From assembly GCA_028281535.1 (NCBI GenBank), contig JANQJS010000012.1, positions 107,185-171,184 on the forward strand: 64,000 bases of DNA. Direction: 5' to 3'. Both the position numbers and the translations under genes were made by a program. Shown one piece after another: positions 1 to 64,000 of the stretch. The number at the start of each line of letters is the position of its first letter. Within the stretch, counting starts at the first letter, position 1. The notes beneath the pieces are model-generated. The model saw only the letters and a list, made by a program, of their open reading frames with translations, was not told the DNA's origin and made no database searches. This DNA comes from Sedimentisphaerales bacterium (lineage in GTDB: Bacteria > Planctomycetota > Phycisphaerae > Sedimentisphaerales > SM23-30).

Positions 1-985
1 GATTAATCAAGGATGTTAAGATGGAAATATCAGATATCTGATTGTCACTTAAGTATAGAGATCTTAGGTTTGTCAAGTTTTCTAATGGCGAAATATCACT
101 GATCCTATTTTCGCTAAGAGAGAGTGTCTCTAAGTTAACTAGGTACTGTAGAGGGGTGATATCTTCGAGTTGGGCATTAACTATTCTTAGGTTTTTCAGT
201 TCAGTTAGGTTTTTTAATGGCGTGATATCGTTTAATTGGATTTCACCCAGGCTAAGTTCTTCTAATTGATTTAGATTGGCTAAAGGTAAAATATCAAAAT
301 CATGATTGAAGATTAAATCCAATATTCTGAGATTTGTCAGATTCTCTAGATCAGAGATATCATCAATCTTATTGGCGGTAAGGTGAAGTTCGGTTAAGCG
401 TGTTAGATTAGCAAGTGGCGAAATATCTTGAATTAAATTGTTGATCAATTGCAGTTGGTATAAACTCGTGAGGTTTTTTAGTGGGGACAAGTCAATAATT
501 TCATTTTGAGATAGTTCTAATCTTTCTAGATTCGTTAATGGTTTTAGGGAAGATAAATCGTTGATTTTATTTTGTCTAAGGTTCAATTGTCGTAGATTTT
601 TTAGATTTTTTAAGTCAGATATATCTCTCCGTCTATGCCCTTCAAGGTCTAGGTGCCTGAGGTTGGTTAGGTTGGTAAGTATTGAGAGGTCTAGATTTGG
701 ATTGTCGGGATAGTTTATTTTCAAGATTTCGAGATTTGTAAGTGATTCCAATGGTGATAGATCTGCAATGGAATTAAAGCTAATGTTGAGGTTGGTCAGG
801 CTTGTAGCGCATTCGATGCCATTTAAATCGGTTATATTGCTAAAGCTGAGATCTAAATAGGTTAGAAATTCTAGTTCTTCGCAGGTGTAATGGTCTGAGA
901 CGGAATCTGCCATGATGGGGTGTGGCATGTTCGTTATGAAAAATAAAGCGATAAGTAAAACGATTCGTTTGAATTGGGTCATCAT
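1..985 (-). CDS. Leucine-rich-repeat (internalin-like) secreted protein, partial; C-terminus lies beyond the window edge
   Basis: Absent from the ORF track because it runs off the window. My minus-strand translation from the ATG ending at 985 gives MMTQFKRIVLLIALFFITNMPHPIMA (signal-like), then more than 12 tandem ~22-aa LxxLxLxxNxIxDISPL repeats. Confidence 0.75.
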   Translation of the reverse strand, partial: MMTQFKRIVLLIALFFITNMPHPIMADSVSDHYTCEELEFLTYLDLSFSNITDLNGIECATSLTNLNISFNSIADLSPLESLTNLEILKINYPDNPNLDLSILTNLTNLRHLDLEGHRRRDISDLKNLKNLRQLNLRQNKINDLSSLKPLTNLERLELSQNEIIDLSPLKNLTSLYQLQLINNLIQDISPLANLTRLTELHLTANKIDDISDLENLTNLRILDLIFNHDFDILPLANLNQLEELSLGEIQLNDITPLKNLTELKNLRIVNAQLEDITPLQYLVNLETLSLSENRISDISPLENLTNLRSLYLSDNQISDISILTSLIN

Positions 986-1139
986 AGCCTCTAATGTCAA
1001 AATATACGATTTGTTAAATGCTTATATAAAAGCCATTTAGGTGTTGTCTGAAAATTCTGCCGACGCAACATACAGTATATCAGAATTGATGATAATGACA
1101 AGTGGTAAGTCGCCATTTAGTGGGTGGTGTTTTGGGCAT

Positions 1140-1171
1140 AAAAAAAGCCTTTGGCATATTTGCCAAAGGCT
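1140..1171 (-). terminator. Rho-independent terminator downstream of the 1196..1867 gene
   Basis: GCCTTTGGC/GCCAAAGGC stem (1147-1155 / 1162-1170) followed on the minus strand by a 7-nt U run (A run 1140-1146 on plus). Confidence 0.65.
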
Positions 1172-1195
1172 TGAGGACCGGGGACATATACAATC

Positions 1196-1867
1196 TTATA
1201 GTTGATGACGCTTACGCAACCAGCCAACCATTATCGTACCTAAAGACCCCAGTAATAATGCACCAGGAGCAGGGACGGTAGGAGGGCCTTGTGAGCCTTC
1301 GTCAAATTCATCTTCTGGATATTGAATTGGACTTAATTGAGGAGCAACATAGGTACGCATCGTTAAGTTGTCGATACCGATGCCATCAACACCTTCGCCA
1401 CCAAACCAAATGTTTGAGATAGCAGAAGAATATTCTTTGGAATAAGTTGATGAGCTTGTTGAGCTCGCTGAGAGTTCTTGTTGATCAATGATGTTGTTGT
1501 TCACATCATAGGCTGTGTACATAAAGTATGAGTTTGCACTTGGGTTAAATAAAGCCCAATCAAAGCTGATGGTATCAAACTGAGCGTTGGCAAAGTAAAT
1601 ATTTGCATAAGAATAGTTTGAATTCACCGTTGTCAGGAATTGGGTGTTGTTAAATGAGCTGTCTGAGCCAATTACGCCATAGCGAACTGTGACATCTGAG
1701 CCATAATGGTTGGTCATATATGCACTGGCATGAGAAGAGCTGTGATTGCCAGTGGGGTAGGCTGTAACGCTGCTGTGATCAAAATCAAATGTCGTGAAAC
1801 CAGCGAATGCGTTGCCAGCGAATGCAAAAATAACCAATGCTTGTACGAAGTAACGTAATTTTTTCAT
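1196..1867 (-). CDS. Secreted protein with PEP-CTERM sorting signal
   Basis: N-terminal signal MKKLRYFVQALVIFAFAGNAFA. C-terminal VPAPGALLLGSLGTIMVGWLRKRHQL is a P-A-P motif plus TM helix plus basic tail. Confidence 0.75.
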   Translation of the reverse strand: MKKLRYFVQALVIFAFAGNAFAGFTTFDFDHSSVTAYPTGNHSSSHASAYMTNHYGSDVTVRYGVIGSDSSFNNTQFLTTVNSNYSYANIYFANAQFDTISFDWALFNPSANSYFMYTAYDVNNNIIDQQELSASSTSSSTYSKEYSSAISNIWFGGEGVDGIGIDNLTMRTYVAPQLSPIQYPEDEFDEGSQGPPTVPAPGALLLGSLGTIMVGWLRKRHQL

Positions 1868-2286
1868 GATTTATGACTCCTTAGTCAAATCTGAAATGTG
1901 TAACACTAAATCTTATGTGTTTATAAATTGCAAAGCCGGTGCCAGCGTTAAAACCACCTTCAGATAAATCGTATGTGTTTATATATCAATACTTTAATGT
2001 TATTTAAAATCTTAAGTCAGGCCTTTTCCACGTGTAACGATTGTGCTGGATGTTGAATAGAAAACACACAGTTATCGGACCTTAGGAGGCTCCGTATTCA
2101 TAAGTCATTAGTAATTAAGAGGCTGGAAGGAGGTGTTGTTTTGTTTACAATAAAGTGCATGTTGTGTTAAGGTGGGTAGTTTTGAGTTGTTTTGATTAGA
2201 CCATTTAAGTGAATTGGGAGGAAATCAGGTTCGGTAACATATTTTCAAATAAGCATTAAAAAAAGATTGAAATCATCCGGATGACT

Positions 2287-2398
2287 CTGTAGAATTCTCT
2301 ATTCTTTACCGCACGAGGTAGTGTGATACTTCATGTGGGGCTGGATGCACGCGGCAGGCCAGCTCAAGCCTCCGGTAAAGTCTACAGTAGGTTTTTTG
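2287..2398 (+). ncRNA. Candidate structured small RNA of unknown family
   Basis: Helix CTGTAGA (2287-2293)/TCTACAG (2381-2387) stacks on CTTTACCG (2304-2311)/CGGTAAAG (2373-2380). Inner helices are GAGGT/GCCTC and GCTGG/CCAGC. A T6 run lies at 2392-2397. No ORF. Confidence 0.25.
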
Positions 2399-2481
2399 GA
2401 AACCTGACCGCGTCTGATCTATTTAAATATCAGACAGACTATCGAGAATTTTTTTCGATGAACCAAATAATAGAATATTGT

Positions 2482-2553
2482 TACCCGATGGTGTAATTGG
2501 CAACACACAAGTTTTTGGTACTTGCATTCCTGGTTCGAGTCCAGGTCGGGTAG
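2482..2553 (+). tRNA. tRNA-Gln (anticodon UUG)
   Basis: Manual cloverleaf: 7-bp acceptor TACCCGA/TCGGGTA with U1-A72, D arm GTGT/ACAC, anticodon loop TTTTGGT, T arm CCTGG-TTCGAGT-CCAGG. No encoded CCA. Confidence 0.9.
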
Positions 2554-2588
2554 CTCTAAATTTTAATTCTAACGTCTGGTGAAATGTC

Positions 2589-3542
2589 ATGAGTAAAAGC
2601 GTCGCAATCATTATGGCTGCGGGTAAAAGTACCCGTATGAAAACCACCTTGCCCAAGGTGATGCATAAGGTCTCTCATCGTCCCATGTTGGCCTATGTCT
2701 TGGATGCATGTCGTCAAGCAGGCATTGAGAAAATGGTCGTTGTTGTTGGCTATGGCAAAGAGATTATTATGGATGCTTTTAAAGATGATCAAGATATTGT
2801 TTGGGTTGAGCAAACCGAGCAGTTGGGGACTGGTCATGCTGTGATGTGTTGCGAAGACGAATTGAAAGATTTTGATGGCCAAACGATCGTGCTTTGTGGT
2901 GATGGCCCTTTGATTCAAAGTCAATCACTTGACACTTTAATTTCTACCCATTCCGAAGAAAACGCCCAGGCTACCTTGATCACTGCCATGGTGGATGATC
3001 CAAAAGGTTACGGGCGAATTTATAGAGACCCGTCCGGCAAGTTATTGGGTATCGTCGAGCATAATGATTGCACCGATGAGCAACTGAAAATTTGTGAAAT
3101 CAATCCCAGTTATTATTGTTTTGACAATCAGCTGTTATTTGAGCTTCTAAAGCAAGTGAAACCAGACAATGCCAAGGGGGAGTATTACGTAACCGATGTT
3201 TTAAAAATGATCATTGATTCTGGTAAGAAGGCTGTGGCAATCGAAGGGGTAGATCCTGAAGATGTTCTCAGTGTGAATTCCCGGGATCAGTTGGTTGTTG
3301 TTAATAAAATGATGCAACAGAGAGTGCAGCGAAAACTGATGGCTTCCGGTGTGACGATTATTGATCCGGAAACCACATGGCTCGACAACCGTGTAGAAAT
3401 TGGTCAGGATACAATTATTGAACCTTTTACTTATATTGAAGGGCCGATGGTTGTGCCGCCGCAAAGTCGTATAGGACCGTTTGCCTATTATTGTGATGGC
3501 CAAGAGCAAGACTTTTTAGTAGCGAGGAAGGCTGGCGTTTAG
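2589..3542 (+). CDS. glmU: GlmU-like UDP-N-acetylglucosamine pyrophosphorylase (uridyltransferase domain only; acetyltransferase beta-helix truncated)
   Basis: MSKSVAIIMAAGKSTRMK..LPKVMH matches the nucleotidyltransferase signature. Order glmU-prs-ctc-pth is as in Bacillus. Length is 317 aa versus ~455 aa typical; only ~60 aa of hexapeptide repeats precede the stop, which abuts the prs ATG. Confidence 0.75.
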   Translation: MSKSVAIIMAAGKSTRMKTTLPKVMHKVSHRPMLAYVLDACRQAGIEKMVVVVGYGKEIIMDAFKDDQDIVWVEQTEQLGTGHAVMCCEDELKDFDGQTIVLCGDGPLIQSQSLDTLISTHSEENAQATLITAMVDDPKGYGRIYRDPSGKLLGIVEHNDCTDEQLKICEINPSYYCFDNQLLFELLKQVKPDNAKGEYYVTDVLKMIIDSGKKAVAIEGVDPEDVLSVNSRDQLVVVNKMMQQRVQRKLMASGVTIIDPETTWLDNRVEIGQDTIIEPFTYIEGPMVVPPQSRIGPFAYYCDGQEQDFLVARKAGV

Positions 3543-4499
3543 ATGGTAGTACCCGGGAACATCCGTATTTTTAGTGGTACAGCGAATCCGGATTTGGCAG
3601 TAAAAATTGCTGATTATATTAAATTGGATTTGGGTCGAACAAAGATCGAACCTTTTCCAGATGGTGAAACATTGGTCAAGTTGGAAGATGATGTGCGTGG
3701 GCGCGATTGCTATATTGTGCAATCGACCTGTCCACCTGTTAATGACAACTTGATGGAATTATTGATTTTTATTGATTGCTTGAGGCGGGCGAGTGCGATG
3801 CGAATTACGACGGTATTACCATATTTTGGTTATGCTCGTCAGGATCGTAAAAGCGAAGGTCGTACACCGATTAGTGCTAAGCTTGTGGCGAATTTAATAA
3901 CGACCGCAGGTGCTGATCGTGTGTTAGCGATGGATCTTCATGCAGAGCAGGTTCAAGGCTTTTTTGATATTCCCGTGGATCATTTGAATTCTGTGCCGGT
4001 GATTGTGGATTATTTCCGCAAGCTGGATCTGGAAGATAAGATTCTGGTTTCACCTGATGTTGGTAATGTGAAAACGGCCAGTACGTATGCACAGCAGTTG
4101 GACGTAGAGTTGGCTGTGATTGATAAGCGTCGTAAAAGTGGTAGTGAAGCGATTGCTACGCGTATTATCGGTGATGTCAAAGGCAAGAATGCTTTGATGG
4201 TGGATGATATGGTGACGACGGCTGGAACGGTTTGTTCTGCGGCCTGTTTGTTAAAAGAATATGGTGTTAACAGTATTCATGTTGCTGCGACACATGGCTT
4301 GTTTGCTGGTCCTGCCGTTGAGCGACTCAAGCAGGCACCGATTGATGAAGTGGTTATTACAGATACTGTTCCTTTGAACGGGAAAGCTGCGGAATTGGAT
4401 AAAGTAAAAGTATTGACAGTCTCTGAGTTGTTAGGTGAAGCGATCGTTCGGATTCACCAGAATAAATCAGTGAGTGAGATTTTTAAGCAATATAATTAA
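3543..4499 (+). CDS. prs: Ribose-phosphate pyrophosphokinase
   Basis: IFSGTANPDLA, YFGYARQDRK and the PRPP-binding loop LMVDDMVTTAGT. Conserved position after glmU. Confidence 0.95.
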   Translation: MVVPGNIRIFSGTANPDLAVKIADYIKLDLGRTKIEPFPDGETLVKLEDDVRGRDCYIVQSTCPPVNDNLMELLIFIDCLRRASAMRITTVLPYFGYARQDRKSEGRTPISAKLVANLITTAGADRVLAMDLHAEQVQGFFDIPVDHLNSVPVIVDYFRKLDLEDKILVSPDVGNVKTASTYAQQLDVELAVIDKRRKSGSEAIATRIIGDVKGKNALMVDDMVTTAGTVCSAACLLKEYGVNSIHVAATHGLFAGPAVERLKQAPIDEVVITDTVPLNGKAAELDKVKVLTVSELLGEAIVRIHQNKSVSEIFKQYN

Positions 4500-4534
4500 T
4501 TGATGATAATAGGATAATGATTTAAGAGGTAGAC

Positions 4535-5173
4535 ATGGCTGAAACAATTGTATTAAAAGCAGAAAAAAGAGATAAGTGCGGTACCGGAAGTTCTCAGAAG
4601 TTGAGACGTGATGGTGGTTTGCCAGCAGTGATCTATGGTCACAAAGAAGAGCCCATCGCGATTTCATTGAATTACCATGACGTTGCACTTGAGCTGCAGC
4701 ATCATCATCGCTTGTTGGATGTTGAGTTAGATGGATCTAAGCAGCAGTTTTTGGTCAAGGATGTTCAGTATGATTATATCGGTGAAAAGATTTTACACAT
4801 CGATTTGACGCGTGTTGATCTGGATGAGCGTGTTGCCGTGACGGTCAGTGTTGAACTGAAGGGAATACCTGCTGGTGCGTCTGAAGGTGGCGTGTTGGAT
4901 CAGGTGCTAGCTGACATTGAGTTAGAATGTCTTGTGACGAGTATTCCAGAGAGCCTTCGTGTCAATGTCTCTGATATGCAGGTGGGTGATACCATTTTGG
5001 CTAAAGATGTTGAGTTGCCTCAGGGTGCTGTTTTAGTTACGGATTCAGAATTACTTGTCGCAGCATTGCGTGTGGTTGGCGAAGTGGACGCATCAGCACT
5101 TGAAGGTGATGAAGCTGAGCCTGAAGTGATTGGCGCCAGTGACAAAGAAGATGATGAAGAAACTGCTGAATAA
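4535..5173 (+). CDS. rplY: 50S ribosomal protein L25 / general stress protein Ctc form
   Basis: LRRDGGLPAVIYG, FLVKDVQYD, acidic C-terminal tail. Lies between prs and pth. Confidence 0.9.
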   Translation: MAETIVLKAEKRDKCGTGSSQKLRRDGGLPAVIYGHKEEPIAISLNYHDVALELQHHHRLLDVELDGSKQQFLVKDVQYDYIGEKILHIDLTRVDLDERVAVTVSVELKGIPAGASEGGVLDQVLADIELECLVTSIPESLRVNVSDMQVGDTILAKDVELPQGAVLVTDSELLVAALRVVGEVDASALEGDEAEPEVIGASDKEDDEETAE

Positions 5174-5186
5174 TTAAGAGACGAGC

Positions 5187-5753
5187 ATGAAGTTAATTGT
5201 GGGATTAGGAAATCCCGGGGCTGAGTATGAGAATAGTCGGCATAATGTCGGTTTTGCAGCCATTGATATGATTGCTCGGCGTTGGGCTATCGATGTCCAA
5301 CAGAATAAGCATAAAGCACTTTTTGGTAAAGGACTCTTTCAGCAGGAAAAAGTGATGCTGATGAAACCTTTAACCTATATGAATCGAAGTGGTAGCAGTG
5401 TTTCAGATGCAATGAGTTTTTATAAAATTGAAACTGAGAATTTATTAGTGATTGTTGACGATTTACATTTGAATTTGGGCCAGTTGCGGCTAAGAAACCA
5501 GGGGACCGCTGGCGGTCATAATGGTTTAAAGGATATTATTTCCTGGCTGGGTACCAATAAATATAGTCGCCTTCGTGTCGGTATCGAAAACAGCCCGTTT
5601 GGCAATCAAGTGGGACATGTTTTGGGTAACTTTAACGCTGAAGAGAATGACATTATGCAAAAAGCCTACAACAAAGTCGCTGATGCGGCTGAGTGCTGGT
5701 TGTCGCAGGGCGTTCAGGCTGCGATGAATTTATATAATCGTCAAGATGATTAA
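5187..5753 (+). CDS. pth: Peptidyl-tRNA hydrolase
   Basis: MKLIVGLGNPG..Y..SRHNVGF, MKPLTYMNRSG, GGHNGLKDI motifs. Confidence 0.95.
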   Translation: MKLIVGLGNPGAEYENSRHNVGFAAIDMIARRWAIDVQQNKHKALFGKGLFQQEKVMLMKPLTYMNRSGSSVSDAMSFYKIETENLLVIVDDLHLNLGQLRLRNQGTAGGHNGLKDIISWLGTNKYSRLRVGIENSPFGNQVGHVLGNFNAEENDIMQKAYNKVADAAECWLSQGVQAAMNLYNRQDD

Positions 5754-5865
5754 CGCAGGAATTCCAGATAGACATAATTTGATAGTAAAATTTAGGATAA
5801 GATAAACATGATTAAAAGAAATAAGATTGAACAGAATTGCACTCAAGTGTGCAGGAGGTGTTGCC

Positions 5866-6354
5866 TTGGCTGAGCAAACAAAACGATTGTATGAAGCGAT
5901 GTTCCTGATTGATGCAGCGATTGCATCTGCCGATTGGGATGGCGTGATGGCTGCGATCGATACCATTATGAAACGTGCGGACGCTGAAGTCGTCAGTACG
6001 CGTAAATGGGATGAGCGTCGTTTAAGTTATTCCGTCGATGGATGTGCGAATGGTGTTTATGCTTTGAGTTATTTCAAAGCATTGCCAGATGCGATTACAG
6101 GTTTAGAACGTGACGTAAAATTAAATGAGTTGTTTTTGCGTGTGTTAGTTCTATCGGGTGAGCATGTTACTGATGAGATGCTTGCTGCTCCAACGCCTTG
6201 TATGAAAGCAAAGGAAGATTCAGAAAAGGCCGCACAGGAATCAGCTGCTTCAGAAGCTGCACCTGCCGCTGAATCAGATGTTGCAGTCTTGGAATCAGAA
6301 GAGATTCCAGATGCTGGTATTGATGTTTTAGAAGCCGACCTGGAAACAGAGTAG
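5866..6354 (+). CDS. rpsF: 30S ribosomal protein S6 (acidic C-terminal extension)
   Basis: KRLYEAMFLID.. matches the S6 N-terminus. In-frame TTG at 5866 lies 7 nt after AGGAGG (5853-5858); the track ORF from 5827 is probably over-extended. rpsF-ssb-rpsR-rplI synteny. Confidence 0.88.
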   Translation: MAEQTKRLYEAMFLIDAAIASADWDGVMAAIDTIMKRADAEVVSTRKWDERRLSYSVDGCANGVYALSYFKALPDAITGLERDVKLNELFLRVLVLSGEHVTDEMLAAPTPCMKAKEDSEKAAQESAASEAAPAAESDVAVLESEEIPDAGIDVLEADLETE

Positions 6355-6424
6355 GTTTGTCAAGCATCAATGACACGTTTAAAACATGTATCATAAATCG
6401 ATTCGTCGATGTTAAGGAGAATAT

Positions 6425-6853
6425 GTGATGGCAAGTTTTAATAAAGTGATCATGCTGGGTAATTTGACCCGAGATCCTCAGTTGTCTTATCTGCCAAGTC
6501 AGACACCTGTGGTTGAGTTTGGTTTAGCGACCAATCGGCGTTGGACAGGCAATGATGGCCAAGCCCGTGAAGAAACTTGTTTTGTCGATTGTCGTGCGTT
6601 CGGTCGCATGGCAGAAAATATTAGTAAATATTGCAAAAAGGGTCGTCCTCTTATGGTAGAAGGGCGATTGAGCTTCGATCAGTGGGAAGCCCAGGATGGC
6701 AGCAAACGCAGTAAGCATCGTATTACGGTAGAGACATTTAACTTTGTCGATGGTGGTGGTGCTGGCGGAGGCGGCGGATCGAAATCTTTTGGTGATGACA
6801 ATAGTAATGTAGGTGCACCAGGTGGTGTGCCAGATGATGATATACCGTTTTAG
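6425..6853 (+). CDS. ssb: Single-stranded DNA-binding protein
   Basis: OB-fold N-terminus NKVIMLGNLTRDPQL, Gly-rich linker, C-terminal DDDIPF tip. Confidence 0.95.
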   Translation: MMASFNKVIMLGNLTRDPQLSYLPSQTPVVEFGLATNRRWTGNDGQAREETCFVDCRAFGRMAENISKYCKKGRPLMVEGRLSFDQWEAQDGSKRSKHRITVETFNFVDGGGAGGGGGSKSFGDDNSNVGAPGGVPDDDIPF

Positions 6854-6921
6854 TGAACACATGCTGGTTATTTCTGCAAATGAACTAGCACTTTGAATTA
6901 AAGTAGTATTGGAGAATTTTT

Positions 6922-7185
6922 ATGGCAATGAGAACCAAGTCTAAAAAACGCATGAAACCGGTTCGTGAACGACTACGTTGTCGTTTTTGTGATGAAGTCA
7001 AAGGTACTGATCAAAAACGTGCCTATATTGACTACAAAGATATCGAAACTTTGCAAAAGTTGTTGACGCAGCGTGGCAAGATTTTCTCACGTAAACGAAG
7101 TGGGAACTGTGCTTATTGTCAGCGTAAAGCTCAAAAAGCAATTAAGCAAGCTCGTTTTATGGCGTTATTGCCTTACGTAAACTAG
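6922..7185 (+). CDS. rpsR: 30S ribosomal protein S18
   Basis: C-R-F-C..IDYKD...L..F....GKI..R..(S)G.C...QR motif pattern plus synteny. Confidence 0.9.
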   Translation: MAMRTKSKKRMKPVRERLRCRFCDEVKGTDQKRAYIDYKDIETLQKLLTQRGKIFSRKRSGNCAYCQRKAQKAIKQARFMALLPYVN

Positions 7186-7215
7186 TCCCAGGAAAGAAGA
7201 CTGGAGGATATTCAT

Positions 7216-7716
7216 ATGAAGTTATTATTACATGCTGATGTTTCCAAATTGGGATATTTTGGCGATGTGGTTGAAGTGTCAGAAGGCTATGCTCGCAATT
7301 GTTTGTTGCCGCAACGTTTGGCAGTGATTCCAACGGAAGAAAATATTAAGGAAATTGAAGAAGAACGTGCCGCAAAAGCGGAAGAGCGTCGATTAGCTAG
7401 AGAAGCTTTGGTTGGTGCAGCCGAGCGCGTGAATGGCAAAGAAATCACTATCGAAGTGTTGGCAAATGACCAAGGACATTTATTTGGTTCTGTGAGCCCA
7501 AGTGACATTGCTAAGGCTTTACGCGAAGCAGGCGGTGAAGTGCAGGCCAGGGATGTTATTCTGCATGATCCTATTCGACAAGTTGGTGATTTTGATGTAT
7601 TATTGCAGTTTGCCGAAGATATAGAAGCCACCATTCAACTCCATGTTGTTCGCCCGGAGGAGCAGAGCGATGACACAGAGACAACAGAAGACGATCAGGC
7701 CGAATCAAGCGATTGA
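7216..7716 (+). CDS. rplI: 50S ribosomal protein L9
   Basis: MKLLLHADVSKLGYFGDVVEVSEGYARNCLLPQRLA is a typical L9 N-domain. Confidence 0.9.
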   Translation: MKLLLHADVSKLGYFGDVVEVSEGYARNCLLPQRLAVIPTEENIKEIEEERAAKAEERRLAREALVGAAERVNGKEITIEVLANDQGHLFGSVSPSDIAKALREAGGEVQARDVILHDPIRQVGDFDVLLQFAEDIEATIQLHVVRPEEQSDDTETTEDDQAESSD

Positions 7717-9067
7717 ACCACAGTTTGACACTGTGAGTGGATCGGAGCAGCGTTTGCCGCCTCAGTCGTTAGAAGCTGAGATGGGCGTGCTCGGGTCCAT
7801 GGTGTTAGATAGTCAGATTATTGGTGATATTCTTCGAATTATTCGTGGAGAATATTTCTATCGTCAAGATCATCGATTGATCTATGAATCGCTCTTAGGT
7901 TTGTATGAAGCGAATAAACCTGTTGACCTTATTGTTTTACGTGATGCTCTTCAAAGTCAGGGCCAACTAGAACAAGTCGGTGGGGTTGATTACTTGGTCC
8001 GAATTGCTGAAAGTGTTCCTTCTGCAGCGAATGGCGTTTATTACGCACAAATTGTTCGCGATAAGGGATTACTTCGAAACCTTATCACTGTGACGAATGA
8101 TATTAGCAATAATGCTTACGCTGCCCATGGTGATGTAGGCAATATTCTTAATGAGGCAGAAGAAAAAATCTTCGAGGTAACTGAGCAGAAAATTTCAGGC
8201 AATGAAACGTCCATGCATGAAATTATGACGCAGGTATTTGCTGCTATAGAAGAGCGTGGCCAAGGTGTGACGGGGGCGCCAACAGGATTTTTTGAATTGG
8301 ATGAACTGACCAGTGGGTTGCAAAAAGGGGAGATGGTTATTATTGCTGCTCGTCCCAGTATGGGTAAAACCGCATTGGGTATGAATATTGCTGAACATGT
8401 CGGTGCAGATAACAAAATTCCTGTCGCGGTGTTTTCTTTAGAAATGTCCTGTCAGCAATTAGCCGAACGTATGTTGTGTGGCCGGGCTCATGTCGATTCG
8501 AATAATTTACGAAAAGGTATGTTGTCAGAATCAGAGTATGAAGCTTTGGTAGGAACATCTGGTGAGCTTTCTGAAGCAAATATTTTTGTGGATGATCAAG
8601 CCCACTTGAGTCCTTTGGAACTGCGAGCCAAAGCGCGTCGCTTAAAAATGAAACATGATATTCAGATGGTGATCATTGATTACTTGCAGCTCATGTATGT
8701 GCCAGGCGCGGAATCGCGTCAGCAGGAGATTGGTATCATCTCAAGACATGTCAAAGCATTAGCACGTGAAATCAATGTTCCTGTGGTTGTGATGAGCCAA
8801 TTGAATCGTGGTCCCGAGGGACGCGAAGGCCATCGCCCTCGCATGAGTGATTTGCGTGAAAGTGGTAATATTGAGCAGGATGCGGATGTTGTGATGTTAT
8901 TGCATCGTGAAGATTATTTTCATAATGAATTGGATTATGAGCCAACGAATACTGCTGAGGTGATTATCGCTAAACAGCGTAACGGCCCAACGGGTGTTGT
9001 AGAACTTGCATGGCATCGGCAATGGACACGTTTTGAAAACTTATCTAAATCGCCAGAACCCTATTAA
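7670..9067 (+). CDS. dnaB: Replicative DNA helicase DnaB
   Basis: PPQSLEAEMGVLGSMVLD, Walker A ARPSMGKTA, IIDYLQLM, SQLNR. ATG at 7670 has GGAGGA 8 nt upstream; the track start at 7643 is also possible. Confidence 0.93.
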   Translation: MTQRQQKTIRPNQAIEPQFDTVSGSEQRLPPQSLEAEMGVLGSMVLDSQIIGDILRIIRGEYFYRQDHRLIYESLLGLYEANKPVDLIVLRDALQSQGQLEQVGGVDYLVRIAESVPSAANGVYYAQIVRDKGLLRNLITVTNDISNNAYAAHGDVGNILNEAEEKIFEVTEQKISGNETSMHEIMTQVFAAIEERGQGVTGAPTGFFELDELTSGLQKGEMVIIAARPSMGKTALGMNIAEHVGADNKIPVAVFSLEMSCQQLAERMLCGRAHVDSNNLRKGMLSESEYEALVGTSGELSEANIFVDDQAHLSPLELRAKARRLKMKHDIQMVIIDYLQLMYVPGAESRQQEIGIISRHVKALAREINVPVVVMSQLNRGPEGREGHRPRMSDLRESGNIEQDADVVMLLHREDYFHNELDYEPTNTAEVIIAKQRNGPTGVVELAWHRQWTRFENLSKSPEPY

Positions 9068-9101
9068 TTTTGTTTTTCGCAAATGAAATTAAGTTAATGA
9101 G

Positions 9102-11564
9102 GTGAAAAAAGTTATTTTGGAATATTTAAAAGGTCAGTCTAAAGCGGGGGCATTTTTGCCTGTATTGATTTTCTTTTTGCTTTTGTTCATTGCTACACCG
9201 GGTGTTTTGCAGGCTCAAACAAATCAATCGTTTGAAGGCAAAACGATTGGCAAAGTACAAATTATTGGAAATACCATTGTTTCGGCCGATAAAATCTCAA
9301 ACAAGATCACCAGTCGTGAAGGGGCGGTGTTTAACGAAAAGTTAATCAGTAGCGACGCTCGCAATATTTTAACGATGCCGGAGATTTTTGATGTCAAGTG
9401 GCAAGCCAGTATGACAGACTCCGGGGTTGAACTGATTTATTTTGTGATCGAATCGAAAGTGATAAAATCCGTTGAAATCAAAGGCAATAAAAGTATAAAA
9501 ACAAAAAAGCTGAATCGTGAAGTCAAAATAAAATCAGGTGATCCTCTCGATTCCTTTTTGATCAATAATGGGATCACGGCGATTGAAGAAGCCTATCGCA
9601 AAAAAGGTTTCCATAAAGTACGTGTTTCGGTTAATGAAGAACGTTTAAACAAAGAGTTCGTATTAGTCTACACGGTTGTAGAGGGGCCCAAAGTTCGGAT
9701 TAACAAACTGAAGTTTACAGGAAATAAATCGGTTATTGCCTGGAAACTGAAAGGTAAAGTGAAATCCAAACCTTATTTCCCGATCTTCCGCAAAGGTTTG
9801 TTAAACCAAAAACAATTAGAAGATGACAGTCTTGCTTTGGCAACCTACTATCATTCTTTGGGGTACCTGGATGCACAGGTCTTTTCACGGACGACGTTTA
9901 ATGAAAAAGGCAATCGTGTTCAGGTTGAATTCGTGGTTGATGAAGGTATTAAGTATCATATTATTGCCGTTCAATTTGTTGGTAATAAACTCTATTCTGA
10001 TGAGAAACTTAAAGAGACGACCAATATTGTTCCTGGTGATGTGCTGAGTGAAGAGACGCAATTGTTTGCTGTTCGATCGATCAAACGTCTCTATGGGGAG
10101 CAAGGGTATATCTATTCAAATGCCAGGATCGAACAGGAATTTACTGACAATGAAGGTGAAGTCATTGTTGTTATTAATGTGACTGAGGGGGATAGCTACT
10201 ATTTAGGACGCTTAATTGTCAAAGGGAATTCTGTGACCCGAGATAAAGTGGTTCGAAGGAATTTTGACTATTATGGTTTTTTCCCGGGTGGACTTTATAA
10301 CACAGATGCCGCAAATAAAGGGAAAACGCGATTGCAGCAAAGTGGACTCTTTGGCAATATCCGAGTTACACCTATTGGAAATGATCCTAAAAAGCGTGAT
10401 GCGTTAATTGAAGTTGAAGAGCGTCAAACAGGTCTGTTAACTTTTGGTTTAGGTGTGGGTAGTAATAATGGTGCTTTTGGGCAGTTTAGTGTTCAGGAGC
10501 GTAACTTTGATATTTCCAAATTACCCAAAAATCCTAAAGATTGGTTCAAAAAACGTAACATGCGTGGTGGCGGCCAGAGTTTGCAGTTGAACCTGTTTCC
10601 TGGAACGGAAGAAACGCGCGGTAGTATTCGCTTTAGAGAACCTTACTTATTTGATCAGCCTTATTATTTTGATTTCAATGCTTATTTATCACGCCGGTAT
10701 CGTGAGTCTCATCTTGAGAAACGGCGTGGAGTTAGCGTGACGATTGGGCATCGATTTGATAATGCTTTGAGTGCAGATGTCAGCTTAAAGGTTGAACGTG
10801 TTATTGTGTCTGATCTAGATATGGTTGACTTTGTTAGTGCCACAGACCCTAATGACAAAGAGGTGTTTGATAGGCAGAAAATTGATCCGAGATTTGTTTC
10901 TGAAGGCAAGGCCGTTCGTGCTCAAAGAGATGTTGAAGCTGTTGAAGGTGGCAACATGCTTGCCAGTGTTAAGGTTGGTCTTGGATATGATAAAACGGAT
11001 AGCATATACCGGCCTACAGAAGGATACAAGTTGACAGGTAGCTGGGAACAGTTTGGTCATTTAGCAGGTGAATTTGATTTTTCAAAAATTCGTGCATCCG
11101 CTAGTTTTTACAAACCTTTGAGTGAAGATTTAAGTGGTCGAAAAACCGTTTGGGCTGCACGTGTTAAATATGGTGGTATTATTGGAGATGCTCCAACTTT
11201 CGAACGTTTCTATGTTGGTGGTATAGGATCCTTGCGTGGCTTTGATTATCGTGGTGTGAGTTATCGTCCAGAACCAGAAAAAGAAATACGAGATAATGAT
11301 CCTGTGGGAAGTGATTTTGAATTGCTTGCGGGTACTGAGATTATCCACCCTCTATATGAAGATACTGTGTATGGCAAAATCTTCTATGATACGGCATTGA
11401 TTGATACGGGGGGTATTCGTATGTCATTAGGGTTTGGTGTTGAAATTTATATACCTCAATTGTTTCAGCAGGTGCCGATGCAGCTGAACTTTGGTATTCC
11501 TATTAGTCGTGAATCTGAAGATGAAACGGAAGTCTTTAGCTTCTCGTTTGGTTTGAATTTATAA
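9102..11564 (+). CDS. bamA: Outer membrane protein assembly factor BamA (POTRA repeats plus Omp85 barrel)
   Basis: 820 aa, signal peptide, repeated POTRA-like modules, C-terminal barrel with RGF(D)Y and a terminal ..FSFGLNL. Followed by skp-lpxD as in many Gram-negatives. Confidence 0.85.
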   Translation: MKKVILEYLKGQSKAGAFLPVLIFFLLLFIATPGVLQAQTNQSFEGKTIGKVQIIGNTIVSADKISNKITSREGAVFNEKLISSDARNILTMPEIFDVKWQASMTDSGVELIYFVIESKVIKSVEIKGNKSIKTKKLNREVKIKSGDPLDSFLINNGITAIEEAYRKKGFHKVRVSVNEERLNKEFVLVYTVVEGPKVRINKLKFTGNKSVIAWKLKGKVKSKPYFPIFRKGLLNQKQLEDDSLALATYYHSLGYLDAQVFSRTTFNEKGNRVQVEFVVDEGIKYHIIAVQFVGNKLYSDEKLKETTNIVPGDVLSEETQLFAVRSIKRLYGEQGYIYSNARIEQEFTDNEGEVIVVINVTEGDSYYLGRLIVKGNSVTRDKVVRRNFDYYGFFPGGLYNTDAANKGKTRLQQSGLFGNIRVTPIGNDPKKRDALIEVEERQTGLLTFGLGVGSNNGAFGQFSVQERNFDISKLPKNPKDWFKKRNMRGGGQSLQLNLFPGTEETRGSIRFREPYLFDQPYYFDFNAYLSRRYRESHLEKRRGVSVTIGHRFDNALSADVSLKVERVIVSDLDMVDFVSATDPNDKEVFDRQKIDPRFVSEGKAVRAQRDVEAVEGGNMLASVKVGLGYDKTDSIYRPTEGYKLTGSWEQFGHLAGEFDFSKIRASASFYKPLSEDLSGRKTVWAARVKYGGIIGDAPTFERFYVGGIGSLRGFDYRGVSYRPEPEKEIRDNDPVGSDFELLAGTEIIHPLYEDTVYGKIFYDTALIDTGGIRMSLGFGVEIYIPQLFQQVPMQLNFGIPISRESEDETEVFSFSFGLNL

Positions 11565-11606
11565 TTTTATAAACAAAATAAATGATTCTTGAAAGGCTGA
11601 ATTACG

Positions 11607-12212
11607 ATGAATAAGTTTATAAGTTTTTTGACCTGTATGGTCGTTGCACTCATTTTTGCATTGGGATATCAATCGATTGTTGCTCAGGACAGTATGACGC
11701 CAGCCACTGTTAAAATTGGCGTAGTGGATGTTGCTAAAGTTCTGAGAGATTGCCGGGCAAGTGTCGAAAATGACAAAGTCATTAAAGAAAAAAGTCAGGA
11801 AATCAGAGCTAAACTGGAAACATTAAAAAGTGAAATCGAAGCCCTTCAGCAAGAAATTCAAATGGGCCTAAAACCAGGTTCCGAAGAGCATAAAAAAAGC
11901 ATGCAGGAATGGTTCAATAAACAAGCCCTTCAGGAAGCTTATGAAAAAGGGCAACTAGAACTGCTCTCCTCAGAGCGGCAAGCCTGGATTGAAGAATTGT
12001 ACCAAACTTTAATTGACCAAACCGCCACCGTTGCTCGCCAGCAACAATTGACGTTGGTATTAGATAAAGATAGTTCTGATTTTAAACCAACCAAAATGTC
12101 TGAACTGTTTGATATGATTCGGACTCGCAAGGTCATATATAACAAAGCATCCATTGATATTACCGGTTTGGTTATCGAAAAAATGGACCAGGTATTTGAA
12201 AATTCTAAATAA
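11607..12212 (+). CDS. skp: OmpH/Skp-family periplasmic chaperone
   Basis: Signal peptide, KIGVVDV start of the OmpH domain, long coiled-coil. Position between bamA and lpxD. Confidence 0.7.
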   Translation: MNKFISFLTCMVVALIFALGYQSIVAQDSMTPATVKIGVVDVAKVLRDCRASVENDKVIKEKSQEIRAKLETLKSEIEALQQEIQMGLKPGSEEHKKSMQEWFNKQALQEAYEKGQLELLSSERQAWIEELYQTLIDQTATVARQQQLTLVLDKDSSDFKPTKMSELFDMIRTRKVIYNKASIDITGLVIEKMDQVFENSK

Positions 12213-12265
12213 TCATCAAGATGATTGTTACTGAACGGGTTGTTGTCATTTTTATAAAACCCTAA

Positions 12266-13279
12266 GTGAAAAATGGCATGAAATTATCTGAAATAGCAGA
12301 ACATCTAGGGGGGCAACTACAAGGTGATGGTGATTGTGCCATTACCTCCGTGGCCTCATTGGAACGCGCCTCTCAAAATGATATTTCCTTTTTGGCCGAT
12401 TCGAAATATATATCAAAATTAAAAGAATCGAATGCCGGGGCTGTTTTAGTTTCTCAAGACAATGATGTTGATGAGACTGGAAATTTCATTTTTGTTCAAG
12501 ATGTCAGTGATGCTTTGGGGACACTGTTGAACCTGTTTTCACCTGAGCCAGATCATGCTGAGAATGGCATTCATCAAACAGCGGTTGTTTCTTCGAAGGC
12601 GACCCTTGGCCAAGATGTTGCCATTGGTCCCAATGTGGTGATTGGGGCTCATGCCAAAATAGGTGATGGTTGTATTTTAAATAGCGGTGTGATCATCGGG
12701 CAAGGTGTTCAGCTTGGTAATCATTGTATTCTAGCACCGAATGTTGTTATTCAGCAGAATTGTCAATTAGGAAATAATGTCAAAGTGCATCCTAACAGCA
12801 CCATTGGTGCAGATGGCTTTGGCTATCGGTTTGTGGATGGCAAGCATCAAAAAATTCCTCATATCGGAATCGTTGTGATTGAGGATGATGTTGAAATTGG
12901 CGCAAATACTTGTATTGACAGGGCTAAGTTTGGTCAAACACGAATTGGCATTGGAACAAAGATTGATAATTTGGTCCAAATTGCTCATAATGTACAGATT
13001 GGTAATCACTGCGTTCTCGTATCCCAGGTAGGAATTGCTGGCAGCTGTCAATTAGGCAACTATGTGGTTCTCGGTGGTCAAACTGGTTTGAAAGACCATG
13101 TGAAAATAGGCGATGGTGTACAGGCGGGTGGCCAAAGTGGCATTATAAAAGATATTGCTGCTGGCATGATTGTGTGGGGCACGCCGGCTCGTGATATGAA
13201 TCAGGTTTTGCGTGAGCAAGCCATGGTAAAAAAGTTGCCGAAACTTATCCAGGATGTCAAAAAGATAAATAATAAATAG
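12266..13279 (+). CDS. lpxD: UDP-3-O-acylglucosamine N-acyltransferase
   Basis: N-terminal [15 protein letters not shown], long hexapeptide-repeat region with GADGFGY, and lipid A cluster context. Confidence 0.9.
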
Positions 13280-13285
13280 GGCATT

Positions 13286-14596
13286 ATGACGTTACAAAAA
13301 ACCATAGAAAATCCCGTGTCTCTTGAAGGAAAAGGTCTGTTCAGCGGTGAAAATGTTGTCATGACCATCAAACCTTCGGCCGAAAATACTGGGATTGTTT
13401 TTGTGCGAACAGATCTAGAAGATCCGGTTCGGATTCCTGCTCATATTCAATCAGTGAGTTCTAAACCACGAAGAACAGCGCTTCAAAATGGTAAAGCTTC
13501 AGTAGAAACGACAGAACATTTTCTTGCATCCGTACATGGGTTGGATGTGGATAATCTCGAAGTCGAACTCAATGGGGGTGAACTACCCAATACGGATGGT
13601 AGTTGTGAACTTTTTACACAGGCCTTATTGAAAGGTAAGGTGATTGATCAAAAAAGTCCTAAGGAGCCATTTATCATCACCGAGCCGGTTGTGGTTGAAG
13701 ATGGTGATGCAAAATTATATGGTTTGCCTGATCGCGATGATGAATTGAGTATCATTTATGATCTCGATTATCATGAACATCCTGTGATTGGTCGTCAACT
13801 TAGACGTTTCAAATTGTCGCCTCAAAGTTTCCAAAGTGAAATTTCGCCAGCTCGAACATTTAGTACCGAAGAAGAGGCAAAAGAATTACATGCCCGTGGC
13901 ATCGGTACCCATTTGTCGACAAAAGATGTTCTGGTGATCGGTAAAGATGGCCCCGTAGATAATGAGCTTCGTTATACCGATGAATGTGTTCGCCATAAGA
14001 TAGCGGATCTCTTGGGAGATATGATGCTTTTGGGCAGTTCCCTTCGTGGCAGGTTAATCGCGTATCGCAGTGGCCATAATTGCAATCAATTGTTAGTCAA
14101 AAAATTGATTGAGCAAGCCAGTAAAAAAAGTCAGGCGAGTAAAATTGGGGCCGACGCTTTACTGGATATCCGAAAAATCCAAAAAATATTACCTCACCGA
14201 TATCCATTTTTGCTGGTGGATCGTGTGATTGAGATTGAAGGAAATAAACGTGCTGTTGGTATAAAAAATGTATCTATGAATGAACCTTTCTTTCAAGGGC
14301 ATTATCCTGGTACACCGATTATGCCTGGCGTCTTAATTGTTGAAGCTTTAGCGCAAATGTCCGGTTTGTTATTTGCGCAAACCTTAGAGCATATTGGCCA
14401 GCTACCTGTCTTGTTAAGTATGGATAAAGTCAAAATGCGAAAAGCTGTTGTCCCCGGTGACCAAGTTTTTCTTGAAGTTGAAGCCATACGTATGAAAACG
14501 CGAACAGGTGTTTGTAAAGGCAGAGCCTTGGTAGATAACCAGGTTGCCGCAGAAGCACAATTACGATTTATGTTAGTGGATGCTGATCCACAGTAA
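13286..14596 (+). CDS. lpxC/fabZ: Bifunctional LpxC deacetylase / FabZ dehydratase fusion
   Basis: The N-terminal ~280 aa is LpxC-like (TTEHFLASVHGLDVDN, HKIADLLGD). The C-terminal part is a FabZ hot-dog (LPHRYPFLLVDRV, FFQGHYPGTPIMPGVL). Confidence 0.9.
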   Translation: MTLQKTIENPVSLEGKGLFSGENVVMTIKPSAENTGIVFVRTDLEDPVRIPAHIQSVSSKPRRTALQNGKASVETTEHFLASVHGLDVDNLEVELNGGELPNTDGSCELFTQALLKGKVIDQKSPKEPFIITEPVVVEDGDAKLYGLPDRDDELSIIYDLDYHEHPVIGRQLRRFKLSPQSFQSEISPARTFSTEEEAKELHARGIGTHLSTKDVLVIGKDGPVDNELRYTDECVRHKIADLLGDMMLLGSSLRGRLIAYRSGHNCNQLLVKKLIEQASKKSQASKIGADALLDIRKIQKILPHRYPFLLVDRVIEIEGNKRAVGIKNVSMNEPFFQGHYPGTPIMPGVLIVEALAQMSGLLFAQTLEHIGQLPVLLSMDKVKMRKAVVPGDQVFLEVEAIRMKTRTGVCKGRALVDNQVAAEAQLRFMLVDADPQ

Positions 14597-14616
14597 TATA
14601 GAGAAAGTGAACCCTT

Positions 14617-15426
14617 ATGGTTTCTATTGCTGATACCGCACAAATAGACGATTCTGCCCAGTTGGGTGATCATGTGACGATTGGTCCAGGTTGTGTCATT
14701 GGTCCTGGTGTCATATTGGGTGATCACACAGAATGTAAACCAAATGTTTATATTCATGCAGGCGTTACCGTGGGTAAGAATAATGTGATATTTCAAAATA
14801 GTGTGATTGGTGAAGAGCCTCAAATATTGAATCGTGATATGTTAGAGGCTGGAAGCGTAGAAATCGGTGATGGAAATGTCATTCGGGAAAATGTGACCAT
14901 CAATCGCGGCAGTCATATTGATGGTGGAGTGACTCGAATTGGTCATCAATGTTATCTCATGGCGGGCGTTCATTTAGGTCATGGATGCGATATCGCAGAC
15001 AATGTGGTGATTAGTAATTATACCCAGTTAAGCGGCCATGTTCGTGTAGAGAAAAAAGCCTGGATTGGTGCCGTATCTGGAATTCATCAGTTTGCCACTG
15101 TTGGATGTTATTCTTATATTGGTGGTGCCAGTGCCGTTGTCAAAGATGTGCCTCCATTTGTACGGGTCGCCGGAGCTTATCCGTGTGAAGAGCATGGTCT
15201 TAATTTAATTGGATTGCAACGAGCCGGATTTGAAAAAAGCACACTGTCTGCCCTTAAAAAAGTTTATTTAGATTTATACAAGCATCGTGAAGGTAAAAGT
15301 TTTCTTCAGGTATTAGAGCAATGGAAGGCGACAGAGTCGTTAGATTCAAATGTTCAATATCTGGTTGATTTCATCGATAGAAGTTGCCAGCATCGTTTTG
15401 GTCGCTATCTCGAACTCAAGCGTTAG
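14617..15426 (+). CDS. Divergent LpxA-family hexapeptide acyltransferase (paralog 1)
   Basis: LpxA-like architecture (left-handed beta-helix plus helical C-domain). It lacks the DLKY(x)GEPT segment and has HLGHGC where canonical LpxA has H(I/V)AHDC. Confidence 0.7.
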   Translation: MVSIADTAQIDDSAQLGDHVTIGPGCVIGPGVILGDHTECKPNVYIHAGVTVGKNNVIFQNSVIGEEPQILNRDMLEAGSVEIGDGNVIRENVTINRGSHIDGGVTRIGHQCYLMAGVHLGHGCDIADNVVISNYTQLSGHVRVEKKAWIGAVSGIHQFATVGCYSYIGGASAVVKDVPPFVRVAGAYPCEEHGLNLIGLQRAGFEKSTLSALKKVYLDLYKHREGKSFLQVLEQWKATESLDSNVQYLVDFIDRSCQHRFGRYLELKR

Positions 15427-15469
15427 TTCTTTGTAAAAGGAAATAGTTAAATAGAATTTAAATATAAGG

Positions 15470-16345
15470 TTGTTTATGTCAAATATTTCTGAATTAGCTG
15501 TGATAGACCCTGCCGCCAAGATCGGCAAAAATGTGACCGTTGGCCCATTTTGTGTCATTGGTCCTGATGTTGAAATCGGAGAGGGCACAGAAATCATGAA
15601 TAGTGTCACCCTTGATGGAAATACCCGTATAGGAAAAAATAATGTGATTTATCCTTATGCCGTTGTGGGTGTTCGACCATTGGATCTTAAATACAAAGGT
15701 GAGCCGACATTGACCCTCATTGGTGATAATAATGTGATACGCGAACATTGTACCGTGCATCGGGGGACCGAACTGGGTGGAGGAAAAACGGTTATTGGTG
15801 ACAATAATCTGTTTATGACAGGATCTCACGTCGCTCATGATTGTATTATTCAAAATAATATCCTCATTGGTAATCAGGTTCTATTTGCTGGTCATGTGAA
15901 GGTGGAAGATTATGCAGTTATTTCAGCTTCCGTTGGAATTCATCATTTTGTGACGGTTGGAAAATATAGTTATATTGCTGGGATGACGGCAATACGTCGT
16001 GATGTTTCCCCGTTTATGAAAATCGCAGGTGATCCTGAAGCGGTACGAGCTGTCAATTCTGAGGGATTAAGTCGAAATGGATTTGATGCCTCTGAGATTT
16101 TGGCGCTAAAAGAAGCTTACAAAAAACTGTTTCGTAGTAATGGTGATGGTAAAAATTTAATCGATCAAATAAATGAATTACAAAGTCAATCGTCACTGAC
16201 TGAACATGTAAAGTATTTATGCGAATTTACACGTAATAGTTGTGAAAGTCGTTTTCATCGTAGTCAGGAAAACAATCGTCATGACACTCAGGCAGATCGT
16301 CAGAATCGATCACCCGTGGAAATTCAACAAAAAGTAAAAGGATAA
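15470..16345 (+). CDS. lpxA: UDP-N-acetylglucosamine O-acyltransferase (canonical-looking paralog 2, ~25 aa basic C-terminal extension)
   Basis: LDLKYKGEPT, GSHVAHDC, GIHHFVTVG and SPFMKIAG closely parallel E. coli LpxA motifs. Confidence 0.85.
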   Translation: MFMSNISELAVIDPAAKIGKNVTVGPFCVIGPDVEIGEGTEIMNSVTLDGNTRIGKNNVIYPYAVVGVRPLDLKYKGEPTLTLIGDNNVIREHCTVHRGTELGGGKTVIGDNNLFMTGSHVAHDCIIQNNILIGNQVLFAGHVKVEDYAVISASVGIHHFVTVGKYSYIAGMTAIRRDVSPFMKIAGDPEAVRAVNSEGLSRNGFDASEILALKEAYKKLFRSNGDGKNLIDQINELQSQSSLTEHVKYLCEFTRNSCESRFHRSQENNRHDTQADRQNRSPVEIQQKVKG

Positions 16346-16353
16346 AACATATC

Positions 16354-17400
16354 GTGTCAAAACTTAAAACCGCAGTGATTGGAGCTGGCAAAATGGGGCG
16401 GCTTCATACGCGTATTTATAGTCAAATGGACAATGTTGATTTAATTGGTGTTGTCGATGCTCAGATTGAAAAGGCCCAGGCTCTGGTGAGTGAATATGGA
16501 GGACAAGCCTATCAAGATCCTGCAGATATTCTAGATCAAGTTGATGCGGTGACCATTTCGGTTCCGACGGAATATCATGCAAAAGTTTCGCAGCCCTTTT
16601 TGGCCAAAGGCATCGGTGTGCTGGTTGAAAAACCCATTGCGTCCAGTTTAGAAGATGCCCGAAGTATGCTATCACTGGCACAAGAAAATGAATGCACCTT
16701 GCAAGTAGGATATTCTGAGCGATTTAATCCAGCTGTTCAGGCTATGCAGCGATTGGATTTTATCCCTCGGTTTATGGAGTCGCAGCGAATTTCTCCCTAC
16801 ACTTTTCGTTCGACGGATATTGGTGTGGTGTTAGATATGATGATTCATGATATTGATATCATCTTATCCCTCGCTCAAAGCCCAGTAAAAGATGTTTCCG
16901 CGGTAGGAGTTAATGTCTTAGGTGAGCATGAAGATATTGCTAACGTACGTTTAACCTTTGAAAGTGGATGCGTAGCGAATTTAACTGCGTCACGCCTGGC
17001 AATGAAAACCGATCGCAAAATCCGTGTTTTCAGTGAAGATGCATATTTGTCATTAGATTATTTTCGCAAAAGCGGTGTCGTTATTAGTAAGGCGGCGAAT
17101 ATCGATATGGTGCAATGGATTCGTCAGCAAACTGAAGATGGCCAGATCGATGTGGCAAATTCAAACTGGTCCGAGTTAGTTAATATTGAAAATCTAGATA
17201 TTGATGAACGCGAGCCGCTGCATTTAGAGCAGGAAGCATTTGTCAAAGCTGTTGCTGAAGGATCTCGTCCGCAAGTATCTGCTGAAGATGCGATTGCCGC
17301 GATGGAGCTAGCTCAACGTATTGTGAAAGTCATTGGTGAGCACCATTGGGATGGAAGTAATCCTGCTGCGATTAGTGCTGAGCACTGGCAAAAATCATAA
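16354..17400 (+). CDS. Gfo/Idh/MocA-family NAD(P)-dependent oxidoreductase (possible GnnA-like UDP-GlcNAc 3-dehydrogenase)
   Basis: N-terminal Rossmann KTAVIGAGKMG and the EKP motif (VLVEKPIA). Position immediately after lpxA. Confidence 0.75.
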   Translation: MSKLKTAVIGAGKMGRLHTRIYSQMDNVDLIGVVDAQIEKAQALVSEYGGQAYQDPADILDQVDAVTISVPTEYHAKVSQPFLAKGIGVLVEKPIASSLEDARSMLSLAQENECTLQVGYSERFNPAVQAMQRLDFIPRFMESQRISPYTFRSTDIGVVLDMMIHDIDIILSLAQSPVKDVSAVGVNVLGEHEDIANVRLTFESGCVANLTASRLAMKTDRKIRVFSEDAYLSLDYFRKSGVVISKAANIDMVQWIRQQTEDGQIDVANSNWSELVNIENLDIDEREPLHLEQEAFVKAVAEGSRPQVSAEDAIAAMELAQRIVKVIGEHHWDGSNPAAISAEHWQKS

Positions 17401-17430
17401 CATCAAATGAAAGATTTTAGATAAGTAATT

Positions 17431-18162
17431 ATGTCAAAATTAAATGTTAATATTGATCATGTTGCGACGATCCGCCAAGCACGCCAAGTGGATGAACCCA
17501 ATCCGGTGTGGGCGGCTGTCGAATGCGAATTGGCTGGAGCCAGTGGTGTGACGCTACATTTGCGTGAAGATCGCAGGCATATTCAGGATCGCGATGTTGA
17601 ATTGGTTCATGAAGTAACTGGGTTAAAATGCAATCTCGAAATTGCACTCACCGATCCAATGATTCGATTTGCACTTAAGCTCAAACCAGATATGGTAACA
17701 TTAGTTCCTGAAAAACGTGAAGAATTAACCACGGAAGGCGGGCTTGATTGTATCAAGCTATCGAAACGATTAGGCAATGCCGTTAAAAAATTGAATAAGG
17801 CAAGAATTAAAGTGTCTGCGTTTATTGTGCCTCAGGCAGATCAGATCCAGGCGAGTTGTGATACGGGGTGTGATGCGATTGAATTGCACACAGGCATGTA
17901 TGCTAATGCTAAAAGTGATCGGCAGATTGCTAAAACTCTACGTGATATTGAATCGGCGCGGGATTATGGTCTAGAGCAAGGGTTGGTCGTTCATGCTGGG
18001 CATGGATTAAATTACCGAAATATTGGTCCTGTAGCGGCACTTGGGGGATTGACAGATTTTAATATAGGCCATAGTATTGTCTCTAGATCGGTCTTTGTTG
18101 GACTCCGTCAAGCCGCAAAAGAGATGATCGCATTAATTGAAAAAAATAGTCCAAGTAATTGA
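17431..18162 (+). CDS. pdxJ: Pyridoxine 5'-phosphate synthase
   Basis: LNVNIDHVATIRQAR, HLREDRRHI, TTEGGLD, HAGHGLNY motifs. Confidence 0.92.
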   Translation: MSKLNVNIDHVATIRQARQVDEPNPVWAAVECELAGASGVTLHLREDRRHIQDRDVELVHEVTGLKCNLEIALTDPMIRFALKLKPDMVTLVPEKREELTTEGGLDCIKLSKRLGNAVKKLNKARIKVSAFIVPQADQIQASCDTGCDAIELHTGMYANAKSDRQIAKTLRDIESARDYGLEQGLVVHAGHGLNYRNIGPVAALGGLTDFNIGHSIVSRSVFVGLRQAAKEMIALIEKNSPSN

Positions 18163-18204
18163 TATTTAAAATAAGCTTTGTCTACTGATACGAGGAGACC
18201 GACT

Positions 18205-19086
18205 ATGTTTACTGGCAGTTTGGTGGCTTTAGTTACCCCATTTGATAATGGCCAGGTTGATTTTGAAACCCTTCGAGAATTAGTAAATTTTCAGATCGAA
18301 GGAGGAACTGATGGTATTGTGCCAGTTGGCACTACCGGTGAATCACCGACTCTTTCGCATGATGAGCATAAACAAGTTGTCAAAGTTGTTGTAGAGGAAG
18401 TGGCTGGAAGAATTCCAGTTATTGCTGGTGCTGGTTCAAACAGCACCCAAGAAGCGCTTGATTTTACCCGCTATGCTAAAGAAGTGGGGGCTGATGGTAC
18501 ACTTCAAGTTGTACCTTATTATAATAAACCAACTCAGGAAGGCTTATACGAACACTTTGCCACGTTAGCCAATGAAGTCGATTTACCAATTGTGCTATAT
18601 AATATTCCGGGACGTTGTGTTATCAATATGGACCCTGCGACAATTATAAGACTATCTGAGTTGGAAAATATTGTTGCCATCAAAGAAGCGACAGGTAAAT
18701 TGGATCAAGCATCTGAGATTGCCATTAACTGCGGTTTAACCATATTGTCAGGTGATGATAGTTTAACGCTGCCTCTGGCTTCAATTGGAGGTAAAGGGGT
18801 TATTTCCGTTGTTGCGAATATTATTCCTAATGATGTCAAAGCGCTGACGGATTCAATTCTGGAAGGAGATTTTTCTTCTGCTCGACAATGGCACAACAAA
18901 TTATTCAAGCTTTCGAATGCTCTATTGAGTATGTCGACCAATCCTATTCCCATCAAAGCGGCAATGGCTATTATGAAATTATGCCCGGAAGAAATTCGTT
19001 TGCCATTGGTTCCACTTGATAATGATAAAAAAGTTCAGTTAGAGCAAATTCTTGCAGATTATGGTTTGTTAAGGTCTGTATCTTAA
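18205..19086 (+). CDS. dapA: 4-hydroxy-tetrahydrodipicolinate synthase
   Basis: GSLVALVTPF, GTTGESPTLS, YNKP, YNIPGR and catalytic-Lys context AIKEATG. ATG at 18205 follows GAGGAG; the track start at 18178 is over-extended. Confidence 0.9.
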   Translation: MFTGSLVALVTPFDNGQVDFETLRELVNFQIEGGTDGIVPVGTTGESPTLSHDEHKQVVKVVVEEVAGRIPVIAGAGSNSTQEALDFTRYAKEVGADGTLQVVPYYNKPTQEGLYEHFATLANEVDLPIVLYNIPGRCVINMDPATIIRLSELENIVAIKEATGKLDQASEIAINCGLTILSGDDSLTLPLASIGGKGVISVVANIIPNDVKALTDSILEGDFSSARQWHNKLFKLSNALLSMSTNPIPIKAAMAIMKLCPEEIRLPLVPLDNDKKVQLEQILADYGLLRSVS

Positions 19087-19087
19087 A

Positions 19088-20311
19088 TTAAGACTCGTTC
19101 GGGTTGACTGCCATTTGATAGCATTTAACCAATTCTGATATCATTTGGCTAACTAAGAAATGTTTTCGTAAATGCTTTTGGCCGTTTTCTGCCAGGGTTT
19201 TGGCTGATTCTTTGTCTGTAACAAGTTTTTCGAGACAAGCAGTGAGTGCGTCTTCATCCTGAAAAGGAAAGGTAAGAGCTGTTTTGTTATCGATTAATAA
19301 ATCGTTATGTTGTTCTTCACAGGCGACCACAGCATTACCTATACTCATTGCTTCGAGCATTTGAGGGTGCCATTTTTTTTGTGGCCAGGGTTGAACAAAA
19401 ATATCTGCTTCCTTTAAAACCACTTTATAAGCATCACTGACCGAAATCATATCAGTAATGGGCGGAATAAAATTAACATGAGAGGATATGTCTAGTTGTT
19501 TGACCTGTTGTCGATAATCATGTTCTGCGCTGCCTTTGCCTGCTATCGTTAACTCTATTTTGTGGCCCTTGTTGAGAATTCTTTTAACAGCATTAATTAG
19601 TTGCGAAATACCGCGATTGTGTTTTAGGTAGGTACAGCAAAAAACTTGTGCAGAGTTACTTTGATGATTGAAACAACTGCTCTTTTCCGAAACATGGCAA
19701 CCAATAGGAATCCATTGGACTTGCTGAAGAATTTCTGGATTTGCTTGTCGGATGTCGCGAACGGTTCCACTGTGATATGGGAAAATACCGCGACAATGTT
19801 TATCATGCAGGCAACTTGGGTTTTTGTTTTGTGTTAATAGTGATGCTACATAGGGGATATCTAGCTTTTGGCTTAAATATCGTGCTAGTTTAATTTGTTT
19901 TTCACTCATCGCATGAACGATCGTTGGTTTATAATCCGTCAAAATATCAACCAGTCGTTCATAATGTTGCTGCGGGAAAAATTTATCATATAAATGAAAT
20001 TTAGACATTTGTACTTTAACGCGTCGTTCAATGTTAGCCGCTGTTTTGGAAACAAATTTTTCGAATTGCTCGCTTTTGGTAATTAGTCGAATCGGAGGAC
20101 TGGGAACAAAATCAAGTGCTTGGCTAGGTTCCAGACAAACCAGGCTTAAATCCACCACTTCATCCATGAGTCCAACAGCTAGACGCCGGAGTACTGGGCC
20201 AAACCGAGTTAAGCTATCCTGATCAGCTAGAAGCACCAAACGTAGTGGTGTTATTTGGGGTTTCGTTTGCTCACTGGCGGTTGGAATGGGTTGTGATTGT
20301 GATTGACTCAT
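19088..20311 (-). CDS. GT-B fold glycosyltransferase (group 1/GT4-like)
   Basis: C-terminal half has the ..ADIFVQPW....W....LEAMSIGNAVVA.. pattern typical of the Glycos_transf_1 E-x7-E region. Confidence 0.65.
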   Translation of the reverse strand: MSQSQSQPIPTASEQTKPQITPLRLVLLADQDSLTRFGPVLRRLAVGLMDEVVDLSLVCLEPSQALDFVPSPPIRLITKSEQFEKFVSKTAANIERRVKVQMSKFHLYDKFFPQQHYERLVDILTDYKPTIVHAMSEKQIKLARYLSQKLDIPYVASLLTQNKNPSCLHDKHCRGIFPYHSGTVRDIRQANPEILQQVQWIPIGCHVSEKSSCFNHQSNSAQVFCCTYLKHNRGISQLINAVKRILNKGHKIELTIAGKGSAEHDYRQQVKQLDISSHVNFIPPITDMISVSDAYKVVLKEADIFVQPWPQKKWHPQMLEAMSIGNAVVACEEQHNDLLIDNKTALTFPFQDEDALTACLEKLVTDKESAKTLAENGQKHLRKHFLVSQMISELVKCYQMAVNPNES

Positions 20312-20656
20312 ATTACTATCGAATAATGTTATTTTGTTCTATTTATCATATCCAAATTTCTTAACTCTGTCGTATATAAAATCAATGATAATTCGTCGAT
20401 GAATTCTACAAATGGTATTTTAAACATCCAAAAAGTCATTTGTGGTAGTTATTGAGTTTATAAAGAAACATATAGAACATAAAACCTTTTCAGTACAAAT
20501 GTTAAATCGTCAAAAATCCTTTTAAGAATGAAATGATAAATTATAAATTGGTTAAAATACATATTGCTGCCAGGCAATTTCTGATTATAATACAATAGAT
20601 GACCCAAAGGTATTTTATTTGATTTTTATTTTTGCGATTTTTAAAGGAGAGCGGTT

Positions 20657-22612
20657 ATGCCCACTGACGGCCTATCAGATAATCCTACTTACGATATTCC
20701 AGATGCAATAAAAGGTAAAACCATCATCGATGAGGCTACCTATCAGTCTATGTATCAACGTTCCATCGAAGACCCAGAAGGTTTTTGGACGGACATGGCA
20801 AAAGAGCGACTCGCTTGGTATTCGACATGGGATAAGGTATTGGATTGGGATTTTCACAAAGCGAATATTGAATGGTTCAAAGGGGGAACATTAAACGTCA
20901 GCTATAACTGTCTGGATCGGCATGTCGAAGCTGGGCATGGCGACCAAACGGCCCTGATTTGGGAAGGCAATAGTCCAGACGAAGATTCAAAAATCTCTTA
21001 TCGTCAACTTTTAGGTGAAGTCTGTCGTTTTGCCAATGCCCTTAAAGCGGCAGGTGTTAAAAAAGGTGATCGTGTTTGTCTTTATATGCAGATGATCATT
21101 CAGCTTCCTGTTGCAATGCTCGCCTGTGCACGTATTGGTGCAGTTCACAGCGTTGTTTTTGGAGCGTTCAGTCCCGATTCACTGGCCGATCGCATTAACG
21201 ATTCTTCATGCAAGATTCTGATTACACAAGACACTGCTTTGCGTGGCAAAAAGAATGACATTCCCATGAAAACCAATGCGGATAAAGCTGTTGCTAATTG
21301 TCCCAGCATTGAAAAAGTGATTGTTGTCAAACGTACAGGTAATCAGGTTCCCATGCAGGAGGGGCGTGATATATGGTGGCATAATATTACTGAAGGGACT
21401 AGCAAAGATTGTGAATGTGAGCGGGTCGATGCTGAAGATCCACTCTTTATTTTATATACCTCCGGCTCAACCGGAAAGCCCAAAGGTGTTTTGCATACCA
21501 CCGGCGGCTATCTATTGTTTGCATCCATCACGCATGAATATGTGTTCGACTATCAGGATGGTGATATCTTCTGGTGTACTGCTGATATCGGTTGGGTCAC
21601 TGGGCACAGTTATATTGTTTATGGTCCCTTATGTAATCGCGCATCAACCTTAATGTTTGAAGGAGTACCGAATTATCCTGATTTTGGTCGCTTCTGGCAG
21701 GTGGTTGAAAAGCATAAAGTCAATAGTTTCTATACCGCGCCAACTGCGTTACGTGCATTGATGAAAGAAGGCGATGATTGGCCACAAAAATACGATTTGT
21801 CGACATTGAAAGTGTTAGGTACGGTTGGTGAACCCATTAAAAGTCCAGAGTGGCATTGGTATTATCAAATCGTTGGCAAAGAACAATGTCCGATCGTTGA
21901 TACCTGGTGGCAAACCGAAACGGGTGGCCATCTGATTACGCCATTGCCTGGTGCGACAAAAATGAAACCTGGTTCAGCGACGCTTCCATTTTTTGGTGTG
22001 CAGCCAGCATTAGTAGACGACAAAGGCACTGAACTTGAAGGTAATGATGTCAGCGGAAACCTCTGCATCAAATTCCCATGGCCAGGTATGATGCGTACTT
22101 TGTATGGCGATCATGAACGTTTTGTCCAAACCTATTTTTCGACCTATCCAGGAAAATATTTCAGTGGTGATGGCTGTCGTCGTGACAAAGATGGTTACTA
22201 TTGGATTACAGGTCGGGTCGATGATGTGATTAATGTCTCTGGACACCGACTAGGTACCGCTGAGATTGAAGGTGCTTTGGGTAAACATCCTAAAGTTGCC
22301 GAAGCTGCGGTGGTTGGATATGACCATGATGTAAAAGGCCAAGCCATTTATGCCTATGTAACGCTCAAAACGGGGGAAGAGGTGACTGACGATCTTACTG
22401 GCGAGTTGGTCAAAATGGTTCGTAGTGAAATTGGCCCTCATGCCAGCCCGGATAAATTGCAATTTACACCAGCATTACCAAAAACGCGTAGTGGTAAAAT
22501 CATGCGTCGGATTTTACGTAAGATTGCTGAAAATGCCGTTGATCAAATTGGTGATACATCAACCTTAGCTGACCCATCTGTGGTTGATTCGCTGGTGGCC
22601 AACAGGCAATAA
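20657..22612 (+). CDS. acs: Acetyl-CoA synthetase
   Basis: 651 aa with [40 protein letters not shown]. Confidence 0.95.
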
Positions 22613-23632
22613 TTAAACCTCGACGGGTTGAGCAGGTATTGAATCATAACGGAGCCGGTGAATTGCTTCGGCATCACCGGCGACGATGAGTACGTCACCA
22701 GATTTAAATTGTAATGTTTTGTCTGGGCGGACATTGATATCGCCATCTTTTGATTTAATGGCGATAAAGACGAGTGCGTCGACATTTTCTTCGTAATACT
22801 CTATAGTACGTCCCACCAAATCACATTCATCCTCGATGTCAATTTCGTGGATTGCAATCCCATCGAAATTTTCTTTGGTGTGATGTAAAATTTCGGTCAA
22901 GGTGGGATGTATAATCAGCTCGGCGATTTCTTCACCGCCTGTTTGAGCAGGGGAGACCACCATGTCAGCACCGGCGCGACGGGCTTTTGGTTCACTGCCT
23001 TCTTCAACCACACGACAGATTATTCTCAGGTCAGGATTTAATTCACGTGCACTTAACATGATGATAATATTTTCCATATCAGAAGAGACTGCGCAAACCA
23101 AGCATTTGGCGCGATCTATACCGGCTTGAAGTAACGTGACATCGTCGGTCGCGGCACCTTGAATACATAAGTGACCTAAAAAGCTTGCCTCTTCAAAGCG
23201 TTTGTCATCTTGTTCGATTACGGCAAAAGGTTTGTCGGCATCAATGAGTCGTTCGCAAACAATGCGTCCCAGGTGTCCCCAGCCGCATACGACGGTATGA
23301 TTAGATAAAGCATCAATATTACGTTTCATTCTCTGTCTCCATAAAGCCGGTTGGTTGACAATGGATTGAATTAAATTTTTAAAAACATACGTTCCCGCGG
23401 CAATACCAAACAGCATCATCAGTAAGGCAAATTTTTCACCGGCCGGGCTTAATTGATAGTCGCTATATCCAACAGTGGTAATGGTAATCACTGTAAAGAA
23501 GAGGGATTTCCAGAACCCCCATGAATCCATGATGATCATGAATCCAAATGTGCCAATACATAAGACCATCAACAGCAAAAACAATGGTTTTGCCAAATCT
23601 CGCAAAAGGCTGGATGTGCCATCTTTTTTCAT
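22613..23632 (-). CDS. Two-TM K+ channel with RCK (TrkA-N/TrkA-C) cytoplasmic domains
   Basis: Selectivity-filter-like TITTVGYSD between two TM helices, Rossmann VVCGWGHLGR, C-terminal TrkA-C-like beta domain. Confidence 0.8.
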   Translation of the reverse strand: MKKDGTSSLLRDLAKPLFLLLMVLCIGTFGFMIIMDSWGFWKSLFFTVITITTVGYSDYQLSPAGEKFALLMMLFGIAAGTYVFKNLIQSIVNQPALWRQRMKRNIDALSNHTVVCGWGHLGRIVCERLIDADKPFAVIEQDDKRFEEASFLGHLCIQGAATDDVTLLQAGIDRAKCLVCAVSSDMENIIIMLSARELNPDLRIICRVVEEGSEPKARRAGADMVVSPAQTGGEEIAELIIHPTLTEILHHTKENFDGIAIHEIDIEDECDLVGRTIEYYEENVDALVFIAIKSKDGDINVRPDKTLQFKSGDVLIVAGDAEAIHRLRYDSIPAQPVEV

Positions 23633-23829
23633 CTAAACCGTTTTCTCCAGTGAGAAACATCGATCGTTGTGAGACCGATAATCTAAATTTATACAGAGGT
23701 CCATTTGTTATAATCGTATAGTCTGCTATCCACCTTTAAACCTGAGTGAATAACATTTATAACTTCTTTAGGATAAAAGGGTGCGAGAAAGATTATAGGA
23801 CATAATTCAGGTAGTTAATGAAAAGGAGT

Positions 23830-23867
23830 GGGTGGCAGCGTCAAGCAAAGCTTGGCGATGGAGAATT
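23830..23867. repeat. Family-1 structured repeat, copy C (GGGTGGCAGC - hairpin - GATGGAGAAT)
   Basis: GGGTGGCAG, then an 8-bp hairpin CGTCAAGC/GCTTGGCG (23839-23846 / 23850-23857), then ATGGAGAAT. Near-identical to the copy at 28226. Confidence 0.6.
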
Positions 23868-23919
23868 CAGTAAATGCTTTTGGTGAAGTGGAGATAGCGG
23901 GAATGTATAATTGATAAAA

Positions 23920-23997
23920 GTCTCGCCAACCAGGCAGCGACCAACGGGCGCGGGTTACTTTCAGAATGGTCGCGGCGTTAAAAGTGACGAATGTCAC
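23920..23997. repeat. Family-2 structured repeat, copy E1
   Basis: GTCTCGCC-AACCAGGCA-GCGACC..loop..GGTCGC-GGCG, then hairpin GTGAC-GAAT-GTCAC. Aligns along its length with the copies at 40076 and 58829. Confidence 0.6.
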
Positions 23998-25922
23998 CTA
24001 GCGTCCATCCAGTCTTCCCAGAGACCTTGTTCTTTGAGTTTTTCTCGTTGTTTTTCAGAGCGGTAGAGTTTTTCTCGTTGTTTGCGGGCGACTTTATCAT
24101 TGTGTTTTTGAGTTTGATGGAAAATTTTCACTGCACCAGATTCTTGGATGGCTTGATCGCGTTTTTGTCGTGTTGCTTTGCGATAACGACAGATCTTTTT
24201 GCGATCAGCGTTTTCTAGTACATCATCTTTGAGGGACAAAAAGAATTGACATTCACCCGGATCTCCTTGCCGGCCAACACGTCCTGTGAGCTGTTCATCG
24301 AGACGTTGCAGGGGGGATCGGTCAGTGCCTAACAAAAACATACCACCTTGCTGTGCAATATTTTCACCTAGTAATATGTCGACGCCACGCCCGGCCATAT
24401 TGGTAATGATTGTAATACGATTGGCCTGACCGGCTTGTGCAATAATATCCGCTTCTCGCGTATGATTTTTTGCGTTAAGAACATCATGTTCAAGTTGACG
24501 TTCTGTGAGCATATTGCTGATGCGTTCTGAAGCAAGTACCGACCCAGTACCAATGAGAATCGGTCGTCCCGTTTTGTGAATTTCTTCTATTTTTTCGAGG
24601 ATCGCCAGGTTCTTTTGTTTCAGAGTGCGGTAAACCTGGTCGTTAAGAATTTTGCGTTGCTTGAGTTTGTTAGGAGGTATAGGTACAATCGATAAATCAT
24701 AAACCGATTTAAATTCTCGGGCGGAAACGGAGGCGCTACCTGTCATGCCGCTAAGTTTCGGGTACTTGCGAAAGAATGTTTGGAAGGTCGTGGATGCAGT
24801 CCCTTTTAATTCCGCTGAAGGCTGCAAGCCATTTCGTTGTTCGATGGATTGATGAATGCCATCAGGCAATTGACGTCCCGGAATGAGCCTGCCCGTTGAC
24901 TCATCAATCAAGACAACTTTGTCATCTTGGATCACATAGTGTTGATCTTTTTTATAAATGTATCGAGCGGCCAACGCACAGGTAATATAGCGTTCCCAGC
25001 GATGTCCACTTGGTAGTGTTCGTAATAAAGCACCGACATTTTTTCGGGATGCTGCTTTGCCTTCATCTTTAAGTTCAATACTGCGATCATCCTGCATAAT
25101 TCGGAAATGTTCGCCACGATTGAGTTGACCAGCAATTTCATCCGCTTTTTCGTATAAAGCAATTTGCCCAGAAACCCGTGTGCCACCCGCTAGTGAGATA
25201 GGACTACGTGCCTGGTCAATCAGAACGCTATCAATTTCATCGACAATGACAAAATCATATTTGGGGTTCAGTTCCGGTTGTTTGTCGGGACGAAGGATCG
25301 CATCCACTGAGCCAGTTTGCCTTTTGCGCACCGGTTCACGCAGTGAATCAAAGACAATATCGCGTGCCGTTGAGTAAACGACATGCTGTTGATACGCATT
25401 TATTTTTTCCTGCATTCCCGATTGTGGCATGATGAGCCCGACGGTCAAACCTAACCCTTTATAGAGCGGCTCCATCCAATTGGCATCACGCTGGGCAAGA
25501 TATTCATTGGCCGTGACAATATGACAACATCGATCAACCGCACTGGCATGATGCAAAAACGCCGAAAGGGGAGCCATGAGCGTTTTGCCTTCCCCCGTAT
25601 CCATCTCGGCAATGTGTCCTTCATAAAGTGCCAGGGTACCGATGAGCTGGCAGTCATAGTGACGCATATTAAGCATGCGTTTTGAAACCTCTCGTCCAAT
25701 GGCAAGAAGCTCAGGCAGGATAGGAGTAATTTTAGGTAGAGCTCGCGCCTGAAGTTTCAGCTCGGCAACTTTGTCACCCAGTTCACTGTCACTTAAGTTG
25801 GTCACCGACGATTCAAGTTTATTCGTCTGCTGGACAATTTTTTTATAATGATTCAGCTTATATGATTGCCATGGCTTATGGCAAAGCTGGTACAAAATGC
25901 TCATAAAGGTCTCCATTCGCAC
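23994..25922 (-). CDS. SecA-like ATPase paralog lacking the C-terminal translocation domains
   Basis: MRHYDCQLIG, EMDTGEGKTL, VDEIDSVLIDQARSP and GRVGRQGDPGECQFFLSL match SecA NBD1/PPXD/NBD2. Only ~75 aa (Lys/Arg/Glu-rich) follow NBD2, giving 642 aa versus ~850-900 aa typical. Start codon uncertain (M1/M3/M7). Confidence 0.8.
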   Translation of the reverse strand: MRMETFMSILYQLCHKPWQSYKLNHYKKIVQQTNKLESSVTNLSDSELGDKVAELKLQARALPKITPILPELLAIGREVSKRMLNMRHYDCQLIGTLALYEGHIAEMDTGEGKTLMAPLSAFLHHASAVDRCCHIVTANEYLAQRDANWMEPLYKGLGLTVGLIMPQSGMQEKINAYQQHVVYSTARDIVFDSLREPVRKRQTGSVDAILRPDKQPELNPKYDFVIVDEIDSVLIDQARSPISLAGGTRVSGQIALYEKADEIAGQLNRGEHFRIMQDDRSIELKDEGKAASRKNVGALLRTLPSGHRWERYITCALAARYIYKKDQHYVIQDDKVVLIDESTGRLIPGRQLPDGIHQSIEQRNGLQPSAELKGTASTTFQTFFRKYPKLSGMTGSASVSAREFKSVYDLSIVPIPPNKLKQRKILNDQVYRTLKQKNLAILEKIEEIHKTGRPILIGTGSVLASERISNMLTERQLEHDVLNAKNHTREADIIAQAGQANRITIITNMAGRGVDILLGENIAQQGGMFLLGTDRSPLQRLDEQLTGRVGRQGDPGECQFFLSLKDDVLENADRKKICRYRKATRQKRDQAIQESGAVKIFHQTQKHNDKVARKQREKLYRSEKQREKLKEQGLWEDWMDAR

Positions 25923-26129
25923 TAAGAAGGTCTTATTTTCCGTAATCCGCCGGTGATGTCAACGCTGATTTTCAGAAAGTCTTGATCTATTTGACCTTAC
26001 AACACTCATGGCTAGTAAAAAACTCAAAAATTCTCCTCATAAATCATGATTTCCCGCTGGAAATCGCCCGTCGACTCGGCTAAAATGGCCAACCTCATTG
26101 CAGGCAAACCTTAGCAATGACCCAAACCA

Positions 26130-26202
26130 GGGGCCGTAGCTCAGTTGGGAGAGCGCTTGACTGGCAGTCAAGAGGTCGAGGGTTCAAGTCCCTTCGGCTC
26201 CA
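26130..26202 (+). tRNA. tRNA-Ala (anticodon GGC)
   Basis: Manual cloverleaf: acceptor GGGGCCG/CGGCTCC with the G3-U70 Ala identity pair, anticodon loop CTGGCAG, T loop TTCAAGT. Confidence 0.9.
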
Positions 26203-26244
26203 TTTCATTTTCAGGTCGACTTTATATCATGGTAAAAGTTCACA

Positions 26245-26958
26245 ATGGCGATATTTAGGATAATTTTTGTTTATATCATTTTACTTTTTAGTAAGTTCAT
26301 AGCGAAAATTATTGCACGAGGATCAAACAAGGGTGCGTTAATTGGGGCTTTTTCTGGGGCATTTATCCTGGTTGTTTTAATTTTGATTTTCCAGGGAGTA
26401 GGCAAAATACAAAATATGTGGGCTAGTTGGTTAATTGCCGGAGCGATTTCTGGGGCATTGGCTGGTATAATTATTGGCGCTAAAATTGGACCAGAAAATA
26501 TACCAGACGAAGTTGGTGGATATGTTAAAATTACTAATTATAACCGAGCTTTGGTTCCTCTGGTGCCTGCAATACTTTTTCTAATTGTTACCCTTTTTAT
26601 GGTTCAAACTCTTGGTAATATTAATCCAAGCGCAAGGCGGAATTATGGTATTATGACTATTTGCATGGGGCTTCTTTCATTTGGATTTACGGTTAAGCAG
26701 CTCTTTTCTATTCTTGCGATTAAAGTCGGTCCTGATATTTACGTTATCCGCTTGTTGGGCAAGAGATTGATTACGTCTCAGGAGGTTTCGTGTATTAATC
26801 TGGAAAGAGGTAATCTTCCGGCTAGTGATCCCACAGGTACTATTATTGGAATGTTGAGTGTTTATAAAAATGATTCAACGGTCATTCAAATTCCTGTGAC
26901 TGAAGAGAAAAGTCAGATCCTTGTTGATATGATAGAAAAGCATTACTTGAAATATTAA
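26245..26958 (+). CDS. Hypothetical membrane protein with glycine-zipper helices
   Basis: Multiple hydrophobic helices with GxxxG runs (GALIGAFSGAF, GAISGALAGIIIGAKIG). ~80-aa soluble C-terminal domain. No recognisable family. Confidence 0.5.
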   Translation: MAIFRIIFVYIILLFSKFIAKIIARGSNKGALIGAFSGAFILVVLILIFQGVGKIQNMWASWLIAGAISGALAGIIIGAKIGPENIPDEVGGYVKITNYNRALVPLVPAILFLIVTLFMVQTLGNINPSARRNYGIMTICMGLLSFGFTVKQLFSILAIKVGPDIYVIRLLGKRLITSQEVSCINLERGNLPASDPTGTIIGMLSVYKNDSTVIQIPVTEEKSQILVDMIEKHYLKY

Positions 26959-27108
26959 AATAAAATTTACCAAGTTAGGTTGCCCAGCCTCTAGCCGGCA
27001 TTTGCATCAAAATTATTATCCCTCTATTTCTCTGAAGTAAACCAAAAAAAAGAGCGGACACACAAGGGAAAATGAAGGGTTAAATGTTGCATGCCCGCCC
27101 TACGTTTC

Positions 27109-27131
27109 CCGGAAAATACATTCCGGTTTTT
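27109..27131 (+). terminator. Weak candidate intrinsic terminator
   Basis: CCGGAA-AATACA-TTCCGG followed by TTTTT, 150 nt downstream of the 26245..26958 gene. Confidence 0.35.
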
Positions 27132-27253
27132 GATAGTCAGGGTTATTTAGATATTTCTGTCAGTTTCTATTTATCGGTCCTTAATTTGCTTTGCAATTGT
27201 GTCGATACTAACTGGGTAAGTTCACTTTATAAATTAGTGTAAAAGGGGATTCA

Positions 27254-27646
27254 TTGAACGATCAGACACGAAATTTTTTGGAATTCGTCAATCAGATGCC
27301 ACGAGAGTGGAAGCAATGCTATCGCAAGGTCGCTGGCGAAATACGCAAGGTCCAGGAATCGTATGGCGATTACAGTAGCATTTTTGATTTTGATCAAATG
27401 AGTGAGGCCGAAGCTTGGGCCATGATTGATCAATTCGTACTCAAAATAAATATCGAGTATATCAATTCTATCAAAAATTTAGACCCTGACGTGATGAAAC
27501 ATTACCCAGACAACCTCATCGAAATCACGGAATTGCATCGCAACGCCGTACGTTGTCCCAAAGAATATTTACATGGCATCAATCAGGGCATCTATGCCGA
27601 TCACCCGGAGTTGTTGAATCCCAAAGCAGCCTTTGTTACAGATTAG
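27254..27646 (+). CDS. Hypothetical protein (ORFan by my reading; TTG start)
   Basis: 130-aa ORF with no recognisable motif. GGGGA lies 5 nt upstream of the TTG. Confidence 0.4.
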   Translation: MNDQTRNFLEFVNQMPREWKQCYRKVAGEIRKVQESYGDYSSIFDFDQMSEAEAWAMIDQFVLKINIEYINSIKNLDPDVMKHYPDNLIEITELHRNAVRCPKEYLHGINQGIYADHPELLNPKAAFVTD

Positions 27647-27992
27647 CTGCTTCTATGTCTTTGATAAACTTCTTCACCTTGGCCTGGCTATACTCATAAG
27701 CCGTTTGGCCGTTGCGAGCCGCGTTTTGGCCCTCAATTTCCATCTTCCAGCTTTTTGATAGTTGCAGTGCGTTCTCCACATATTCCTTTTGCTCAGACTT
27801 TTTACAGTCTAAAAACTTCAGCAACATCGCATGAACAATCACACTATCAATGCCTTTGTCCTTGCTGTTGCCTGCTTTACTGAATTTTACGCACAGCTCA
27901 TCGAGTTTGCCGATGGCCCAAGTGTCCAGGTTTATACCCTTAAACTTCTTGTAATCCAGTTGTCTCGAGTTGTCCTTGTCTCCTTGCTTCAT
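27636..27992 (-). CDS. Hypothetical protein (ORFan by my reading)
   Basis: 118-aa Lys-rich ORF converging on, and overlapping by 11 nt, the 27254..27646 ORF. Confidence 0.4.
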   Translation of the reverse strand: MKQGDKDNSRQLDYKKFKGINLDTWAIGKLDELCVKFSKAGNSKDKGIDSVIVHAMLLKFLDCKKSEQKEYVENALQLSKSWKMEIEGQNAARNGQTAYEYSQAKVKKFIKDIEAANL

Positions 27993-28225
27993 AATGACCT
28001 TCTATTTCCACCCTCGGAATAGTACCGTGCTTACGTGATTGTATTATAACAATATAATTAATCAATATCAAATATTAATATTGACGATTGTGATTTTATC
28101 GGCTTTTTTAGGCCATTTCTTTACCCAGAGTCGCCAGGTTATCAAAAAAAGTTTTACCCGTGATTTTTTCCTCAGGATATGATTAAATACCCCCATTCCT
28201 AAACCTAATATTGAGTATAAAAAAT

Positions 28226-28263
28226 GGGTGGCAGCGTCAAGTAGTGCTTGGCGATGAGGAATG
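28226..28263. repeat. Family-1 structured repeat, copy D
   Basis: GGGTGGCAG plus hairpin CGTCAAG/CTTGGCG (28235-28241 / 28247-28253) plus ATGAGGAAT. Ends 31 nt before the ppnP ATG. Confidence 0.6.
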
Positions 28264-28294
28264 TGAAAATCAATATACTTAACAGGAGACTTAA

Positions 28295-28576
28295 ATGTTC
28301 GACGTCAATGAATATTTCGATGGTAAGGTAAAATCAATCAGCTTCAAAACGGCCGATGGCGCAGCCACGGTAGGTGTCATGGCAGCAGGGGAATATGAAT
28401 TTGGCACGTCGACGGTCGAATTTATGACTGTGACCAGCGGTTCTTTGGATATTTTACTTCCAGGCGAATCGGACTGGAAAACATATGGTCCTAATGAAAC
28501 TTTTAAGGTCGAAGCCAACCATAAATTCCAAGTAAAAGTCTCTCGGGATGCATCTTACTTGTGTCTCTATAAATAA
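28295..28576 (+). CDS. ppnP: Pyrimidine/purine nucleoside phosphorylase PpnP (DUF1255)
   Basis: MFDVNEYFDGKVKSISF...GVM..GEY.F.T...E.MTV.SG.L..LLP...DW..Y......F.V......F.V.......SYLC.Y is colinear with E. coli YaiE/PpnP as I recall it. Confidence 0.9.
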   Translation: MFDVNEYFDGKVKSISFKTADGAATVGVMAAGEYEFGTSTVEFMTVTSGSLDILLPGESDWKTYGPNETFKVEANHKFQVKVSRDASYLCLYK

Positions 28577-28595
28577 AACATTGTACGTTTAAAAT

Positions 28596-28633
28596 AAAAA
28601 AGGCATCAGTATTTGCTGTACTGATGCCTTTTG
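28596..28633. terminator. Bidirectional rho-independent terminator between convergent genes
   Basis: 11-bp stem AGGCATCAGTA/TACTGATGCCT (28601-28611 / 28619-28629), flanked by A5 upstream and T4 downstream. Confidence 0.75.
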
Positions 28634-28654
28634 AATAGCTGGTTTGAGTATGGA

Positions 28655-29542
28655 TTATTTTGGATATACATCCTCTCGAACATCATCAGGGACTTTAAAT
28701 ACTTCTGGGTCATAGGATTGGAATTCCATATTAGAAACTTCCAATGAGTTGTGTGGCAATCCTTGAAAATCTCCTTGTTCTGACCATTTCCAGAAATTAT
28801 AAATGGTTGGCATCAGCACATAATGTTCTGGCGTGTAATCACCCACCGAGCGATAACGTTCATAAGTGACGCCATGAGTTTCTTTGCCGGCTTCTTCAAC
28901 CGATGTGCCATAGGTGACAATATAGCCTAACCCTTTAATCGTATCAAATTTGGGATGACGGTAAACGACATACCAATCATCAGGCGTGTCGCCTACCTCA
29001 CCGGAAAAAGTCAATTTTGCCCGAGGGTAAGCGGTTCCAAAAACAAAACCATCAGAAATCATTTCCATATGCGTGCCAGGATCTCTCAATTTAAATGGAG
29101 CCAGGATGAAATAGGACCAGGTCAAAAGGTCAAAGCGAGCATCTTCTTTGTCGCAAGCAGATGGATATACCCAGGCACTGCTGCCATCCCAATAAAGACT
29201 TGATCCATCTTCATAATCCATGCGAATCTTGTCTCCAGTGACGGTCATACGGAGTTGGCATTTAAAGACATTTTCAGCGAAATTTTCTGTGGTCAGTCGA
29301 ATGTCGCATTTAAAGACCTCTTTCGTTAGCAAGGTTTGTTTGCCATGAGCTGCTTCGATAGGTTCGATAAAAGAACGGTGTGGCTCGGTAATCTGATAGA
29401 GTTTGACATCTTTGATTGCTTCAACCTGTTCTTTTTCAGCCATTTGCTCAGATTGACAGCCCGCAAAGCAAGTTACAGCGATCATTAATAGAGAAACCCG
29501 AAACAGATAAGCACGTTTTTTCAATAGTGTTTGAAAATTCAT
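28655..29542 (-). CDS. Hypothetical lipoprotein
   Basis: The ATG ending at 29542 gives MNFQTLLKKRAYLFRVSLLMIAVTCFAGC (lipobox FAGC), preceded by AAGGAA. The track ORF is over-extended to 29635. Confidence 0.55.
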   Translation of the reverse strand: MNFQTLLKKRAYLFRVSLLMIAVTCFAGCQSEQMAEKEQVEAIKDVKLYQITEPHRSFIEPIEAAHGKQTLLTKEVFKCDIRLTTENFAENVFKCQLRMTVTGDKIRMDYEDGSSLYWDGSSAWVYPSACDKEDARFDLLTWSYFILAPFKLRDPGTHMEMISDGFVFGTAYPRAKLTFSGEVGDTPDDWYVVYRHPKFDTIKGLGYIVTYGTSVEEAGKETHGVTYERYRSVGDYTPEHYVLMPTIYNFWKWSEQGDFQGLPHNSLEVSNMEFQSYDPEVFKVPDDVREDVYPK

Positions 29543-29660
29543 TCTTTTTTCCTTAATAGTTTCTTGGACTTGTAATTTGGGTAGTCGGCTATTATACCCG
29601 AGCTTGGATCCTTCGTCAATGTCACAAAAAATCAATATTATACGTGATGTATGAAAAGTA

Positions 29661-31763
29661 TTAGGAATCCCGCATGGCTTGCCACAGCTCTTTTAGGGGG
29701 ACTTCTAATTGTTTGCCATCAATTAGAACAACCGCACTTTCTTTTTTACGGCGTATTTTTTCAATAACCGCATTTTTGGAAAAACAATCGACATAAACCC
29801 GATCACCTGCTGAGACCTTTTCTAAAAAGGCTGCTTGTCGTTGTGCCAGGTTCGTTTGTGAGACTTGCTGAGACAGCTGTTTAATAAACGCCTCTCCAGT
29901 ATCTTTCCATAATTTAGGTGCATTTTGCATTTCGATGGTATACTGGTCGCAGAGTTTTTGCACTTGCAGCATTGTTTGTTGGATTTCTTCATCTGCGCGT
30001 TGTTGTAATTTTGCTTGTTGTTGCTTTGAAACTTCTAATCGCTCTAAGGCAACGCGTTGAACGGCTTTGGCTTGTTCCAAAAGGGCATGTGTTTGTTGAT
30101 GTTTTTCTTCTGTTTGAACACGAAGCGCTTGGACCTGGCTAAACAGTTTTTTCTCACGCTGGTCTTTTTGTTCTAATTTGACTTTAGCATCTTTAATAAT
30201 TTTGCTGGGGACACCCAATCGTTGAGCAATATTTAATGCATGACTTGTACCGGGCGTGCCAATCAGCAACTCATACGTTGGTTTCAAAGTCATGCCATCA
30301 AAAACGACTGAACCATTTTCAACTCGTGATTGTGAATAGGCATATTCTTTCAGTCGTCCCAGATGGGTCGTTACGATCACTTTTGCTTCAAGTGATTTTA
30401 AATAATTGAGTATTGCAATTCCCAAAGGAGCACCTTCGGCAGGGTCTGTGCCGCTGCAGAGTTCATCGAGAAGAACCAGGCTTCGCTGATTGGCTTTTTT
30501 GATAATATTAACAAGTTGCTGTATGTGCGAAGAAAAGGTACTCAAGCTTTGTTGCAGATTTTGTTCATCACCAATATCTACAAACACTTGGCGATAGATC
30601 GGTACCTGCGATTCGGCATCGGCTGTGATATGCAAACCCGATTGTGCCATCAGGTTCAGTAGGCCAACCGTTTTCAACATCGCAGTTTTTCCACCTGTAT
30701 TTGAACCCGTTACCACCAACTGATCAAAGTCGTCTCCCAATCGGATATCAATTGGAATAATTTTTTTTAACGCATCACGCCGTGTTTCCGGGTTATCCAT
30801 TCCCGAAAGTTTTAACAGTAGGGGGTGTCGAGCCTGGCGTAGATTAAGCGAGCCATCTGTTTTTACTTGGGGTGCTGTCATGTGATACGCTAAACTGAAT
30901 TCGGCTTTAGCAACAGCTAGATCAATAAAGGACAAGCCTTTGGATGCATCAATAATTTGCTTTTTCTGTTCAGATACAATATGGGTTAATTCCCAAAGAA
31001 CTCGCCATTCTTCTTTTTTCTCTTCTGATATTGCTTGTTCCAGCGAATTACTCAATTCCATGATATCATAAGGTTCAACAAACAGCGTGGCTCCACTACG
31101 CGAACGATCCAATACGATCCCTTTAACGCTCTGGCGATAATTGGCATTAATCGCTATCACGGCACGTCCATTACGTGTCAAGAAACGATCAATTTCAATC
31201 GCTTTGGACATATCGGGCTGTGAAAGGATCCCACGAAATTTTTCCTGGATTTGTTGATTTATGTCTCGGATAGTGCGTCGAATCTGCATAAGTTTTTCAG
31301 ATGCTTCATCTTTTAAGCTGTTTTCTTCGCCCACGGTTCGAAAAATCTGATTGACCAAGTCGTCGAAAAAAGCCAAGTGGCTTGCCATCGTTTTTATTTG
31401 ACCAAGTTCAGTCGAATCCAGTTCGTTGAGAAAGTTTTTCAGGCGGCCACTGGCATCCAGGGTTTCAGCAATTTTCAATAATTGTTGCGGCTCAAATACC
31501 GTTTGCTTACCAGTCATTTGTTCAAAGACCACTGTTAGGTCATGCAATCCAGAAAGAGGACATCGCTGGCCTTGTTCAATTAATAACTTAAATTGACTGG
31601 TTTCATCCAACCGCTGACTAATCCAGCTCGAATCCGTCGATGGGTACAACTGCCGCGCAGCAACTGCTCCCAATTCACTCACAGTAAAGGAACTTAAAAT
31701 CTGGCGAATTTGTTCAAATTCCAGAATCTCTAAGCTATGTGATTCAATTTTATGCCGCTTCAT
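29661..31763 (-). CDS. mutS2: MutS2-family ATPase lacking the C-terminal Smr nuclease domain
   Basis: Walker A GSNTGGKTAMLKT, DELCSGTDPAEG, long coiled-coil. Ends after a KOW-like GDRVYV...IDGKQLEV segment at 700 aa, versus ~780 aa with Smr. Confidence 0.82.
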   Translation of the reverse strand: MKRHKIESHSLEILEFEQIRQILSSFTVSELGAVAARQLYPSTDSSWISQRLDETSQFKLLIEQGQRCPLSGLHDLTVVFEQMTGKQTVFEPQQLLKIAETLDASGRLKNFLNELDSTELGQIKTMASHLAFFDDLVNQIFRTVGEENSLKDEASEKLMQIRRTIRDINQQIQEKFRGILSQPDMSKAIEIDRFLTRNGRAVIAINANYRQSVKGIVLDRSRSGATLFVEPYDIMELSNSLEQAISEEKKEEWRVLWELTHIVSEQKKQIIDASKGLSFIDLAVAKAEFSLAYHMTAPQVKTDGSLNLRQARHPLLLKLSGMDNPETRRDALKKIIPIDIRLGDDFDQLVVTGSNTGGKTAMLKTVGLLNLMAQSGLHITADAESQVPIYRQVFVDIGDEQNLQQSLSTFSSHIQQLVNIIKKANQRSLVLLDELCSGTDPAEGAPLGIAILNYLKSLEAKVIVTTHLGRLKEYAYSQSRVENGSVVFDGMTLKPTYELLIGTPGTSHALNIAQRLGVPSKIIKDAKVKLEQKDQREKKLFSQVQALRVQTEEKHQQTHALLEQAKAVQRVALERLEVSKQQQAKLQQRADEEIQQTMLQVQKLCDQYTIEMQNAPKLWKDTGEAFIKQLSQQVSQTNLAQRQAAFLEKVSAGDRVYVDCFSKNAVIEKIRRKKESAVVLIDGKQLEVPLKELWQAMRDS

Positions 31764-31918
31764 AATTATTTCTCATTATGCATATTCGTATAAACAACCC
31801 ATTTTACCACTATTTAAACCATAGAAAAAGGTGTTTTTCTGTTGATCGAAAAAATCATTATGTTAAAATAATTGACAATTGGAATCTATGGGAAGAGGAA
31901 AATCCCCAAACTAATAGA

Positions 31919-31964
31919 CCCAGCTAGAGAGAGACAATCGCTCATTCTCTAGCTGGGTTTTTTT
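31919..31964 (+). terminator. Strong intrinsic terminator with no upstream plus-strand CDS
   Basis: 12-bp perfect stem CCCAGCTAGAGA/TCTCTAGCTGGG (31919-31930 / 31946-31957) followed by T7. Lies 22 nt before the ATG at 31987. Confidence 0.75.
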
Positions 31965-31986
31965 ATGATTATAGAAAGGTCGAAAG

Positions 31987-32580
31987 ATGAAAATAAAATG
32001 TTTCCAAATACTACTCATGCTATCGATGACAATCACTATCGCATCCGCACAACCCGTTAATATTCCCGATCCACAACTCGCATTAATAATACCGAATGAC
32101 CAGGCGTCACTTCAATTAATGACCACTGTTCATATAGAAAACAGTAATATTCAAGATCTGACTGGATTAGAGCATGCTGTCAATCTTGAGCGACTATATG
32201 GATATGATAACTCGATATCAAATATCAATATGCTTGCACCTTTAACAAAATTATTTGTTATAAATCTACATGAAAATAATATTCAAGATATCTCAGTAAT
32301 ATCAAATTTCCCTGACCTGGCTGTTCTATTATTAAATGATAATAGTATTAGTGATATCTCTTCTCTAACAAATTTACACAATCTCGTAGGAATTGATCTT
32401 AGAGGAAATACGTTAAACAGTCAGGCATATACAACACATATTCCACAAATCCTCTCAAACAATCCTGACATGCTGTTTCTGTATGATGCACCTATTCCTG
32501 AACCAGGAACAATCTCATTGCTTTCATTAGGATGTATCGCATTGATAAAAAGAAGAAAAATTAGCCTTAAAACAAGTTAA
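31987..32580 (+). CDS. Leucine-rich-repeat protein with PEP-CTERM anchor
   Basis: Signal peptide, ~22-aa LRRs (NxIxDISxL), C-terminal IPEPGTISLLSLGCIALIKRRK. Confidence 0.75.
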   Translation: MKIKCFQILLMLSMTITIASAQPVNIPDPQLALIIPNDQASLQLMTTVHIENSNIQDLTGLEHAVNLERLYGYDNSISNINMLAPLTKLFVINLHENNIQDISVISNFPDLAVLLLNDNSISDISSLTNLHNLVGIDLRGNTLNSQAYTTHIPQILSNNPDMLFLYDAPIPEPGTISLLSLGCIALIKRRKISLKTS

Positions 32581-32586
32581 GCATAA

Positions 32587-33732
32587 CTATTTATAGGAAA
32601 CAAATTTTTTCAATTTTAAGAATTGTTTCTCGTAAGCATGCCAACTGAGATAAGCAACGCCAATAGAGATGACTGACAAGACAGTGATATAAAGCAAGCT
32701 CCATAATATAAGATGGTCTTGAAAGCGTTCATGCCCTGAAGGGTGCCATTCATACATGCGAGCAACCGCATCGAAAAAAACATGCAATACATAAATACCG
32801 TAACTATATTTTCCTAAAAATCGCAATGTTTTTGATGACAAGCAGCGATAGAATAGGGTTTGTGGTTTTGCAAGAATTCCTAATCCTGTGAAACACCCAA
32901 AAAATAAAGCGATCAAAGTGTATCCTGTCGCTTGACTAAAAATTCCCCACTCTCTCCAATCCAAAGACTGCGAGGTTGCCAACACTATCAGGACCAACAA
33001 CGCTGAAACAAATAATAATCTCTTTAAAATTTGTTCAAACTGAGCGGAATGGTAATGCCTTAAGCAAAAGTAAGCCAACATAGCGCCAACAACCATCGCA
33101 TCCATGCGGCAAAATGTTAATGAATACATAACATGGGCAGCATAATCTTGATAAGCTAAAACACCTCTTGAAATAACTGAAATACTAATCAGGGCTATCA
33201 TGATCCAAACCAGCCACTGCTGTCGAATAAAATAAATCACAATTGGCCAGATCAAATAAAATTGTAATTCAATGGCTAGCGACCAAAAATGGGCTAATGG
33301 ACGAACGGGCCATCCTTCAATAGCAGTATAAAAATTGGCGCCATATAACCAGAACCATAGCTGGTGATCAAATAATCCTTCTGGAAAAGAAATAGGCAAA
33401 GAGCTTAAGATGACAAAGTAGAAAAACAATACACCATAATAAAGTGGAAAAATTCGCAGAAAACGGCGGCTGTAAAAGTTAGAAAAATAATGGGCACGCT
33501 CTTTTGTGCGAATGAGTATGGTCGTTACCAGAAAGCCTGACAGGACAAAAAATAAATCCACGCCCGTCCAGCCAATATGGCCAGGAAGATAAAATAGGTG
33601 ATCTCCCCAGTGTCGTGGCTTGATCGCCTGGGTAAAATGATGTAACAAAACCAGCGCAATAGCAAGGCCACGCACACCATCCAGTGTGGGAATATGCTTT
33701 AAAACCGCGGTTGGTTGGTTATTATCTTCCAT
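32587..33732 (-). CDS. Acyltransferase family 3 (OafA/YrhL-like) membrane protein
   Basis: ~10 TM helices with N-terminal LDGVRGLAIALVLLHH and FFVLSGF motifs. Confidence 0.8.
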   Translation of the reverse strand: MEDNNQPTAVLKHIPTLDGVRGLAIALVLLHHFTQAIKPRHWGDHLFYLPGHIGWTGVDLFFVLSGFLVTTILIRTKERAHYFSNFYSRRFLRIFPLYYGVLFFYFVILSSLPISFPEGLFDHQLWFWLYGANFYTAIEGWPVRPLAHFWSLAIELQFYLIWPIVIYFIRQQWLVWIMIALISISVISRGVLAYQDYAAHVMYSLTFCRMDAMVVGAMLAYFCLRHYHSAQFEQILKRLLFVSALLVLIVLATSQSLDWREWGIFSQATGYTLIALFFGCFTGLGILAKPQTLFYRCLSSKTLRFLGKYSYGIYVLHVFFDAVARMYEWHPSGHERFQDHLILWSLLYITVLSVISIGVAYLSWHAYEKQFLKLKKFVSYK

Positions 33733-33844
33733 ACGACTAAACGATTATCATACCATAAACATTAGCCTGAGTATAGTCATTCGATAAAATAACCGATATG
33801 AGTAAAGATGATGAGTAATGGAAATCTAACAAAAAGGATGTGCC

Positions 33845-34645
33845 ATGTCTATTGAGGATCTATTAAGCCAGTTACAAAACGACTATCTTGTTCTGAACCC
33901 CCAAGTTAAAACCATTCAGGATTTGATAGAAGCCAAAGGCGAAACGATTGTTAATGATCACATCGCTTTTCGCACCTATAATTTGCCTAAAGTGAACATC
34001 CGTGTTCTAGCAAAAACATTCATCGACCTTGGTTATCAACCCAAGGATCAATATGATTTTACGGAGAAAAAACTAAACGCCCAGCATTTTCAGCATGAAA
34101 ATGAAAAGCTCCCTAAAATTTTTATTAGCGAATTGATCGTGGAAAAATTTTCCGATAAACTCCAATCGATCGTCAAGACGATTGTCGATCAAATCCCAGA
34201 GGACCTGACTAAACAGTGGGATTTCTGTGCCAGCAAACGAAGCTGGGACATTTCTTTCGAAGATTACGAAACCCTGAAAAAAGAAAGCGAATACGCCGCG
34301 TGGGTATCCGCTTTCGGATTTTGTGCAAATCATTTTACGATCTTTGTCAATGAACTTAACCAGTTTGAATCATTGCAAGACCTAAATAATTTTCTAAAAG
34401 ATAACGATATCAAATTAAATGATAGCGGTGGCGAAATCAAGGGAAGCCCAGAAACCTATCTGGAACAATCATCTTCTATGGCAGCCGAAATCGAAGTCAA
34501 ATTCACCAACGGTATCAAACACATTCCAAGCTGCTATTATGAATTCGCCAGACGCTATCCTTTGCCAAATGGAAACCTTTTTCATGGTTTTATCGCAAAA
34601 TCTGCTGACAAAATTTTCGAAAGTACCCAAAAGAAAAAAACATAA
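33845..34645 (+). CDS. DUF1338-family protein (HglS/YdcJ-like metalloenzyme fold, short form)
   Basis: VNDHIAFRT motif and overall size recall short DUF1338 proteins. Assignment is from memory only. Confidence 0.45.
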   Translation: MSIEDLLSQLQNDYLVLNPQVKTIQDLIEAKGETIVNDHIAFRTYNLPKVNIRVLAKTFIDLGYQPKDQYDFTEKKLNAQHFQHENEKLPKIFISELIVEKFSDKLQSIVKTIVDQIPEDLTKQWDFCASKRSWDISFEDYETLKKESEYAAWVSAFGFCANHFTIFVNELNQFESLQDLNNFLKDNDIKLNDSGGEIKGSPETYLEQSSSMAAEIEVKFTNGIKHIPSCYYEFARRYPLPNGNLFHGFIAKSADKIFESTQKKKT

Positions 34646-34663
34646 TAACATTGTCATAGAAGC

Positions 34664-35437
34664 TTAGCGGAGGCGTTTTCTCCCAACAACGCAAGCTCCT
34701 AAAGCAAGCAGGCTACATGTTATCGGTTCAGGAATAGCAGTGGCTCCATGTGTCATGATATATTGAATTTCATTTTGTGATAAGGCATGGTCAAATATAG
34801 CCGCATCATCAATGGAACCTTTAAAAAATTTGCCTAAACCTGAAGAGTTTTGTCGTGCTCCTAAAAGAATTGGATTTGTACTTGAACCAATGTCGCCCAC
34901 GATTGGTGCAAATAACGTCGAATCCAACTGACCATCAATATAAATTTTCTTATACTGTCCATCAAATGTTGCTGCAATGTGATGCCAACGATTTAAAGAA
35001 ATATCCCCTGACGATAACATTCTATCTCCTGACCAGTTATCCCATAGACGCCCTACAAGAAAACGAACTTTTGATCCTTCTAGATCAATTTTGTAAGCAA
35101 ATTCTTTGACGAGAATTCCATGGCGATCAGAAACAAATCCTTCAGTATTAATCCAGGCGGATAAAGTAACTTGATTAAAATTTTCCAAGCTATCCACATC
35201 GCCCACAGCCACATGATCATTGACACCATCAAAATTAAGCCCTCCACCGATAGGGCTAGATATCCATGGGTTTCCAGAGAATCCCTGAAGACTCCCATCA
35301 AAATCTCCTATACTTTCATTTGCGACAACACTTGGAAATGATTCATCTAAAGCCCAGTGGGCAACTAAACTGGCTTGAACATGTACGTTAAAAAAACACA
35401 GGTTCAATATCAAAAATAATAAATGTATCCTCTTCAT
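34664..35437 (-). CDS. LamG/concanavalin-like lectin-domain protein with PEP-CTERM anchor
   Basis: The ATG ending at 35437 (GGGAGAG upstream) gives a signal peptide. LVAHWALDES...LNFDG..D.V.V...SAWI...RWHH.A..FDG...K.YIDG is LamG-like. C-terminal IPEPITCSLLALGACVVGRKRLR. Confidence 0.7.
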   Translation of the reverse strand: MKRIHLLFLILNLCFFNVHVQASLVAHWALDESFPSVVANESIGDFDGSLQGFSGNPWISSPIGGGLNFDGVNDHVAVGDVDSLENFNQVTLSAWINTEGFVSDRHGILVKEFAYKIDLEGSKVRFLVGRLWDNWSGDRMLSSGDISLNRWHHIAATFDGQYKKIYIDGQLDSTLFAPIVGDIGSSTNPILLGARQNSSGLGKFFKGSIDDAAIFDHALSQNEIQYIMTHGATAIPEPITCSLLALGACVVGRKRLR

Positions 35438-35556
35438 TCTGACTCTCCCAAAAATGTGATTAATAAAGACCATCTCTCTCGAACAAAAAATGCTCCTGGA
35501 ATTATAAACAATTCCAGGAGCATTACAACAAAAACTTATTTTCATTAAAGTAAGGT

Positions 35557-36822
35557 CTAAGTGGTCTCCTTTCGGTCAAACGTAACTAATTTTTTAACGA
35601 TCATGATAAAAAATCCTGTCAACAGAAGATTAATCGCCAGACTAAACATCGCAACGATCACAATGGGGCCCTGGATGCCATAGCTCAAACTGATTAGCAA
35701 GACACCCGCACCCACTTCGCCGCGAGGCCACATACCAATCGCAACAGCCAAACGTTCGCGCCAATGAGCTTCTTTACGATAGCAAAACGCTGGGAACATT
35801 TTTCCTAAATTACTGAGTACCGTTACGGCCAATACATGCCAGGCAATGGTTGACCAGGGTGGCATCGGCTGCTTTGAGGAAACCATTTCCGATTCAACAT
35901 TAGCGACTTCAGGTGAAACGGCCACTGTTTGAGACGGTTCGCTCGCCGTGGTGTCTCCAAACAAATAAGGCAGTGACAAACCTACTAATACCATAAAGAC
36001 GGCTGAAACAATCGTTGAGACGCGCTGTTCGGTCGGTGTCTCTAAAATTGAATGATGTCCATCATTTGCTTCATTACCTGTATCTTTGTTCTCTGGGATT
36101 TTCAATACGCATCCCAGAACAAACGCCGGTAATAAAATCTCAATATGTATAGGGACAGTATCATCAATCAATTTTGACGACTTATAAATGATCTCGCAGA
36201 TAATCGTGATGATCACCGAATAGATCATGACCCAATTCCATGTTACAGGTAGCGGGATTTTGTGCAGCCATTTCCAGGCAACCCAAAGCAACGCAAACAT
36301 GACGATAACAATAATACCCAACTGCCAGGCAAGTCCTACCATGAGCATTTTCAATGGAATCATCAACAGGACGGTGTCCAGGTCATCAAAGATCGCCAAA
36401 ATTCGCGCTTTCTTAAATAACCAGGTTGCACTCAATCCTGCTGCAGCTAACATGGAAAACAATACGCCGGCTGAGGTGGGAGCCGCAAACCTGGAAGACA
36501 GTAAGGATTCCTTCCAAGCCTGAAGCGACCCCCACGTCTCAGAGGGCAGCATCACAAAAACAAAATATAGGGCAACAAAAATCCAGGGGAATGCCGCGGC
36601 AGTCATTGCCACGACATAATCCCATCCATATTGTCGCAGGTTCGATTTATCAATCTCAAACTCAAAGCCAACATGAATCATAATATAGGCCAATGCGACC
36701 ATACTAAGAATTCGAATTAAATAGGCGATCGTTTCATAAGAATCACCTAAGCTGCTGGCTAAAAATTGAGAACCAACTAATCCTATAATTAACAAAATGG
36801 TATATAAAATAACTTTATTCAT
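35557..36822 (-). CDS. Cation:proton antiporter (Na+/H+ exchanger superfamily)
   Basis: ~11 TM helices with HVGFEFEID resembling the CPA (v)G(l)Ef(d) motif. Confidence 0.6.
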   Translation of the reverse strand: MNKVILYTILLIIGLVGSQFLASSLGDSYETIAYLIRILSMVALAYIMIHVGFEFEIDKSNLRQYGWDYVVAMTAAAFPWIFVALYFVFVMLPSETWGSLQAWKESLLSSRFAAPTSAGVLFSMLAAAGLSATWLFKKARILAIFDDLDTVLLMIPLKMLMVGLAWQLGIIVIVMFALLWVAWKWLHKIPLPVTWNWVMIYSVIITIICEIIYKSSKLIDDTVPIHIEILLPAFVLGCVLKIPENKDTGNEANDGHHSILETPTEQRVSTIVSAVFMVLVGLSLPYLFGDTTASEPSQTVAVSPEVANVESEMVSSKQPMPPWSTIAWHVLAVTVLSNLGKMFPAFCYRKEAHWRERLAVAIGMWPRGEVGAGVLLISLSYGIQGPIVIVAMFSLAINLLLTGFFIMIVKKLVTFDRKETT

Positions 36823-36881
36823 CGCTTCACCTATTATGCCTGTCTAGAAATCATCCTGATTGCCAAAGCATTGATCGAACG

Positions 36882-37841
36882 CTAGCCCACGTCAGGCCGA
36901 TTAAATTGTTTCGGAGAAAATGTAAAACCAAACGGCTTGATCGCAAGCAAGCTACATCCAGAATTTCTGACAACTCGCTCAGCCGTACTACCCATTAAGA
37001 CATATTTTAATTTGGTTTGTCCTCGCGTACCAAGCACTACCAAATCAATGTCTTTCTCTTTGATATAATGACTGATACCTTCAGCATAATTTTGATGCTC
37101 ATAAAGATCACAGGTCACTTCAAGATCCTCAATTTGATTCTTAAAAGTTTTTAAGCAATTATTCAGCTTAACTTTTAATAAATCCTTGTATTGCTGCTGA
37201 TAGGTTGGGTCACTCGAAGAGGTCGCCGACATATAGTGCAAATGGTTCCATGGTCCATAAAAGACATGAACTAAATGCAAGTGTGCTTGATCCTGCTTGG
37301 CGATATGGATCGCTTGCTGAATCGCCAATAGTGAATTATCAGAAAAGTCAATGCATGCAACAACACGCTTGAATTCTACTGTATGCTCAGGACGAACCAA
37401 CATGACTTTAGCCGGTATTTTACGCACACATTTTGTCACCAGAGCACCAACATTGCCACCTGGCTTTGTCGATGCGCCGTACATACCTAGGACCAACAAA
37501 TCTGCTGAAACTTCATGGACTTTCTGTAACAACTCATCAATCGGAGTGCCGATCCGAACATCCACTTGAACATCGTCTGGCATCTCATTTCGTGCCATGA
37601 CGGTCAGTACTTCATTTTCCAATTCAGCGACTTCATGTTCATGGATCTCTTCTTTAAAATGATCCAGGTCACTCGATTTATGAATGACCGAATGGACTTC
37701 TTGCACGAGCCGTTCATCAACCACATGGACAACATAAAGACGGGCTTTATTCCACCTGGCTAAACGCGCGGCCTGCGCCAGAGCATGCTCGGAATAGTTC
37801 GAAAAATCCATTCCTACGACTATTGATTGTAAACGGTTCAT
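36882..37841 (-). CDS. Tandem universal stress protein (two UspA domains)
   Basis: Two repeats of the pattern ..VV..DFS..S..A...A...A......L.L.HV.. ending in G..G......GS....V. Confidence 0.8.
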   Translation of the reverse strand: MNRLQSIVVGMDFSNYSEHALAQAARLARWNKARLYVVHVVDERLVQEVHSVIHKSSDLDHFKEEIHEHEVAELENEVLTVMARNEMPDDVQVDVRIGTPIDELLQKVHEVSADLLVLGMYGASTKPGGNVGALVTKCVRKIPAKVMLVRPEHTVEFKRVVACIDFSDNSLLAIQQAIHIAKQDQAHLHLVHVFYGPWNHLHYMSATSSSDPTYQQQYKDLLKVKLNNCLKTFKNQIEDLEVTCDLYEHQNYAEGISHYIKEKDIDLVVLGTRGQTKLKYVLMGSTAERVVRNSGCSLLAIKPFGFTFSPKQFNRPDVG

Positions 37842-37900
37842 GACAAACTCCTATCTTCGACAATTAAGTGTCGATCAAAAAAACGGTTAATCACCAAACA

Positions 37901-39031
37901 TCAATTTAAACGATATCGTAATAAGCATCCGACGCCGCCAAGATTGAGCAGGGCATCGCTTTGTAAAACTACTTCAATATGGCAACCATCTCGTTGGGCC
38001 AATGCGACCATCTCCTGCTTCAAGTCACTTTCTTGAAGCGAGCCACCTACGCAATGCTTGCAATGCGTTATGGGGCTTTCAGTGGCTAGAAGCACGTTGC
38101 AGCCAGAGCATCGATACCCATGAGGCGGTTGAAAACTATTCTCTATAATGAGCATGTCGACATTGCCTTGTTGCAGTGCTTCGAGCGTGTCATTCACACC
38201 CGCTGCACCTAAACCGGCCGTATGCACTTCTTGTAAAAGAAGGTCGACAGCTGCTAAAGATTCTTTCTCTTCATGCTCAATGAACGATGAAAGCGATGAA
38301 GCCACTACCTCAGATATGTGTTCTTTGCCTGAAGCAGAGACAATATCAACCAGTTTCTCCTGCAAATGCTTAGGCAATAACTTCTGGATCTTTGACGTTA
38401 TCGCAGGATTGCCTGCAAGGACAATGTGCGAATGACCGCCTTGCCGAACGAGATCTTCTAAGATCTTTACCTTTTCTTTAAAGAAACGATTCGATCGTTC
38501 TTTGCGATGATTCTGGTAATGTTCCTTAGACCATTTCTGACGAATATCATTTCGCAGTTCGGGAATCTTGGACCATAATTCTTTGGTAATCGATCCCAAA
38601 GATACTTCAACAATGCGTCCACTTTCTTGGGTCGATAACATAATAATGAAACGATCATAATTGTCTTTCAACTCTACCAAATGGTATATATGTGGCTTTG
38701 TGTCGATAGCAAATTCATTTGGTAGCGGTACCTCGAATTGCAGTGCCAATTCGAATGGGTGTTTGCCGCCGCGATGAAATAAAACAACACCTTGTGATGT
38801 TTCATCAATTTCTTTATTGATGAAACGCTGAACTCTATCGAGTGATTCTTTTAGAACACTTAACTCCTTGGAAGAATAGCTCTTCTTCAGTGTAATCAAA
38901 CGTTCTTTAAGATATTTTTTATAATGATGCTCTCCAGAGCCAACATGTATATAACAACTGATAATCGGTGCCTCCGATTCTTCGAGAACAGCTAAAGTTC
39001 GAATATGTTTTTCCAAATTTTTCGTTTCCAT
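37901..39031 (-). CDS. Bacterial archaeo-eukaryotic release factor (eRF1/Pelota)-like protein with zinc-ribbon insert, no GGQ
   Basis: By hand alignment to human eRF1: [23 protein letters not shown] vs [49 protein letters not shown] vs [48 protein letters not shown] vs LEIVTDKS..GFGGIGGILRYRV. CSGC..CKHC is inserted in the C domain. Confidence 0.75.
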   Translation of the reverse strand: [376 protein letters not shown]

Positions 39032-39932
39032 GGCAAATCCTTTCCTTTTAAGTAAAAAACTTTACGATCAGATGTGTTGTCACAAATCAGCGCAAGCAGC
39101 GCGTACGTCTTAGTGAGTCCATTGACCGAAATTTGATAAGTTGGCTGAGAGGGGGGTAGCTAAGCTAGCTACAGAAGGAGGTTCAGGTCACTTAACGCCA
39201 CTCGGTATGTCATCCCGGAGCGAGATGGACAACAACAATAAAAGTAAAATTGTTTCATGAGTGACTACCTGATTAATAAATAATAACTCTGCTCTTACAT
39301 AAAATTCCGGGCAGAACACATCCACATTCTGTCCTGCCCGGCGAGTTCGGGAATAGGTTTGAGGGCAGATATTCAAAACTATCCGTAATAAATTGTTCGA
39401 TTTTTATAGTCTCTAATTCATACACAGAATCTAAAAAACCATTCGGTTTTATTCGCGTTTAAATCTCAACTTTCTTTGTCGAGATAACTTCAGCGACCTG
39501 TCAAAGACATCGTGATATTTGTTATGTTAGCATTGCGATGTCCGTACCAAGATTACGCCCCAAAAAATCCCGGGTTCGAAAAAATCGGTCAAATCGTCAT
39601 CAAAAAAGGTCGATTTTTTTTAACCCAATAATAACGATAACCTCAACGATAATATATATATGAGTAAAAATAAGCGATCAAAGATAGAGCTGTTTATCTA
39701 CCTAAAGTGCCACCCAAAACATTCAGACGACATGCACACATAAGTTATTTCGACTGAAGTCCCAAAGGGACGAATTAGAGAAATCTAAAACCTACAATTA
39801 ATTAAATACGATTGGATAAAAGTAAGAACCAAAAAATTCAAAATGTAGAAAACTTAAAAGTTCACGACAGAAAAACAAACCATTACTCAATGAAGCAATA
39901 AGCAACTGAGTTTCTTTTTATTTTTACCACCT

Positions 39933-39960
39933 GTTGACTTTGCATAATTATATGATATAA
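39933..39960 (+). promoter_or_regulatory. Sigma70-type promoter with extended -10 for the ast operon leader
   Basis: TTGACT (39933-39938), 16-nt spacer, TGaTATAAT (39952-39960), with a T-rich UP-like tract upstream. Predicted TSS is near 39967, 210 nt before the ATG at 40177. Confidence 0.55.
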
Positions 39961-40075
39961 TTATAAAGTATAAGGTCATGGGCTGAACCGACTTTCAACG
40001 TCCCTCCGAAACCCAATTCTCTTTAAAAACGTAATAATAAATGTATGCGCATAATGAAGACGTATAAACGCTAAC

Positions 40076-40156
40076 GGTCTCGCCAACCAAGTAGCGACCA
40101 ACGGGAGCGAGTTCCCAACCAAAAGGTCGCGGCGTAATTTATACAGGCGAACGCCT
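40076..40156. repeat. Family-2 structured repeat, copy E2 (inside the ast leader)
   Basis: GTCTCGCC-AACCAAGTA-GCGACC..GGGA/TCCC..GGTCGC-GGCG, then hairpin CAGGC-GAAC-GCCTG (40143-40156). Confidence 0.6.
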
Positions 40157-40176
40157 GAAAACACGATAATTATATT

Positions 40177-41391
40177 ATGCAGAACCACTTAAAACATCTT
40201 GAATGGATCGATAGCCAACAGGAGCGAATGCTGACCCTTCTAACTGATTGGACCAGCGTCAATTCCCACAGCTATAATCTTATAGGGCTTAAATCCATGG
40301 CCCAGAAACTCGCCGATGAATTTAAGGTTCTGGATGGTCAAATGAAGATGTTAGACCTGAAACCATATAAAATCATTGATCAAGAGGGCAATCCTAAAGA
40401 GCAGCAATTAGGTCAGGCCATCTCGATCACTAAACGAGAAGATGCAGACAAATCTGTTTTTCTAGGCATCCACATGGACACCGTTTTCAAAGAAAATGAT
40501 TCATTCCAATCAAGCAAAATGATCGATGAGGATAAATTAAATGGCCCAGGCGTCATCGATGCCAAAGGCGGACTTGCCGTCATGCTCATCGCACTGCAAG
40601 CCTTTGAGCAATCAGAAGTCGCCAAAAATATCGGCTGGGAAATACTCATCAATCCAGATGAAGAAATCGCTTCTCCTGGTTCAGCACCGTTATTCCAACA
40701 AGCAGCCAAACGAAACCAACTAGGTTTTGTTTACGAACCCGCCTTACCAAACGGTTCACTGATCAGCAGTCGAAAAGGCTCAGGAAATTTCACTATCGTC
40801 GCACGAGGCAGAGCTTCTCATGCTGGACGTGATTTCTATTCAGGGCGCAGCGCTATCCTGGCAATCAGCGAATTCATCATTGAACTAAATAAACTTAATG
40901 ATCAACAAAAGGAAATCACCGTAAACATCGGTGAAATCAAAGGCGGCCAAGCCGTTAATGTTGTTCCCGATTTGGCGATTGCAAAATTTAATATTCGGTT
41001 TAAAAATATCGATGATCAAAAATCAATCGAACAAAAACTAAACCAACTGATTGAAACACATAATCAAAAAGAAGGATTTCAATTTGAACTTTCGGGAAGC
41101 TTTTTGAGTCCACCAAAAATGTTAACAGAAAAATTACAAACATTTATGAATCAAATAACAGATTGCGGCAAAGAACTTGGATTGGACCTAACCTACCAAT
41201 CAAGTGGCGGCGTCTGCGATGGCAATAAACTGGCCGCAGCCGGTTTGCCAACCATCGATACCTTAGGCCCTGTTGGAGAGAATATGCATAACGCAAACGA
41301 AACACTCTTCATCAATAGCCTGACCGAGCGTGCGAAGCTGACGTGCCTTTTTCTACTGAAATTGGCAACAAACAACGAGTTTAAATGTTAA
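40177..41391 (+). CDS. M20-family metallopeptidase (CPG2/DapE/ArgE-like amidohydrolase); candidate succinylglutamate desuccinylase substitute
   Basis: HMDTVF, GPGVIDAKGG and NPDEEIASPGS are M20 metal and catalytic motifs. First gene of the ast cluster. Confidence 0.8.
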   Translation: MQNHLKHLEWIDSQQERMLTLLTDWTSVNSHSYNLIGLKSMAQKLADEFKVLDGQMKMLDLKPYKIIDQEGNPKEQQLGQAISITKREDADKSVFLGIHMDTVFKENDSFQSSKMIDEDKLNGPGVIDAKGGLAVMLIALQAFEQSEVAKNIGWEILINPDEEIASPGSAPLFQQAAKRNQLGFVYEPALPNGSLISSRKGSGNFTIVARGRASHAGRDFYSGRSAILAISEFIIELNKLNDQQKEITVNIGEIKGGQAVNVVPDLAIAKFNIRFKNIDDQKSIEQKLNQLIETHNQKEGFQFELSGSFLSPPKMLTEKLQTFMNQITDCGKELGLDLTYQSSGGVCDGNKLAAAGLPTIDTLGPVGENMHNANETLFINSLTERAKLTCLFLLKLATNNEFKC

Positions 41392-41431
41392 ACTTAAACA
41401 ATGACAATTTAAGCAGATAGAGAGAGAATTT

Positions 41432-42817
41432 ATGAAATCTTTAGCAGCTGAAAGCTTTATGTCAGACCCGAGGATTGGGCAAGCCAGGCAATTAATACTG
41501 GATAGCCTGGCTGACGCTCAGAAATCGCTTATTGGCGTAAAACCCGCCGATCCTGAGCGAAAACAAACCTATGAACAAGCCATCAAAGAAATGTGTCAAT
41601 TGCGTGGCGGTGGCTTGTTCTATCCTTATCTTGGCAGCGGTCTGGGAAATGGTGCCCTGGTCGAGCTTGCTGATGGCAGCGTCAAGTACGATCTCATCAG
41701 CGGCATCGGCGTCCATTGGATGGGCCACAGCCATCCTGACATGGTAAAGGCCTCTTTCGATGCCGCATTGCAAGATACCATTATGCAGGGCAACCTTCAG
41801 CAGAATACAGATTCATTTGAACTCATCGATCGCTTTGTCAAACTTGCACAAAAAAATGGCTCCAAGCTGGAGCATTGCTATCTATCCACCAGTGGAGCAA
41901 TGGCAAACGAAAATGCACTAAAAATTGCATTACAAAAAAATCATCCACGTCAACGTGTCTTAGCTTTTTCACGATGCTTTGCCGGACGAACGCTGGCCGT
42001 ATCGCAAATTACAGATAACGCCGCCTACCGCCAAGGACTACCATCGGTGATCGATGTCGATTACGTCCCATTCTTCAATCCAGACCAACCAGAAAAAAGT
42101 ATCGAACATTCCGTCAAAGTTCTAAAGCGACTTATCGAGCGTTACCCAGATCAGCATGCCGTCATGTGTATGGAACTCATCCAAGGAGAGGGGGGCTACT
42201 ATTCTGGTGATCGCGATTTCTTTATCGCTCTAATCGACGTTCTCAAAGAAAATAATATCGCTGTGATGTTTGATGAAATTCAAACTTTTGGACGCACAAC
42301 CCAGCCGTTTGCTTTCCAACATTTTAGTTTAGATGAATACGCAGATATAGTAACGGTTGGTAAAATGTCGCAGGTCTGTGCCACAATTTACGTAGACAAT
42401 TACAAACCAAAACCGGGTCTGATTAGCCAAACCTTTACGGGCGGCACAGGCGCTATTTGGGCAGCAAACGCTATTTTGAAAGAATTGAATGAAGGACATA
42501 TTTTTGGCGATGATGGTAAAATCGTTCAAGTTCACAATGCCTTTGTCAGCGAATTTGAAAAAATCAATGAGAAACATCCTGACCTGATTTCAGGCCCCTT
42601 TGGCATTGGTGGTATGATTGCTTTCACACCTTTTGGCGGTGATGGCGCCAAAGTCAAAGAATTCATCACAACTTTATTTAATGAAGGCGTGATTGGATTC
42701 CCGTGTGGTACGTCGCCACGCCGCGTGCGATTTTTACCGCCTATTGGATCAATCACAGAAGACGATATCAAAAAATCTTGTGAAATTATTGAAGCAATTC
42801 TTTTGAAAATTGCATAA
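41432..42817 (+). CDS. Class-III PLP aminotransferase, divergent AstC/ArgD-like
   Basis: STSGAMANENALKIA, FAGRT, FDEIQTFGRT and VTVGKMSQ (PLP lysine context). 461 aa. Sits immediately upstream of astA. Confidence 0.72.
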   Translation: MKSLAAESFMSDPRIGQARQLILDSLADAQKSLIGVKPADPERKQTYEQAIKEMCQLRGGGLFYPYLGSGLGNGALVELADGSVKYDLISGIGVHWMGHSHPDMVKASFDAALQDTIMQGNLQQNTDSFELIDRFVKLAQKNGSKLEHCYLSTSGAMANENALKIALQKNHPRQRVLAFSRCFAGRTLAVSQITDNAAYRQGLPSVIDVDYVPFFNPDQPEKSIEHSVKVLKRLIERYPDQHAVMCMELIQGEGGYYSGDRDFFIALIDVLKENNIAVMFDEIQTFGRTTQPFAFQHFSLDEYADIVTVGKMSQVCATIYVDNYKPKPGLISQTFTGGTGAIWAANAILKELNEGHIFGDDGKIVQVHNAFVSEFEKINEKHPDLISGPFGIGGMIAFTPFGGDGAKVKEFITTLFNEGVIGFPCGTSPRRVRFLPPIGSITEDDIKKSCEIIEAILLKIA

Positions 42818-42831
42818 TTGGAAAAAAGAAA

Positions 42832-43860
42832 ATGAATATTGTTCGACCTATTACAATAGAAGATTTAGATCAACTCTACGAGCTGGCATTGCTCCGTGGT
42901 GTTGGCCTCACGTCGCTGCCCAAGGATAAAAAGCAGCTGCGTAAAAAAATTCTCAGTGCTCAGCGTGGATTCAATTTGACAGAAGAAGATGATCCTGCAG
43001 GCGAACAATATTTATTTGTACTGGAAGATGTGGAGAAACAGAAACTCGTTGGGGTAAGTGGTATTCATTCGAAAGTGGGTGGCTTCGAGCCATTTTATAC
43101 TTACCAGATTGAAGATTCGGTTCATGAATCGAAATCTCTAAAAGTTTCCCGGAAAATCCCTACTTTGCATCTGGTCGTTGACCATGATGGGCCGAGCGAA
43201 GTTGGCACATTGTTTCTACATCCTGATTATCGTCAAGGCGGCAATGGCCGATTTCTTTCACTAACACGATTTTTGTATATGGCGCAATGTCCGGATTATT
43301 TTGATGAATTAGTTATCGCAGAAATCCGCGGCGTCATAGATGAAAATGGAGGTTCGCCCTTCTGGGATGCTTTGGGGAGTCATTTCTTTGTTCTCGACTT
43401 TAATACCGCAGATGAACTCAGTGCGGTGGATAAAAAATTCATCGCCGACTTGATGCCCAAGCATCCCATTTATATTCCAACATTGCCACAAGCCGCACAA
43501 GATGTCATTGGCGAACCCAATGACAAAAGCAGGCCAGCAATGAAAATTCTGGAAAAAGAAGGCTTTGAATATTGCCATAGTGTGGATATATTTGAAGCTG
43601 GCCCAACGGTGAGCTGCCAATTAGAAAATATTCGAACCATCAAAGAAAGTAAAGTCATGAAAATCGGTGAAATTTCTGATACTGAAATTAATTCTGACAT
43701 TTATATGATTAGCAATAATTCTAAAGAATTTCGTGCATGCATGGGAAATATTGAAAAATTAGGAAGTAGTAAAGTGCGAATAACTTCGCAAGTTGCTCAA
43801 GCCTTAAAATTAAACATTGGGGATGAATGCCGATTTGTTCTACTGCGCCCAAACGGTTAA
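42832..43860 (+). CDS. astA: Arginine N-succinyltransferase
   Basis: MNIVRPITIEDLDQLYELA..GVGLTSLP and the overall AstA-like length and pattern. Followed by astD and astB. Confidence 0.82.
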   Translation: MNIVRPITIEDLDQLYELALLRGVGLTSLPKDKKQLRKKILSAQRGFNLTEEDDPAGEQYLFVLEDVEKQKLVGVSGIHSKVGGFEPFYTYQIEDSVHESKSLKVSRKIPTLHLVVDHDGPSEVGTLFLHPDYRQGGNGRFLSLTRFLYMAQCPDYFDELVIAEIRGVIDENGGSPFWDALGSHFFVLDFNTADELSAVDKKFIADLMPKHPIYIPTLPQAAQDVIGEPNDKSRPAMKILEKEGFEYCHSVDIFEAGPTVSCQLENIRTIKESKVMKIGEISDTEINSDIYMISNNSKEFRACMGNIEKLGSSKVRITSQVAQALKLNIGDECRFVLLRPNG

Positions 43861-43874
43861 TTAAAGGAAATGGC

Positions 43875-45344
43875 ATGTCAGAAAATATCCATTATGTAAA
43901 TAATCAGTGGCTATCCGGTGGGACTGAAACGATTGTGTCTCTCAATCCTGCAACCAATCAGCCTGTTTGGACGGGTCTTGCCGCGGATAAGGATTTCGTT
44001 GATCAAGCTGTTGAGGCTGCCTGCCAGGCTTTGCCAGCATGGTCCAATCTGGATTTGGAAAAACGAATTGGCTACCTCAAAGCTTACGAAGAAGCTTTGC
44101 GTTCAATCCAAAATGAAATGGTAGAGACGATTAGTAAAGAAAATGGCAAACCTCTTTGGGAAGCTAAAACAGAAGTTCAAGCAATGCTGGGAAAAATTGA
44201 TTTGACGATCAAAGCTTATCAAGATCGCACAAACCATCATGTCAATCAATCGAGTAATACTACCCAGGCTCTTCGATACAAACCTCATGGTATCATTGGA
44301 ATCATCGGCCCATTTAATTTGCCGGGACATATAACTCATGGTCAAATTATTCCTGCTTTGTTGGCGGGCAATACGGTCGTTTTTAAGCCAAGTGAGCTTG
44401 CTCCTTTAGTTGGCCAAAAGTTGATTGAGCTTTGGGAGCAAGTTGGTCTTCCAGCTGGTGTTCTCAATATGGTACAGGGGGGCGGGGAAACAGGGAAAGC
44501 ATTATGTCAGCATTCTAATTTGAATGGCTTATTTTTTACTGGAAGTTTTAAGGTTGGCGTTGAATTAAATAAAGCGTTTGCATCTGATCCTGGGAAAATT
44601 TTGGCATTGGAGATGGGCGGCAACAATCCTTTAGTTGTTCATCAGGCGGTAGATTTGGATGCCGCGGCATATTTGGTGATGCAATCAGCGTTTATTACTT
44701 CTGGCCAGCGATGCACTTGTGCTCGACGACTTATTGTTCCCGAAGGTAAAGAAGGTGATTTACTGATTGATCATGTTGTTAATTGGACGAAAAAAATTCA
44801 AGTTGGACCTTATACGCAAGATCCTGAACCTTTCATGGGACCTGTTGTAACATCTCAAGTAGCGCAACGATTATTGGAAGCACAAGCTAGCTTGCAAGAT
44901 CGAGGTGGAAAATCAATTATTGAAATGTCACCTATTTTAGAGCATGGTTCATTTTTGTCTCCAGGTTTGATAGATGTCACTGAGATCTGCGATCGGCAAG
45001 ATGAAGAGATTTTTGGCCCATTACTACAAATTGTCCGAGTAAAAAATTATGATACTGCAATCGAAGAAGCAAATAATACAAGTTATGGACTTTCTGCTGG
45101 TTTGATTAGCAATAATGCCAGTTTATATAATGAATTTCGTCAGCGAGTCAATGCTGGTTTGGTAAACTGGAATCGTCAAATTACTGGTGCGAGCGGAGCA
45201 CTTCCATTTGGTGGTATTGGGCAGAGTGGGAATCATCGACCTTGTGGGTATTTTACTGTCGATTTATGCTGCTATCCTGTAGGTTCCATTGAACAGGATG
45301 GCTTGAGTTTACCTGAAAAACTTACGCCAGGGATGGATGGATGA
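43875..45344 (+). CDS. astD: Succinylglutamate-semialdehyde dehydrogenase
   Basis: Aldehyde dehydrogenase motifs (FKPSELAP, LEMGGNNP, SGQRCTCARR, EEIFGPLL). ATG at 43875; the track ORF start at 43827 overlaps astA. Confidence 0.88.
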   Translation: MSENIHYVNNQWLSGGTETIVSLNPATNQPVWTGLAADKDFVDQAVEAACQALPAWSNLDLEKRIGYLKAYEEALRSIQNEMVETISKENGKPLWEAKTEVQAMLGKIDLTIKAYQDRTNHHVNQSSNTTQALRYKPHGIIGIIGPFNLPGHITHGQIIPALLAGNTVVFKPSELAPLVGQKLIELWEQVGLPAGVLNMVQGGGETGKALCQHSNLNGLFFTGSFKVGVELNKAFASDPGKILALEMGGNNPLVVHQAVDLDAAAYLVMQSAFITSGQRCTCARRLIVPEGKEGDLLIDHVVNWTKKIQVGPYTQDPEPFMGPVVTSQVAQRLLEAQASLQDRGGKSIIEMSPILEHGSFLSPGLIDVTEICDRQDEEIFGPLLQIVRVKNYDTAIEEANNTSYGLSAGLISNNASLYNEFRQRVNAGLVNWNRQITGASGALPFGGIGQSGNHRPCGYFTVDLCCYPVGSIEQDGLSLPEKLTPGMDG

Positions 45345-46684
45345 GTGGTGGATTTGAAGTCAATTTCGATGGCTTAGTTGGGCCAACCTATCATTATGGC
45401 GGATTGTCTTATGGCAATATCGCCAGTAAAAAACATTCCGGCCAAATTTCAAATCCAAAACAAGCCGCTCTTCAGGGATTAGAAAAAATGAAATTCCTGC
45501 ATGACCTAGGACTGAAGCAAGCTTTCTTGCCACCTCAGCAGCGACCTGATTTACGATATCTAAACGCTTTAGGTTATAGTGGGCAGCTAAAAAAAATCAT
45601 CGAAAAAATTGCCAAAGAAGATATGGGCTTTTTGTCAGCATGTTTTAGTGCTTCGAATATGTGGACTGCGAATGCTGCAACGATTTCTCCTAGTAAGGAT
45701 TGTGAGAATGGGAAAATTCATATTACCCCGGCAAATTTAGCGACACAATTGCACCGTTCAATGGAAAAAGATTGGACATCTCGGTTATTAAAATCAGTTT
45801 TTAGTGATTTAACTATTTTTCAACATCATGTTGCTCTTCCTAGCGAGCGTTATTTTAGTGACGAAGGTGCTGCTAATCATATTCGATTATGTCGAGATTA
45901 TGATTCTGAAGGGATTGAAGTGTTTGTTTTTGGGCAAGATAACCATTCTAAATTACCAGCAACAAAATATCCCATACGACAATCTTTACAGGCTTCTGAG
46001 TGTATCGCTCGGTCCCATCAGTTGAATCGAGATCGTACACTATTTGTTCAACAAAACCCAGAGGCAATTAATGCAGGGGTTTTTCATAATGATGTTATTT
46101 CCGTTGGTAATTTAAACGTTTTCTTTTATCACGAGAAAGCATTTGTTGAAACTCAGAAAGCAGTATCCGCTATACGGAAAACTTTTGAAGATCATTGTCA
46201 GGCTCATTTATATTTAATTGAAGTCAAAGAAAATCACGTTTCACTAGCAGACGCTGTAGCGTCTTATTTGTTTAATAGTCAGCTAATATCAGTGACTGAT
46301 GAAAAAATGGCATTGATTTGCCCAAGTGATTGTGAAAATTTTAGTCACATTAAAGATCTTTTGAATGAAATTTTGGAGAAAGATAATCCTATCCAAGAAG
46401 TTCATTATGTTAATGTCCGGCAAAGTATGCAAAATGGCGGTGGGCCAGCTTGCTTACGTTTGAGAGTTGTCTTAAATGATAGGCAGCTAGTGGGATGTCA
46501 TTCTGGAGTTCTTTTCGATGAAATCGTTTACGACAAATTAAAGATGTGGGTCAAACAATATTATCGAGACAAGTTACATCTTGATGATCTTGCCGACCCT
46601 AAATTATGGGAAGAAAATTGTCAGGCATTTAGTGTGTTAAGTGATGTCTTAAAGCTAGAACCATCACTTTACAATTCATATTAA
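45341..46684 (+). CDS. astB: N-succinylarginine dihydrolase
   Basis: EVNFDGLVGPTYHYGGLSYGNIAS, FHNDVI and C-terminal NGGGPACLRLRV are AstB hallmarks. A 4-nt overlap (ATGA) with astD suggests translational coupling. Confidence 0.92.
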   Translation: MSGGFEVNFDGLVGPTYHYGGLSYGNIASKKHSGQISNPKQAALQGLEKMKFLHDLGLKQAFLPPQQRPDLRYLNALGYSGQLKKIIEKIAKEDMGFLSACFSASNMWTANAATISPSKDCENGKIHITPANLATQLHRSMEKDWTSRLLKSVFSDLTIFQHHVALPSERYFSDEGAANHIRLCRDYDSEGIEVFVFGQDNHSKLPATKYPIRQSLQASECIARSHQLNRDRTLFVQQNPEAINAGVFHNDVISVGNLNVFFYHEKAFVETQKAVSAIRKTFEDHCQAHLYLIEVKENHVSLADAVASYLFNSQLISVTDEKMALICPSDCENFSHIKDLLNEILEKDNPIQEVHYVNVRQSMQNGGGPACLRLRVVLNDRQLVGCHSGVLFDEIVYDKLKMWVKQYYRDKLHLDDLADPKLWEENCQAFSVLSDVLKLEPSLYNSY

Positions 46685-48453
46685 TCATCTTTTATTTGAA
46701 GGTATCCCATCATGCCGTTTTTGCTATGTTCGAGGATATGGCAATGGTAGAGCCAACCTCCAGATGAGTTCTCACCAGGTTTTTTTCCAAAAGCTTCAAT
46801 TTCACCTTCGCGGCCTTGGTCATCAATATAGGCAACAACGCGCGTAATGGTTTTTGCTGTCTGAGTTTTCATACTGAGTTTGCCTGGGATCCGGATGGTA
46901 TCCATGATTTCCAGATGATTGGCAGGAACATGTTTACGTCCATTTTCAATGATACGTCCTTTATCAATCCAAACGGTGTCAATGTGTTGAAAAGTGAAAC
47001 CATGTAAATGGAAATTATGATCGCCACCTGTCGTATTATGAATTTCAAAGATGACCGTATCTCCAGGTTTTACCGTTGGAGCATCCTTTGGGGTGATTTG
47101 GGGAAATGGGAGAGGATCGCCATTTTCAGCAGTATGCATCCAAAAAGTAACATCTCCATTCGGATCGGGTTTTCCGTGACCCATTGTGACTAAGATTGTT
47201 TCAGCATTTTCAATATCATAGGGTTCAATATCGACCAACTTTCTTGGTGGAGCATACTGTTGGTGAACCATTTGTTTTGGTTTTTTTAATTTAAATTTTA
47301 ATAAATTTTCAGGTGGCAACATGCCATCGTTGTGTTGATGCTCAAAATCATATTTCTTCTTATGGGGAGGAAAAATAATATTAGTTAAATGGCGACCACG
47401 TGGATAATCATGCCATTCAAGTGGAATCGTTTCACCTGGTTTACCTTCAAGGGTAATGATGATATCGACGCGTTCTCCAGGCGTCAGGATGATGCCGCCA
47501 TCGTCAGGATCGAAGTTAGACATGGTTTCAGGCATCATGCTCGTCATCATGGGGGTGTGGGTGTGTCCACGTTTTTTCATGAGTCTGGTGAAGATTTTTG
47601 TCTCTACTTGTTTGATTGGGTCAATAGGCAGAGGTTCTTCAAGTAATCCCAGGTCACTGCCGATGTGCCAGAGGCGATGCTTGGGAACAGAGAGTCGCAT
47701 GAAACGTACATTTGAAGCATTGACAAAACGATATAAATAGGGGACACCGATTTCGATTTCATGTGTTGGACGAACTTTGCCATCGACGAGCATCACATTG
47801 CCTTCGCGGCCATTAACTTTCGTGCTGGCTCGTTCGAGAACTGTTGTGGGAAATGCTGGTGCGAGTTGAAAGGTGTGTTCGTCTAGTAAAACATCATCTA
47901 GTATGACAACACGTTGGTTTTCAGGAAGTTTTAATTTCATTTCAAGGTGGTGGTCTCTTACGACTAATGCGCCATAGAGTCCTTTTTCCACTTGTTCGTT
48001 GGTGTTGAAGTGTGGATGATACCAATAGACTGCTGGGCGGTTTAATTTAAATTCGTATTTGAACGTGCCGCCTGGTGGGATTGGCTTTTGGGAAATATTG
48101 CTACCGTCCATGATGGCTGGGACTTCTACGCCATGCCAGTGGATGGTTGTCGCTTCGGGCAAATTATTTTTGAAGTGGACGATTAGTGTGTCGCCAACTT
48201 TGGTTTCGATGATCGGACCGGGGACGGAGCCGTTGTAGCACCAGACGTTGGTGGGTTTGCCAAAGACATATGATACTTGGCCTTCTTGCGCGATGAGTTC
48301 GACTTCAACAATATCTGGATCTGGGTTCATGTCGACCAGGGGAATTTTCTTTGAGAGGTTCATACTGGTATTCTTCGGTCCTGAATTTTGGCATGAGGTC
48401 AGGATCAGTGGTACAAGTAGTAAGGTTGCTAATAGTCTTATTTGCAAATGCAT
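46681..48453 (-). CDS. Multicopper oxidase lipoprotein
   Basis: Copper-ligand motifs TIHWHGVEVP, WYHPH, HLHGF, HCHILEHSKNGMMG. Lipobox LILTSC. Confidence 0.85.
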   Translation of the reverse strand: MHLQIRLLATLLLVPLILTSCQNSGPKNTSMNLSKKIPLVDMNPDPDIVEVELIAQEGQVSYVFGKPTNVWCYNGSVPGPIIETKVGDTLIVHFKNNLPEATTIHWHGVEVPAIMDGSNISQKPIPPGGTFKYEFKLNRPAVYWYHPHFNTNEQVEKGLYGALVVRDHHLEMKLKLPENQRVVILDDVLLDEHTFQLAPAFPTTVLERASTKVNGREGNVMLVDGKVRPTHEIEIGVPYLYRFVNASNVRFMRLSVPKHRLWHIGSDLGLLEEPLPIDPIKQVETKIFTRLMKKRGHTHTPMMTSMMPETMSNFDPDDGGIILTPGERVDIIITLEGKPGETIPLEWHDYPRGRHLTNIIFPPHKKKYDFEHQHNDGMLPPENLLKFKLKKPKQMVHQQYAPPRKLVDIEPYDIENAETILVTMGHGKPDPNGDVTFWMHTAENGDPLPFPQITPKDAPTVKPGDTVIFEIHNTTGGDHNFHLHGFTFQHIDTVWIDKGRIIENGRKHVPANHLEIMDTIRIPGKLSMKTQTAKTITRVVAYIDDQGREGEIEAFGKKPGENSSGGWLYHCHILEHSKNGMMGYLQIKDD

Positions 48454-48698
48454 AGAATCTCCACTTTTCTGGCTGTTGGGCAGCAGATATGAAACACTAT
48501 TTTTATAATTGTTTTCAACAAAAGATTTTATCTTAAATTCTAGCTATTGTAAATAGTTATTTTCATTGTATAAGATTCATAACCATAGTGATTATACGTA
48601 TGTGCTAATTTTGTGTTCTCATTTAGTTAGTGATCATATGGGTGTGATTTGTAAGCAAAAATAGGATTTGTCAAATTTGGTCTAAAAAATCATAGAAG

Positions 48699-51203
48699 CT
48701 AATTCGAATCAGAATTATTCCAACGATTTAAATAGACTTCTTTGAATGATTCTTTGTATTTGGGGCGGTCAATAAGCACACAATTTGGGCAATATAGTTT
48801 GCCTTTGTCGCATTGTATTTGGCAGCGGATTCTTTTGCCCTTTTTTTGTTTTTGGTTTGCTTGAAAGGAATTTGGTGATCTTGTTCTCAAGTGACTTGAA
48901 CTGTTTCGTATATTTCCCAGAACATTTGGTCGAATTAGGTCTGAAATATTTTTTCTTTTCACGATATTATTTTGGACAACTAAAAACCCTGTAGCGTCAC
49001 ATAATTTACAACTGATATGTCCGCTCCCATTGCAAACATCACAAGAGGCTTGCGGTTCGATGTAGCCTTTTTTAAAGTCTTTTACCAATCCAGAATAATA
49101 AATACTTTTTTTATGTTTATTGATGTCGACCGGCTCTGGGTAGAGATCCATTTCAACAGGGCGGCTTATCGGTTGTTTGACATAATCATATTCTGAAAAA
49201 CGATAGAGATCATTGTTCATACTAAAATAATATTCATCTCCAGTAGGGATCATATAAAACTTATCAGCTAGGTATTCTTTTCTGTGAGTGATATTTGGCA
49301 TATTATTTTTATTTAAGAAGATATATTCGTCCATTTCAGGTACGTAAATTAAGGTTTTGCCATCAAATGGCCCACCTACATATTTTCCTGAGACTTCGAC
49401 AGAGTCAACAATTTTAATAATCCTTTTAATGTCCGATTGAATTGCTGGAAATTCATTTTCAGTATATAGATATCCATCATGCAAATAATAACCTTTGTCA
49501 AACAATAGGAGGCTTGGGTAGATTAATTGATGTCGCCTGGTATTGGTCATTTTTTTGATGGAGTGAAATTTTTGATCTGACTGTCTTTTGTTTAATATTT
49601 TTCGACCATTCCATATTTGTTCCAATCCTAATTGTTCAGTATAGGACTTTACCCATTCTTGGCCAATTTCACGAGGCTTCTCTTCTTCAATAAATTCTTG
49701 TTTTGTTTCGTCGATGATCGAAACACCCCAAGCCCATTTATCGAGCGGTTTTGGGATAGTTGCTTTTGAAATATTGATTAAACGATTGATAGCAACAGCA
49801 AAATTTAAATTTTGCGATTCGGTTAAATAGAAACTGACCACGCCGACAACTTCACCCTGTTGATTTAATACAGGGCTACCACTGGATCCTTGTGATATAG
49901 GGGCGCTAATTTGTATCATTTGGTTTTTCTGGATATTACTATTTAGATACTCTCGATGTTTTTGCTGGTTTTTTGAAATCCAATGACTGCTAAAACTAAA
50001 ATCGCGAATTTGGGAAATAATGCCTTCACTGACTGTTTGTTCCAGGCCAAAAGGTGATCCGATGACGGTGATTTTTTCCCCTTGTTTTGGTGGTTTGTGA
50101 GAAAGCGTTAAACTTGGTGCTGTTTTAAGTGGTCGTTTTAGGGAGACCTGAATTAGGTCGAATTCTTCGCTTTCTGCTATGACATTCCCGATGGGATAAG
50201 TTAAACCATTTTTCGTTACAATCTCAGCACTTCCGCTTCCTTCAAGTACATGATAGTTTGTAACTATATCCCCATTGTTGATAAAAAAACCAGTACCTGA
50301 TCCAATTTTGTTTCCACGCGCGTCTTTGACAATGACAGTGACTATGCTTGGGCTTGTAAGTTCTATTAACTTGGGTAGATCCAGTGTGGCAGGGGATGTT
50401 TTGGTTGGGTTTTCTTTATAACTCTTTTGGGTCGAATTGCGTGAGCTAATCCAGTCATTTATAGTCATAACTTTATTTGACGCATTTGCCTGGCGATAGT
50501 GATAGCCACCAATAACCGCATATTTAGATGGCGCCTTTTTGTTATCGATGGTTAATATGCCCAGGCAAATGGGTTGGTTAGATTCAAATTTCCAAACTCC
50601 TACTCCTTCAAGTGAGTTGTCGAAATCTGTTGCTATTAACTCAATGCTTTCGGGATAATTTAGTAAGCCACCAAACTGTCGAGTTTGATGGAAACCTTGG
50701 CGAGAATTTGTAAATAATTTTTTTACTAATGCGCTATTTTTGTAAATGTCTTTTTTATTTTCATCTTTGAAATCTAAAGCCCAAACGCGTTCATTTTTCC
50801 TTATCCTGTTCATATCGAATTTTGTATCATGTTGAAATGATTTTTTTGAATTATTGATCATTAGAATAATGGTACGTTTGTCATTGTCATATCCAAAAAT
50901 GAAATCAACTTTAAAACTTTGATTGTTCCAATTAGTGACTACAATACTATATGCATCCTGAACGAGTTTGTAAGAGGTAAGAACTTTTTCTTGTTTCTTA
51001 CTGATAAAAACCCCACGTCCCTCGCGAAGGAGTTTGTTTTGTTTGTCATACACATTTATTTTCACTGTTTTTTTTACGGCTATTTTTGCGTAGTAATCTG
51101 ATTGTGCAAAGAGCGTGTTTGTTTTGTTTGGTATTGCAATAACACATAAAAATAAAAAAATTAAGATGTGATATGTTCTCATAGGTAAAACTATTTCTTT
51201 CAC
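48699..51203 (-). CDS. Large secreted S1-family (HtrA/trypsin-like) serine protease with C-terminal DnaJ-type Cys-rich zinc-finger region
   Basis: GTGFFINNGDIVTNYHVLEG (His) and SQGSSGSPVLN (Ser) in the centre. C-terminal CDVCNGSGHISCKLCDATG and CQIQCDKGKLYCPNC. Flanking ~290-aa N-terminal and ~230-aa middle regions are unassigned. Start may be M8. Confidence 0.7.
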   Translation of the reverse strand: MKEIVLPMRTYHILIFLFLCVIAIPNKTNTLFAQSDYYAKIAVKKTVKINVYDKQNKLLREGRGVFISKKQEKVLTSYKLVQDAYSIVVTNWNNQSFKVDFIFGYDNDKRTIILMINNSKKSFQHDTKFDMNRIRKNERVWALDFKDENKKDIYKNSALVKKLFTNSRQGFHQTRQFGGLLNYPESIELIATDFDNSLEGVGVWKFESNQPICLGILTIDNKKAPSKYAVIGGYHYRQANASNKVMTINDWISSRNSTQKSYKENPTKTSPATLDLPKLIELTSPSIVTVIVKDARGNKIGSGTGFFINNGDIVTNYHVLEGSGSAEIVTKNGLTYPIGNVIAESEEFDLIQVSLKRPLKTAPSLTLSHKPPKQGEKITVIGSPFGLEQTVSEGIISQIRDFSFSSHWISKNQQKHREYLNSNIQKNQMIQISAPISQGSSGSPVLNQQGEVVGVVSFYLTESQNLNFAVAINRLINISKATIPKPLDKWAWGVSIIDETKQEFIEEEKPREIGQEWVKSYTEQLGLEQIWNGRKILNKRQSDQKFHSIKKMTNTRRHQLIYPSLLLFDKGYYLHDGYLYTENEFPAIQSDIKRIIKIVDSVEVSGKYVGGPFDGKTLIYVPEMDEYIFLNKNNMPNITHRKEYLADKFYMIPTGDEYYFSMNNDLYRFSEYDYVKQPISRPVEMDLYPEPVDINKHKKSIYYSGLVKDFKKGYIEPQASCDVCNGSGHISCKLCDATGFLVVQNNIVKRKNISDLIRPNVLGNIRNSSSHLRTRSPNSFQANQKQKKGKRIRCQIQCDKGKLYCPNCVLIDRPKYKESFKEVYLNRWNNSDSN

Positions 51204-51351
51204 TGAATGATGTTCGTTAAATATTGTTATGGTATTTGCCCTTTCGTTCCCAGTATTATATCAAGCCGCTTTTTGCTTTAAAAGAGTAAATTAGGCATCA
51301 ATCATTCGATAAAACTACTCTTTGGTCGTTTTGTTGGGATTCTTTTTGAGA

Positions 51352-52107
51352 TTACCATGGTGTTCGGGCGCCGTTGACGCAGAGGGTTTGCCCGCTGACG
51401 AAGGAGGCGTTGTCTCTTGCAAAGTAGAGGGCGGCGTCGGCGATATCTGCTTCGGTTCCCCATCGACCGGCGGGGACTGTTTTAATGTAATCGTCTTTGA
51501 CGGATTGCGGGTCATTGGTGTGCCGCAAATTGGGGACCCATCCTGGTGAGATGAGATTAACGGTAATACCGTAGGGGGCAAGTTCTTTGGCCATGCTCAT
51601 GGTCCAACCTTTTTGGCCACCTTTGGCGGCTACGTAGGCGCTGAAGTTTGGACGGGCTTCTTCGTAGACTTCGCTGCCAATATTGATGATGCGGCCCCAT
51701 TTTTTTTGTTTCATGGCAGGTACGACCGCACGGGTTAGGAGGAAAGGGCTGATGATAAAAAAGTCGATCATATCCTGGTATTGTTTAAGGGTATAGTTTT
51801 CAATCGGATTATCGGGAATGTCAGGTGTGGCGTTGGGAACAAGGATGTCAACTGGACCGAGTTGATCTTCGATAGAGTTTACCATGTCGTTGACACTTTG
51901 TTCGTCACTGACGTTACCTTTAAGTAAGATCCCTTCGCCGCCGATGGTTTGTAATTCTTTATAAACAGATTCGGCGGTGGCTTGATCGCGATAATAATTG
52001 ATGACCACTTTGGCACCTTCACGAGCGAACGTAAATGCGATTTCTTTACCCAGGCCTTTTGTGCAGCCTGTGACAAGTGCGACTTTTCCTTCTAGCGATT
52101 TTGACAT
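51352..52107 (-). CDS. Short-chain dehydrogenase/reductase (FabG-like)
   Basis: KVALVTGCTKGLG, NIGS and YVAAKGG (YxxxK). The ATG ending at 52107 fits; the track ORF is extended to 52179. Confidence 0.85.
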   Translation of the reverse strand: MSKSLEGKVALVTGCTKGLGKEIAFTFAREGAKVVINYYRDQATAESVYKELQTIGGEGILLKGNVSDEQSVNDMVNSIEDQLGPVDILVPNATPDIPDNPIENYTLKQYQDMIDFFIISPFLLTRAVVPAMKQKKWGRIINIGSEVYEEARPNFSAYVAAKGGQKGWTMSMAKELAPYGITVNLISPGWVPNLRHTNDPQSVKDDYIKTVPAGRWGTEADIADAALYFARDNASFVSGQTLCVNGARTPW

Positions 52108-52165
52108 GAACAGCTTCCTCTTATGTGTAAAATGGTTTACAGGGGCATCTGTAAATTTGGGGTCG

Positions 52166-52876
52166 TTAGATTTTACCATGTAAGTATTTTTTACGCAATG
52201 TCTCTGGGAATTTTTCTATGGCATATCTTAACATGGTTCTAGGCATGGTTTTATAATGTTTTTTAAGGAAAGCTTCTTCGGTTTTTCGATCGCGATTGCC
52301 GACTTCTCGTAGCATCCAGCCGACGGCTTTGTGGATGAGGTCTTCTTTGTCGTGGAGTAAGATTTCAGCTAATGCTAGTGTGTCATCGAAATCCTTCTCT
52401 TTGATAAAGTAGTAAGTTGAAATAATCGCGATGCGTCGTTTCCAGAGTGATTTGGATTTGACATATTGATAGAGTAATTTTCGGTCTCGCTCAAAGAGAT
52501 AGACGCCAATGATATGGTGGACGATGGTATCGACCAGGTCCCAGTTATTCATGCTATTTACATGTTTGATGAGGAATTGGTAGATCGTTTTTTGCGTTTT
52601 TTCATCTTTCGCTCGTTTGAATTGATCGACCAGGATGAGTAGGCCTGCGAAACGTTCTTCGTGCCATTTGGAGGCGAGACATTTTTCGATATTGACAAAA
52701 CTAAGTTCGCGAAATTGGCGTGCGACTTTGCGTGTTTTTGGTACGGGCAAGCCTAGAAATTTGTCGCCTTCGCCATATTCTCCAGGACCGGTTTTGAAAA
52801 ATCGAGCATGAAATTTGGCGCGTTCTGGTTGGGCATGCGATTTTAGTTCTTTGCGAAGTTGTGTGAGTGGGGTCAT
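52166..52876 (-). CDS. DNA alkylation repair protein (AlkD/AlkC-like HEAT-repeat family)
   Basis: RFFKTGPGEYGEGDKFLGLPVPKTR and WMLREVG are typical of the DNA_alkylation family. Confidence 0.75.
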   Translation of the reverse strand: MTPLTQLRKELKSHAQPERAKFHARFFKTGPGEYGEGDKFLGLPVPKTRKVARQFRELSFVNIEKCLASKWHEERFAGLLILVDQFKRAKDEKTQKTIYQFLIKHVNSMNNWDLVDTIVHHIIGVYLFERDRKLLYQYVKSKSLWKRRIAIISTYYFIKEKDFDDTLALAEILLHDKEDLIHKAVGWMLREVGNRDRKTEEAFLKKHYKTMPRTMLRYAIEKFPETLRKKYLHGKI

Positions 52877-53075
52877 TTTTCTATCCTTTAAAAAGTGAGT
52901 TTTAGGAGTGTATCATCTTTTGTTTTATTTGTCTTGTTTGGTTTTGGTGGTTTTAAGTTAAGGATATATAGGTGTTTATGCGATGCAAGAGGGGCAGTGT
53001 TTTACAAAAGATTGTCACTAATAATATTTTCCGAATTTTCATAGTATCTGCTATAATGATAGTTTAGAGAGAAAT

Positions 53076-53963
53076 ATGACAAGCTTACCTTTACCAGAAC
53101 AGATTTTACTTGTTGCGGTACTGCTATTTTACATCGCGGCCGCGATTTTTGGCTGGCTACAAATCCGGCCCAATGGCAAATCTTATAGCCGCATTATTAC
53201 CCATCTTTTTTCCGTTGCGATTGTGCTTGAAGTGGTGATTATGGTCTTTCGTGCCGCAGCGATTCAAGCGATTCCTCTAACAGGAACCTTTGAGTCGATG
53301 ATCGTCCTGACGGTGATTTTTGGCATGACCTATTTGTTGATGGGGATCGCATTTGAGCAGGTCTGGTTCAGTTCGGTGATGAGTTGGGTGTTGTTGGGGA
53401 TGATTCTCATAACGGCATTTGTCGCGACACCTGCAAGCCAAGTACAAGAAGTGGCGATGACGCCTTGGACCTATGCTCATGCATTGATGATGATCCTGGC
53501 GGAGGTGATGATTTTATTTGCCACAATTTCAGCAATTGTTTACTTGATAGCCGATCATCATTTAAAACAGAAAAAGATATTTAAAGTCATTGGGATTGTT
53601 CCCAATATGGAAAAATTGCAAAGTATGAATCACTATGGTGTGATTTATGCTTTTATCCTTGTAACATTGGGGCTTTTGAGTGGTTTTGGGATGGCGTATC
53701 TGCGATCAACCAATTTGGGGGTTGAATTTGTGGATTGGTTTGGTGACCCAAAAGTAGTGACTGTTTTTGTCGTATGGGGGATGATTGCAGCGATTCTATA
53801 TATCAAACGATTTACTCGATTGAGCCGGAAGGTTCGATTTTATTTAATTATGGCTACCTTGGTTTTGACGATTATTGGAGAATTGTGCCCTAGCACATCC
53901 AAGCATGATTTTAAACAGGAGCCGCAATCGCAAGCAGCTTCGATCAAAATCATACAAGAGTAA
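53076..53963 (+). CDS. CcsA/HemX-like cytochrome c assembly family membrane protein
   Basis: ~8 TM helices, located directly upstream of hemA (hemA/hemX pairing known from Bacillus). No clear WWD heme-handling motif seen. Confidence 0.55.
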   Translation: MTSLPLPEQILLVAVLLFYIAAAIFGWLQIRPNGKSYSRIITHLFSVAIVLEVVIMVFRAAAIQAIPLTGTFESMIVLTVIFGMTYLLMGIAFEQVWFSSVMSWVLLGMILITAFVATPASQVQEVAMTPWTYAHALMMILAEVMILFATISAIVYLIADHHLKQKKIFKVIGIVPNMEKLQSMNHYGVIYAFILVTLGLLSGFGMAYLRSTNLGVEFVDWFGDPKVVTVFVVWGMIAAILYIKRFTRLSRKVRFYLIMATLVLTIIGELCPSTSKHDFKQEPQSQAASIKIIQE

Positions 53964-53967
53964 CTGC

Positions 53968-55248
53968 ATGAAAGTATTTATAGTTGGTTTAAATCATAAG
54001 ACGGCGACGGTGGATATCCGTGAGAAGCTGGCGTTTAATCACGACCAGACTCAGCAGATGCTTGGTAAGCTGAAAGAAGATTTTGCCGATGTCGAATTTG
54101 TATTAATTTCAACGTGTAATCGCGTGGAAGTCTATTGTGGTTATGATCAGCAGAGCGGTATTCGCAGCGAGATGATTGTCGAGAGATTGGCCGCATATAA
54201 GAACATCTCGACGGAGTCATTTCAATCCTTGGTATATGTCCATTATGATGATGAGGCGGTTCGTCATTTACTAGAGGTGGCTTCCAGTCTGGATAGTATG
54301 GTGTTGGGTGATGCCCAGATCAATGCCCAGGTCAAGGAAAGTTATCATGTGGCCTGTGAAGCGAATGCAACGGGCAAAGTTTTGAATCGACTCTTCCATT
54401 GTGCGTTTTCAGCCAGTAAAGATGTTTATACGTTAACATCGATTTCCTGTCGGCGTGTGAGCGTGGCAGGTGTGGCGGTGAATTTAGCCAAGCAGTTATT
54501 TGCGGATTTGACCAAAGCGAAAGTGACCGTGATTGGTGCGGGGGATATGGGTGAACTTCTGATTAAGCATTTGTTGGATGATCATTGCCGCGATATTACC
54601 GTTTGCAATCGAACGCTGCAGCGGGCAGAGGGAATCGCCAGTAAATATGATATTAGCGTTGGACCCTGGGAGCAATTGAATCATTGTCTGGAGAAAACGG
54701 ATATTGTGGTTGCTGCGGCGACAACGGATGATTATTTGTTTGATGGCATTTTCTGCCGCGATTTGATGCAGAAGCGTCGCAGTCGAGCGATACTTGTGAT
54801 AGATATTGCGGTGCCACGTAACTTTGATCCACAAGCCAATGAACTGGACGATTTTTATCTCTATAGCGTGGATGATCTGGAGCAGGTGATTCAAACGAAT
54901 ATCGAGGCACGCCAGGCGGATCGAGATCAGGCCGATCGCATCATCAGTCAAGCGGTGTCTGATTTTATGGACTGGCTGGATATGATGGATATTGGGCCAT
55001 TGCTTGGTAAGCTCAAAGAAAATTTCCATGCAATCAGTAAGGTTGAATTACAAGCTTATTTGGATGCTCATCCAAACATGCCTGAGATGGCAAAGCAGCA
55101 AGCAGAAAAGTTGGTTTATCGACTTGTTAACAAGCAGCTCCATTATCTTTTCGGCCACATCAACAACCTCGCTCGAGATAAAAATATCACCGACGTGACC
55201 CGCCTTGTCAATCAGATCGTTGAGCATACAGATGATAGTCTTATTTAG
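53968..55248 (+). CDS. hemA: Glutamyl-tRNA reductase
   Basis: MKVFIVGLNHKTATVDIREKLAF, STCNRVEVY, VIGAGDMGE. The ATG at 53968 follows the upstream stop; the track ORF start at 53875 is over-extended. Confidence 0.92.
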   Translation: MKVFIVGLNHKTATVDIREKLAFNHDQTQQMLGKLKEDFADVEFVLISTCNRVEVYCGYDQQSGIRSEMIVERLAAYKNISTESFQSLVYVHYDDEAVRHLLEVASSLDSMVLGDAQINAQVKESYHVACEANATGKVLNRLFHCAFSASKDVYTLTSISCRRVSVAGVAVNLAKQLFADLTKAKVTVIGAGDMGELLIKHLLDDHCRDITVCNRTLQRAEGIASKYDISVGPWEQLNHCLEKTDIVVAAATTDDYLFDGIFCRDLMQKRRSRAILVIDIAVPRNFDPQANELDDFYLYSVDDLEQVIQTNIEARQADRDQADRIISQAVSDFMDWLDMMDIGPLLGKLKENFHAISKVELQAYLDAHPNMPEMAKQQAEKLVYRLVNKQLHYLFGHINNLARDKNITDVTRLVNQIVEHTDDSLI

Positions 55249-55318
55249 AGGGGAAAAGCAATCTGCCGTATTAAGTAAATTAAAGTTAATAACTTTTTAT
55301 CATGATTGCTTGATAGAT

Positions 55319-56221
55319 TTATAACTCAAAAGAATCTTTTATCGTCGAACATAAATAGTGTTCAATGTTTTGTATATGCACATTTGAAAACCCTTGGGCA
55401 TAATCGGCTCGGCAGATGGGTTTGATGGGTAGTCCGATTCGGTTGAGGTAATATTTAGCTGAGGCGGGGTAGAGGTTGTTTTGCAGGATTTCTTCCATTT
55501 TCAGGATGATATTTTTTATTTCGATATATTCTTTTTTAGGCGGATCGGTTAGACCTTTGATGTAATGGTCCATGAGTTTTGTGGCAGTGTTGGCAATGCA
55601 GCCGCAAAAGCCGCTGGAAAAGTTGGTACCCCCGTCAAAGTGAGCGTTGAGGTTGGCCTGAAAGATTTTAAAGTCATACCCTTTGACGGCGTCAATTTTT
55701 TGTTGATTGATTTGATGGCTCTTACTGGTTTCTTTGCAGAAATAGAAGCGATGGGTTTTAGCCAGCTGACTGTAAAATTCTGGTGGCAAGGTCGTATGGA
55801 CAGGGATTGGGGCTTCGTAGATGCCTAAGGGTATGTTCGTTTTTTCTACGATGGTGAGAATGTCTCTTTCCATATTCTCTAAGTCTGGTAGAAGGGAGGT
55901 GGCAATGATGGTGACTTGTATGCCAGTATCAGCCATGCGTTTGATGGTTTCAATTTGCTGGTCAAGGGTTTTGCCGAAATTTCCTGTAGCAACCACGCTG
56001 GCTTTGCCATTGGTGCGTTCAACTACGCGGCGGGCAATTTGAAGCGGTTCGTCGTCGTAAAGATGTAAGAATTCACCAGATGTGCAAACGGGAAAGAGCC
56101 CGGCAGCGTTTTCTTGTAGATAATAATCCACCAATGCATCGATGCCATCAAAGTCAATCGATTTGTCTTCTCGGAATGGTGTGAACATGACCGGCCATAC
56201 GCCATTGTTTATATTGTACAT
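55319..56221 (-). CDS. DapA/NanA-family (class I aldolase-type) lyase, specificity unknown
   Basis: PVMFTPF, TSGE, GIYEAP and CKETS (Schiff-base Lys context). A bona fide dapA exists at 18205, so this one is a paralog. Confidence 0.7.
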   Translation of the reverse strand: MYNINNGVWPVMFTPFREDKSIDFDGIDALVDYYLQENAAGLFPVCTSGEFLHLYDDEPLQIARRVVERTNGKASVVATGNFGKTLDQQIETIKRMADTGIQVTIIATSLLPDLENMERDILTIVEKTNIPLGIYEAPIPVHTTLPPEFYSQLAKTHRFYFCKETSKSHQINQQKIDAVKGYDFKIFQANLNAHFDGGTNFSSGFCGCIANTATKLMDHYIKGLTDPPKKEYIEIKNIILKMEEILQNNLYPASAKYYLNRIGLPIKPICRADYAQGFSNVHIQNIEHYLCSTIKDSFEL

Positions 56222-56261
56222 ATCAACATTATAAACGTGATCGACATGATTATCAAGAGAA

Positions 56262-56300
56262 GGGTGGCAGCCTCAGCTCAATTTATTGAGATGGGAATGG
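56262..56300. repeat. Family-1 structured repeat, copy B (overlaps the 3' end of the 56278..56961 CDS)
   Basis: GGGTGGCAGCCTCAG plus hairpin CTCAA-TTTA-TTGAG (56277-56290) plus ATGGGAATGG. The stop codon (56278-56280) lies inside the hairpin arm. Confidence 0.6.
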
Positions 56301-56961
56301 GGGTTTCCTTTTCTGTGGTGGTTTGGAATCCGGATGCACTTTTTTCTAGCATTTTTTCGATTTGTTTTTGATAGGAGAGTTTTCCACCTTTGGTTAAGCT
56401 TGTTTGGATTTGTTGGTTGCCGAGTAGTTGGCCGGTGTTTGGATTAACGACATTGATGTAGACAATGACAGGTGTTTCTTTCTTTTTATCAATAATAACA
56501 TTTTCATCAAGTGCGATGATAGGTTTTGTGTCGATAAGAGTCTGTTTTATAGCGGGAACAACTTTAGATGTTTTCGTTTCTTTTTTGACCGTCAAAGGAT
56601 TGGATTGCGGGATGTTGAGTGTGCCATAGCTTTTCTTTTTTTGTTCATTGGTGGCTTGTACTTTTATTTTATCTCCGGGTTGGGCTTGAATGTGTGTTGT
56701 AAAGCTACCATCAGCAGCGACGGCAACTTGTTCGCTTTTTCGAGTGATGTGAATTTCTACCTTGGCAGGGCTGGATGTTTCGATACTTCCTGCCCGTCCT
56801 TCAATTTGCACAATGCCTTTTGAGTTTGGAGGTGAAATAGCAATGTTATGTTTATGCACTTTGATTTTTCTATCTATAGCAAAAGCCAAGAGTGCGGTTG
56901 AACAAAGAATTAAAAGCCCGCATGCTATACGAATGTTGAAATTTACGTCTGATTTTTTCAT
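56278..56961 (-). CDS. Hypothetical secreted/anchored protein
   Basis: N-terminal hydrophobic anchor, beta-rich Lys/Thr/Gln-rich sequence, no recognisable motif. Confidence 0.5.
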   Translation of the reverse strand: MKKSDVNFNIRIACGLLILCSTALLAFAIDRKIKVHKHNIAISPPNSKGIVQIEGRAGSIETSSPAKVEIHITRKSEQVAVAADGSFTTHIQAQPGDKIKVQATNEQKKKSYGTLNIPQSNPLTVKKETKTSKVVPAIKQTLIDTKPIIALDENVIIDKKKETPVIVYINVVNPNTGQLLGNQQIQTSLTKGGKLSYQKQIEKMLEKSASGFQTTTEKETPIPISIN

Positions 56962-57079
56962 CAGAGATTGCCCCTTGTTTTCTCGACATTTAAATAACCA
57001 TTATCACGACAAAGGCTATTATGCATAATTTTCAAGGGAAATCAAGGGGGAAGAATATGATCGTTATAATAAGAGTATT

Positions 57080-57172
57080 GGGTGGCAGCCTCAGCTCAAT
57101 ATATCGAGATGGGGATGGTGGAATGCGAGCAGGCCATCCCAATTTCACCTACGGTGAGCGGAGGCTGCCACC
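57080..57172. repeat. Family-1 structured repeat, copy A (full 93-nt palindromic rod)
   Basis: 12-bp perfect inverted repeat GGTGGCAGCCTC (57081-57092)/GAGGCTGCCACC (57161-57172), extended by GCTCA/TGAGC, with inner 7-bp helix GGGATGG/CCATCCC. Confidence 0.65.
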
Positions 57173-57181
57173 TGTATTTAA

Positions 57182-58579
57182 TTATTTTGTGGGTGTGATG
57201 ACAAAATTGGTTGTTTTGTTCGCTTTGAAATTAAGCCAAAAGACCAGGTTGGTTTGGTTGTCTTTGTTTTCATATCCAATACGGAAATCTTTTCCTGGTT
57301 TGATGGGTTTGCCATCAATTTTAAGTTCAACACCTTTTTTGCCCCAGCCTTTTAAAACGAATGCCGGGTTAATGATGGTGACCTTTTTGGCGTCTTTGTC
57401 CTCATCATAATATTCAAATTGGTCACCACCTTCATACCAGGGACCGAGTTGAAATTCAAACGTTTGAGGTTTATTGTTTTTGCATTCGAGGACATAGGCT
57501 TTTTGGCGATGGTCATAAACAGGGTTTTTATAGGTGGGCTCGAAGTCTTCCATGATAAACTGTGGTGCGTTTATCCATGAGTCAGCAAGCGAAATAACTT
57601 TTTCGGGTTTTTCATCTGATTTGATCATACCGGAAAAGTAAACATGTTCGAGTGTGTAATTGGTTTGTCGATAGAATCGCCAGTTGAGAATATGGCCAAG
57701 CGAAGTGGCGTAACCTCGTTTTTTACTTCCCCAGCATTGAAAGATCAATGGGAGATTGTCTTCCGGTTCATAAGGTTCAATTTCAGCGCCATGCGGGATC
57801 GCAATAGTAAAGGGGCGGTATTTTGATTTGAGGTTTAGGATCATCATGTTGGCATAACGGAATGTATCGAAGTTTTTGGGATAGGGTTTAAAGGAAAAAT
57901 CTTTATATTCACCTTCCATATTAAGTAGGGTTAAAGCATTCACTTCAATATCATCGATCGGGTCTTTGTTGGGTCGGCCATAGATGAGCATTTCGTGAAA
58001 TTCATGGACGACGTTGGGGATGATTTCGCGAGCATCGCCATCGGTGACAGGCCAACTCCAGTCAGTCAGACCGGTGTAAATCTTTGCATGGCGAATATGC
58101 GTGCCATCTGGATAAATTGTGTACCATTCATCCACCCAATCGCCATCGCCATAAGGGCTGTTACTGTGAATATAGGTGTGAGCGATTTTATCTTCGTTAT
58201 TGCTAAGGGCACTGTGCCAGCGAACGATAATTCTTGCATCATTTTGGCTTTCGATCCACATGCGTGTGTAGACATTATTTTTGTCATTTAAGATTTCACA
58301 GGTCATGCCGCCATCTTCGATTTTGGGATCATAGGTTTCTGTCCAACCATTGATATACTTGATGCCATTTTCTGTGACACTATGGACATAGCAGGGCAAA
58401 TCAAAGTGCATTTCGGTGGGGAGTAGGTCGAAAGTGACCTTGACCGCCTCTTTTAAGCGAGGCTTTTGTTTGATTTTTTCAGTGGGGCCGATGGCTTGAA
58501 ATTTTGATGATGCATCGACTGAAAAGGACACTAGGGAAATGATAAAAAATACAACAACGATTTTTTTCAACTGGAGCAT
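57182..58579 (-). CDS. Hypothetical secreted protein (465 aa)
   Basis: Signal peptide MLQLKKIVVVFFIISLVSFSVDA. No motif I can assign. Embedded in the secreted glycan-related block. Confidence 0.5.
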   Translation of the reverse strand: MLQLKKIVVVFFIISLVSFSVDASSKFQAIGPTEKIKQKPRLKEAVKVTFDLLPTEMHFDLPCYVHSVTENGIKYINGWTETYDPKIEDGGMTCEILNDKNNVYTRMWIESQNDARIIVRWHSALSNNEDKIAHTYIHSNSPYGDGDWVDEWYTIYPDGTHIRHAKIYTGLTDWSWPVTDGDAREIIPNVVHEFHEMLIYGRPNKDPIDDIEVNALTLLNMEGEYKDFSFKPYPKNFDTFRYANMMILNLKSKYRPFTIAIPHGAEIEPYEPEDNLPLIFQCWGSKKRGYATSLGHILNWRFYRQTNYTLEHVYFSGMIKSDEKPEKVISLADSWINAPQFIMEDFEPTYKNPVYDHRQKAYVLECKNNKPQTFEFQLGPWYEGGDQFEYYDEDKDAKKVTIINPAFVLKGWGKKGVELKIDGKPIKPGKDFRIGYENKDNQTNLVFWLNFKANKTTNFVITPTK

Positions 58580-58828
58580 ACCTGGTTCTCCTTTGCGCTG
58601 AGATTGCGCGAATGCATTACCAAGTGTGGGCTGTGCGGGTACAGTGGTCGTATGGTAATTTTGATAAGTTTATATTTTAACTTTGTACCAACTGTGACGC
58701 GATTTTTCGCGTAATGTCTATTTACGGATTTGGGTTCTCGCGTACAAAAAGAATTATATTAACCTGGTAAGTGGATATTTAACCATCCATCTAATGACCA
58801 ATAAAACTTCAAATACTTTATTGTAAAT

Positions 58829-58909
58829 GTCTCGCTCAAATGTAGGCGACAACGGAGCCGGGTTAGTGACTCCATAATCGCGGCGTTCTTAAAGTAGGCG
58901 AACGCCTAC
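58829..58909. repeat. Family-2 structured repeat, copy E3
   Basis: GTCTCGCT-CAAATGTAG-GCGA..GGAG/CTCC..TCGC-GGCG, then hairpin GTAGGC-GAAC-GCCTAC (58894-58909), followed on the plus strand by a T-rich tract. Confidence 0.6.
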
Positions 58910-59784
58910 AGTTCTTTTATTTTTATGTTTTTGAAATAGGCTTTCATTTTGGTGCCATCATGCACTTGTAAGCCAATTTTACCTTCTGTATGTGCTTGAG
59001 GTGAATTATCGACATGGTCCAGAACCAACTCGCCATTGACCCAGTGTTGCAGGTGATTGCCTTGACAGCGGATGACAATGCTATTCCAACCGAGTGGTTT
59101 AAATGCTTTGTTTAGTTTTTCTTGGTCACCGAGATGACGATAGTTCGGGCGGACAAACCAATCTCCAATAGAACCCCAGTAGTTACCGACGACCCATTCA
59201 AAACCATCATCCTCTTCTTCTGACTCCTCTTCATCCATCTCTTCTTCGTGTTCTTGAGCTTCTGCTTGCTCTAAGTCGTATTCTTCTTGTTCTATGACGA
59301 ACATGTCAAACTCGTATGCAGCAGGGGCCATGAAAGGTTGCCATTCATCTTCTTCTTCTGGTTCGCCTTCATCTTCCATCTCTTCTTCTTTGGGTTCGTC
59401 TGCTTCGCCTTGCTCATCCTCTTCTTCATCTTCATCGTGACCTGTAAAGAGAAATGGGGTCGCACGATACCAAATACCGCTATTGCGATAGAGATCACCT
59501 ACAATTTTTGCCTCCAGGTGCAATTCGAAATCTTTGAAGGTATTGTAGGTATAGAGCCAGGAAAATTTTTCTGCTACTTTATCCAAGTCTCCAGAGACCA
59601 TGGCGCCATCTTCAATCGACCAAACACCGTCGCTGTTATCCCAATGGGTAAAATCTTTGCCATCAAAAAGTGAGACAAATCCACGTTTGTCAGAATCACA
59701 ACAGGATTGTGTTGTTTGGCAACCATTAAATAATAATAGGGTTAAAAGCGTGAGGATAAAAGATTGAGATATAACTCGAGACAT
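58906..59784 (-). CDS. DUF1080 (3-keto-disaccharide hydrolase-like jelly-roll) lipoprotein with two poly-acidic insertions
   Basis: Lipobox LLFNGC; FDGKDFTHWD..WSIEDGAM and the C-terminal LQVHDGTKMKAYFKNIKIKEL are DUF1080 hallmarks. The ATG ending at 59784 is preferred over the track start at 59850. Confidence 0.7.
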   Translation of the reverse strand: MSRVISQSFILTLLTLLLFNGCQTTQSCCDSDKRGFVSLFDGKDFTHWDNSDGVWSIEDGAMVSGDLDKVAEKFSWLYTYNTFKDFELHLEAKIVGDLYRNSGIWYRATPFLFTGHDEDEEEDEQGEADEPKEEEMEDEGEPEEEDEWQPFMAPAAYEFDMFVIEQEEYDLEQAEAQEHEEEMDEEESEEEDDGFEWVVGNYWGSIGDWFVRPNYRHLGDQEKLNKAFKPLGWNSIVIRCQGNHLQHWVNGELVLDHVDNSPQAHTEGKIGLQVHDGTKMKAYFKNIKIKEL

Positions 59785-59878
59785 ACCATGGTTCCTTTCT
59801 CGGGAAGATAAACGATGGACTCTTCTGTATTCTATTTGGGTAGCGAACAAATAATCTTATACTGAAGTAAGCGGTAAC

Positions 59879-60778
59879 TTACAATTCTTTAATTTTAATA
59901 TTCTTAAACTGAATTTTCATGTCTGCACCCTGGAAAACTTGCAGGGCAATTTTTCCAGCCAGGGGAGCGAGCTCGTCGGAGTCGGTAAAGTCAACCATTA
60001 GCACACCATTTATCCAGTGTTGCACGCGGTTGCCTTCACAGCGAATGACGACTTTATTCCAATCATTATAATGAAAGGCTTTTTTGACCTCGTCGAGATT
60101 TTCCGTTTTTAACTCATGCAAATCGCGTCGATAGGAATCGTGAAGTGTGCCCCAGAAATGGGTCATTTCAGAGAGGCCTTCATCCTTGATTTCTTCTTCG
60201 CTATCGATAGAGTAGATATCGAATTCATAGCCAGTCACAGCCACAATGACAGGACGCTCAGCATCTTTTTCGTCTTCGTCATCGTTATCATCTGCTTGTT
60301 CATCGTCTAGATCTTCGCTTTGCTCTAGTTCAGGCTCTTCTTCGCCATTGTCTTCAAATTCTTCATCTTCATCTTCATCTTCATCTTCATCCTCTTCTTC
60401 TTCGACATAAGCAAACGGTCTAGCTCTGTGCCAGATTCCACTGTTACGATTAAGTTCGCCAGTCATTTTCGCTTCAAGGTGAAGTTCATAATTTTTGTAG
60501 ACACCAGTGGAATACATGACAGGATATTCTTCTATGCTTGTATCAGAATCACCCGCAGTTAATGCTCCATCTTCAACGCGCCAAAGTCCTGTCTTGTCTT
60601 CCCAGCCCGTGAGATCTTTTCCGTTGAACAATGATACATATTCATCATTTGAGAATATCGATCCTATTGCTGTGATAGGACATTTCGTTTCGCAGTTACT
60701 GCTGCAACCATTTAAAAATAATAGGGTCATACAGCTTAGCAATAGCATGGGTAATGTTCTGAAAATTACCATATTCAC
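59879..60778 (-). CDS. DUF1080 lipoprotein paralog with two poly-acidic insertions
   Basis: Lipobox FLNGC; FNGKDLTGWE..WRVEDGAL; C-terminal LQVFQGADMKIQFKNIKIKEL. Colinear with the neighbouring paralog, including insert positions. Confidence 0.7.
   Translation of the reverse strand: MNMVIFRTLPMLLLSCMTLLFLNGCSSNCETKCPITAIGSIFSNDEYVSLFNGKDLTGWEDKTGLWRVEDGALTAGDSDTSIEEYPVMYSTGVYKNYELHLEAKMTGELNRNSGIWHRARPFAYVEEEEDEDEDEDEDEEFEDNGEEEPELEQSEDLDDEQADDNDDEDEKDAERPVIVAVTGYEFDIYSIDSEEEIKDEGLSEMTHFWGTLHDSYRRDLHELKTENLDEVKKAFHYNDWNKVVIRCEGNRVQHWINGVLMVDFTDSDELAPLAGKIALQVFQGADMKIQFKNIKIKEL
60361..60390. repeat. Perfect hexanucleotide microsatellite (TTCATC)x5 inside a CDS
   Basis: Read directly: ttcatc repeated five times. 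It encodes the (ED)n run on the minus strand. Confidence 0.9.
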
Positions 60779-60809
60779 ATGATCCTTTCTTTAAGGAAAA
60801 GCATTTTTA

Positions 60810-63383
60810 TTAATTAAAATCTTTCATGCCAAGTTTAACGCTTTTTGTCTTAGCACTTAAAGAATATGTTTTGCCATTATAGTGAATTTTGGTAGATACG
60901 CCGTGCGGATTTTTAATCGATGCAGATTTCAATTGTCCTTTATCCCAGGTCAGATCAATTTTAAAACCACCGCGGGCGGCGGTGCCTTCAATGGATCCTG
61001 CTGACCATGCATCTGGCAGGGCGGGTAGAAGGTAAATATGTCCTTTTTCTGACATCATGAGCATTTCAATCATCAATCCAGGTAGGCCACCACAAATATC
61101 GACATTAAAAATAGAGTCTGGATCATGGTAGGATACCAAGCCGGGGGTCCAATATTGTTTGCTGGTAAGCCAGTCGACACATTCGTAAGCACGTTTGACA
61201 TCTTGAATATGTGCCGCGGCTAATCCAAGATGTACGATACCAAATGCCATTTCAGCACCATTTCTACCGCGGCGATATTCCAGGCGGTTTTCAATCGCTT
61301 GCTTGGTTGCTTCGATGAGTTCAGGGCTTGATTTGATATCTGGATCGACTTCATACCAGAGAGGGTACAAGTGTGAAGCATGACGATGTTCATCATCATT
61401 TTTTAAGCCAGGCCAGAGCCATTCTTTAAGTGCACCATCTTCACCGATCATGTAATTTGGCATTTTTGCTAACATGGATTTCCACTTTTTGACACGCTTT
61501 GGATCAATCTCCACATCTTTGCTGAGTGTAATGAGGTTTTGGAATAATTGTTTTGCTGCAGCAACATCCATGGTTGCGTTAGGTGTCGCAGTCGATTTTG
61601 AACCTTTAGGGCCAATCTCTGGTGAATAGGAAGGAACAAACACCAGTTTGCCATCTTTCTCAACAGTAAGGAAATCTTCAAAGAATAGGGCCGCTTCCAA
61701 CATGAATGGCAATGCGCGTGTTTTTAGAAATTCTTCATCTTGCGTGTATTGCCAATAGTCATAGTAGAATTGAGCCATCCAAGGTGTACCGGCTGTCCAG
61801 AAGATGTGTGGGAAATAGCCATCGTAATGATTGTTCAGGCCATGATCACTGCTACGAGAGGGTGTCATGATACCACGAGCGTTAAATAATCGTTTGGCAT
61901 TGCTACGATAGTGATCCATAAATTGTGCAAAGTGATCTAAGAACACAAGTGTGCCTTCGTGATAACCACCAGCCAGGTTGTAAGCAATGGCCGTTGGAGC
62001 ATTCCCATTTAATGTAAAATCGCTGCTCCATGCCGGGCGCCAAGTGCCACCCCAGATCCCTTGAAGGGTTGGTGGAATCTTGCCTGTGCTGCAAATGACA
62101 GCGTAGCGAGCCGCATCGAATAGCTTTTGTTGGAACGATAATTTTTCAACATTGGGTTTAGCTTTTGCTAATAGTTGTTCAGATGTGAGATCGTCATCAT
62201 TGCCATTTAACTCAAGTTTGACACGTCCAAATAAATCACTATGAATCGCAACGTGTGATTTGAGCAATTTATCGTAGGACCTTGAGCTTTTAGCAATAGA
62301 GCGTTTTATTTCTTGGATGGGTTTTGGAGAAAAATCATCCAGCACCTCTACTTTGGCTGTCAATAAAACTTCATTAGCATTAGAAATGTTTAGCCAGCCA
62401 TCACCGTCAGTGATTTTTCCATTCTTAGTGGTAACCTTAGCGGCTACGATATAGCCGTGGATCTGATGATCCCAATGTTTGTTAAATTCAGTGGTATACT
62501 CAAGCCAATTGTTAGCAGCGATGGCATTCGTGGCTTTGAGGACTTGTTCTGTTGGAATTCTAGCGTCTACTTCTTCCTCTTCATCTTCTTCACCTTCCTT
62601 TGTGAATTCTTCTTCGTCGCCTTCATCATCATCCTCTTCGTGCTCTTCTTCATCGTTTTCTTCTGAATCAGATTCATCGCTTTCTTCTTCGTCGCCTTCC
62701 TCTCCTTCTTCCTCCACTTCACTAGCGTGTGGGAGTTGGGCGAGTTGTAGACGGCAATTGATTGGGGTATTGTTTGGGCTCGAGATTTTTAGTACTACAA
62801 AGCCATCTGCTCGTGAGACGAACATTTGTTTTTGGAAAATACCTGCATCGCTTTCCCAGCCAACAGTGGTTTCAGCGGTTTGGAAGTTTGTTGAGCGTGC
62901 ATAGTTTTTTATTTCGGATTGGTTCTGCATTTCAATATGCAACTGACAAGCAGGGATGAGTGGGTCTGTCCAAACCATGCCTGGGATTTCATTTTCTTTT
63001 CCTATATCTTCAATAAGCTTAGCTGATTTATGGCCTTGGCCATTAAGAATCCACTCACGAATTTTATCGAGATGGTCGCCAGTAGGAGGTGCTTCGACTG
63101 GGTAGTTTTCAGGGAAGAACAATCTTTCGTGGCTCAATGCTATTGCGTCATTGAGGGCATTGCCAGGCACAAGAGCACCTACGGTGCCGTTACCTGTGAT
63201 CATGGAGTGTTCCCATCTTTTGGCTGGTTTTGAACTGACGTACCCCTGGGTCGGTTGCGTCATAGAAAGTTTATCTAATGAATTGTGTTGCCCATGACTG
63301 TAGGCTGTCACACTGAATAATGTCATGAGGAAAAATGTTGAGAAGGTAGCTTGCACACGAATTTTTTGGCTGATTTTTGACAT
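60810..63383 (-). CDS. GH95-like glycoside hydrolase (alpha-L-fucosidase family architecture) with a ~55-aa poly-acidic insertion
   Basis: Signal peptide. The N-terminal GNGTVGALVPG....D.I.LSHERLF resembles the GH95-type N-terminal domain, and the protein is long (857 aa) with an alpha-helical catalytic-type C-terminal half. Family call is from memory. Confidence 0.62.
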   Translation of the reverse strand: MSKISQKIRVQATFSTFFLMTLFSVTAYSHGQHNSLDKLSMTQPTQGYVSSKPAKRWEHSMITGNGTVGALVPGNALNDAIALSHERLFFPENYPVEAPPTGDHLDKIREWILNGQGHKSAKLIEDIGKENEIPGMVWTDPLIPACQLHIEMQNQSEIKNYARSTNFQTAETTVGWESDAGIFQKQMFVSRADGFVVLKISSPNNTPINCRLQLAQLPHASEVEEEGEEGDEEESDESDSEENDEEEHEEDDDEGDEEEFTKEGEEDEEEEVDARIPTEQVLKATNAIAANNWLEYTTEFNKHWDHQIHGYIVAAKVTTKNGKITDGDGWLNISNANEVLLTAKVEVLDDFSPKPIQEIKRSIAKSSRSYDKLLKSHVAIHSDLFGRVKLELNGNDDDLTSEQLLAKAKPNVEKLSFQQKLFDAARYAVICSTGKIPPTLQGIWGGTWRPAWSSDFTLNGNAPTAIAYNLAGGYHEGTLVFLDHFAQFMDHYRSNAKRLFNARGIMTPSRSSDHGLNNHYDGYFPHIFWTAGTPWMAQFYYDYWQYTQDEEFLKTRALPFMLEAALFFEDFLTVEKDGKLVFVPSYSPEIGPKGSKSTATPNATMDVAAAKQLFQNLITLSKDVEIDPKRVKKWKSMLAKMPNYMIGEDGALKEWLWPGLKNDDEHRHASHLYPLWYEVDPDIKSSPELIEATKQAIENRLEYRRGRNGAEMAFGIVHLGLAAAHIQDVKRAYECVDWLTSKQYWTPGLVSYHDPDSIFNVDICGGLPGLMIEMLMMSEKGHIYLLPALPDAWSAGSIEGTAARGGFKIDLTWDKGQLKSASIKNPHGVSTKIHYNGKTYSLSAKTKSVKLGMKDFN

Positions 63384-63576
63384 GTTATAATTACTCCGGT
63401 TAAATGTTGATCAAAAACCTTAATTGGATCAGACTGTAGGTGGGTAGTGTACGTACAATTATATCTAAAAGTTCTTTTAGATCAAATCATTGTGTTTGGA
63501 ATTGGTAAATATTGAACAAGTTGGTTGATTTTAAACATGCCAATATTTGTCACTGGAAATTTTGTAAAAAAGGGGC

Positions 63577-63604
63577 TTGCAAGAGATGTAAGTCTTGTTA
63601 TACT
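63577..63604 (+). promoter_or_regulatory. Candidate sigma70 promoter for tRNA-Gly
   Basis: TTGCAA (63577-63582), 16-nt spacer, TGtTATACT (63596-63604), ~29 nt upstream of the tRNA. Confidence 0.45.
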
Positions 63605-63632
63605 CGCCTTTCTGTAAAAAATGCCGTTAGAT

Positions 63633-63705
63633 GCGGGTGTAGCTCAGCGGCTAGAGCGTCACGTTGCCAACGTGAATGTCGAGGGTTCGAATCCCTTCAC
63701 CCGCT
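63633..63705 (+). tRNA. tRNA-Gly (anticodon GCC)
   Basis: Manual cloverleaf: acceptor GCGGGTG/CACCCGC, anticodon loop TTGCCAA, T arm GAGGG-TTCGAAT-CCCTT, followed by a T run. Confidence 0.9.
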
Positions 63706-63828
63706 TTTTCATCACGCTGTCACATAAAATTTGCCCTTGTTTGATGCAGTATCTTTGTTAACCCTTTTAAATTAGACAGTTGTGAAAGCTTATATGGCTT
63801 GCCAGATTAGAATGGAGCAATAATTATC

Positions 63829-64000
63829 ATGGCAGATAGTGAAAATGACGCAATCTTGACCGAAGAATCAGAAGACAAGCTTAATTGCACCGTTGAATTA
63901 AGTGACAGCGGTCCATGGCAAAAGAAAATATCCATCGTGATCCCTCGCGATGAGATTGATGCCGCAATGAGCGAGCAGTATGGCGATTTGACAAAAACCG
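63829..64000 (+). CDS. tig: Probable trigger factor, N-terminal fragment (runs off the window)
   Basis: My translation MADSENDAILTEESEDKLNCTVELSDSGPWQKKISIVIPRDEIDAAMSEQYGDLTKT fits the trigger-factor N-terminal pattern (v.ve......k..v.vp.e.v). Only 57 aa are visible. Confidence 0.45.
   Translation, partial: MADSENDAILTEESEDKLNCTVELSDSGPWQKKISIVIPRDEIDAAMSEQYGDLTKT

Follow-up and report, generated by a model that had tools for sequence, protein, structure and literature searches.

A protein resembling the release factors of archaea and eukaryotes is encoded in the 64,000-nt stretch of a Sedimentisphaerales genome analysed here (the window), at the head of a gene string that continues with a universal stress protein (USP) and a putative cation:proton antiporter. 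What does such a protein do in a bacterium when it lacks the GGQ motif of eRF1, and do the genes behind it belong to the same function? From its family, predicted fold, conservation and surroundings, we consider its product likely to be a Balon-type ribosome hibernation factor, descended from archaeal aRF1 and belonging to baeRF-1 family 10.

Family membership and predicted fold

The gene (37901..39031, minus strand) has an ATG start with a ribosome-binding site, AAGGAAAGGA, upstream of it, and its 376-aa product begins with an N terminus that matches the family consensus in the alignment. Pfam, PDB sequence searches, AF2 and Foldseek identify it as a baeRF-1 family 10 or Balon-like gene, whose product shows the aeRF1 fold with its three domains (N, M and C). 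Its membership in the aeRF1 superfamily, which the sequence-only reading had proposed, is borne out by HMMER searches of the Pfam eRF1 and baeRF models: baeRF_family10 (PF18854) is passed at 62.6 bits (E 6.5e-17, residues 113-243; gathering threshold 27.1 bits), and eRF1_3 falls marginally under its cutoff (25.6 against 25.8 bits). Msmeg1130 scores 126.5 bits on the baeRF_family10 model and is thus in the same Pfam family. The top NCBIfam matches are ribosome-hibernation-factor models (E 1.8e-13 and 4.2e-10), although their equivalog cutoffs are missed widely, with 50.3 against 480 bits for MSMEG_1130, 39.3 against 320 for Rv2629 and 21.8 against 330 for AOC03_06830. By these scores, the window protein is homologous to the three families but belongs to a separate subfamily. 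The equivalog models of aRF1/eRF1 (TIGR03676) and Pelota/Dom34 (TIGR00111) yield 37.4 bits against a cutoff of 234.7 and 22.2 bits against 177.65, respectively.

Searches against PDB sequences return Balon Msmeg1130 as the best match (E 2.6e-6) and Pelota as the second (E 2.8e-5; 1.1e-7 in a profile search). With the family profile, the top PDB match is archaeal aRF1 (E 3e-11), and the C domain and its zinc ribbon fit archaeal aRF1 better than Balon, so that the clade could use its C domain differently. The colinearity with human eRF1 that had been drawn by hand is also recovered. HMMER pairs residues 110-375 with eRF1 123-412, the terminal stretch against FGGIGGILRYRV included (E 0.009 with the single sequence, 1e-5 with the profile). 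Thus, the protein shares with eRF1 colinear M and C domains, a ribbon in the position of the mini-domain and a terminus that aligns with GGIGGILRYRV, but has its GGQ replaced and carries no stop-codon recognition motifs.

The AF2 model (pLDDT 85.4, pTM 0.82) has a three-domain N-M-C layout, in which the M domain is RNase-H-like and the C domain of the Pelota/eRF1_3 type. In alignments of 380-430 columns, Foldseek assigns a probability of 1.00 to the matches with Balon, aRF1, eRF1 and Pelota. The top matches are the ribosome-bound Balon structures 8v9l/8v9j, aligned over the full length with TM 0.77-0.81 and rmsd 3.6-3.8 Å. TM values are 0.70-0.72 to Rv2629 (8v9k), 0.66-0.70 to the Balon of P. 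urativorans (8rd8/8rdw/8rdv), about 0.5 to eRF1 and aRF1, and 0.25-0.47 to Pelota. Balon therefore stands nearest, ahead of both eRF1 and Pelota, even though identity to the solved Balons is only 11-19%. The nearest structural neighbour of the model is ribosome-bound Balon, and the match extends to the arrangement that the domains adopt on the ribosome.

Balon represents a widespread mode of ribosome hibernation that was discovered only recently, and its solved examples all come from Psychrobacter, mycobacteria and Synechocystis. Msmeg1130, Rv2629 and the Psychrobacter Balon have been solved on ribosomes as hibernation factors (PMC10901736). The view that the bacterial families lack experimental characterisation is thus outdated, since the Pfam family in question includes Msmeg1130. 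The family has been characterised since 2024, and the window protein is a sound but largely expected addition to it; from this homology we infer that it binds the ribosome and acts in hibernation.

Among the alternatives, the one that survives best is a non-catalytic rescue or recycling factor of the Pelota/Dom34 type, which would act on stalled or vacant A sites and bring about subunit dissociation or factor eviction instead of long-term protection. Common superfamily membership, the rank of Pelota among the PDB sequence matches and the lack of a catalytic motif would all suit such a factor, and a 2026 preprint speculates on a Pelota-like reactivation role for Balon itself (10.64898/2026.07.03.736309). 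However, the model is much less similar to Pelota than to Balon, with which it reaches TM 0.81, and the neighbours of related genes are hibernation and stress genes (HPF, USP) and not rescue genes. Moreover, no ABCE1 or Hbs1 partner is known from bacteria. We therefore regard a Pelota-type role as unlikely. The sequence-only reading had considered a Pelota/Vms1-like or sensor role; its Pelota part meets TM values of at most 0.47, and its Vms1 part is unsupported, as the acVLRF1 model gives E 0.078 and 13.6 bits against a cutoff of 27.1.

The M-domain loop and the question of catalysis

The tip of the M domain is a loop of residues 156-167 (38531..38566, minus strand), placed by AF2, HMMER and the family alignment in the position of the GGQ loop of eRF1 and, putatively, of the lasso loop of Balon. 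It is the sole segment of the model with pLDDT below 50, and this flexible loop is a candidate equivalent of the lasso loop. As had been noticed from the letters, the canonical GGQ is absent: the loop reads NDIRQKW, the consensus of 82 homologues is VG(R/H)EW, and the eRF1 GGQ position is occupied by QKW in the window protein and by (R/H)EW in the family. The NIKS motif is likewise absent from the 376-aa sequence. The companion claim, that only the Gln is kept, fails. HMMER sets W167, not Q165, opposite eRF1 Q185, so the hand alignment was off by two residues. Q165 is unique to one sequence among the 82 homologues, whose consensus there is R/H, and the Gln picked out by the hand alignment is a coincidence of that one sequence. 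The window loop departs from the family consensus at positions 156, 162, 164, 165 and 166, and the protein is the most divergent among the 82 family members, so its activity could be altered. The window clade as a whole differs from Balon in having its own conserved M-loop motif.

A different glutamine, Q173, is kept in 79 of the 82 close homologues, and the basic residues R176, R177 and R179 are conserved after the loop. Burroughs and Aravind took such a conserved basic helix as a sign of insertion into the rRNA/A site and, in the same 2019 analysis, singled out family 10 as possibly catalytic owing to its well-conserved Gln (PMC6514570). A specialised peptidyl-tRNA hydrolase, that is, a release or rescue factor that employs Q173 or another residue with a non-GGQ loop, would fit this conservation as well as the aRF1-like C domain and ribbon. 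In the model, however, Q173 sits at the start of a helix and not at the loop tip, and more distant members of the clade (e.g., P0245, P0269, P0305 and P0340) have R, E or D in its place. Together, the absence of GGQ and NIKS, the window-unique Q165 and the variable Q173 argue against catalysis. Furthermore, family 10 includes the hibernation factor Msmeg1130, and the complex with P. urativorans Balon has a catalytic centre that remains inert (PMC10901736). The variability of the Gln across the clade and the hibernation role of Msmeg1130 point the other way from the catalytic suggestion for family 10, and a hydrolase seems to us highly improbable; the earlier doubt about peptidyl-tRNA hydrolase activity is supported.

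The best reading is that of a non-catalytic hibernation factor which would occupy the A site and be co-expressed with stress and ion-homeostasis genes. In Balon, the relevant features are an HP motif at the decoding centre, the lasso loop around A2602 and a bL27 trap (PMC10901736); in the window protein, a candidate was located for the lasso loop only. By homology to the solved Balon complexes, the window protein would enter the ribosomal A site under stress without reading mRNA, placing its N domain at the decoding centre. The M-domain loop and the basic helix after it (W167, H171, Y172, Q173, H175 and R176) would come to lie next to the peptidyl-transferase centre but would not catalyse release of the peptide, and the ribosome would end up parked and protected.

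A four-cysteine ribbon in the C domain

Alignments to eRF1 and aRF1 place a four-Cys zinc ribbon in the C (Pelota/eRF1_3) domain at the site of the eRF1 mini-domain (residues 304-335; 38027..38122, minus strand). Its cysteines, C308, C311, C324 and C327 (CSGC...CKHC), align with the mini-domain segment, and the AF2 model gives the ribbon a pLDDT of 81-90. The CxxC...CxxC module had been recognised correctly. It aligns with CSVC...CPKC of M. mazei aRF1 (3ir9, C domain) and with the aRF1 of H. salinarum (4af1) at an identical insertion site. This match to archaeal aRF1 marks the ribbon as ancestral, a module already present in aRF1, and not as a novel insert (PMC6514570). The terminal GG(V/I)G..LRY is shared with aRF1 as well. 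In contrast, the window protein lacks the GGQ and NIKS motifs, has a different N domain and a whole-chain TM of about 0.5 to aRF1, and is found in a bacterium, alongside RF1/RF2.

None of the 82 top homologues lacks any of the four cysteines, which implied that the ribbon is invariant in the family. This was overturned by an exhaustive profile search, in which about half of the nearest cluster representatives have no ribbon although the rest of the protein is conserved. Such frequent absence indicates that the ribbon is accessory. In the window protein it forms a 33-residue insertion at a C-domain site where Msmeg1130 has a Cys-free insert, where other baeRF-1 proteins have a two-strand insert and where close relatives have no insertion at all. 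A ZnR or two-beta-strand insert is described in the Pelota domain of baeRF-1 proteins (PMC6514570), and Balon contacts EF-Tu(GDP) via a beta-hairpin insertion in its C domain (PMC10901736); the two-strand insert and the EF-Tu-contacting hairpin are presumably the same element. On that equation, the window protein differs from Balon in having a four-Cys ribbon where the Cys-free hairpin would sit. We infer that the ribbon is an accessory contact to EF-Tu or the ribosome, outside the core activity. With the aRF1 ribbon in about half of its members, the clade documents an intermediate between aRF1 and Balon.

The gene string, its upstream region and the neighbourhoods of relatives

The baeRF gene is followed after 59 nt by a gene for a tandem, UspE-like USP of 319 aa with two USP domains (36882..37841, minus strand; Pfam Usp 167.8 bits, E 2.7e-49, in two stretches), which scores 62.8 bits on NCBIfam UspE (E 2.5e-17), under the equivalog cutoff of 227. 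A further 59 nt downstream begins the gene for a polytopic membrane protein of 421 aa (35557..36822, minus strand), which the names of its homologues suggest is a divergent CPA-type cation:proton antiporter. Gene order, spacing and the tandem USP agree with the sequence-only reading, but the antiporter stands as CPA-like only. It has no NCBIfam match and no Pfam match even at E up to 10, Na_H_Exchanger (PF00999) included. It has 5,648 homologues, which are called sodium:proton antiporter or KefB in their sources and contain PF00999 in a few cases; the best of them reach 60-66% identity, and a GM(W/I)PRGEVG motif is common to the 421-aa protein and a PF00999 protein. We thus call it CPA-like, and not a demonstrated member of PF00999. 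The closest named antiporter relatives, like the loci with the closest USPs, are from Planctomycetota/Phycisphaerae.

The short spacers of the string (37842-37900 and 36823-36881) each terminate in a ribosome-binding site; despite their equal length, their sequences are unrelated, and they are not copies of one element. An intrinsic-terminator-like hairpin with a 16-bp stem, a 4-nt loop and a T-run lies 33 nt past the antiporter stop codon (35489..35524, minus strand) and apparently marks the end of the three-gene unit. The baeRF, tandem USP and antiporter genes would be co-transcribed as one stress operon ending at this strong terminator. A role in anti-phage defence was rejected, as PADLOC returned no match for any of the three proteins.

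On its other side, the baeRF gene is separated from a divergent M20/AST operon by 1,145 nt (39032..40176, GC 0.376), in which we found short ORFs only and none that is convincing. The long non-coding region noted earlier, at about 0.9 kb or more, is thus real, and no other internal stretch of the window without an ORF of at least 100 aa is as long. An Rfam scan of this region at permissive E-values gave only chance-level matches and no riboswitch or sRNA family. The putative leader contains a stable hairpin with a 12-bp stem followed by AAUUUUAU (39307..39341, minus strand); it precedes the start codon by about 275 nt and is possibly an attenuator or a terminator of an upstream transcript; the 76 nt around it (39285-39360) fold with a dG of -25.4 kcal/mol and a z of -3.15 against shuffles. 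Scans for sigma-70 promoters and terminators gave no overall enrichment over shuffles, and the individually outstanding sites were only the terminator with the 16-bp stem and a promoter-like TTGACT-16-TATAAT at 39934-39961, which faces the plus-strand operon. A sigma-54 candidate with preserved GG/GC (39534-39549, minus strand) was discarded, since the window holds 39 such matches against 36 in shuffles.

To what extent is this arrangement conserved? Among 80 related baeRF loci, 19 have a USP gene no more than 6 kb from the baeRF gene, and in 7 the USP gene is the next ORF on the same strand, at most 300 nt away. HPF/RaiA genes occur in 6 loci, in 4 of which they are the same-strand ORF directly upstream. 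M48/M50 proteases are encoded in 14 loci, and 49 contain genes for cation transporters or channels. Two loci each are found, for example, in the MAGs behind L060/L061, L016/L070 and L074/L080. While USP recurs, the antiporter family is not conserved near baeRF: a tblastn search of the 80 loci detected no relative of the 421-aa protein, and three antiporter homologues on long contigs have unrelated neighbours without linkage to baeRF or USP. A conserved baeRF-USP-antiporter trio is thereby rejected.

The stress-operon context, HPF/RaiA beside relatives and multiple copies in some genomes recall Balon genes, which are reported from stress operons, with RaiA as the most frequent neighbour (PMC10901736). 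Consistent with this, Rv2629 belongs to the DosR dormancy regulon, as do USPs and the P-type ATPase ctpF (PMC3177182). The partners differ, however, in that cation transporters, USP, LysR and sigma-54 two-component regulators dominate the surroundings of the window clade, whereas published Balon neighbourhoods contain Hsp20, OsmC/Y, HdeD, MarC/EmrB and RtcB. With the baeRF-1 clade of Burroughs and Aravind (PMC6514570), the window clade has in common family 10, the ZnR or two-strand insert, the HPF association and the basic helix; the cation-transporter association and the repeated loss of the ribbon are additions to the parts of that analysis drawn on here.

If the transporter association reflects function, ribosome dormancy would be tied to ion homeostasis. 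We give only a slim chance to a more specific version, in which a conserved island for cation homeostasis and stress (TerC, a type-II P-type ATPase, Na+/H+ and Na+/Ca2+ exchangers, CNNM/CorC, an ion channel, USP and HtpX/M50 proteases among its members) has the ribbon-bearing Balon clade as its translational arm, the trigger of hibernation is ionic stress (Mg2+, K+, pH or salt) and not starvation, the rubredoxin-like four-Cys ribbon is a metal- or redox-sensitive switch gating engagement of EF-Tu or the ribosome, and ribbon-less lineages have lost such control. Least probable of all is a metal- or redox-sensing regulator that is not primarily a ribosome ligand and controls the adjacent ion-transport genes or proteins through a rubredoxin-like four-Cys knuckle, for although the transporter-rich neighbourhoods and the 'rubrerythrin' annotation of some homologues would suit it, the ribbon is lost in about half of close relatives, conservation is strongest at positions facing the ribosome in aeRF1 and Balon, and Pfam finds no DNA-binding or membrane-associated domain in the 376-aa protein.

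The clade is large, with at least 624 clusters at 50% identity and E <= 1e-30, and spans Planctomycetota, Acidobacteriota, Myxococcota, Chloroflexota, Gemmatimonadota and others. Its genes should be named as Balon-like hibernation factors in genome annotation. The current labels of homologues are 'host attachment protein', 'rubrerythrin' and 'hypothetical', and 'rubrerythrin' stems from the four-Cys module.

Family, fold, and catalytic loop

The baeRF gene (37901..39031, minus strand) encodes a 376-aa protein whose N-terminus agrees with the consensus of several hundred homologues. The protein belongs to the same Pfam family as the structurally proven Balon Msmeg1130, since both pass baeRF_family10: the window protein scores 62.6 bits (cutoff, 27.1), and residues 102-374 of Msmeg1130, rebuilt from the PDB alignment and then scored against Pfam, reach 126.5 bits. 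eRF1_3 falls just below the Pfam threshold. The top NCBIfam matches are three models for "ribosome hibernation factor" based on Balons (MSMEG_1130, Rv2629, and AOC03_06830), in all of which the window protein lies far under the equivalog cutoffs. By sequence, Msmeg1130 (8v9j; E 2.6e-6) is its closest match among PDB entries, followed by Pelota and eRF1. An AF2 model built on the 82 top homologues is confident (pLDDT 85.4, pTM 0.82), residues 156-167 being its sole disordered stretch. In a Foldseek search of the PDB, ribosome-bound Msmeg1130 ranks first over the whole chain (TM 0.77-0.81, rmsd 3.6-3.8 Å), compared with Rv2629 (TM 0.70-0.72), Balon of P. urativorans (0.66-0.70), aRF1 and eRF1 (~0.5), and Pelota (at most 0.47).

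The best-supported reading is that the window protein would act, like Balon, as a noncatalytic, mRNA-independent occupant of the ribosomal A site. Such occupation would park and protect ribosomes, with stress as the presumed inducing signal, and baeRF would be coexpressed with a universal stress protein (USP) and a cation:proton antiporter. A splitting or reactivation factor of the Pelota type, for which the sequence match to Pelota might speak, is unlikely beside the closer fold of Msmeg1130.

As the sequence-only reading had stated, GGQ is absent. However, its hand alignment of this loop was off by two residues: HMMER places W167, not Q165, opposite Q185 of eRF1. Its remark that only the Gln is kept describes a coincidence, because Q165 occurs in 1/82 homologues, with R or H as the consensus. 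In these homologues, the loop motif begins RPELRxRVG(R/H), from which the window protein departs at I156, D162, R164, Q165, and K166; overall, no other of the 82 diverges as far. The mean identity of the window protein is 45%, where the median is 53%, and it deviates at 14 of 100 highly conserved columns, where the median is 4. The Gln conserved in the family is Q173, at a helix start, where clade members at a greater distance have R, E, or D instead. On account of a conserved Gln, the description of family 10 by Burroughs and Aravind treats it as possibly catalytic (PMC6514570). An unconventional hydrolase is nonetheless improbable, since conservation of Q173 is patchy across the clade, Msmeg1130, also of family 10, occupies the A site as a hibernation factor, and the peptidyl-transferase center is described as remaining inert in the P. 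urativorans Balon complex (PMC10901736). A nonribosomal sensor is the least credible of these readings.

Origin and loss of the zinc ribbon

All four Cys of the ribbon (C308, C311, C324, and C327) occur in 82/82 top homologues, and the AF2 model is confident across this segment. The best PDB match of the family profile is archaeal aRF1; the four Cys line up with the CSVC...CPKC ribbon in the M. mazei protein (3ir9) and with the corresponding segment in that of H. salinarum. This is in accord with the description by Burroughs and Aravind, in which classical aeRF-1 has a ZnR inserted in the Pelota domain and many baeRF-1 families have a two-strand insert in its place at the same site (PMC6514570). 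The "beta-hairpin insertion" of the Balon C-domain is described as the element contacting EF-Tu(GDP). Because we equate this hairpin with the two-strand insert, the ribbon would, judged by position, lie where Balon touches EF-Tu.

An exhaustive profile search yielded 4,273 cluster representatives at E ≤ 1e-3 (624 at E ≤ 1e-30), and ribbon presence was scored in the 109 full-length representatives among the top 150. In 53 of these, the ribbon is missing through a clean deletion of ~33 residues, overturning the invariance that the 82 homologues had suggested; one ribbon-less representative, P0249, shares 46% identity with the window protein. A rough NJ tree puts the ribbon at its root and calls for at least 21 changes of the trait. 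The ribbon-less relatives and this tree thus point to an ancestral ribbon that was lost repeatedly and is an accessory to the core function. In these ribbon-less relatives (P0249, P0260, P0265, P0269, P0273, and ~48 more; 38-46% identical to the window protein), the whole ribbon is deleted with no leftover beta-hairpin. If EF-Tu contact requires the Balon hairpin, such forms may work without EF-Tu.

Operon anatomy and genomic neighborhoods

The baeRF gene, with a good ribosome-binding site before its start, is followed after 59 nt by a tandem USP gene (36882..37841, minus strand; 319 aa) and, after a further 59 nt, by a gene for a polytopic membrane protein (35557..36822, minus strand; 421 aa). 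Both spacers end in a ribosome-binding site; compared directly, they share no sequence likeness. A hairpin with a 16-bp stem and T-run (35524..35489, minus strand) lies 33 nt past the third stop codon, within the longest-ORF extension of the next gene downstream, whose start is called later on the same contig in Logan (locus L081). Therefore, the three genes look like a single transcription unit. The longest ORF of that next gene, encoding a LamG/PEP-CTERM protein (34664-35545, minus strand), overlaps the terminator (35489-35524); its true start is probably the Met of MKRIHLL... near 35437, since the gene as called in L081 has 257 aa.

The earlier description of the ORF, gene string, spacings, and long noncoding region holds throughout; the 1,145 nt upstream of baeRF without an ORF of ≥100 aa form the longest internal gap of this kind in the window. 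No Rfam family matched this region. Within it, a strong sigma-70-like site at 39934-39961 would serve the divergent M20/AST operon. A stable 12-bp hairpin followed by AAUUUUAU (39307-39341, minus strand) lies ~275 nt ahead of the start codon of baeRF, and the 76-nt stretch containing this hairpin has a computed fold of -25.4 kcal/mol (z -3.15). The hairpin may act as a leader attenuator or mark the 3' terminus of a small, unannotated transcript. A sigma-54-like element, TGGTACGGACATCGCA (39534-39549, minus strand), lies ~500 nt upstream of baeRF with GG and GC dinucleotides at consensus spacing. Such matches are not above chance window-wide, and its interest is that a sigma-54 response regulator is found upstream in 17/80 related loci.

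These 80 clade loci, with ORFs clustered, come from GTDB representative genomes of Acidobacteriota, Planctomycetota, Myxococcota, Chloroflexota, Gemmatimonadota, KSB1, Eisenbacteria, and others. Neighbors include TerC (23 loci), tandem USP (19; the next same-strand ORF within 300 nt in 7), a divergent LysR regulator and a type-II P-type ATPase (18 each), the sigma-54 response regulator (17), histidine kinase (13), Ion_trans channel (9), M50+CBS protease, M48/HtpX protease, and DUF302 (8 each), and CNNM/CorC, Na_H_Exchanger, Na_Ca_ex, and HPF/RaiA (6 each). HPF/RaiA, a link also published for Balon, is the next ORF upstream on the same strand in 4. In 49/80 loci, one or more cation transporters or channels lie within 6 kb. 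The 421-aa protein has no Pfam match; it belongs to a large family (60-66% identity) named sodium:proton antiporter or KefB in its sources. This family was not found beside baeRF genes in the 80 loci, and three members on long contigs have unrelated neighbors. Thus, the USP link recurs and the general cation-transport theme is strong, but the exact baeRF-USP-antiporter trio is lineage-specific.

A parallel is seen in M. tuberculosis, where Rv2629 is cotranscribed with Rv2628-Rv2631 in the DosR dormancy regulon, which also holds the USPs Rv2623 and Rv1996, the P-type ATPase ctpF, and Rv0079 (PMC3177182). That the clade is a metal- or ion-gated hibernation switch is a slim prospect. Five loci (L005-L008 and L012), from Cytophagia, KSB1, and unclassified MAGs, share the string M48/HtpX - Na_H_Exchanger - c15 (a 185-aa protein) - Na_Ca_ex - TerC - CNNM - baeRF - M50+CBS - Ion_trans, which has the appearance of a mobile island for ion homeostasis.

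The 2019 catalogue already covers aeRF1 homology, the ribbon, and the association with HPF (PMC6514570); the function of the Balon family was established in 2024, with an extension to cyanobacteria in 2026. A large clade in which about half of the members retain the aRF1 ribbon, repeated ribbon loss, and the setting in cation-homeostasis and USP islands are apparently undescribed in the literature, as incremental refinements of a known family.

Other features of the window

A perfect sigma-54 promoter consensus, TGGCACCGGCTTTGCA (1929-1944, minus strand), precedes ORF 1196..1867 (minus strand), which starts 62 nt downstream of it; as the only zero-mismatch match in the window, it suggests that the organism uses RpoN-dependent promoters. 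The arginine succinyltransferase pathway operon (40177-46684, plus strand; Aminotran_3/AstC, AstA, Aldedh/AstD, AstB) has an M20 peptidase at its head in place of a canonical AstE, and this enzyme may stand in for succinylglutamate desuccinylase. A SecA-like protein (23994-25922, minus strand) with DEAD, PP-bind, and P-loop domains has 642 aa, much shorter than the ~900 aa of typical SecA, which suggests a truncated or accessory SecA. GC skew is strongly positive (0.15-0.30) across 1-18000, a run of plus-strand genes, about zero near 24-30 kb, and then negative up to ~42 kb, probably reflecting gene-strand bias.

Follow-up and report, generated by a model that had tools for sequence, protein, structure and literature searches.

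MITEs such as Correia/NEMIS are short, non-coding, intergenic elements that can sit in UTRs and alter transcripts. Integron attC sites conserve structure over sequence, with conserved basal boxes, a variable centre and extrahelical bases, and the small self-cleaving ribozymes (HDV-like, hammerhead, twister, pistol and hatchet) are ~60–90 nt long, multi-copy and not tied to any gene context. A REP-like family is as a rule lineage-specific. REP, REPIN and BIME elements have been described by Bertels and Rainey (PMC3337134, PMC3116915). In REPINs the REP arms are conserved and every spacer is different yet hairpin-forming, in a unit of ~89 bp (PMC3337134). Here, we describe a dispersed structured repeat in a planctomycete and compare it with these systems.

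The window (the whole stretch analysed, 64,000 nt of a Sedimentisphaerales bacterium) contains pth, rpsF-ssb-rpsR-rplI, acs, a MutS2-like gene and tRNAs. It carries three copies of a ~96-base GC-rich hairpin-forming repeat, all on the plus strand and all intergenic:

23905–23998, plus strand: copy 1, covariance-model score 92.9 bits
23905–23911, plus strand: 5′ extension of copy 1, GTATAAT
23920–23977, plus strand: conserved core of copy 1
23984–23997, plus strand: hairpin of copy 1, GTGAC-GAAT-GTCAC
40062–40157, plus strand: copy 2, covariance-model score 95.6 bits
40062–40068 (GTATAAA) with 40138–40144 (TTTATAC), plus strand: helix P0 of copy 2
40077–40134, plus strand: core of copy 2
40081–40084 with 40131–40134, plus strand: helix P1 of copy 2
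40094–40099 with 40125–40130, plus strand: helix P2 of copy 2
40144–40157, plus strand: terminal hairpin of copy 2, CAGGC-GAAC-GCCTG
58814–58909, plus strand: copy 3, covariance-model score 87.6 bits
58814–58820 (TACTTTA) with 58890–58896 (TAAAGTA), plus strand: helix P0 of copy 3
58829–58885, plus strand: core of copy 3
58894–58909, plus strand: hairpin of copy 3, GTAGGC-GAAC-GCCTAC

A preliminary description of this DNA had reported three segments aligning end to end, and they are indeed present on the plus strand. It had placed copy 2 at 40076–40156, where the element does lie, but the core begins at 40077 and the hairpin ends at 40157, one base later. The boxes common to all three copies are GTCTCGC, GCGA(C), CAACGG, CGRGTT and TCGCGGCGT, plus a hairpin whose GAAY loop is closed by a C-G pair. 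In our alignment (A3, numbered from the G of GTCTCGC as column 1), GTCTCGC occupies columns 1–7, GCGA 18–21, CAACGG 23–28, CG.GTT 32–37 and TCGCGGCGT 51–59. The pattern AACGG-N22-TCGCGGCG, which was derived from the same three copies that it counts, occurs 3 times in the window against 0.01 expected. The covariance-model check proposed in the preliminary description was run on the window; the model, trained on the three copies, gave them 88–96 bits and its runner-up 17 bits (128 kb, both strands). C-GAAY-G hairpins with at least 5 bp number 4 in the window against 0.22 expected, three of them being the repeat copies. The flanks beyond the copies are dissimilar, blastn among them returning only chance 9–12-mers, and the copies stand out as GC islands (54–58% GC versus 41% for the genome and window).

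Our main new finding is a covarying outer helix, P0, in copies 2 and 3. An inverted-repeat scan found this 7-bp helix with perfect complementarity in both copies, as GTATAAA/TTTATAC in copy 2 and TACTTTA/TAAAGTA in copy 3, with 5 of the 7 pairs changed on both sides. The register is identical in the two copies, the arms lying at –15 to –9 and +62 to +68 from the G of GTCTCGC and being spaced 69 nt apart, an interval that includes offsetting indels between copies 2 and 3. When the flanks were shuffled, a helix of at least 7 bp arose anywhere in 1.1–1.4% of trials per copy, and a P0 of the same register in both copies arose in 0 of 30000 shuffles. The 3′ arm and the terminal hairpin have 1 nt in common in copy 2 and 3 nt in copy 3. 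P0 is absent from copy 1, whose copy-2-like 5′ arm, GTATAAT, is without a partner and whose linker is unrelated to that of copy 2 and 3 nt shorter. P0 makes the unit ~96 nt long rather than 80, and it also turns the –10-like box of the preliminary description into the 5′ strand of a helix. The boxes named there exist (TATAAT at 23906, TATAAA at 40063) but are better read as the P0 5′ arm; the box covaries with the linker, and its equivalent in copy 3, TACTTTA, is not –10-like. The start of any transcript that folds P0 must therefore lie upstream of this box.

Within the core, P1 (columns 5–8/55–58, CGCY/GGCG) and P2 (columns 18–23/49–54, GCGA(CC)/(GG)TCGC) are paired in essentially every cell of the three-sequence alignment, with a one-sided bulge of 9–10 nt between them. 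Their sequence is invariant apart from copy 3, where one C-G pair of P1 has become U-G and P2 is shortened, and because these GC-rich stems never vary they offer no covariation evidence for their pairing. Both helices proposed earlier, CGCY/GGCG and GCGACC/GGTCGC, are thus there, with the G-U pair in copy 3, but their invariance is silent on whether they pair. In the terminal hairpin, three pairs have changed on both sides across the three copies; its stem had been said to change completely, and pairing is indeed kept, but AGGCGAACGCCT is common to copies 2 and 3. As for the inner helix of the preliminary description, it exists as GGGA/TCCC in copy 2 and GGAG/CTCC in copy 3, but its 3′ columns are non-homologous and copy 1 has none. 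An apical helix is present in two of the three copies only. RNAalifold favours an invariant AAC/GUU extension of P2 over the inner helix, and an alternative pairing of CUCGC (3–7) with GCGRG (31–35) fits the data equally well. Folding energies are unremarkable, the z-scores for copies 1–3 being 0.04, –2.1 and –1.1 on the plus strand and –0.5, –1.0 and –3.5 on the minus strand. Only folding of the plus strand is compatible with the U-G pair that copy 3 has in P1 and with the G..C/G..U ends of the hairpin loop. Several positions are unpaired in the model yet invariant, namely TAA..GTCT before P1, CAACGG, CGRGTT and the U after GGCG. The 8-mer CCAACCAA occurs twice in copy 2, in the 5′ bulge (40084–40091) and the 3′ internal loop (40115–40122), both unpaired; copy 1 has it in the bulge only, as CCAACCA, and copy 3 in neither segment.

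Conservation among the copies is mosaic. Columns that never vary occur in clusters (runs test: core, P ~1e-4; overall, 3e-3), so this is not a duplication in uniform decay. Segments 1–7 and 51–59 show 100% identity in all pairs, while in segments 8–17, 38–50 and 60–66 identity falls to 1/10, 3/13 and 2/7, respectively. Between –15 and +37 copies 1 and 2 hardly differ, but they are unrelated from +38 to +48 and from about +60 on. Such a mosaic comes either from strong selection acting on certain boxes or from modules being shuffled among many copies. Most of the boxes that stay the same are GC-rich stem arms, and variation is found in loops, bulges and the outer helix; such a combination of invariant stems and variable loops is the reverse of most riboswitch and ribozyme alignments. 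The earlier view of a structured element rather than a decaying duplication is borne out by the clustered invariance and by the pairing kept in P0 (5 of 7 pairs) and in the hairpin (3 pairs).

The genomic contexts of the three copies involve the following features:

39934–39961, plus strand: promoter-like site TTGACT-16-(TG)TATAAT, sigma-70-type, 11 of 12 consensus matches with the TG present (a consensus match only)
40177–46684, plus strand: gene cluster 3′ of copy 2, encoding an M20 hydrolase (40177–41391), a class III aminotransferase, AstA, an aldehyde dehydrogenase and AstB
23994–25922, minus strand: SecA-like ATPase ORF, its TGA stop (23994–23996) inside the copy 1 hairpin
58906–59850, minus strand: DUF1080 (3-keto-disaccharide hydrolase-like) ORF, its TAG stop (58906–58908) inside the copy 3 hairpin

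Copy 2 sits between divergent genes. AstA and AstB were assigned by Pfam on a Logan contig (L118) that is identical to the window, and the succession of M20 hydrolase, aminotransferase, AstA, aldehyde dehydrogenase and AstB makes "ast cluster" a fair name. The promoter-like site, ~100 nt upstream of copy 2, would put the repeat inside a ~205-nt leader, in agreement with the preliminary description of copy 2 as part of the leader of a strong promoter, to the extent that a consensus match defines one. The distance to the ATG at 40177, given there as 20 nt, is 19 nt from the end of the hairpin. This hairpin has no T-run and does not overlap the start codon, and the fold of the whole leader is not unusual (z = 0.12). 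The framing of the repeat as an ast element did not hold up: only one of the three copies lies in such a leader, which makes the repeat look like a scattered family and not like an RNA switch specific to ast, and the M20-aminotransferase locus of another MAG is without it.

Several side observations concern this region. Public annotation of the M20 gene (P0001, 364 aa) begins 40 codons after the start of the 404-aa ORF (40177–40297), directly after a promoter-like TGGACC-18-TATAAT at 40249–40278. The M20 hydrolase has its nearest relative at only 54% identity; most homologues are ~400–420 aa long (range 384–454) and cover 90–100% of the long ORF, so the start at 40177 looks right. GCATAATG (40049–40056) pairs with TATTATGC (40173–40180) through 7 Watson-Crick pairs and one G-U, a pairing that would enclose all of copy 2 and bury the M20 AUG, and that by a rough estimate is indistinguishable from chance in A/T-rich sequence. 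No ORF of convincing length lies in the ~1 kb (39032–40061) that separates a baeRF-like gene, resembling ribosome hibernation factors, from the ast promoter region. The only other C-GAAY-G hairpin of the window, AAAACCGAATGGTTTT followed by TT (39435–39450, minus strand), is terminator-like and lies in the same non-coding gap, which measures 1.1 kb from the baeRF-like gene to copy 2; its model score is 8.8 bits and it may be unrelated.

Copies 1 and 3 each lie between co-directional minus-strand genes, with no plus-strand gene downstream. A consensus scan predicted no promoter adjoining any of the three copies themselves, and a T-run follows the hairpin in copy 3 and is absent from copies 1 and 2. 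The neighbouring genes of the three copies share no function, and the nearest start codons are between 19 nt and ~1 kb away from the copies. Other roles were considered and rejected. As an intrinsic terminator the repeat is partial at best in either orientation. A coding function is excluded, as the minus-strand ORFs that run across copies 1 and 2 are in different frames and copy 3 carries an indel. The variable segments show no above-chance complementarity in the window that would suggest a guide or seed, the best match being one 11-mer on the wrong strand for mRNA pairing there, and sigma-54 boxes, ArgR boxes and a CsrA GGA motif were rejected by eye. Next to copy 3, two adjacent DUF1080 paralogues (58906–60778) carry long Asp/Glu-rich inserts, and a neighbouring GH95 gene has similar acidic runs (62571–62722). 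The same DUF1080 architecture was found in only two other proteins among 5.8 billion, 58% and 39% identical, the former (P0243) on a contig from the same sequencing run as this genome.

Searches for relatives of the repeat returned no homologue. All three copies gave nothing at gathering score in Rfam and nothing consistent at E up to 10, in line with the preliminary statement that the repeat matches no known class. A blastn search of plasmids and phages with copy 2 gave nothing relevant, and a strict 25-base pattern had zero matches in viral contigs and two chance matches only in JGI metagenomes, both inside a GC-rich coding sequence. A loose 20-base pattern with two gaps had at least 117 chance matches in GC-rich genomes of a genome collection, none of them real among the matches listed. 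A Logan contig (SRR20820735) is identical to the window over the ast leader, and other Logan contigs are identical or short. Several window proteins had no record in exact-protein look-ups. The best named relatives of the SecA-like protein are in Sedimentisphaerales/Phycisphaerae MAGs, at 60–63% identity, the closest overall being at 67%, and no copy was found at the SecA-like loci of Sedimentisphaerales relatives (61–67% identity). Neither the locus of a DUF1080 paralogue and GH95, nor a further 8.5-kb contig of the same sample, nor the region upstream of the one M20-aminotransferase locus sampled from another MAG of the same project (L129) contains the repeat; in the relatives and other MAGs sampled, ~70 kb of non-redundant sequence has no copy. 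No transposase or integrase was found among 36 scanned window ORFs and three ast-cluster genes (the latter through precomputed Pfam on L118), which together cover at most all but 18 of the 44 ORFs with 200 aa or more, a minority of the smaller ones and, at RAYT size (~150–190 aa), those in two gaps.

A second short structured repeat family occupies the same intergenic regions as the ~96-nt repeat. Its four plus-strand copies (23829–23866, 28225–28262, 56262–56303 and 57080–57121) begin with GGGTGGCAGC, which precedes a hairpin, and GATGG.GAAT follows the hairpin; the stem is not the same in the two pairs of copies, and there is no Rfam match. One copy lies 54 nt upstream of copy 1 of the ~96-nt repeat and another ~33 nt upstream of a Ppnp nucleoside phosphorylase ORF (28295–28576).

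Among described systems, the closest likeness is to REP, REPIN and BIME elements, with which the repeat shares an extragenic location, often at gene ends, a size of ~90–100 nt, a long imperfect hairpin and a lineage-specific distribution. As in REPINs, conserved inverted arms go with a non-conserved part that still pairs: P0 and the small hairpin keep pairing through sequence change, and an apical helix is present in two of three copies. There are also differences. REPINs pair a 20–25-nt palindromic REP with its inverted copy, whereas the arms here are 4+6 nt, CGCC..GCGACC and GGTCGCGGCG, 10 nt in total with the 9–10-nt bulge between the segments, and are not themselves palindromes. The repeat has an extra covarying outer helix and a separate small hairpin. 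REPs and REPINs come in tens to hundreds per genome, together with a RAYT (Y1/HUH transposase) gene that copies flank. Our three copies are all in one orientation. Membership in REP/REPIN proper, judged here from 64 kb plus 8.5 kb of this genome, is not established.

Like MITEs, the repeat is short, non-coding, intergenic and capable of residing in a UTR; however, no terminal inverted repeat is conserved (the outer arms differ between copies 2 and 3 and are lacking in copy 1), no direct repeats of the target-site duplication type were seen by eye around the three copies, and divergence is mosaic rather than uniform. Riboswitches come to mind because a variable, covarying closing helix surrounds invariant nucleotides and one copy lies in a long leader, but no Rfam family matched at E up to 10, two copies out of three precede no gene, the inner helices P1 and P2 stay constant instead of covarying, and orthologous conservation was not found at the one M20-aminotransferase locus sampled. 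The copies resemble attC sites in lying right after ORF ends, all in one orientation, with conserved boxes at the base. By inspection, they have no RYYYAAC/GTTRRRY core sites, no integrase was found, and the copies are 16–19 kb apart among housekeeping genes instead of forming a cassette array. Finally, GUCUCGC (1–7) can pair with GCGRGUU (31–37), starting with G-U as in HDV P1, but with a U-U mismatch at position 2 and, in copy 3, also a C-C mismatch. In this manual mapping on the A3 alignment only 7 nt separate P2 from the putative P1 3′ strand, with no room for P3/L3 of the nested P1/P2/P3/P1.1/P4 double pseudoknot of HDV-like ribozymes, and none of the three copies matched a self-cleaving ribozyme family in Rfam.

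We tentatively favour the view that these sequences are a lineage-specific, REPIN/BIME-like family of dispersed, non-coding, hairpin-forming intergenic repeats, a reading that is plausible but falls short of probable. It ranks first because what unites the copies is intergenic placement regardless of neighbour, invariant arms and a remainder that pairs. The ~96-nt unit, as single-stranded DNA or as RNA of any transcript crossing it, would form a long bulged hairpin followed by the small C-GAAY-G hairpin, the former made of the outer A/T-rich P0, the GC-rich P1/P2 split by the 9–10-nt bulge, and a variable apical region. The GC-rich arms may stay identical because a trans-acting protein reads their sequence, a candidate being a hairpin-binding enzyme that mobilises the repeat, analogous to RAYT or an IS200/IS605-type enzyme, whereas P0, the apex and the small hairpin would be constrained only to pair. 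Effects on neighbours would be by-products: the structure at the stop codons of the SecA-like and DUF1080 genes could protect 3′ ends of the minus-strand mRNAs or terminate them, and copy 2 would have been inserted into the ast 5′ UTR as a structured segment. That 64 kb contain three copies suggests a high copy number genome-wide, assuming that the window was not chosen for its copies, and the mosaic identity of copies 1 and 2 fits module shuffling among many copies. In addition to contexts that share nothing except being intergenic, this reading accounts for the mosaic conservation, in which the varying helices (P0 and hairpin) keep pairing and the GC-rich inverted arms stay fixed; it is consistent with the lack of matches in Rfam and in ~70 kb from relatives and other MAGs, and with a second short structured family in the same intergenic regions. 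Against it, only three copies were seen, all in one orientation, the 8.5-kb contig of the same sample has none, and no transposase or integrase appeared among the 36 window ORFs and three ast-cluster genes scanned. The inverted arms are short (4+6 nt) and interrupted rather than two full inverted palindromic REPs, the copies fold with ordinary energies, the model leaves several invariant positions unpaired, which looks more like an RNA core, and the plus strand is favoured as the one that folds by the P1 U-G pair of copy 3 and the G..Y loop ends.

These last points bear on a different proposal, that the repeat is a new structured RNA module read from the plus strand, with the covarying P0 around an invariant core (P1/P2, CAACGG and CGRGUU), an A/U linker and the GAAY hairpin. 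We consider this the main and a serious rival, possible but on balance unlikely. Such a module may bind a protein or small ligand, or be a small RNA with its variable bulges as recognition loops; copy 2 would then be a cis-acting part of the ast leader, and copies 1 and 3 would be stand-alone or antisense, converging on the 3′ end of a neighbour. Covariation in P0 and the terminal hairpin around invariant core nucleotides is the usual picture of a functional RNA, GC-rich islands of 54–58% in a 41% GC genome and the plus-strand-only pairs point the same way, and copy 2 is, judging from the promoter-like site at 39934–39961, almost certainly transcribed. In copy 3 the 3′ arm of P0 extends into the base of a hairpin that precedes a T-run, a switch-like layout, and CCAACCAA lies in both unpaired segments of copy 2. 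However, copies 1 and 3 have neither a plus-strand gene downstream nor a predicted promoter, the supposed –10 box lies inside P0, the T-run is limited to copy 3, copy 1 has no P0, and with P1/P2 invariant the core is without covariation support. No homologue appeared in the relatives sampled or, with the strict pattern, in JGI metagenomes, and three copies per 64 kb would be unlikely for a low-copy RNA gene family. The more specific form of this proposal, an undescribed Phycisphaerae RNA class with a P0-closed, ligand- or protein-binding core, acting in cis in the ast leader and stand-alone or antisense elsewhere, its variable segments perhaps programmable loops, is doubtful. Independent small RNA genes are not well supported, the predicted features being no adjoining promoter, a –10 inside P0 and a T-run in copy 3 only. 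A cis-regulator specific to ast, that is, a riboswitch or attenuator sensing arginine catabolism, is the weakest reading that we discuss and a very improbable one. What speaks for it is the place of copy 2 in the ~205-nt leader between a strong promoter-like site and the M20-aminotransferase-AstA-AstD-AstB cluster, but two of three copies lie outside leaders, no T-run follows the copy 2 hairpin, which also stays clear of the start codon, the element is missing from the M20-aminotransferase locus sampled in another MAG, Rfam gave no match and the leader fold is ordinary. Two DNA-level alternatives also seem improbable. If the repeats were a cluster of double-stranded sites for a regulator or nucleoid-associated protein, the GC-rich invariant boxes would be the recognition sequences, and their shortness, fixed spacing, common orientation and free intervening sequence would follow; duplex binding, however, does not explain compensatory changes in P0 and the hairpin, and the neighbours share no function, with start codons anywhere from 19 nt to ~1 kb away. 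Some insertion sequences target palindromes, and a fixed-length mobile unit inserting into the centre of A/T-rich palindromes would make P0 target DNA and not part of the element. Exactly 69 nt separate the P0 arms in both copies, and the joined arms are perfect 14-bp palindromes, GTATAAATTTATAC and TACTTTATAAAGTA, but the 69-nt interval is composed with offsetting indels between copies 2 and 3, and copy 1 has a copy-2-like left arm with no partner. Chance resemblance or neutral remnants of an old duplication might be thought of with only three copies known and weak folding z-scores, but this explanation is effectively refuted, being ruled out by the pattern counts (3 vs 0.01 expected), the model scores (88–96 vs 17 bits), the clustered invariance and the compensatory pairs in fixed register.

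If the repeat is an RNA module, it would be a new RNA motif with real covariation, whose function needs many more copies to be addressed. If instead the REPIN/BIME-like reading is correct, our view of the regulation of arginine catabolism is unchanged, and a REPIN-like family of structured repeats would here be described for the first time in a planctomycete lineage that has received little study. It would help genome annotation, as such elements are mistaken for promoters, small RNAs and riboswitches, and it would show repeats reshaping UTRs, with a stop codon placed in a hairpin at two genes and an insert in the ast leader.

Follow-up and report, generated by a model that had tools for sequence, protein, structure and literature searches.

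The window, by which we mean the whole 64-kb stretch of DNA analysed here, has a base composition of about 41% G+C, and the best named relatives of its MutS2 protein, at about 50% identity, come from MAGs of Sedimentisphaerales, Phycisphaerae and Planctomycetota. As the sequence-only reading of this DNA had reported, it contains four copies of a short repeat, which are exact matches to GGGTGGCAGC on the plus strand at positions 23830, 28226, 56262 and 57080; about 0.1 such matches would be expected from the sequence length alone. When one mismatch was allowed, eight matches were found against 1.83 expected, and none of 100 shuffled sequences reached this number. One of the additional matches, at 41672, is located inside a 461-aa ORF and has no hairpin, and it was therefore discarded as a chance match.

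The window was also searched with a covariance model, R1, built from an alignment (A2) of 60 units from other genomes that included none from the window. In the window the model revealed exactly five units at four sites, with E-values from 1.3e-9 to 4.5e-3, arranged as three single units and one doublet; the best remaining match in the window had an E-value of 0.44. They are listed below under the name of REP units, which anticipates the interpretation argued for in this work.

23830..23861, plus strand: REP unit 1, single (R1 score 49.6 bits, E 1.3e-9), with a GG-GTGG tag, a stem CA.GCGTCAAGC / GCTTGGCG.TG containing a G.A mismatch, and the loop AAA
28226..28257, plus strand: REP unit 2, single, with a stem of the G type and the 3' end GATGA (35.0 bits, E 2.6e-6)
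56262..56300, plus strand: REP unit 3, single, of the C type (28.3 bits, E 8.4e-5)
57080..57118, plus strand: REP unit 4a, left arm of a tail-to-tail dimer (34.5 bits, E 3.3e-6)
57134..57173, minus strand: REP unit 4b, inverted right arm of the same dimer (20.6 bits, E 4.5e-3)
57080..57173, no strand: REPIN-like tail-to-tail dimer of units 4a and 4b, defined by its DNA fold and by a form matching that in relatives

The single units fold as DNA with energies of -8.0 kcal/mol (unit 1, z -3.35), -6.4 kcal/mol (unit 2, z -3.72) and -5.6 kcal/mol (unit 3, z -1.78). The hairpins of unit 3 (CTCAA/TTGAG) and of units 4a and 4b are weak and diverged. Relative to the family consensus, units 2, 3 and 4b are divergent, and their scores of 20-35 bits compare with 45-56 bits for a typical unit of the relatives. 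The C-type subtype of the window (CTCAGCTCAA...) gave no matches in a scan of a metagenome collection.

All four sites are intergenic or located at the end of a gene. Unit 1 lies within a 361-bp spacer between a K+ channel gene (start at 23632, minus strand) and a SecA-like gene (stop at 23994, minus strand). Unit 2 occupies the divergent spacer between a 118-aa ORF (start at 27992, minus strand) and a ppnP-like gene (plus strand). All copies had been described as lying upstream of minus-strand genes; this needs to be qualified for the second one, which is also located 38 nt upstream of the ATG of the plus-strand ppnP-like gene (28295), and for the third one. The latter is indeed found upstream of the DapA-family gene, 41 nt from its start (56221), but it also overlaps the seven C-terminal codons (PIPISIN) and the stop codon of a 227-aa ORF (56278-56961, minus strand), the annotated C-terminus of which is probably a by-product of REP unit 3. 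The doublet is situated between the start of this 227-aa gene (56961) and the stop of a 465-aa gene (57182), 9 nt past that stop. At three of the four sites both flanking genes run in the same direction, on the minus strand. These are typical positions for REPs, with no consistent regulatory geometry, and any effects on the neighbouring genes, such as unit 3 providing a C-terminus and stop or hairpins forming in read-through transcripts, would be secondary.

It should be mentioned that other signals are present in the same spacers. Past the SecA-like gene there is a terminator-like hairpin with its own T-tract (23946..23924, minus strand), which is distinct from REP unit 1. A near-consensus sigma-70-like site (56256..56228, minus strand; TTGATA-17-TATAAT, 11 of 12 matches) is located upstream of the DapA-family gene, 6 nt from unit 3, and a near-consensus one (28071..28043, minus strand; 11 of 12 matches) upstream of the 118-aa ORF.

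The copy at 57080 had been interpreted as a single 93-nt palindrome. The palindrome itself is real, as are its perfect 12-bp inverted repeat (57081-57092 / 57161-57172) and its inner 7-bp helix (GGGATGG/CCATCCC); the extension of the outer stem, given as 5 bp, is actually 4 bp long and follows one mismatch. However, the minus strand of 57173-57134 (AGGTGGCAGCCTCCGCTCA...GGGATGG) aligns with the plus-strand unit at 57080 (GGGTGGCAGCCTCAGCTCA...GGGGATGG), and the palindrome therefore consists of two convergent units, which makes five units at the four sites. Unit 4b has the sequence AGGTGGCAGCCTCC...GGGATGG and was aligned with unit 4a by eye. Besides the outer (12 bp + 4 bp) and inner stems, the dimer contains two side hairpins; its DNA fold has an energy of -27.1 kcal/mol for the plus strand and -24.4 kcal/mol for the minus strand (z about -4.8), and none of 200 shuffled sequences was as stable. 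The same form was found in 30-31 convergent pairs in related genomes.

The doublet in the window is bracketed by a 5-bp direct repeat, GTATT, at 57075-57079 and 57174-57178, which may have arisen by chance. This is the longest flanking direct repeat among 31 doublets, with a probability of about 2% under a flank-swap null. It counts against the reading of the doublet as a REP element, since Y1 transposition does not predict such repeats.

The distribution of the repeat was analysed by scanning one genome per species with the pattern GGGTGGCAGCSTCA-N6-26-GATGRRRA. At least 115 loci match this pattern, nearly all of them in MAGs assigned to Sedimentisphaerales, Phycisphaerae, Phycisphaerales, Planctomycetota or "Pirellulales", and among the matches listed there are often many loci per genome. 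The few matches from other phyla (e.g., L008, L024, L068 and L072) lack the hairpin, and two of these, L008 and L024, were not found by R1. In 60 of the pattern-matching loci the model revealed 103 units, which corresponds to 103 units per 393 kb of relatives' loci, all selected for holding a unit. Stop-free frames of at least 150 codons contain 26% of the relatives' units, compared with 80% of random segments. A literature search for this sequence and for palindromic repeats of Phycisphaerae found nothing. The covariance model R1 and a protein profile, A3, are now available for the family.

The consensus unit can be written as GGGTGGCAGC-(C/G)TCA-(variable stem and loop)-TGG(G/C)-GATGG and has a length of 32-47 nt. 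It is composed of GG-GTGG, an imperfect hairpin with a G.A mismatch near the foot and a variable, covarying upper stem, and a final G. The lower stem is conserved and consists of C-A, the G.A mismatch and then C-S-T-C-A paired with T-G-G-S'-G. A trailing GAAT, previously considered to be conserved, is not kept in the family; its 3' part is TGG(G/C)GATGG, which is mostly the 3' strand of the stem. The tetranucleotide GTGG corresponds to columns 3-6 of alignment A2 and abuts the first base pair (7-46), and the strict GTAG form is absent. Sequences of the type GT[AG]G, GTGG included, are the tag of REPs (Quentin et al., 2018, PMC6006769).

The upper stems vary greatly in sequence while the pairing is preserved. 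The 5' stem strand occurs in 53 different versions, and the median number of consecutive pairs is 9, compared with 0.7 for shuffled inner segments (examples of stems are ATCCCGAT/ATCGGGAT, ATCCTG/CAGGAT, ATCCGCC/GGCGGAT, AAGC/GCTT, AAAGCC/GGCTTT and AAAACC/GGTTTT). In alignment A2, with its 12-pair stem, 95.6% of the stem cells are paired, compared with 26-50% in controls with a slid 3' partner. Eight of the 12 pairs change on both sides, and the covariation score was reached by none of 500 shuffled alignments. The two-sided changes include C-G/G-C at the S:S' pair (45:15), U.G/G-C at the next pair, and A-U/U-A and G-C/C-G/A-U higher in the stem; the lowest pairs, C7-G46, A8-U45 and C10-G43, which enclose the conserved G.A mismatch, are invariant or nearly so. 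The hairpin is under structural selection. The orientation of single units relative to the local GC skew, a noisy proxy, showed no bias (17:17) and gives no additional support to a lagging-strand, single-strand mechanism.

Two other identities of the unit were considered and rejected. A sigma-54 promoter does not fit, the GG/GC spacing in TGGCAGC-N-GC being unsuitable as judged by eye, and for an attC or integron site the RYYYAAC / GTTRRRY cores are missing and the neighbours are housekeeping genes.

Pairs of units were counted in the related loci using a 12-mer seed. There are 31 tail-to-tail (convergent) pairs, which measure 64-142 nt from outer end to outer end, and 34 head-to-head (divergent) pairs, in which the linker, about 20 nt long, is conserved (cgttttccatcaattctatt); single units are present beside both types. 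The part ATCAA-N5-TTG of this linker is one base off the IHF consensus, WATCAANNNNTTR. In a tail-to-tail dimer one head pairs with the other (GGGTGGCAGCCTCA/TGAGGCTGCCACCC) and one tail with the other (TGGGGATGG/CCATCCCCA), and the inner hairpins become side arms, usually one of the ATCC type and one of the AAGC type. Since the two arms usually have different inner hairpins, such a doublet can fold not only as a rod but also as a four-way junction. Dimers of both kinds, head-to-head (HH) and tail-to-tail (TT), have been described for tagged REPs (Di Nocera et al., 2013, PMC3733652).

In relatives, a head-to-head REP pair with the conserved linker is also carried by an element of 140-210 bp with 14-bp terminal inverted repeats, GTAYGTGTTTAGCC, for which perfect 8-bp target duplications were found in 9 of 22 cases. 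Copies of this element are located as follows.

L020, 928-1081: MITE with GTAYGTGTTTAGCC ends
L027, 7015-7187: the same
L030, 1763-1937: the same
L032, 1203-1376: the same
L034, 1548-1754: the same
L070, 3956-4097: the same
L081, 4705-4911: the same
L090, 5917-6067: the same
L102, 3424-3578: the same

Several copies are inserted in the loop of another REP hairpin (e.g., AAAGCC-GAA-GGCTTT in L030) or of another palindromic repeat. The element has the appearance of a DDE-type MITE with REPs as its cargo and hairpin loops as its insertion targets; its GTAYGTGTTTAGCC repeats are absent from the 64-kb window. The boundary between ...GGCTAAACACGTAC and variable sequence, considered as a possible end of an omega-RNA or an IS, is in fact the end of this MITE with its 8-bp duplications. 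A second palindromic family, GTCAT(T/C)CC(C/T)GCG-AAAG-CGC(A/G)GG(A/G)ATCC, is found repeatedly in the related genomes, where the MITE has often inserted into it; it was seen at MITE flanks in L083, L085, L095, L102, L022 and L032.

All-against-all clustering of 2780 ORFs from the 115 loci revealed no recurrent neighbour of the units, just common planctomycete families. Among the ORFs lying between pairs of units, however, we detected a gene for a 186-aa protein (L062, 6466-7026) that scores 97.8 bits with the NCBIfam model NF047646, 'REP-associated tyrosine transposase' (RAYT; cut-off 80), 29.9 bits with Pfam Y1_Tnp and 17.3 bits with the IS200 transposase model (cut-off 55). A plus-strand unit is located 59 nt upstream of this gene and an inverted one 23 nt past its stop. 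The protein has 2846 homologues at E <=1e-20; the named ones belong to Sedimentisphaerales, Phycisphaerae and Planctomycetota, and part of them already carry the label REP-associated tyrosine transposase.

Seven further RAYT loci were obtained through homologues with 62-68% identity to this protein. In total, a RAYT gene of about 186-188 aa is bracketed by inverted units in seven of the eight related loci (L062, L116, L117, L118, L121, L122 and L124). In the six besides L062 a plus-strand unit lies upstream of the gene and a minus-strand unit follows 1-2 nt past the stop codon, while the eighth locus, L123, has upstream units only, and these are weak. The RAYT-flanking units of L116, L121 and L124 are of the G type, as are units 1 and 2 of the window; the GTCAAGC/GCTTGGC stems in L121 and L124 match those of both window units exactly. 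In a variant RAYT-flanking stem, GGCAAGC/GCTTGCC, the pairing is kept. A RAYT/TnpA(REP) gene, which the sequence-only reading had suggested looking for elsewhere, is thus found in related genomes, and none was detected in the 64-kb window (tblastn, best E 1.2).

An alignment of 11 homologues shows an invariant HxH motif (H67 and H69; HUH) and an invariant tyrosine, Y145, within RYIHNNP; their aligned counterparts in E. coli TnpA-REP (PDB 4ER8) are the HUH motif and Y115. Placed by motif against the classes of Quentin et al. (2018, PMC6006769) and not by phylogeny, the set [DNE]HVH / WQ / YIHNNP appears to fit class 2 (TnpA-REP), with 2.4, 2.6 and 2.7 as the nearest subclasses.

Some further observations concern the RAYT genes. 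In two different MAGs (L117 and L122) the gene is located just downstream of dnaX, and in L117 it is followed by recR; its presence by dnaX in both hints at vertical inheritance at a fixed locus. The complete chromosome CP070782.1 (L116 and L124) contains two RAYT paralogues at different loci. L049 contains a separate Y1/RAYT-like gene (6375-6944), whose product has 25% identity to the L062 protein and which is bracketed by classical GTAG-tagged REPs (ATGTAGGGTGCGT...ACGCACC) at 6205-6230, 6331-6356 and 6948-6975. The same MAG also has units of the GTGG type (57-151), and therefore two REP-RAYT systems are present in one genome. Finally, L011 contains a weak Y1-like ORF (364 to about 1000; 22% identity and E 0.17 to RAYT) without flanking GTGG units.

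In the relatives inverted units bracket the RAYT gene in the layout of a classical REPtron, and the copies in the window are therefore considered to be REP and REPIN elements. We estimate at roughly 85% the probability that the five units are REPs of a family widespread in Phycisphaerae, with the doublet being a REPIN, and that they are handled by a RAYT. The observations behind this estimate are the anatomy of the units, their covarying stems, the two kinds of dimer, the REPtron arrangement seen in relatives and a distribution that appears to be multicopy and largely extragenic; the action of a RAYT on the units and the continued presence of a RAYT gene in the genome of the window are inferences. 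Of the earlier suggestion of a REP/MITE-like element, the REP part is borne out by the bracketed RAYT genes and by the imperfect hairpin with its GT[AG]G-type tag. By homology to the systems of E. coli and Pseudomonas, the unit would be recognised as a single-stranded DNA hairpin by its cognate HUH/Y1 enzyme, the RAYT, which, after binding to the tag and the mismatched stem, would cleave close by and join strands again; such cutting and rejoining would spread the units in intergenic DNA and maintain them there. Binding and cleavage of the single-stranded unit are known only for E. coli TnpA-REP, which needs the 5' tag and the stem mismatch for binding and cuts at a dinucleotide set by tag bases 3-4 (PMC3479197).

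It is possible, though we doubt it, that the window copies are decayed relics, derived from REPs in a genome that has lost its RAYT and persisting neutrally or with small effects on their neighbours. A density of just five units per 64 kb, the missing RAYT gene in the window and the lack of metagenomic matches to the C-type subtype are in line with decay, and units 2, 3 and 4b are degenerate, so that at least part of the copies may be relics. On the other hand, unit 1 is a near-perfect match to the model, and the 64 kb analysed are a minor part of a genome of probably several Mb; according to Bertels et al. (2017), RAYTs typically have about one copy per genome. We find it quite improbable that the main role of the units is that of a punctuation exploited by the host, i.e., a terminator or insulator, a stabiliser of mRNA 3' ends or a site for a nucleoid protein. 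Such roles have been reported for some E. coli REPs and BIMEs, and they would agree with the position of three sites between co-directional genes, with the maintenance of the family across many Phycisphaerae genomes and with the conserved head-to-head linker. But the hairpins are not followed by a T-tract, the terminator scan reported other sites and none of the units, and the SecA-like gene already has its separate terminator-like site at 23946..23924, so the terminator-insulator proposed from the sequence found no support; moreover, unit 2 lies between divergent genes. Punctuation is compatible with the REP reading as a possible secondary role and does not offer an alternative origin.

Two explanations of another kind have less in their favour. 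The first part of the case for a MITE moved by a DDE transposase, in which the inverted GGGTGGCAGCC ends of 57080-57173 would be terminal inverted repeats and the single units broken halves, is the window dimer itself, with its perfect 12-bp inverted ends and flanking GTATT; the other is that head-to-head pairs of the relatives do sit in a real MITE. We nevertheless regard this origin as very unlikely: the GTAYGTGTTTAGCC ends of that MITE do not occur in the window, flanking direct repeats have no regular length and are missing from 18 of the 31 tail-to-tail dimers, no transposase other than the RAYT recurs in the 115 loci, and the RAYT-flanking layout is specific to the units. Nor did the unit turn out to be the terminal repeat of a known IS family, as the gene that it flanks is a RAYT and not an IS. 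A hairpin acting as RNA, whether as a cis-regulatory leader, a riboswitch or a small RNA, was the remaining suggestion, and although the stem covaries and every unit of the window is upstream of one gene or another (unit 2 just 38 nt from the ppnP-like start), we consider it scarcely credible. In the window and 18 related loci the search of Rfam 15 returned only tRNAs at the gathering score and nothing credible over the units at E <=10. The units are found on both strands and as palindromic pairs, and they bracket a transposase gene; the neighbours in the window are unrelated, with positions varying from the 3' end of a gene to a divergent spacer; and the helices are conserved in sequence, which is unusual for RNA motifs.

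Taken as REPs, the repeats add a new family to a class of selfish DNA that is already well known, and they do not constitute a novel type of element. RAYT-like genes have already been reported in Planctomycetes, and repeats of the GTAG type in the PVC superphylum (PMC3733652). Mildly notable in the family are the GTGG tag with an invariant GG before it, a head and lower stem that hardly vary among many genomes, the common doublets of both polarities and, in relatives, the MITE that carries REPs. For annotation it means that an unrecognised repeat of an unstudied planctomycete is ordinary selfish or domesticated DNA that annotators need not call an RNA gene or a regulator, and that one ORF of the window ends inside a repeat. 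The GTGG family, with its many Phycisphaerae MAGs, both dimers and a MITE that targets the repeats, is a useful comparative case and leaves the overall picture unchanged.

A bolder hypothesis, which we put forward tentatively and think more probably wrong than right, is that a long-lived, vertically inherited REPIN-RAYT partnership extends across the class Phycisphaerae and that the window units are its maintained members and not debris. As parts of this hypothesis, the invariant 10-nt head GGGTGGCAGC and the lower stem may have been kept almost unchanged from order to order, with turnover in the upper stems; doublets may fold as four-way junctions with the head or tail stem as the open end; and a DDE-type MITE may have captured the head-to-head doublet and insert into REP hairpin loops. 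To our knowledge, nearly all work on REP-RAYT systems has dealt with Proteobacteria. If the hypothesis is true, Phycisphaerae would provide a second, deeply divergent model of domesticated RAYTs and of their sequence populations outside that phylum.

The family can be compared with several known systems. It resembles the REP/BIME elements of E. coli and their TnpA-REP (4ER8; Messing et al., 2012, PMC3479197) in having an imperfect hairpin with a tetranucleotide tag at its foot and a mismatch close to it, in the occurrence as single units and inverted pairs, apparently in many and mostly extragenic copies, and in the Y1/HUH gene bracketed by inverted units, whose HUH and catalytic tyrosine motifs align. 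It differs from them in the tag (GTGG with an invariant GG before it, against GTAG in E. coli), in the unrelated stem sequence and in the host phylum, Planctomycetota. The RAYT of Phycisphaerae is distant from the E. coli enzyme (phmmer E 0.006 to 4ER8), with the motifs [DNE]HVH, WQ and YIHNNP in place of the DHLH, WE and YIHYNP of E. coli subclass 2.2.

The REPINs of Pseudomonas fluorescens (Bertels and Rainey, 2011, PMC3116915) are likewise associated with a RAYT and consist of two inverted REPs with a short spacer that form a long hairpin, single units being read as their remnants; the doublet at 57080-57173 has this form. Unlike them, the arms of the Phycisphaerae doublets usually differ in their inner hairpins (ATCC... 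vs AAGC...), and both tail-to-tail and head-to-head doublets are common in the family. The IS200/IS605 elements share the enzyme superfamily and the use of a single-stranded subterminal hairpin with a guide tetranucleotide; in contrast to these, the L062 protein stays far below the cut-off of the IS200 model (17.3 against 55 bits), and the Phycisphaerae units are dispersed by the hundred, beyond the two ends of a gene-carrying IS. The GTAG super-family (PMC3733652) and the GT[AG]G REPs of TnpA-Y1 class 2 (PMC6006769) are similar tagged stem-loops with HH and TT dimers; the super-family has been reported in the PVC superphylum, and GTGG is an accepted tag variant.

Follow-up and report, generated by a model that had tools for sequence, protein, structure and literature searches.

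Alpha-L-fucosidases and alpha-L-galactosidases of family GH95, such as those from Xanthomonas (7KMQ), Bacteroides ovatus (4UFC) and Bifidobacterium (AfcA, 2EAB), share a three-domain architecture, an Asn-x-Asn motif, a Glu and an Asp. Marine CAZymes have low-complexity linkers made of polyserine or Glu-Pro repeats, as described in the Saccharophagus degradans literature. Polyanionic disordered segments are likewise known as calsequestrin-type Ca2+ buffers and as "entropic bristle" solubility tags. In prokaryotes, D/E-rich low-complexity tracts, notably those of halophiles, are thought to help solubility or cation binding (Ntountoumi et al. 2019, PMC6821194). Characterised PF06439 (DUF1080) enzymes, such as BT2157, BT2 and AL2, have a jelly-roll fold with finger loops, and these loops flank a catalytic channel that holds a metal, proposed to be Ca2+ (10.1101/2024.03.25.586180). 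In the literature on GH95, DUF1080 or Planctomycetes CAZymes, we found nothing specific on acidic insertions.

We analysed a 64,000-nucleotide stretch of DNA from a Sedimentisphaerales bacterium (hereafter the window), in which a GH95-family enzyme and two PF06439 paralogs, encoded side by side, carry such insertions. The features of the locus are the following.

60810..63383, minus strand: GH95-family glycoside hydrolase, 857 aa, with an N-terminal signal peptide (Pfam PF14498, PF22124, PF21307)
62562..62723, minus strand: acidic insert of the GH95 enzyme, aa 221-274, 38/54 D/E
59879..60778, minus strand: PF06439 (DUF1080) paralog 2, putative lipoprotein (LLFLNGC), from Pfam, alignments and a lipobox-like motif
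60254..60406, minus strand: site-1 acidic insert of paralog 2, aa 125-175, 36/51 D/E, containing (GATGAA)x5
60164..60211, minus strand: site-2 loop of paralog 2, SIDSEEEIKDEGLSEM, short and mildly acidic, 7/16 D/E
58906..59850, minus strand: PF06439 (DUF1080) paralog 1, putative lipoprotein (LLLFNGC), from Pfam, AF2 and Foldseek
59341..59445, minus strand: site-1 acidic insert of paralog 1, aa 136-170, 23/35 D/E
59194..59295, minus strand: site-2 acidic insert of paralog 1, aa 186-219, 20/34 D/E
57182..58579, minus strand: unk465, exported 465-aa protein of an uncharacterised family, co-oriented and downstream of paralog 1, a syntenic partner
63458..63485, minus strand: promoter-like site TTGATC-16-TATAAT, about 75 nt upstream of the GH95 gene, from a consensus match alone

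The three genes are co-oriented and separated by 31 nt (GH95 to paralog 2) and 28-91 nt (paralog 2 to paralog 1), so they probably form one transcription unit. Public gene calls place the start of paralog 2 at 60772 (P0160) and that of paralog 1 at the ATG at 59787 (P0001). The count of promoter-like sites of the TTGATC-16-TATAAT kind was not above shuffled expectation. By sequence, the products are exported proteins of glycan processing; the GH95 enzyme has a signal peptide, and the two paralogs are putative lipoproteins. The lipobox-like motif of paralog 2 lies at 60704-60724. Compared with the consensus [LVI][ASTVI][GAS]C, both LLLFNG-C and LLFLNG-C have a non-canonical Asn at -2. The Cys was invariant in an alignment of four sequences (paralogs 1 and 2, P0002 and P0003), and a Cys after a hydrophobic region was also present in P0158, P0159, P0161 and P0164. 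ORFs on the plus strand at 62479-62904 (poly-Ser) and 59287-59673 were considered as antisense genes and rejected, as they are shadows of the GAN tracts.

The downstream protein unk465 gave no match in Pfam, NCBIfam or PDB. It is 49% identical to a neighbour of P0003 and of a GH95 enzyme at locus L004. We found 31 genome loci of its family, which accompanies fucosidases in several phyla and may be a more valuable lead for enzyme discovery than the acidic tracts. The other cluster neighbours are a 227-aa protein without family and a DHDPS-like lyase. The partners of the oxidative, non-Koshland 3-keto-glycoside pathway, namely a Gfo/Idh/MocA oxidoreductase and a sugar-phosphate-isomerase-like/TIM-barrel lyase, were absent from the gene cluster, and none were called among the neighbours at the related loci L002 and L004.

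All the acidic peptides quoted in the first-pass annotation were found at their coordinates, and the families and insert positions that it had proposed were borne out by Pfam and alignments. We then measured D/E content in 30-residue segments of every ORF of 100 aa or more, over the six frames of the window. Only these three ORFs reached 22-23 D/E per 30 residues, the runner-up having 14. At the 12.6% D+E of the window's proteins, the probability of 22 or more D/E in 30 is 3e-14 per segment. The annotation had also argued that this was not proteome-wide acidity, and within the window this holds: other exported proteins, that is, BamA, Skp, the multicopper oxidase, the trypsin-like protease, the LRR and Laminin_G_3 proteins and the neighbouring 465-aa protein, did not exceed 11/30, and about 10 exported proteins apart from the three were without such tracts. 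Outside the three genes, the window holds just two short D/E runs able to seed slippage. An assembly artefact was considered and rejected. Indeed, the independent Logan assembly of SRR20820735 reproduced the GH95 and paralog 1 proteins exactly, and its contigs split paralog 2 solely inside the (GATGAA)n tract, a 41-nt period-6 repeat; the tracts are thus not the product of one assembly. As a practical warning, these tracts break short-read assemblies.

The tracts differ from the described systems in several respects. Compared with halophile acidic regions, the window's proteins are overall not acidic, and only three adjacent exported enzymes carry the tracts, inside folded domains. Like the linkers of marine CAZymes, they are repetitive, disordered and hydrophilic and occur in exported glycan-degrading enzymes, but those linkers join domains, whereas the tracts are intradomain loops of almost pure Asp and Glu. 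They resemble calsequestrin-type and bristle segments in composition and predicted disorder, a likeness drawn from sequence and models, in proteins that are bacterial extracytoplasmic enzymes.

The GH95 enzyme matched PF14498, PF22124 and PF21307 with E-values of 2.8e-30, 2.1e-76 and 9.1e-19, and Pfam together with AF2 secondary structure revealed the full three-domain set: an N-terminal beta-sandwich, an (alpha/alpha)6 catalytic domain and a C-terminal beta-sandwich. The mean pLDDT of the AF2 model was 90, and the best solved relatives were 7KMQ, 8ZBV, 2RDY and 4UFC. Among 72 homologues, N461, E589 and D762 were invariant and N459 nearly so; N459/N461, E589 and D762 align to the N-I-N, SPE and D of 7KMQ. 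By architecture and by these residues the protein is a GH95 member. The Glu would be catalytic and the Asp activating, acting with the Asn-x-Asn pair, roles that we take to be those of E566, D766 and N421/N423 in AfcA.

The acidic insert is the sole segment of this model with pLDDT below 50 (residues 220-273; 39-46 over most of the insert), and it sits between strands 208-215 and 282-290 of the N-terminal beta-sandwich. Compared with solved GH95 enzymes, the window protein therefore adds a 54-residue disordered acidic loop. HMMER alignments with 7KMQ and 8ZBV stop at query 220-223 and restart at 321-356, so that these structures offer no counterpart for the loop. A counterpart exists in the subfamily, since the insert is homologous to a short acidic loop, "LxQLP..DEEE..ELIE". 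Over 112 homologues this loop has a median of 16 residues, with 7 D/E and 0.5 K/R, and 86% of the homologues have a short acidic loop at this site. It reaches 35 residues or more in just six of the 112, the window's copy being the longest. The earlier proposal of an independent gain in GH95 hence needs revision: the site was already acidic in most of the subfamily, and in length the window protein lies at the far end of the distribution. The subfamily is 42-48% identical to its nearest database relatives. As for the organism, the closest relatives are MAGs of Planctomycetota, Phycisphaerae and other PVC or Bacteroidota, at no more than 49% identity.

Both paralogs matched PF06439 (E 3.9e-35 and 122 bits for paralog 1, E 2.1e-34 and 119.6 bits for paralog 2, with a cut-off of 26.8). 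The AF2 model of paralog 1 had a mean pLDDT of 84, and Foldseek retrieved BT2157, BT2 and AL2 (E ~1e-11), its hits to the entries 3OSD, 8TDA, 8V31 and 8RR2 having E ~1e-11 to 1e-10. The paralogs are thus PF06439 proteins with the jelly-roll fold. Compared with BT2/AL2-type enzymes, however, identity is just 17-21%, two loops are expanded to acidic disordered tracts, and the window protein may be lipid-anchored. The inserts had pLDDT values of about 52-62 (57-62 at site 1 of paralog 1) versus more than 90 in the cores. Structure prediction, suggested as a check, thus placed the inserts in surface loops in the PF06439 proteins as in GH95. Alignment also confirmed that the inserts lie on either side of the (Y)EFD strand in both paralogs.

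To follow the history of these loops, we used alignments anchored with insert-free homologues. Site 1, which opens with a conserved "GH", ranges from 11 to 64 residues. Most relatives have a neutral or basic loop here; in P0003, P0159, P0161, P0306, P0307 and P0308 the loop is expanded and acidic. P0002, the sister of paralog 1 with 100% bootstrap, is without the site-1 expansion. P0158, equal to paralog 2 in its closeness to paralog 1, has just EEEDE there. The site-2 expansion of paralog 1 is shared solely with P0002 (34 versus 32 aa) and is lacking in paralog 2, whose site-2 loop exceeds that of ordinary homologues by only about 10 residues and is comparable in length with most. In a tree with inserts masked, paralogs 1 and 2 were not sisters, in a region that is weakly resolved; since deep nodes have weak support, we relied only on the pairing of paralog 1 with P0002. 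The idea that the inserts predate a duplication finds no support in this patchy distribution, which agrees with a hypervariable loop that has expanded and contracted repeatedly. Collectively, alignments and models present the tracts as overgrown surface loops of 30-60 residues that are short in relatives, not as new acquisitions.

The tract DNA consists of imperfect GAN-codon repeats with 77-83% purine on the coding strand. TRF detected periods of 3, 9 and 24 in the GH95 tract, a period of 6 with 6.8 copies at site 1 of paralog 2 (60360-60400) and a period of 42 at site 1 of paralog 1 (59353-59432). The inserts had no common repeat family beyond generic GAN periodicity that would denote a DNA cassette or gene conversion between them. 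GAA made up 79% of Glu codons in the inserts versus 77% in the background, and GAT 76% versus 78% of Asp codons, indicating that the tracts are not a recent single-codon burst. With biased composition, tandem repeats, low pLDDT and length polymorphism, they fit low-complexity insertions of the slippage type. We then compared paralog 1 with P0002. Of 155 identical degenerate residues, 80 had the same codon versus 74.5 expected from codon usage, showing that synonymous sites are saturated. Despite this divergence, both proteins kept a site-2 acidic tract of 32-34 residues.

Acidic tracts also occurred at other loci. In fucosidase clusters of at least four other organisms (L005, L037, L118 and L052/L053), neighbouring exported enzymes carry them in non-homologous loops; the bearers include a sulfatase at L118. 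None was present in about 440 neighbours at 74 loci where the GH95 loop is short. A Fisher test on metagenome loci gave p = 0.005, which is indicative only, being confounded by neighbours sharing a genome and by the kinship of L052-L054. At L004 GH95 is not expanded and the second acidic protein is an Fe-S protein of the cytoplasm, so the link with export and with this set of genes is imperfect.

A possibility was that the tracts are neutral by-products of slippage in tolerant loops, their clustering reflecting shared PF06439 ancestry and an acidic GH95 seed. The wide-ranging and patchy loop length among close homologues and the repeat structure of the DNA would agree with this, as would the scarcity of other slippage seeds in the window and the chance of about 0.04 that two marked units are adjacent, with the paralogs counted as one. 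We nevertheless consider this unlikely, because the site-2 tract has preserved both length and acidity over a divergence that saturated synonymous sites, codon usage is at equilibrium with at least 70% of residues still D/E, and tracts recur in the exported neighbours at other loci. This recurrence, including the L118 sulfatase, could also reflect specific polyanionic binding elements: high-capacity Ca2+/Mg2+ sites tethering the enzymes to the envelope, to minerals or to anionic (e.g., sulfated fucose-rich) glycans via cation bridges, or mimics that gate the active site. The channel metal of characterised PF06439 enzymes, proposed to be Ca2+ (10.1101/2024.03.25.586180), and the recognition of acidic clusters as Ca/Mg/Zn coordinators (PMC6821194) point the same way. 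Yet the tracts hold no conserved motif, their positions are not homologous between proteins, close relatives manage without them, and unk465 of the same cluster has no acidic insert, which makes such elements rather doubtful.

Salt adaptation of the exported proteins, a compositional trait, was suggested by the origin of some of the closest GH95 relatives in hypersaline lake sediment (Ga0180438; PMC8036902), by the enrichment of acidic low-complexity regions in halophiles (PMC6821194) and by the co-occurrence of acidic tracts within a genome. However, the 49 window proteins were not acid-shifted in the halophile manner of high D+E, low K and low pI (D 6.0, E 6.6, K 6.5 and R 4.3%; D+E 12.6%, K+R 10.8%; median pI 5.8). 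The exported BamA, protease and 227-aa protein have a pI of 8.9-9.7, and the roughly 10 exported proteins without tracts speak against it too. Moreover, other close relatives come from deep-sea sediment, and L039, from a hypersaline site, has an expanded GH95 loop with ordinary neighbours. We find this explanation very improbable. A broader proposal, which we hold only tentatively and regard as improbable, is that polyanionic loops were convergently selected in the exported enzyme sets of fucoside-degrading clusters (GH95/GH29, PF06439, unk465/Laminin_G_3, GH3, sulfatase) of sediment bacteria from several phyla, with independent gains in folds that are unrelated and in loops that are not homologous. 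They could concentrate or bridge divalent cations, or help enzymes to stay mobile within, or attached to, matrices of anionic glycans.

The reading that we favour, and think reasonably probable, is that slippage produced these polyanionic disordered loops, that their acidity is maintained and that their role would be physico-chemical. Repeats of GAN codons (Asp/Glu) would expand in frame through replication slippage at surface loops that tolerate length change, namely the acidic loop of the GH95 subfamily and the hypervariable loop of the PF06439 clade. Each loop is polyanionic and intrinsically disordered and leaves the catalytic fold intact. The tracts would keep gaining and losing units, with their acidic composition held over long times; selection would act on the composition of such decorations, or they would at least be strongly tolerated, and they would be neither new domains nor decaying junk. 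Retained acidity could also stem from continual slippage re-amplification instead of selection. The likeliest effect would be one of generic physical chemistry on extracytoplasmic enzymes, a hydrated negative "bristle" that would raise solubility, buffer divalent cations and limit unwanted adsorption.

The locus is an unusual variant of known enzymes, not a new kind of system. If mere tolerated slippage lies behind the tracts, they would be a clear example of short acidic loops seeding runaway low-complexity expansion in bacteria. If they are selected, they would reveal an unrecognised design rule for extracellular enzymes acting on complex marine glycans, in which standard folds acquire charge-rich disordered loops time and again, simultaneously in several enzymes of the same pathway. 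Such a rule would bear on enzyme solubility, placement and cation supply, and on CAZyme engineering.

Three genes lie in the same orientation on the minus strand between 58906 and 63383, and their products are members of known families, GH95 and PF06439:

60810-63383 (-): GH95-family glycoside hydrolase, 857 aa (Pfam PF14498; PF22124, E 2.1e-76; PF21307, E 9.1e-19)
59879-60778 (-): PF06439/DUF1080 paralog 2 (Pfam E 2.1e-34)
58906-59850 (-): PF06439/DUF1080 paralog 1 (Pfam E 3.9e-35)

The longest ORF of paralog 1 begins with TTG at 59850, and its public gene call (P0001) begins with ATG at 59787; the latter is the more plausible start and puts the hydrophobic leader at the N-terminus. The genes are separated by 31 nt (GH95/paralog 2) and then by 28-91 nt (paralog 2/paralog 1). 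No minus-strand terminator-like site was found within these two gaps, and a promoter-like site occurs ~75 nt upstream of GH95. Hence, the three genes likely form a single transcription unit. A tRNA-Gly(GCC) gene is located 250 nt upstream of GH95 (63633-63705, +), with constant GC content across it. GH95 carries a signal peptide, and both paralogs have a hydrophobic leader with NG-C at its end. Most relatives in the alignment of the PF06439 clade also have a Cys after this leader (P0171 is an exception), and this suggests that both paralogs are putative lipoproteins, with a non-canonical Asn at -2.

The first-pass annotation had reported acidic insertions in these three adjacent proteins, and every peptide that it quoted was found in the window:

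62562-62723 (-): GH95 insert, aa 221-274, 38/54 D/E
60254-60406 (-): paralog 2 site 1 insert, aa 125-175, 36/51 D/E
60164-60211 (-): paralog 2 site 2 loop, aa 190-205, 7/16 D/E
59341-59445 (-): paralog 1 site 1 insert, aa 136-170, 23/35 D/E
59194-59295 (-): paralog 1 site 2 insert, aa 186-219, 20/34 D/E

Among six-frame ORFs of at least 100 aa in the window, only GH95 and paralogs 1 and 2 reached 22-23 D/E per 30 residues, the runner-up having 14. Given the 12.6% D+E of window proteins, the probability of at least 22 D/E is 3e-14 per 30-residue window. Elsewhere in the window, D/E runs of at least 4 residues were only two, both short, and the only other notable acidic stretch was the C-terminal tail (14/30 D/E, ending in EDDEE) of a 212-aa protein encoded among translation-related genes (4535-5173, +). 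In an independent Logan assembly of run SRR20820735, the proteins encoded for GH95 and paralog 1 are identical to those of the window, and therefore the tracts are real sequence. The sole break in that assembly fell within the (GATGAA)n tract of paralog 2 (60360-60400), where contig L001 ends and contig L003 starts; tracts of this type fragment assemblies, as this short-read break illustrates. Two plus-strand ORFs, at 62479-62904 (141 aa, poly-Ser) and 59287-59673 (128 aa, Phe-rich), were rejected as genes, being antisense shadows of the GAN-codon tracts.

The inserts are predicted to be disordered surface loops, as structure prediction placed those of GH95 and paralog 1 in low-pLDDT loops on confident cores. 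The GH95 model had a mean pLDDT of 90 and a single segment below 50, residues 220-273, which is flanked by strands 208-215 and 282-290 in the N-terminal beta-sandwich. For paralog 1, the mean was 84, with the jelly roll above 90 and both inserts at ~52-62; the site 2 insert was partly helical. A Foldseek search with the paralog 1 model matched solved DUF1080 proteins at 17-21% identity, including BT2157/BT2, AL2 and a 3-keto-glycoside eliminase/hydratase. In GH95, residues N461, E589 and D762 were invariant and N459 nearly so among 72 homologues, and they aligned to the corresponding residues of 7KMQ, which is consistent with a predicted active enzyme. We take the roles of these four residues to be those of their counterparts in AfcA.

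We then compared the GH95 loop across 112 subfamily members (38-49% full-length identity). The site, 'LxQLP...(D/E)LI(E/S)', had a median of 16 residues, with 7 D/E and ~0.5 K/R, and it was at least 30% D/E in 86% of the members. Loops of at least 35 residues were present in just 6/112, the longest being that of the window protein; further extremes were P0124 (30/42 D/E) and P0094 (19/38). In more distant GH95s, the same site is non-acidic ('PKGQGGWKAEQAFKEGVK'). The GH95 tract is therefore an expanded form of a loop whose acidic character is ancestral in this subfamily, rather than the independent gain proposed at first.

For PF06439, 4,215 relatives were recovered in an exhaustive phmmer search. 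Of the best 148, only three have acidic tracts, namely P0159, P0161 and P0160, which is paralog 2; three more (P0306, P0307 and P0308) came from a profile search. Site 1, which precedes the (Y)EFD strand, is one homologous loop of 11-64 residues, often with 'GH' at its start, and most subfamily members have a neutral or basic version of it (e.g. 'LFEGSRDNKSFEAPS', 'GHGKKKGDSTL'). A long site 2, beyond that strand, was found in paralog 1 and the homologue P0002 only. In a neighbour-joining tree built with insert columns removed, these two were sisters (100% bootstrap), and despite this position P0002 has only 'GHDQHDVE' at site 1. P0158 and paralog 2 are equally close to paralog 1, and P0158 has only 'EEEDE' at site 1; P0306, with an expanded site 1, was placed among short-loop sequences. 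Paralogs 1 and 2 were non-sisters, in a weakly supported region of the tree. These data fit repeated expansion and contraction, and they lend no support to the view that both inserts are older than a duplication that produced paralogs 1 and 2.

P0002 is encoded at 4102-4905 of L002, next to sigma-70/FecR/Laminin_G_3 genes; L002 is a separate contig of this sample, with a GC of 37% and a tetranucleotide profile that correlates with the window's at 0.94. It shares 58-64% identity with paralog 1, bears an acidic tract at site 2 only, and is the sole acidic protein among the seven long ORFs of that contig. It may be a third copy, from the same or a sister genome.

The DNA of the inserts is 77-83% purine on the coding strand and is built of imperfect repeats (periods 3, 6, 9, 24 and 42), among them a near-perfect (GATGAA)x5; this is the signature expected if in-frame slippage had occurred. 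Many non-acidic tract residues (Q, K, G, A, N, H, V) have codons a single substitution away from GAN, and synonymous codon usage does not differ between the tracts and the remainder of the window (GAA 79% vs 77%; GAT 76% vs 78%). We consider it fairly probable that in-frame slippage in GAN-codon repeats would give rise to polyanionic disordered loops whose composition would then be maintained on the exported enzymes of one operon, in a generic physico-chemical role rather than for specific binding. That the tracts are purely neutral low-complexity sequence, a reading that shares the repeat signature, seems unlikely. Synonymous sites have reached saturation between paralog 1 and P0002 (80/155 identical codons at identical degenerate residues, 74.5 being expected from codon usage alone), and still the site 2 tract is strongly acidic in both (34 and 32 residues, respectively). 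Thus, tract composition has been kept over long times, by selection or by continual re-amplification.

Prokaryotic acidic low-complexity regions are known mainly from halophiles, with proposed roles in solubility or cation binding (PMC6821194). In characterised PF06439 enzymes, finger loops flank a channel that holds a metal, and the partner enzymes are a Gfo/Idh/MocA oxidoreductase and a lyase of the TIM-barrel type (10.1101/2024.03.25.586180). Genes for these two partners are absent from the window cluster, and assignment to the 3-keto-glycoside pathway is therefore unsupported here. We hold it improbable that the tracts are a specific cation- or glycan-binding element, which belongs to the roles suggested at first. 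A salt-driven trait of exported proteins is a very remote prospect. The nearest GH95 relatives originate from sediments of a hypersaline lake and of the deep sea, which is only a hint to habitat. Some 10 other exported window proteins (among them BamA, Skp, a multicopper oxidase, a trypsin-like protease, and LRR, Laminin_G_3, 227-aa and 465-aa proteins) are tract-free, and several have a pI of 8.9-9.7. The 49 predicted window proteins have a median pI of 5.8 (D 6.0, E 6.6, K 6.5, R 4.3%). As far as 64 kb can show, the proteins of this organism do not share the feature in general. Collectively, the original observation is confirmed and its interpretation partly supported.

In other organisms, several neighbouring exported enzymes bear acidic tracts, at non-homologous loops. 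Our literature searches turned up neither a description of acidic loop expansions for GH95 or DUF1080 nor any account of such expansions occurring together within fucosidase clusters.

Comparison loci, scored as the maximum D/E in any 30-residue window of each protein
L005, cluster with SusC/SusD: GH95 27; two Laminin_G_3/unk465 proteins 23 and 18
L037, 5.68-Mb contig with Planctomycete-type PSD/PSCyt genes: PF06439 13; Laminin_G_3/unk465 22; GH29 14
L118, GC 55%: GH95 19; sulfatase fusion 18; GH29 14
L052 / L053, metagenome loci: GH95 18 / 14; GH3 14 / 18

At 74 metagenome loci with GH95 at 13 or less, no neighbour reached 14 among roughly 440 ORFs, and at the 31 genome loci where the 465-aa family (unk465) occurs, none reached 15. 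The association is clear; its cause may lie at the level of the genome or at that of the pathway, and some loci are related to each other. Two loci were counter-examples. In L039, the GH95 loop is expanded and the neighbours are ordinary. In L004 (genome GC 59%), GH95 is unexpanded and the second acidic protein, adjoining the acidic PF06439 protein P0003, is of the 4Fe-4S type, cytoplasmic, and has a poly-Asp linker (817-1962, 18/30 D/E); tracts there are therefore not confined to exported proteins. In L118, a 1664-aa sulfatase/PQQ-propeller fusion (1588-6582, 18/30) and a GH29 fucosidase (6810-8588, 14/30) both adjoin P0094, a GH95 with an expanded acidic loop, which suggests a locus for sulfated fucans.

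The exported 465-aa protein encoded beside the cluster (57182-58579, -) had no match in Pfam, NCBIfam or PDB. In L004, its homologue (49% identity) neighbours GH95 and P0003, and the GH95/PF06439/465-aa gene set thereby recurs. Relatives at the 31 genome loci come from MAGs labelled Planctomycetota, Bacteroidota, Lentisphaeria, Kiritimatiellia, Verrucomicrobia-group and others. The domain is also the C-terminal part of 700-1000-aa Laminin_G_3 fusion proteins, and members of the family repeatedly adjoin PF06439 proteins and fucosidases of GH95 or GH29. We regard this uncharacterised family as a candidate for activity on glycans, and this neighbour, together with the recurrence across phyla, is what we consider worth following.
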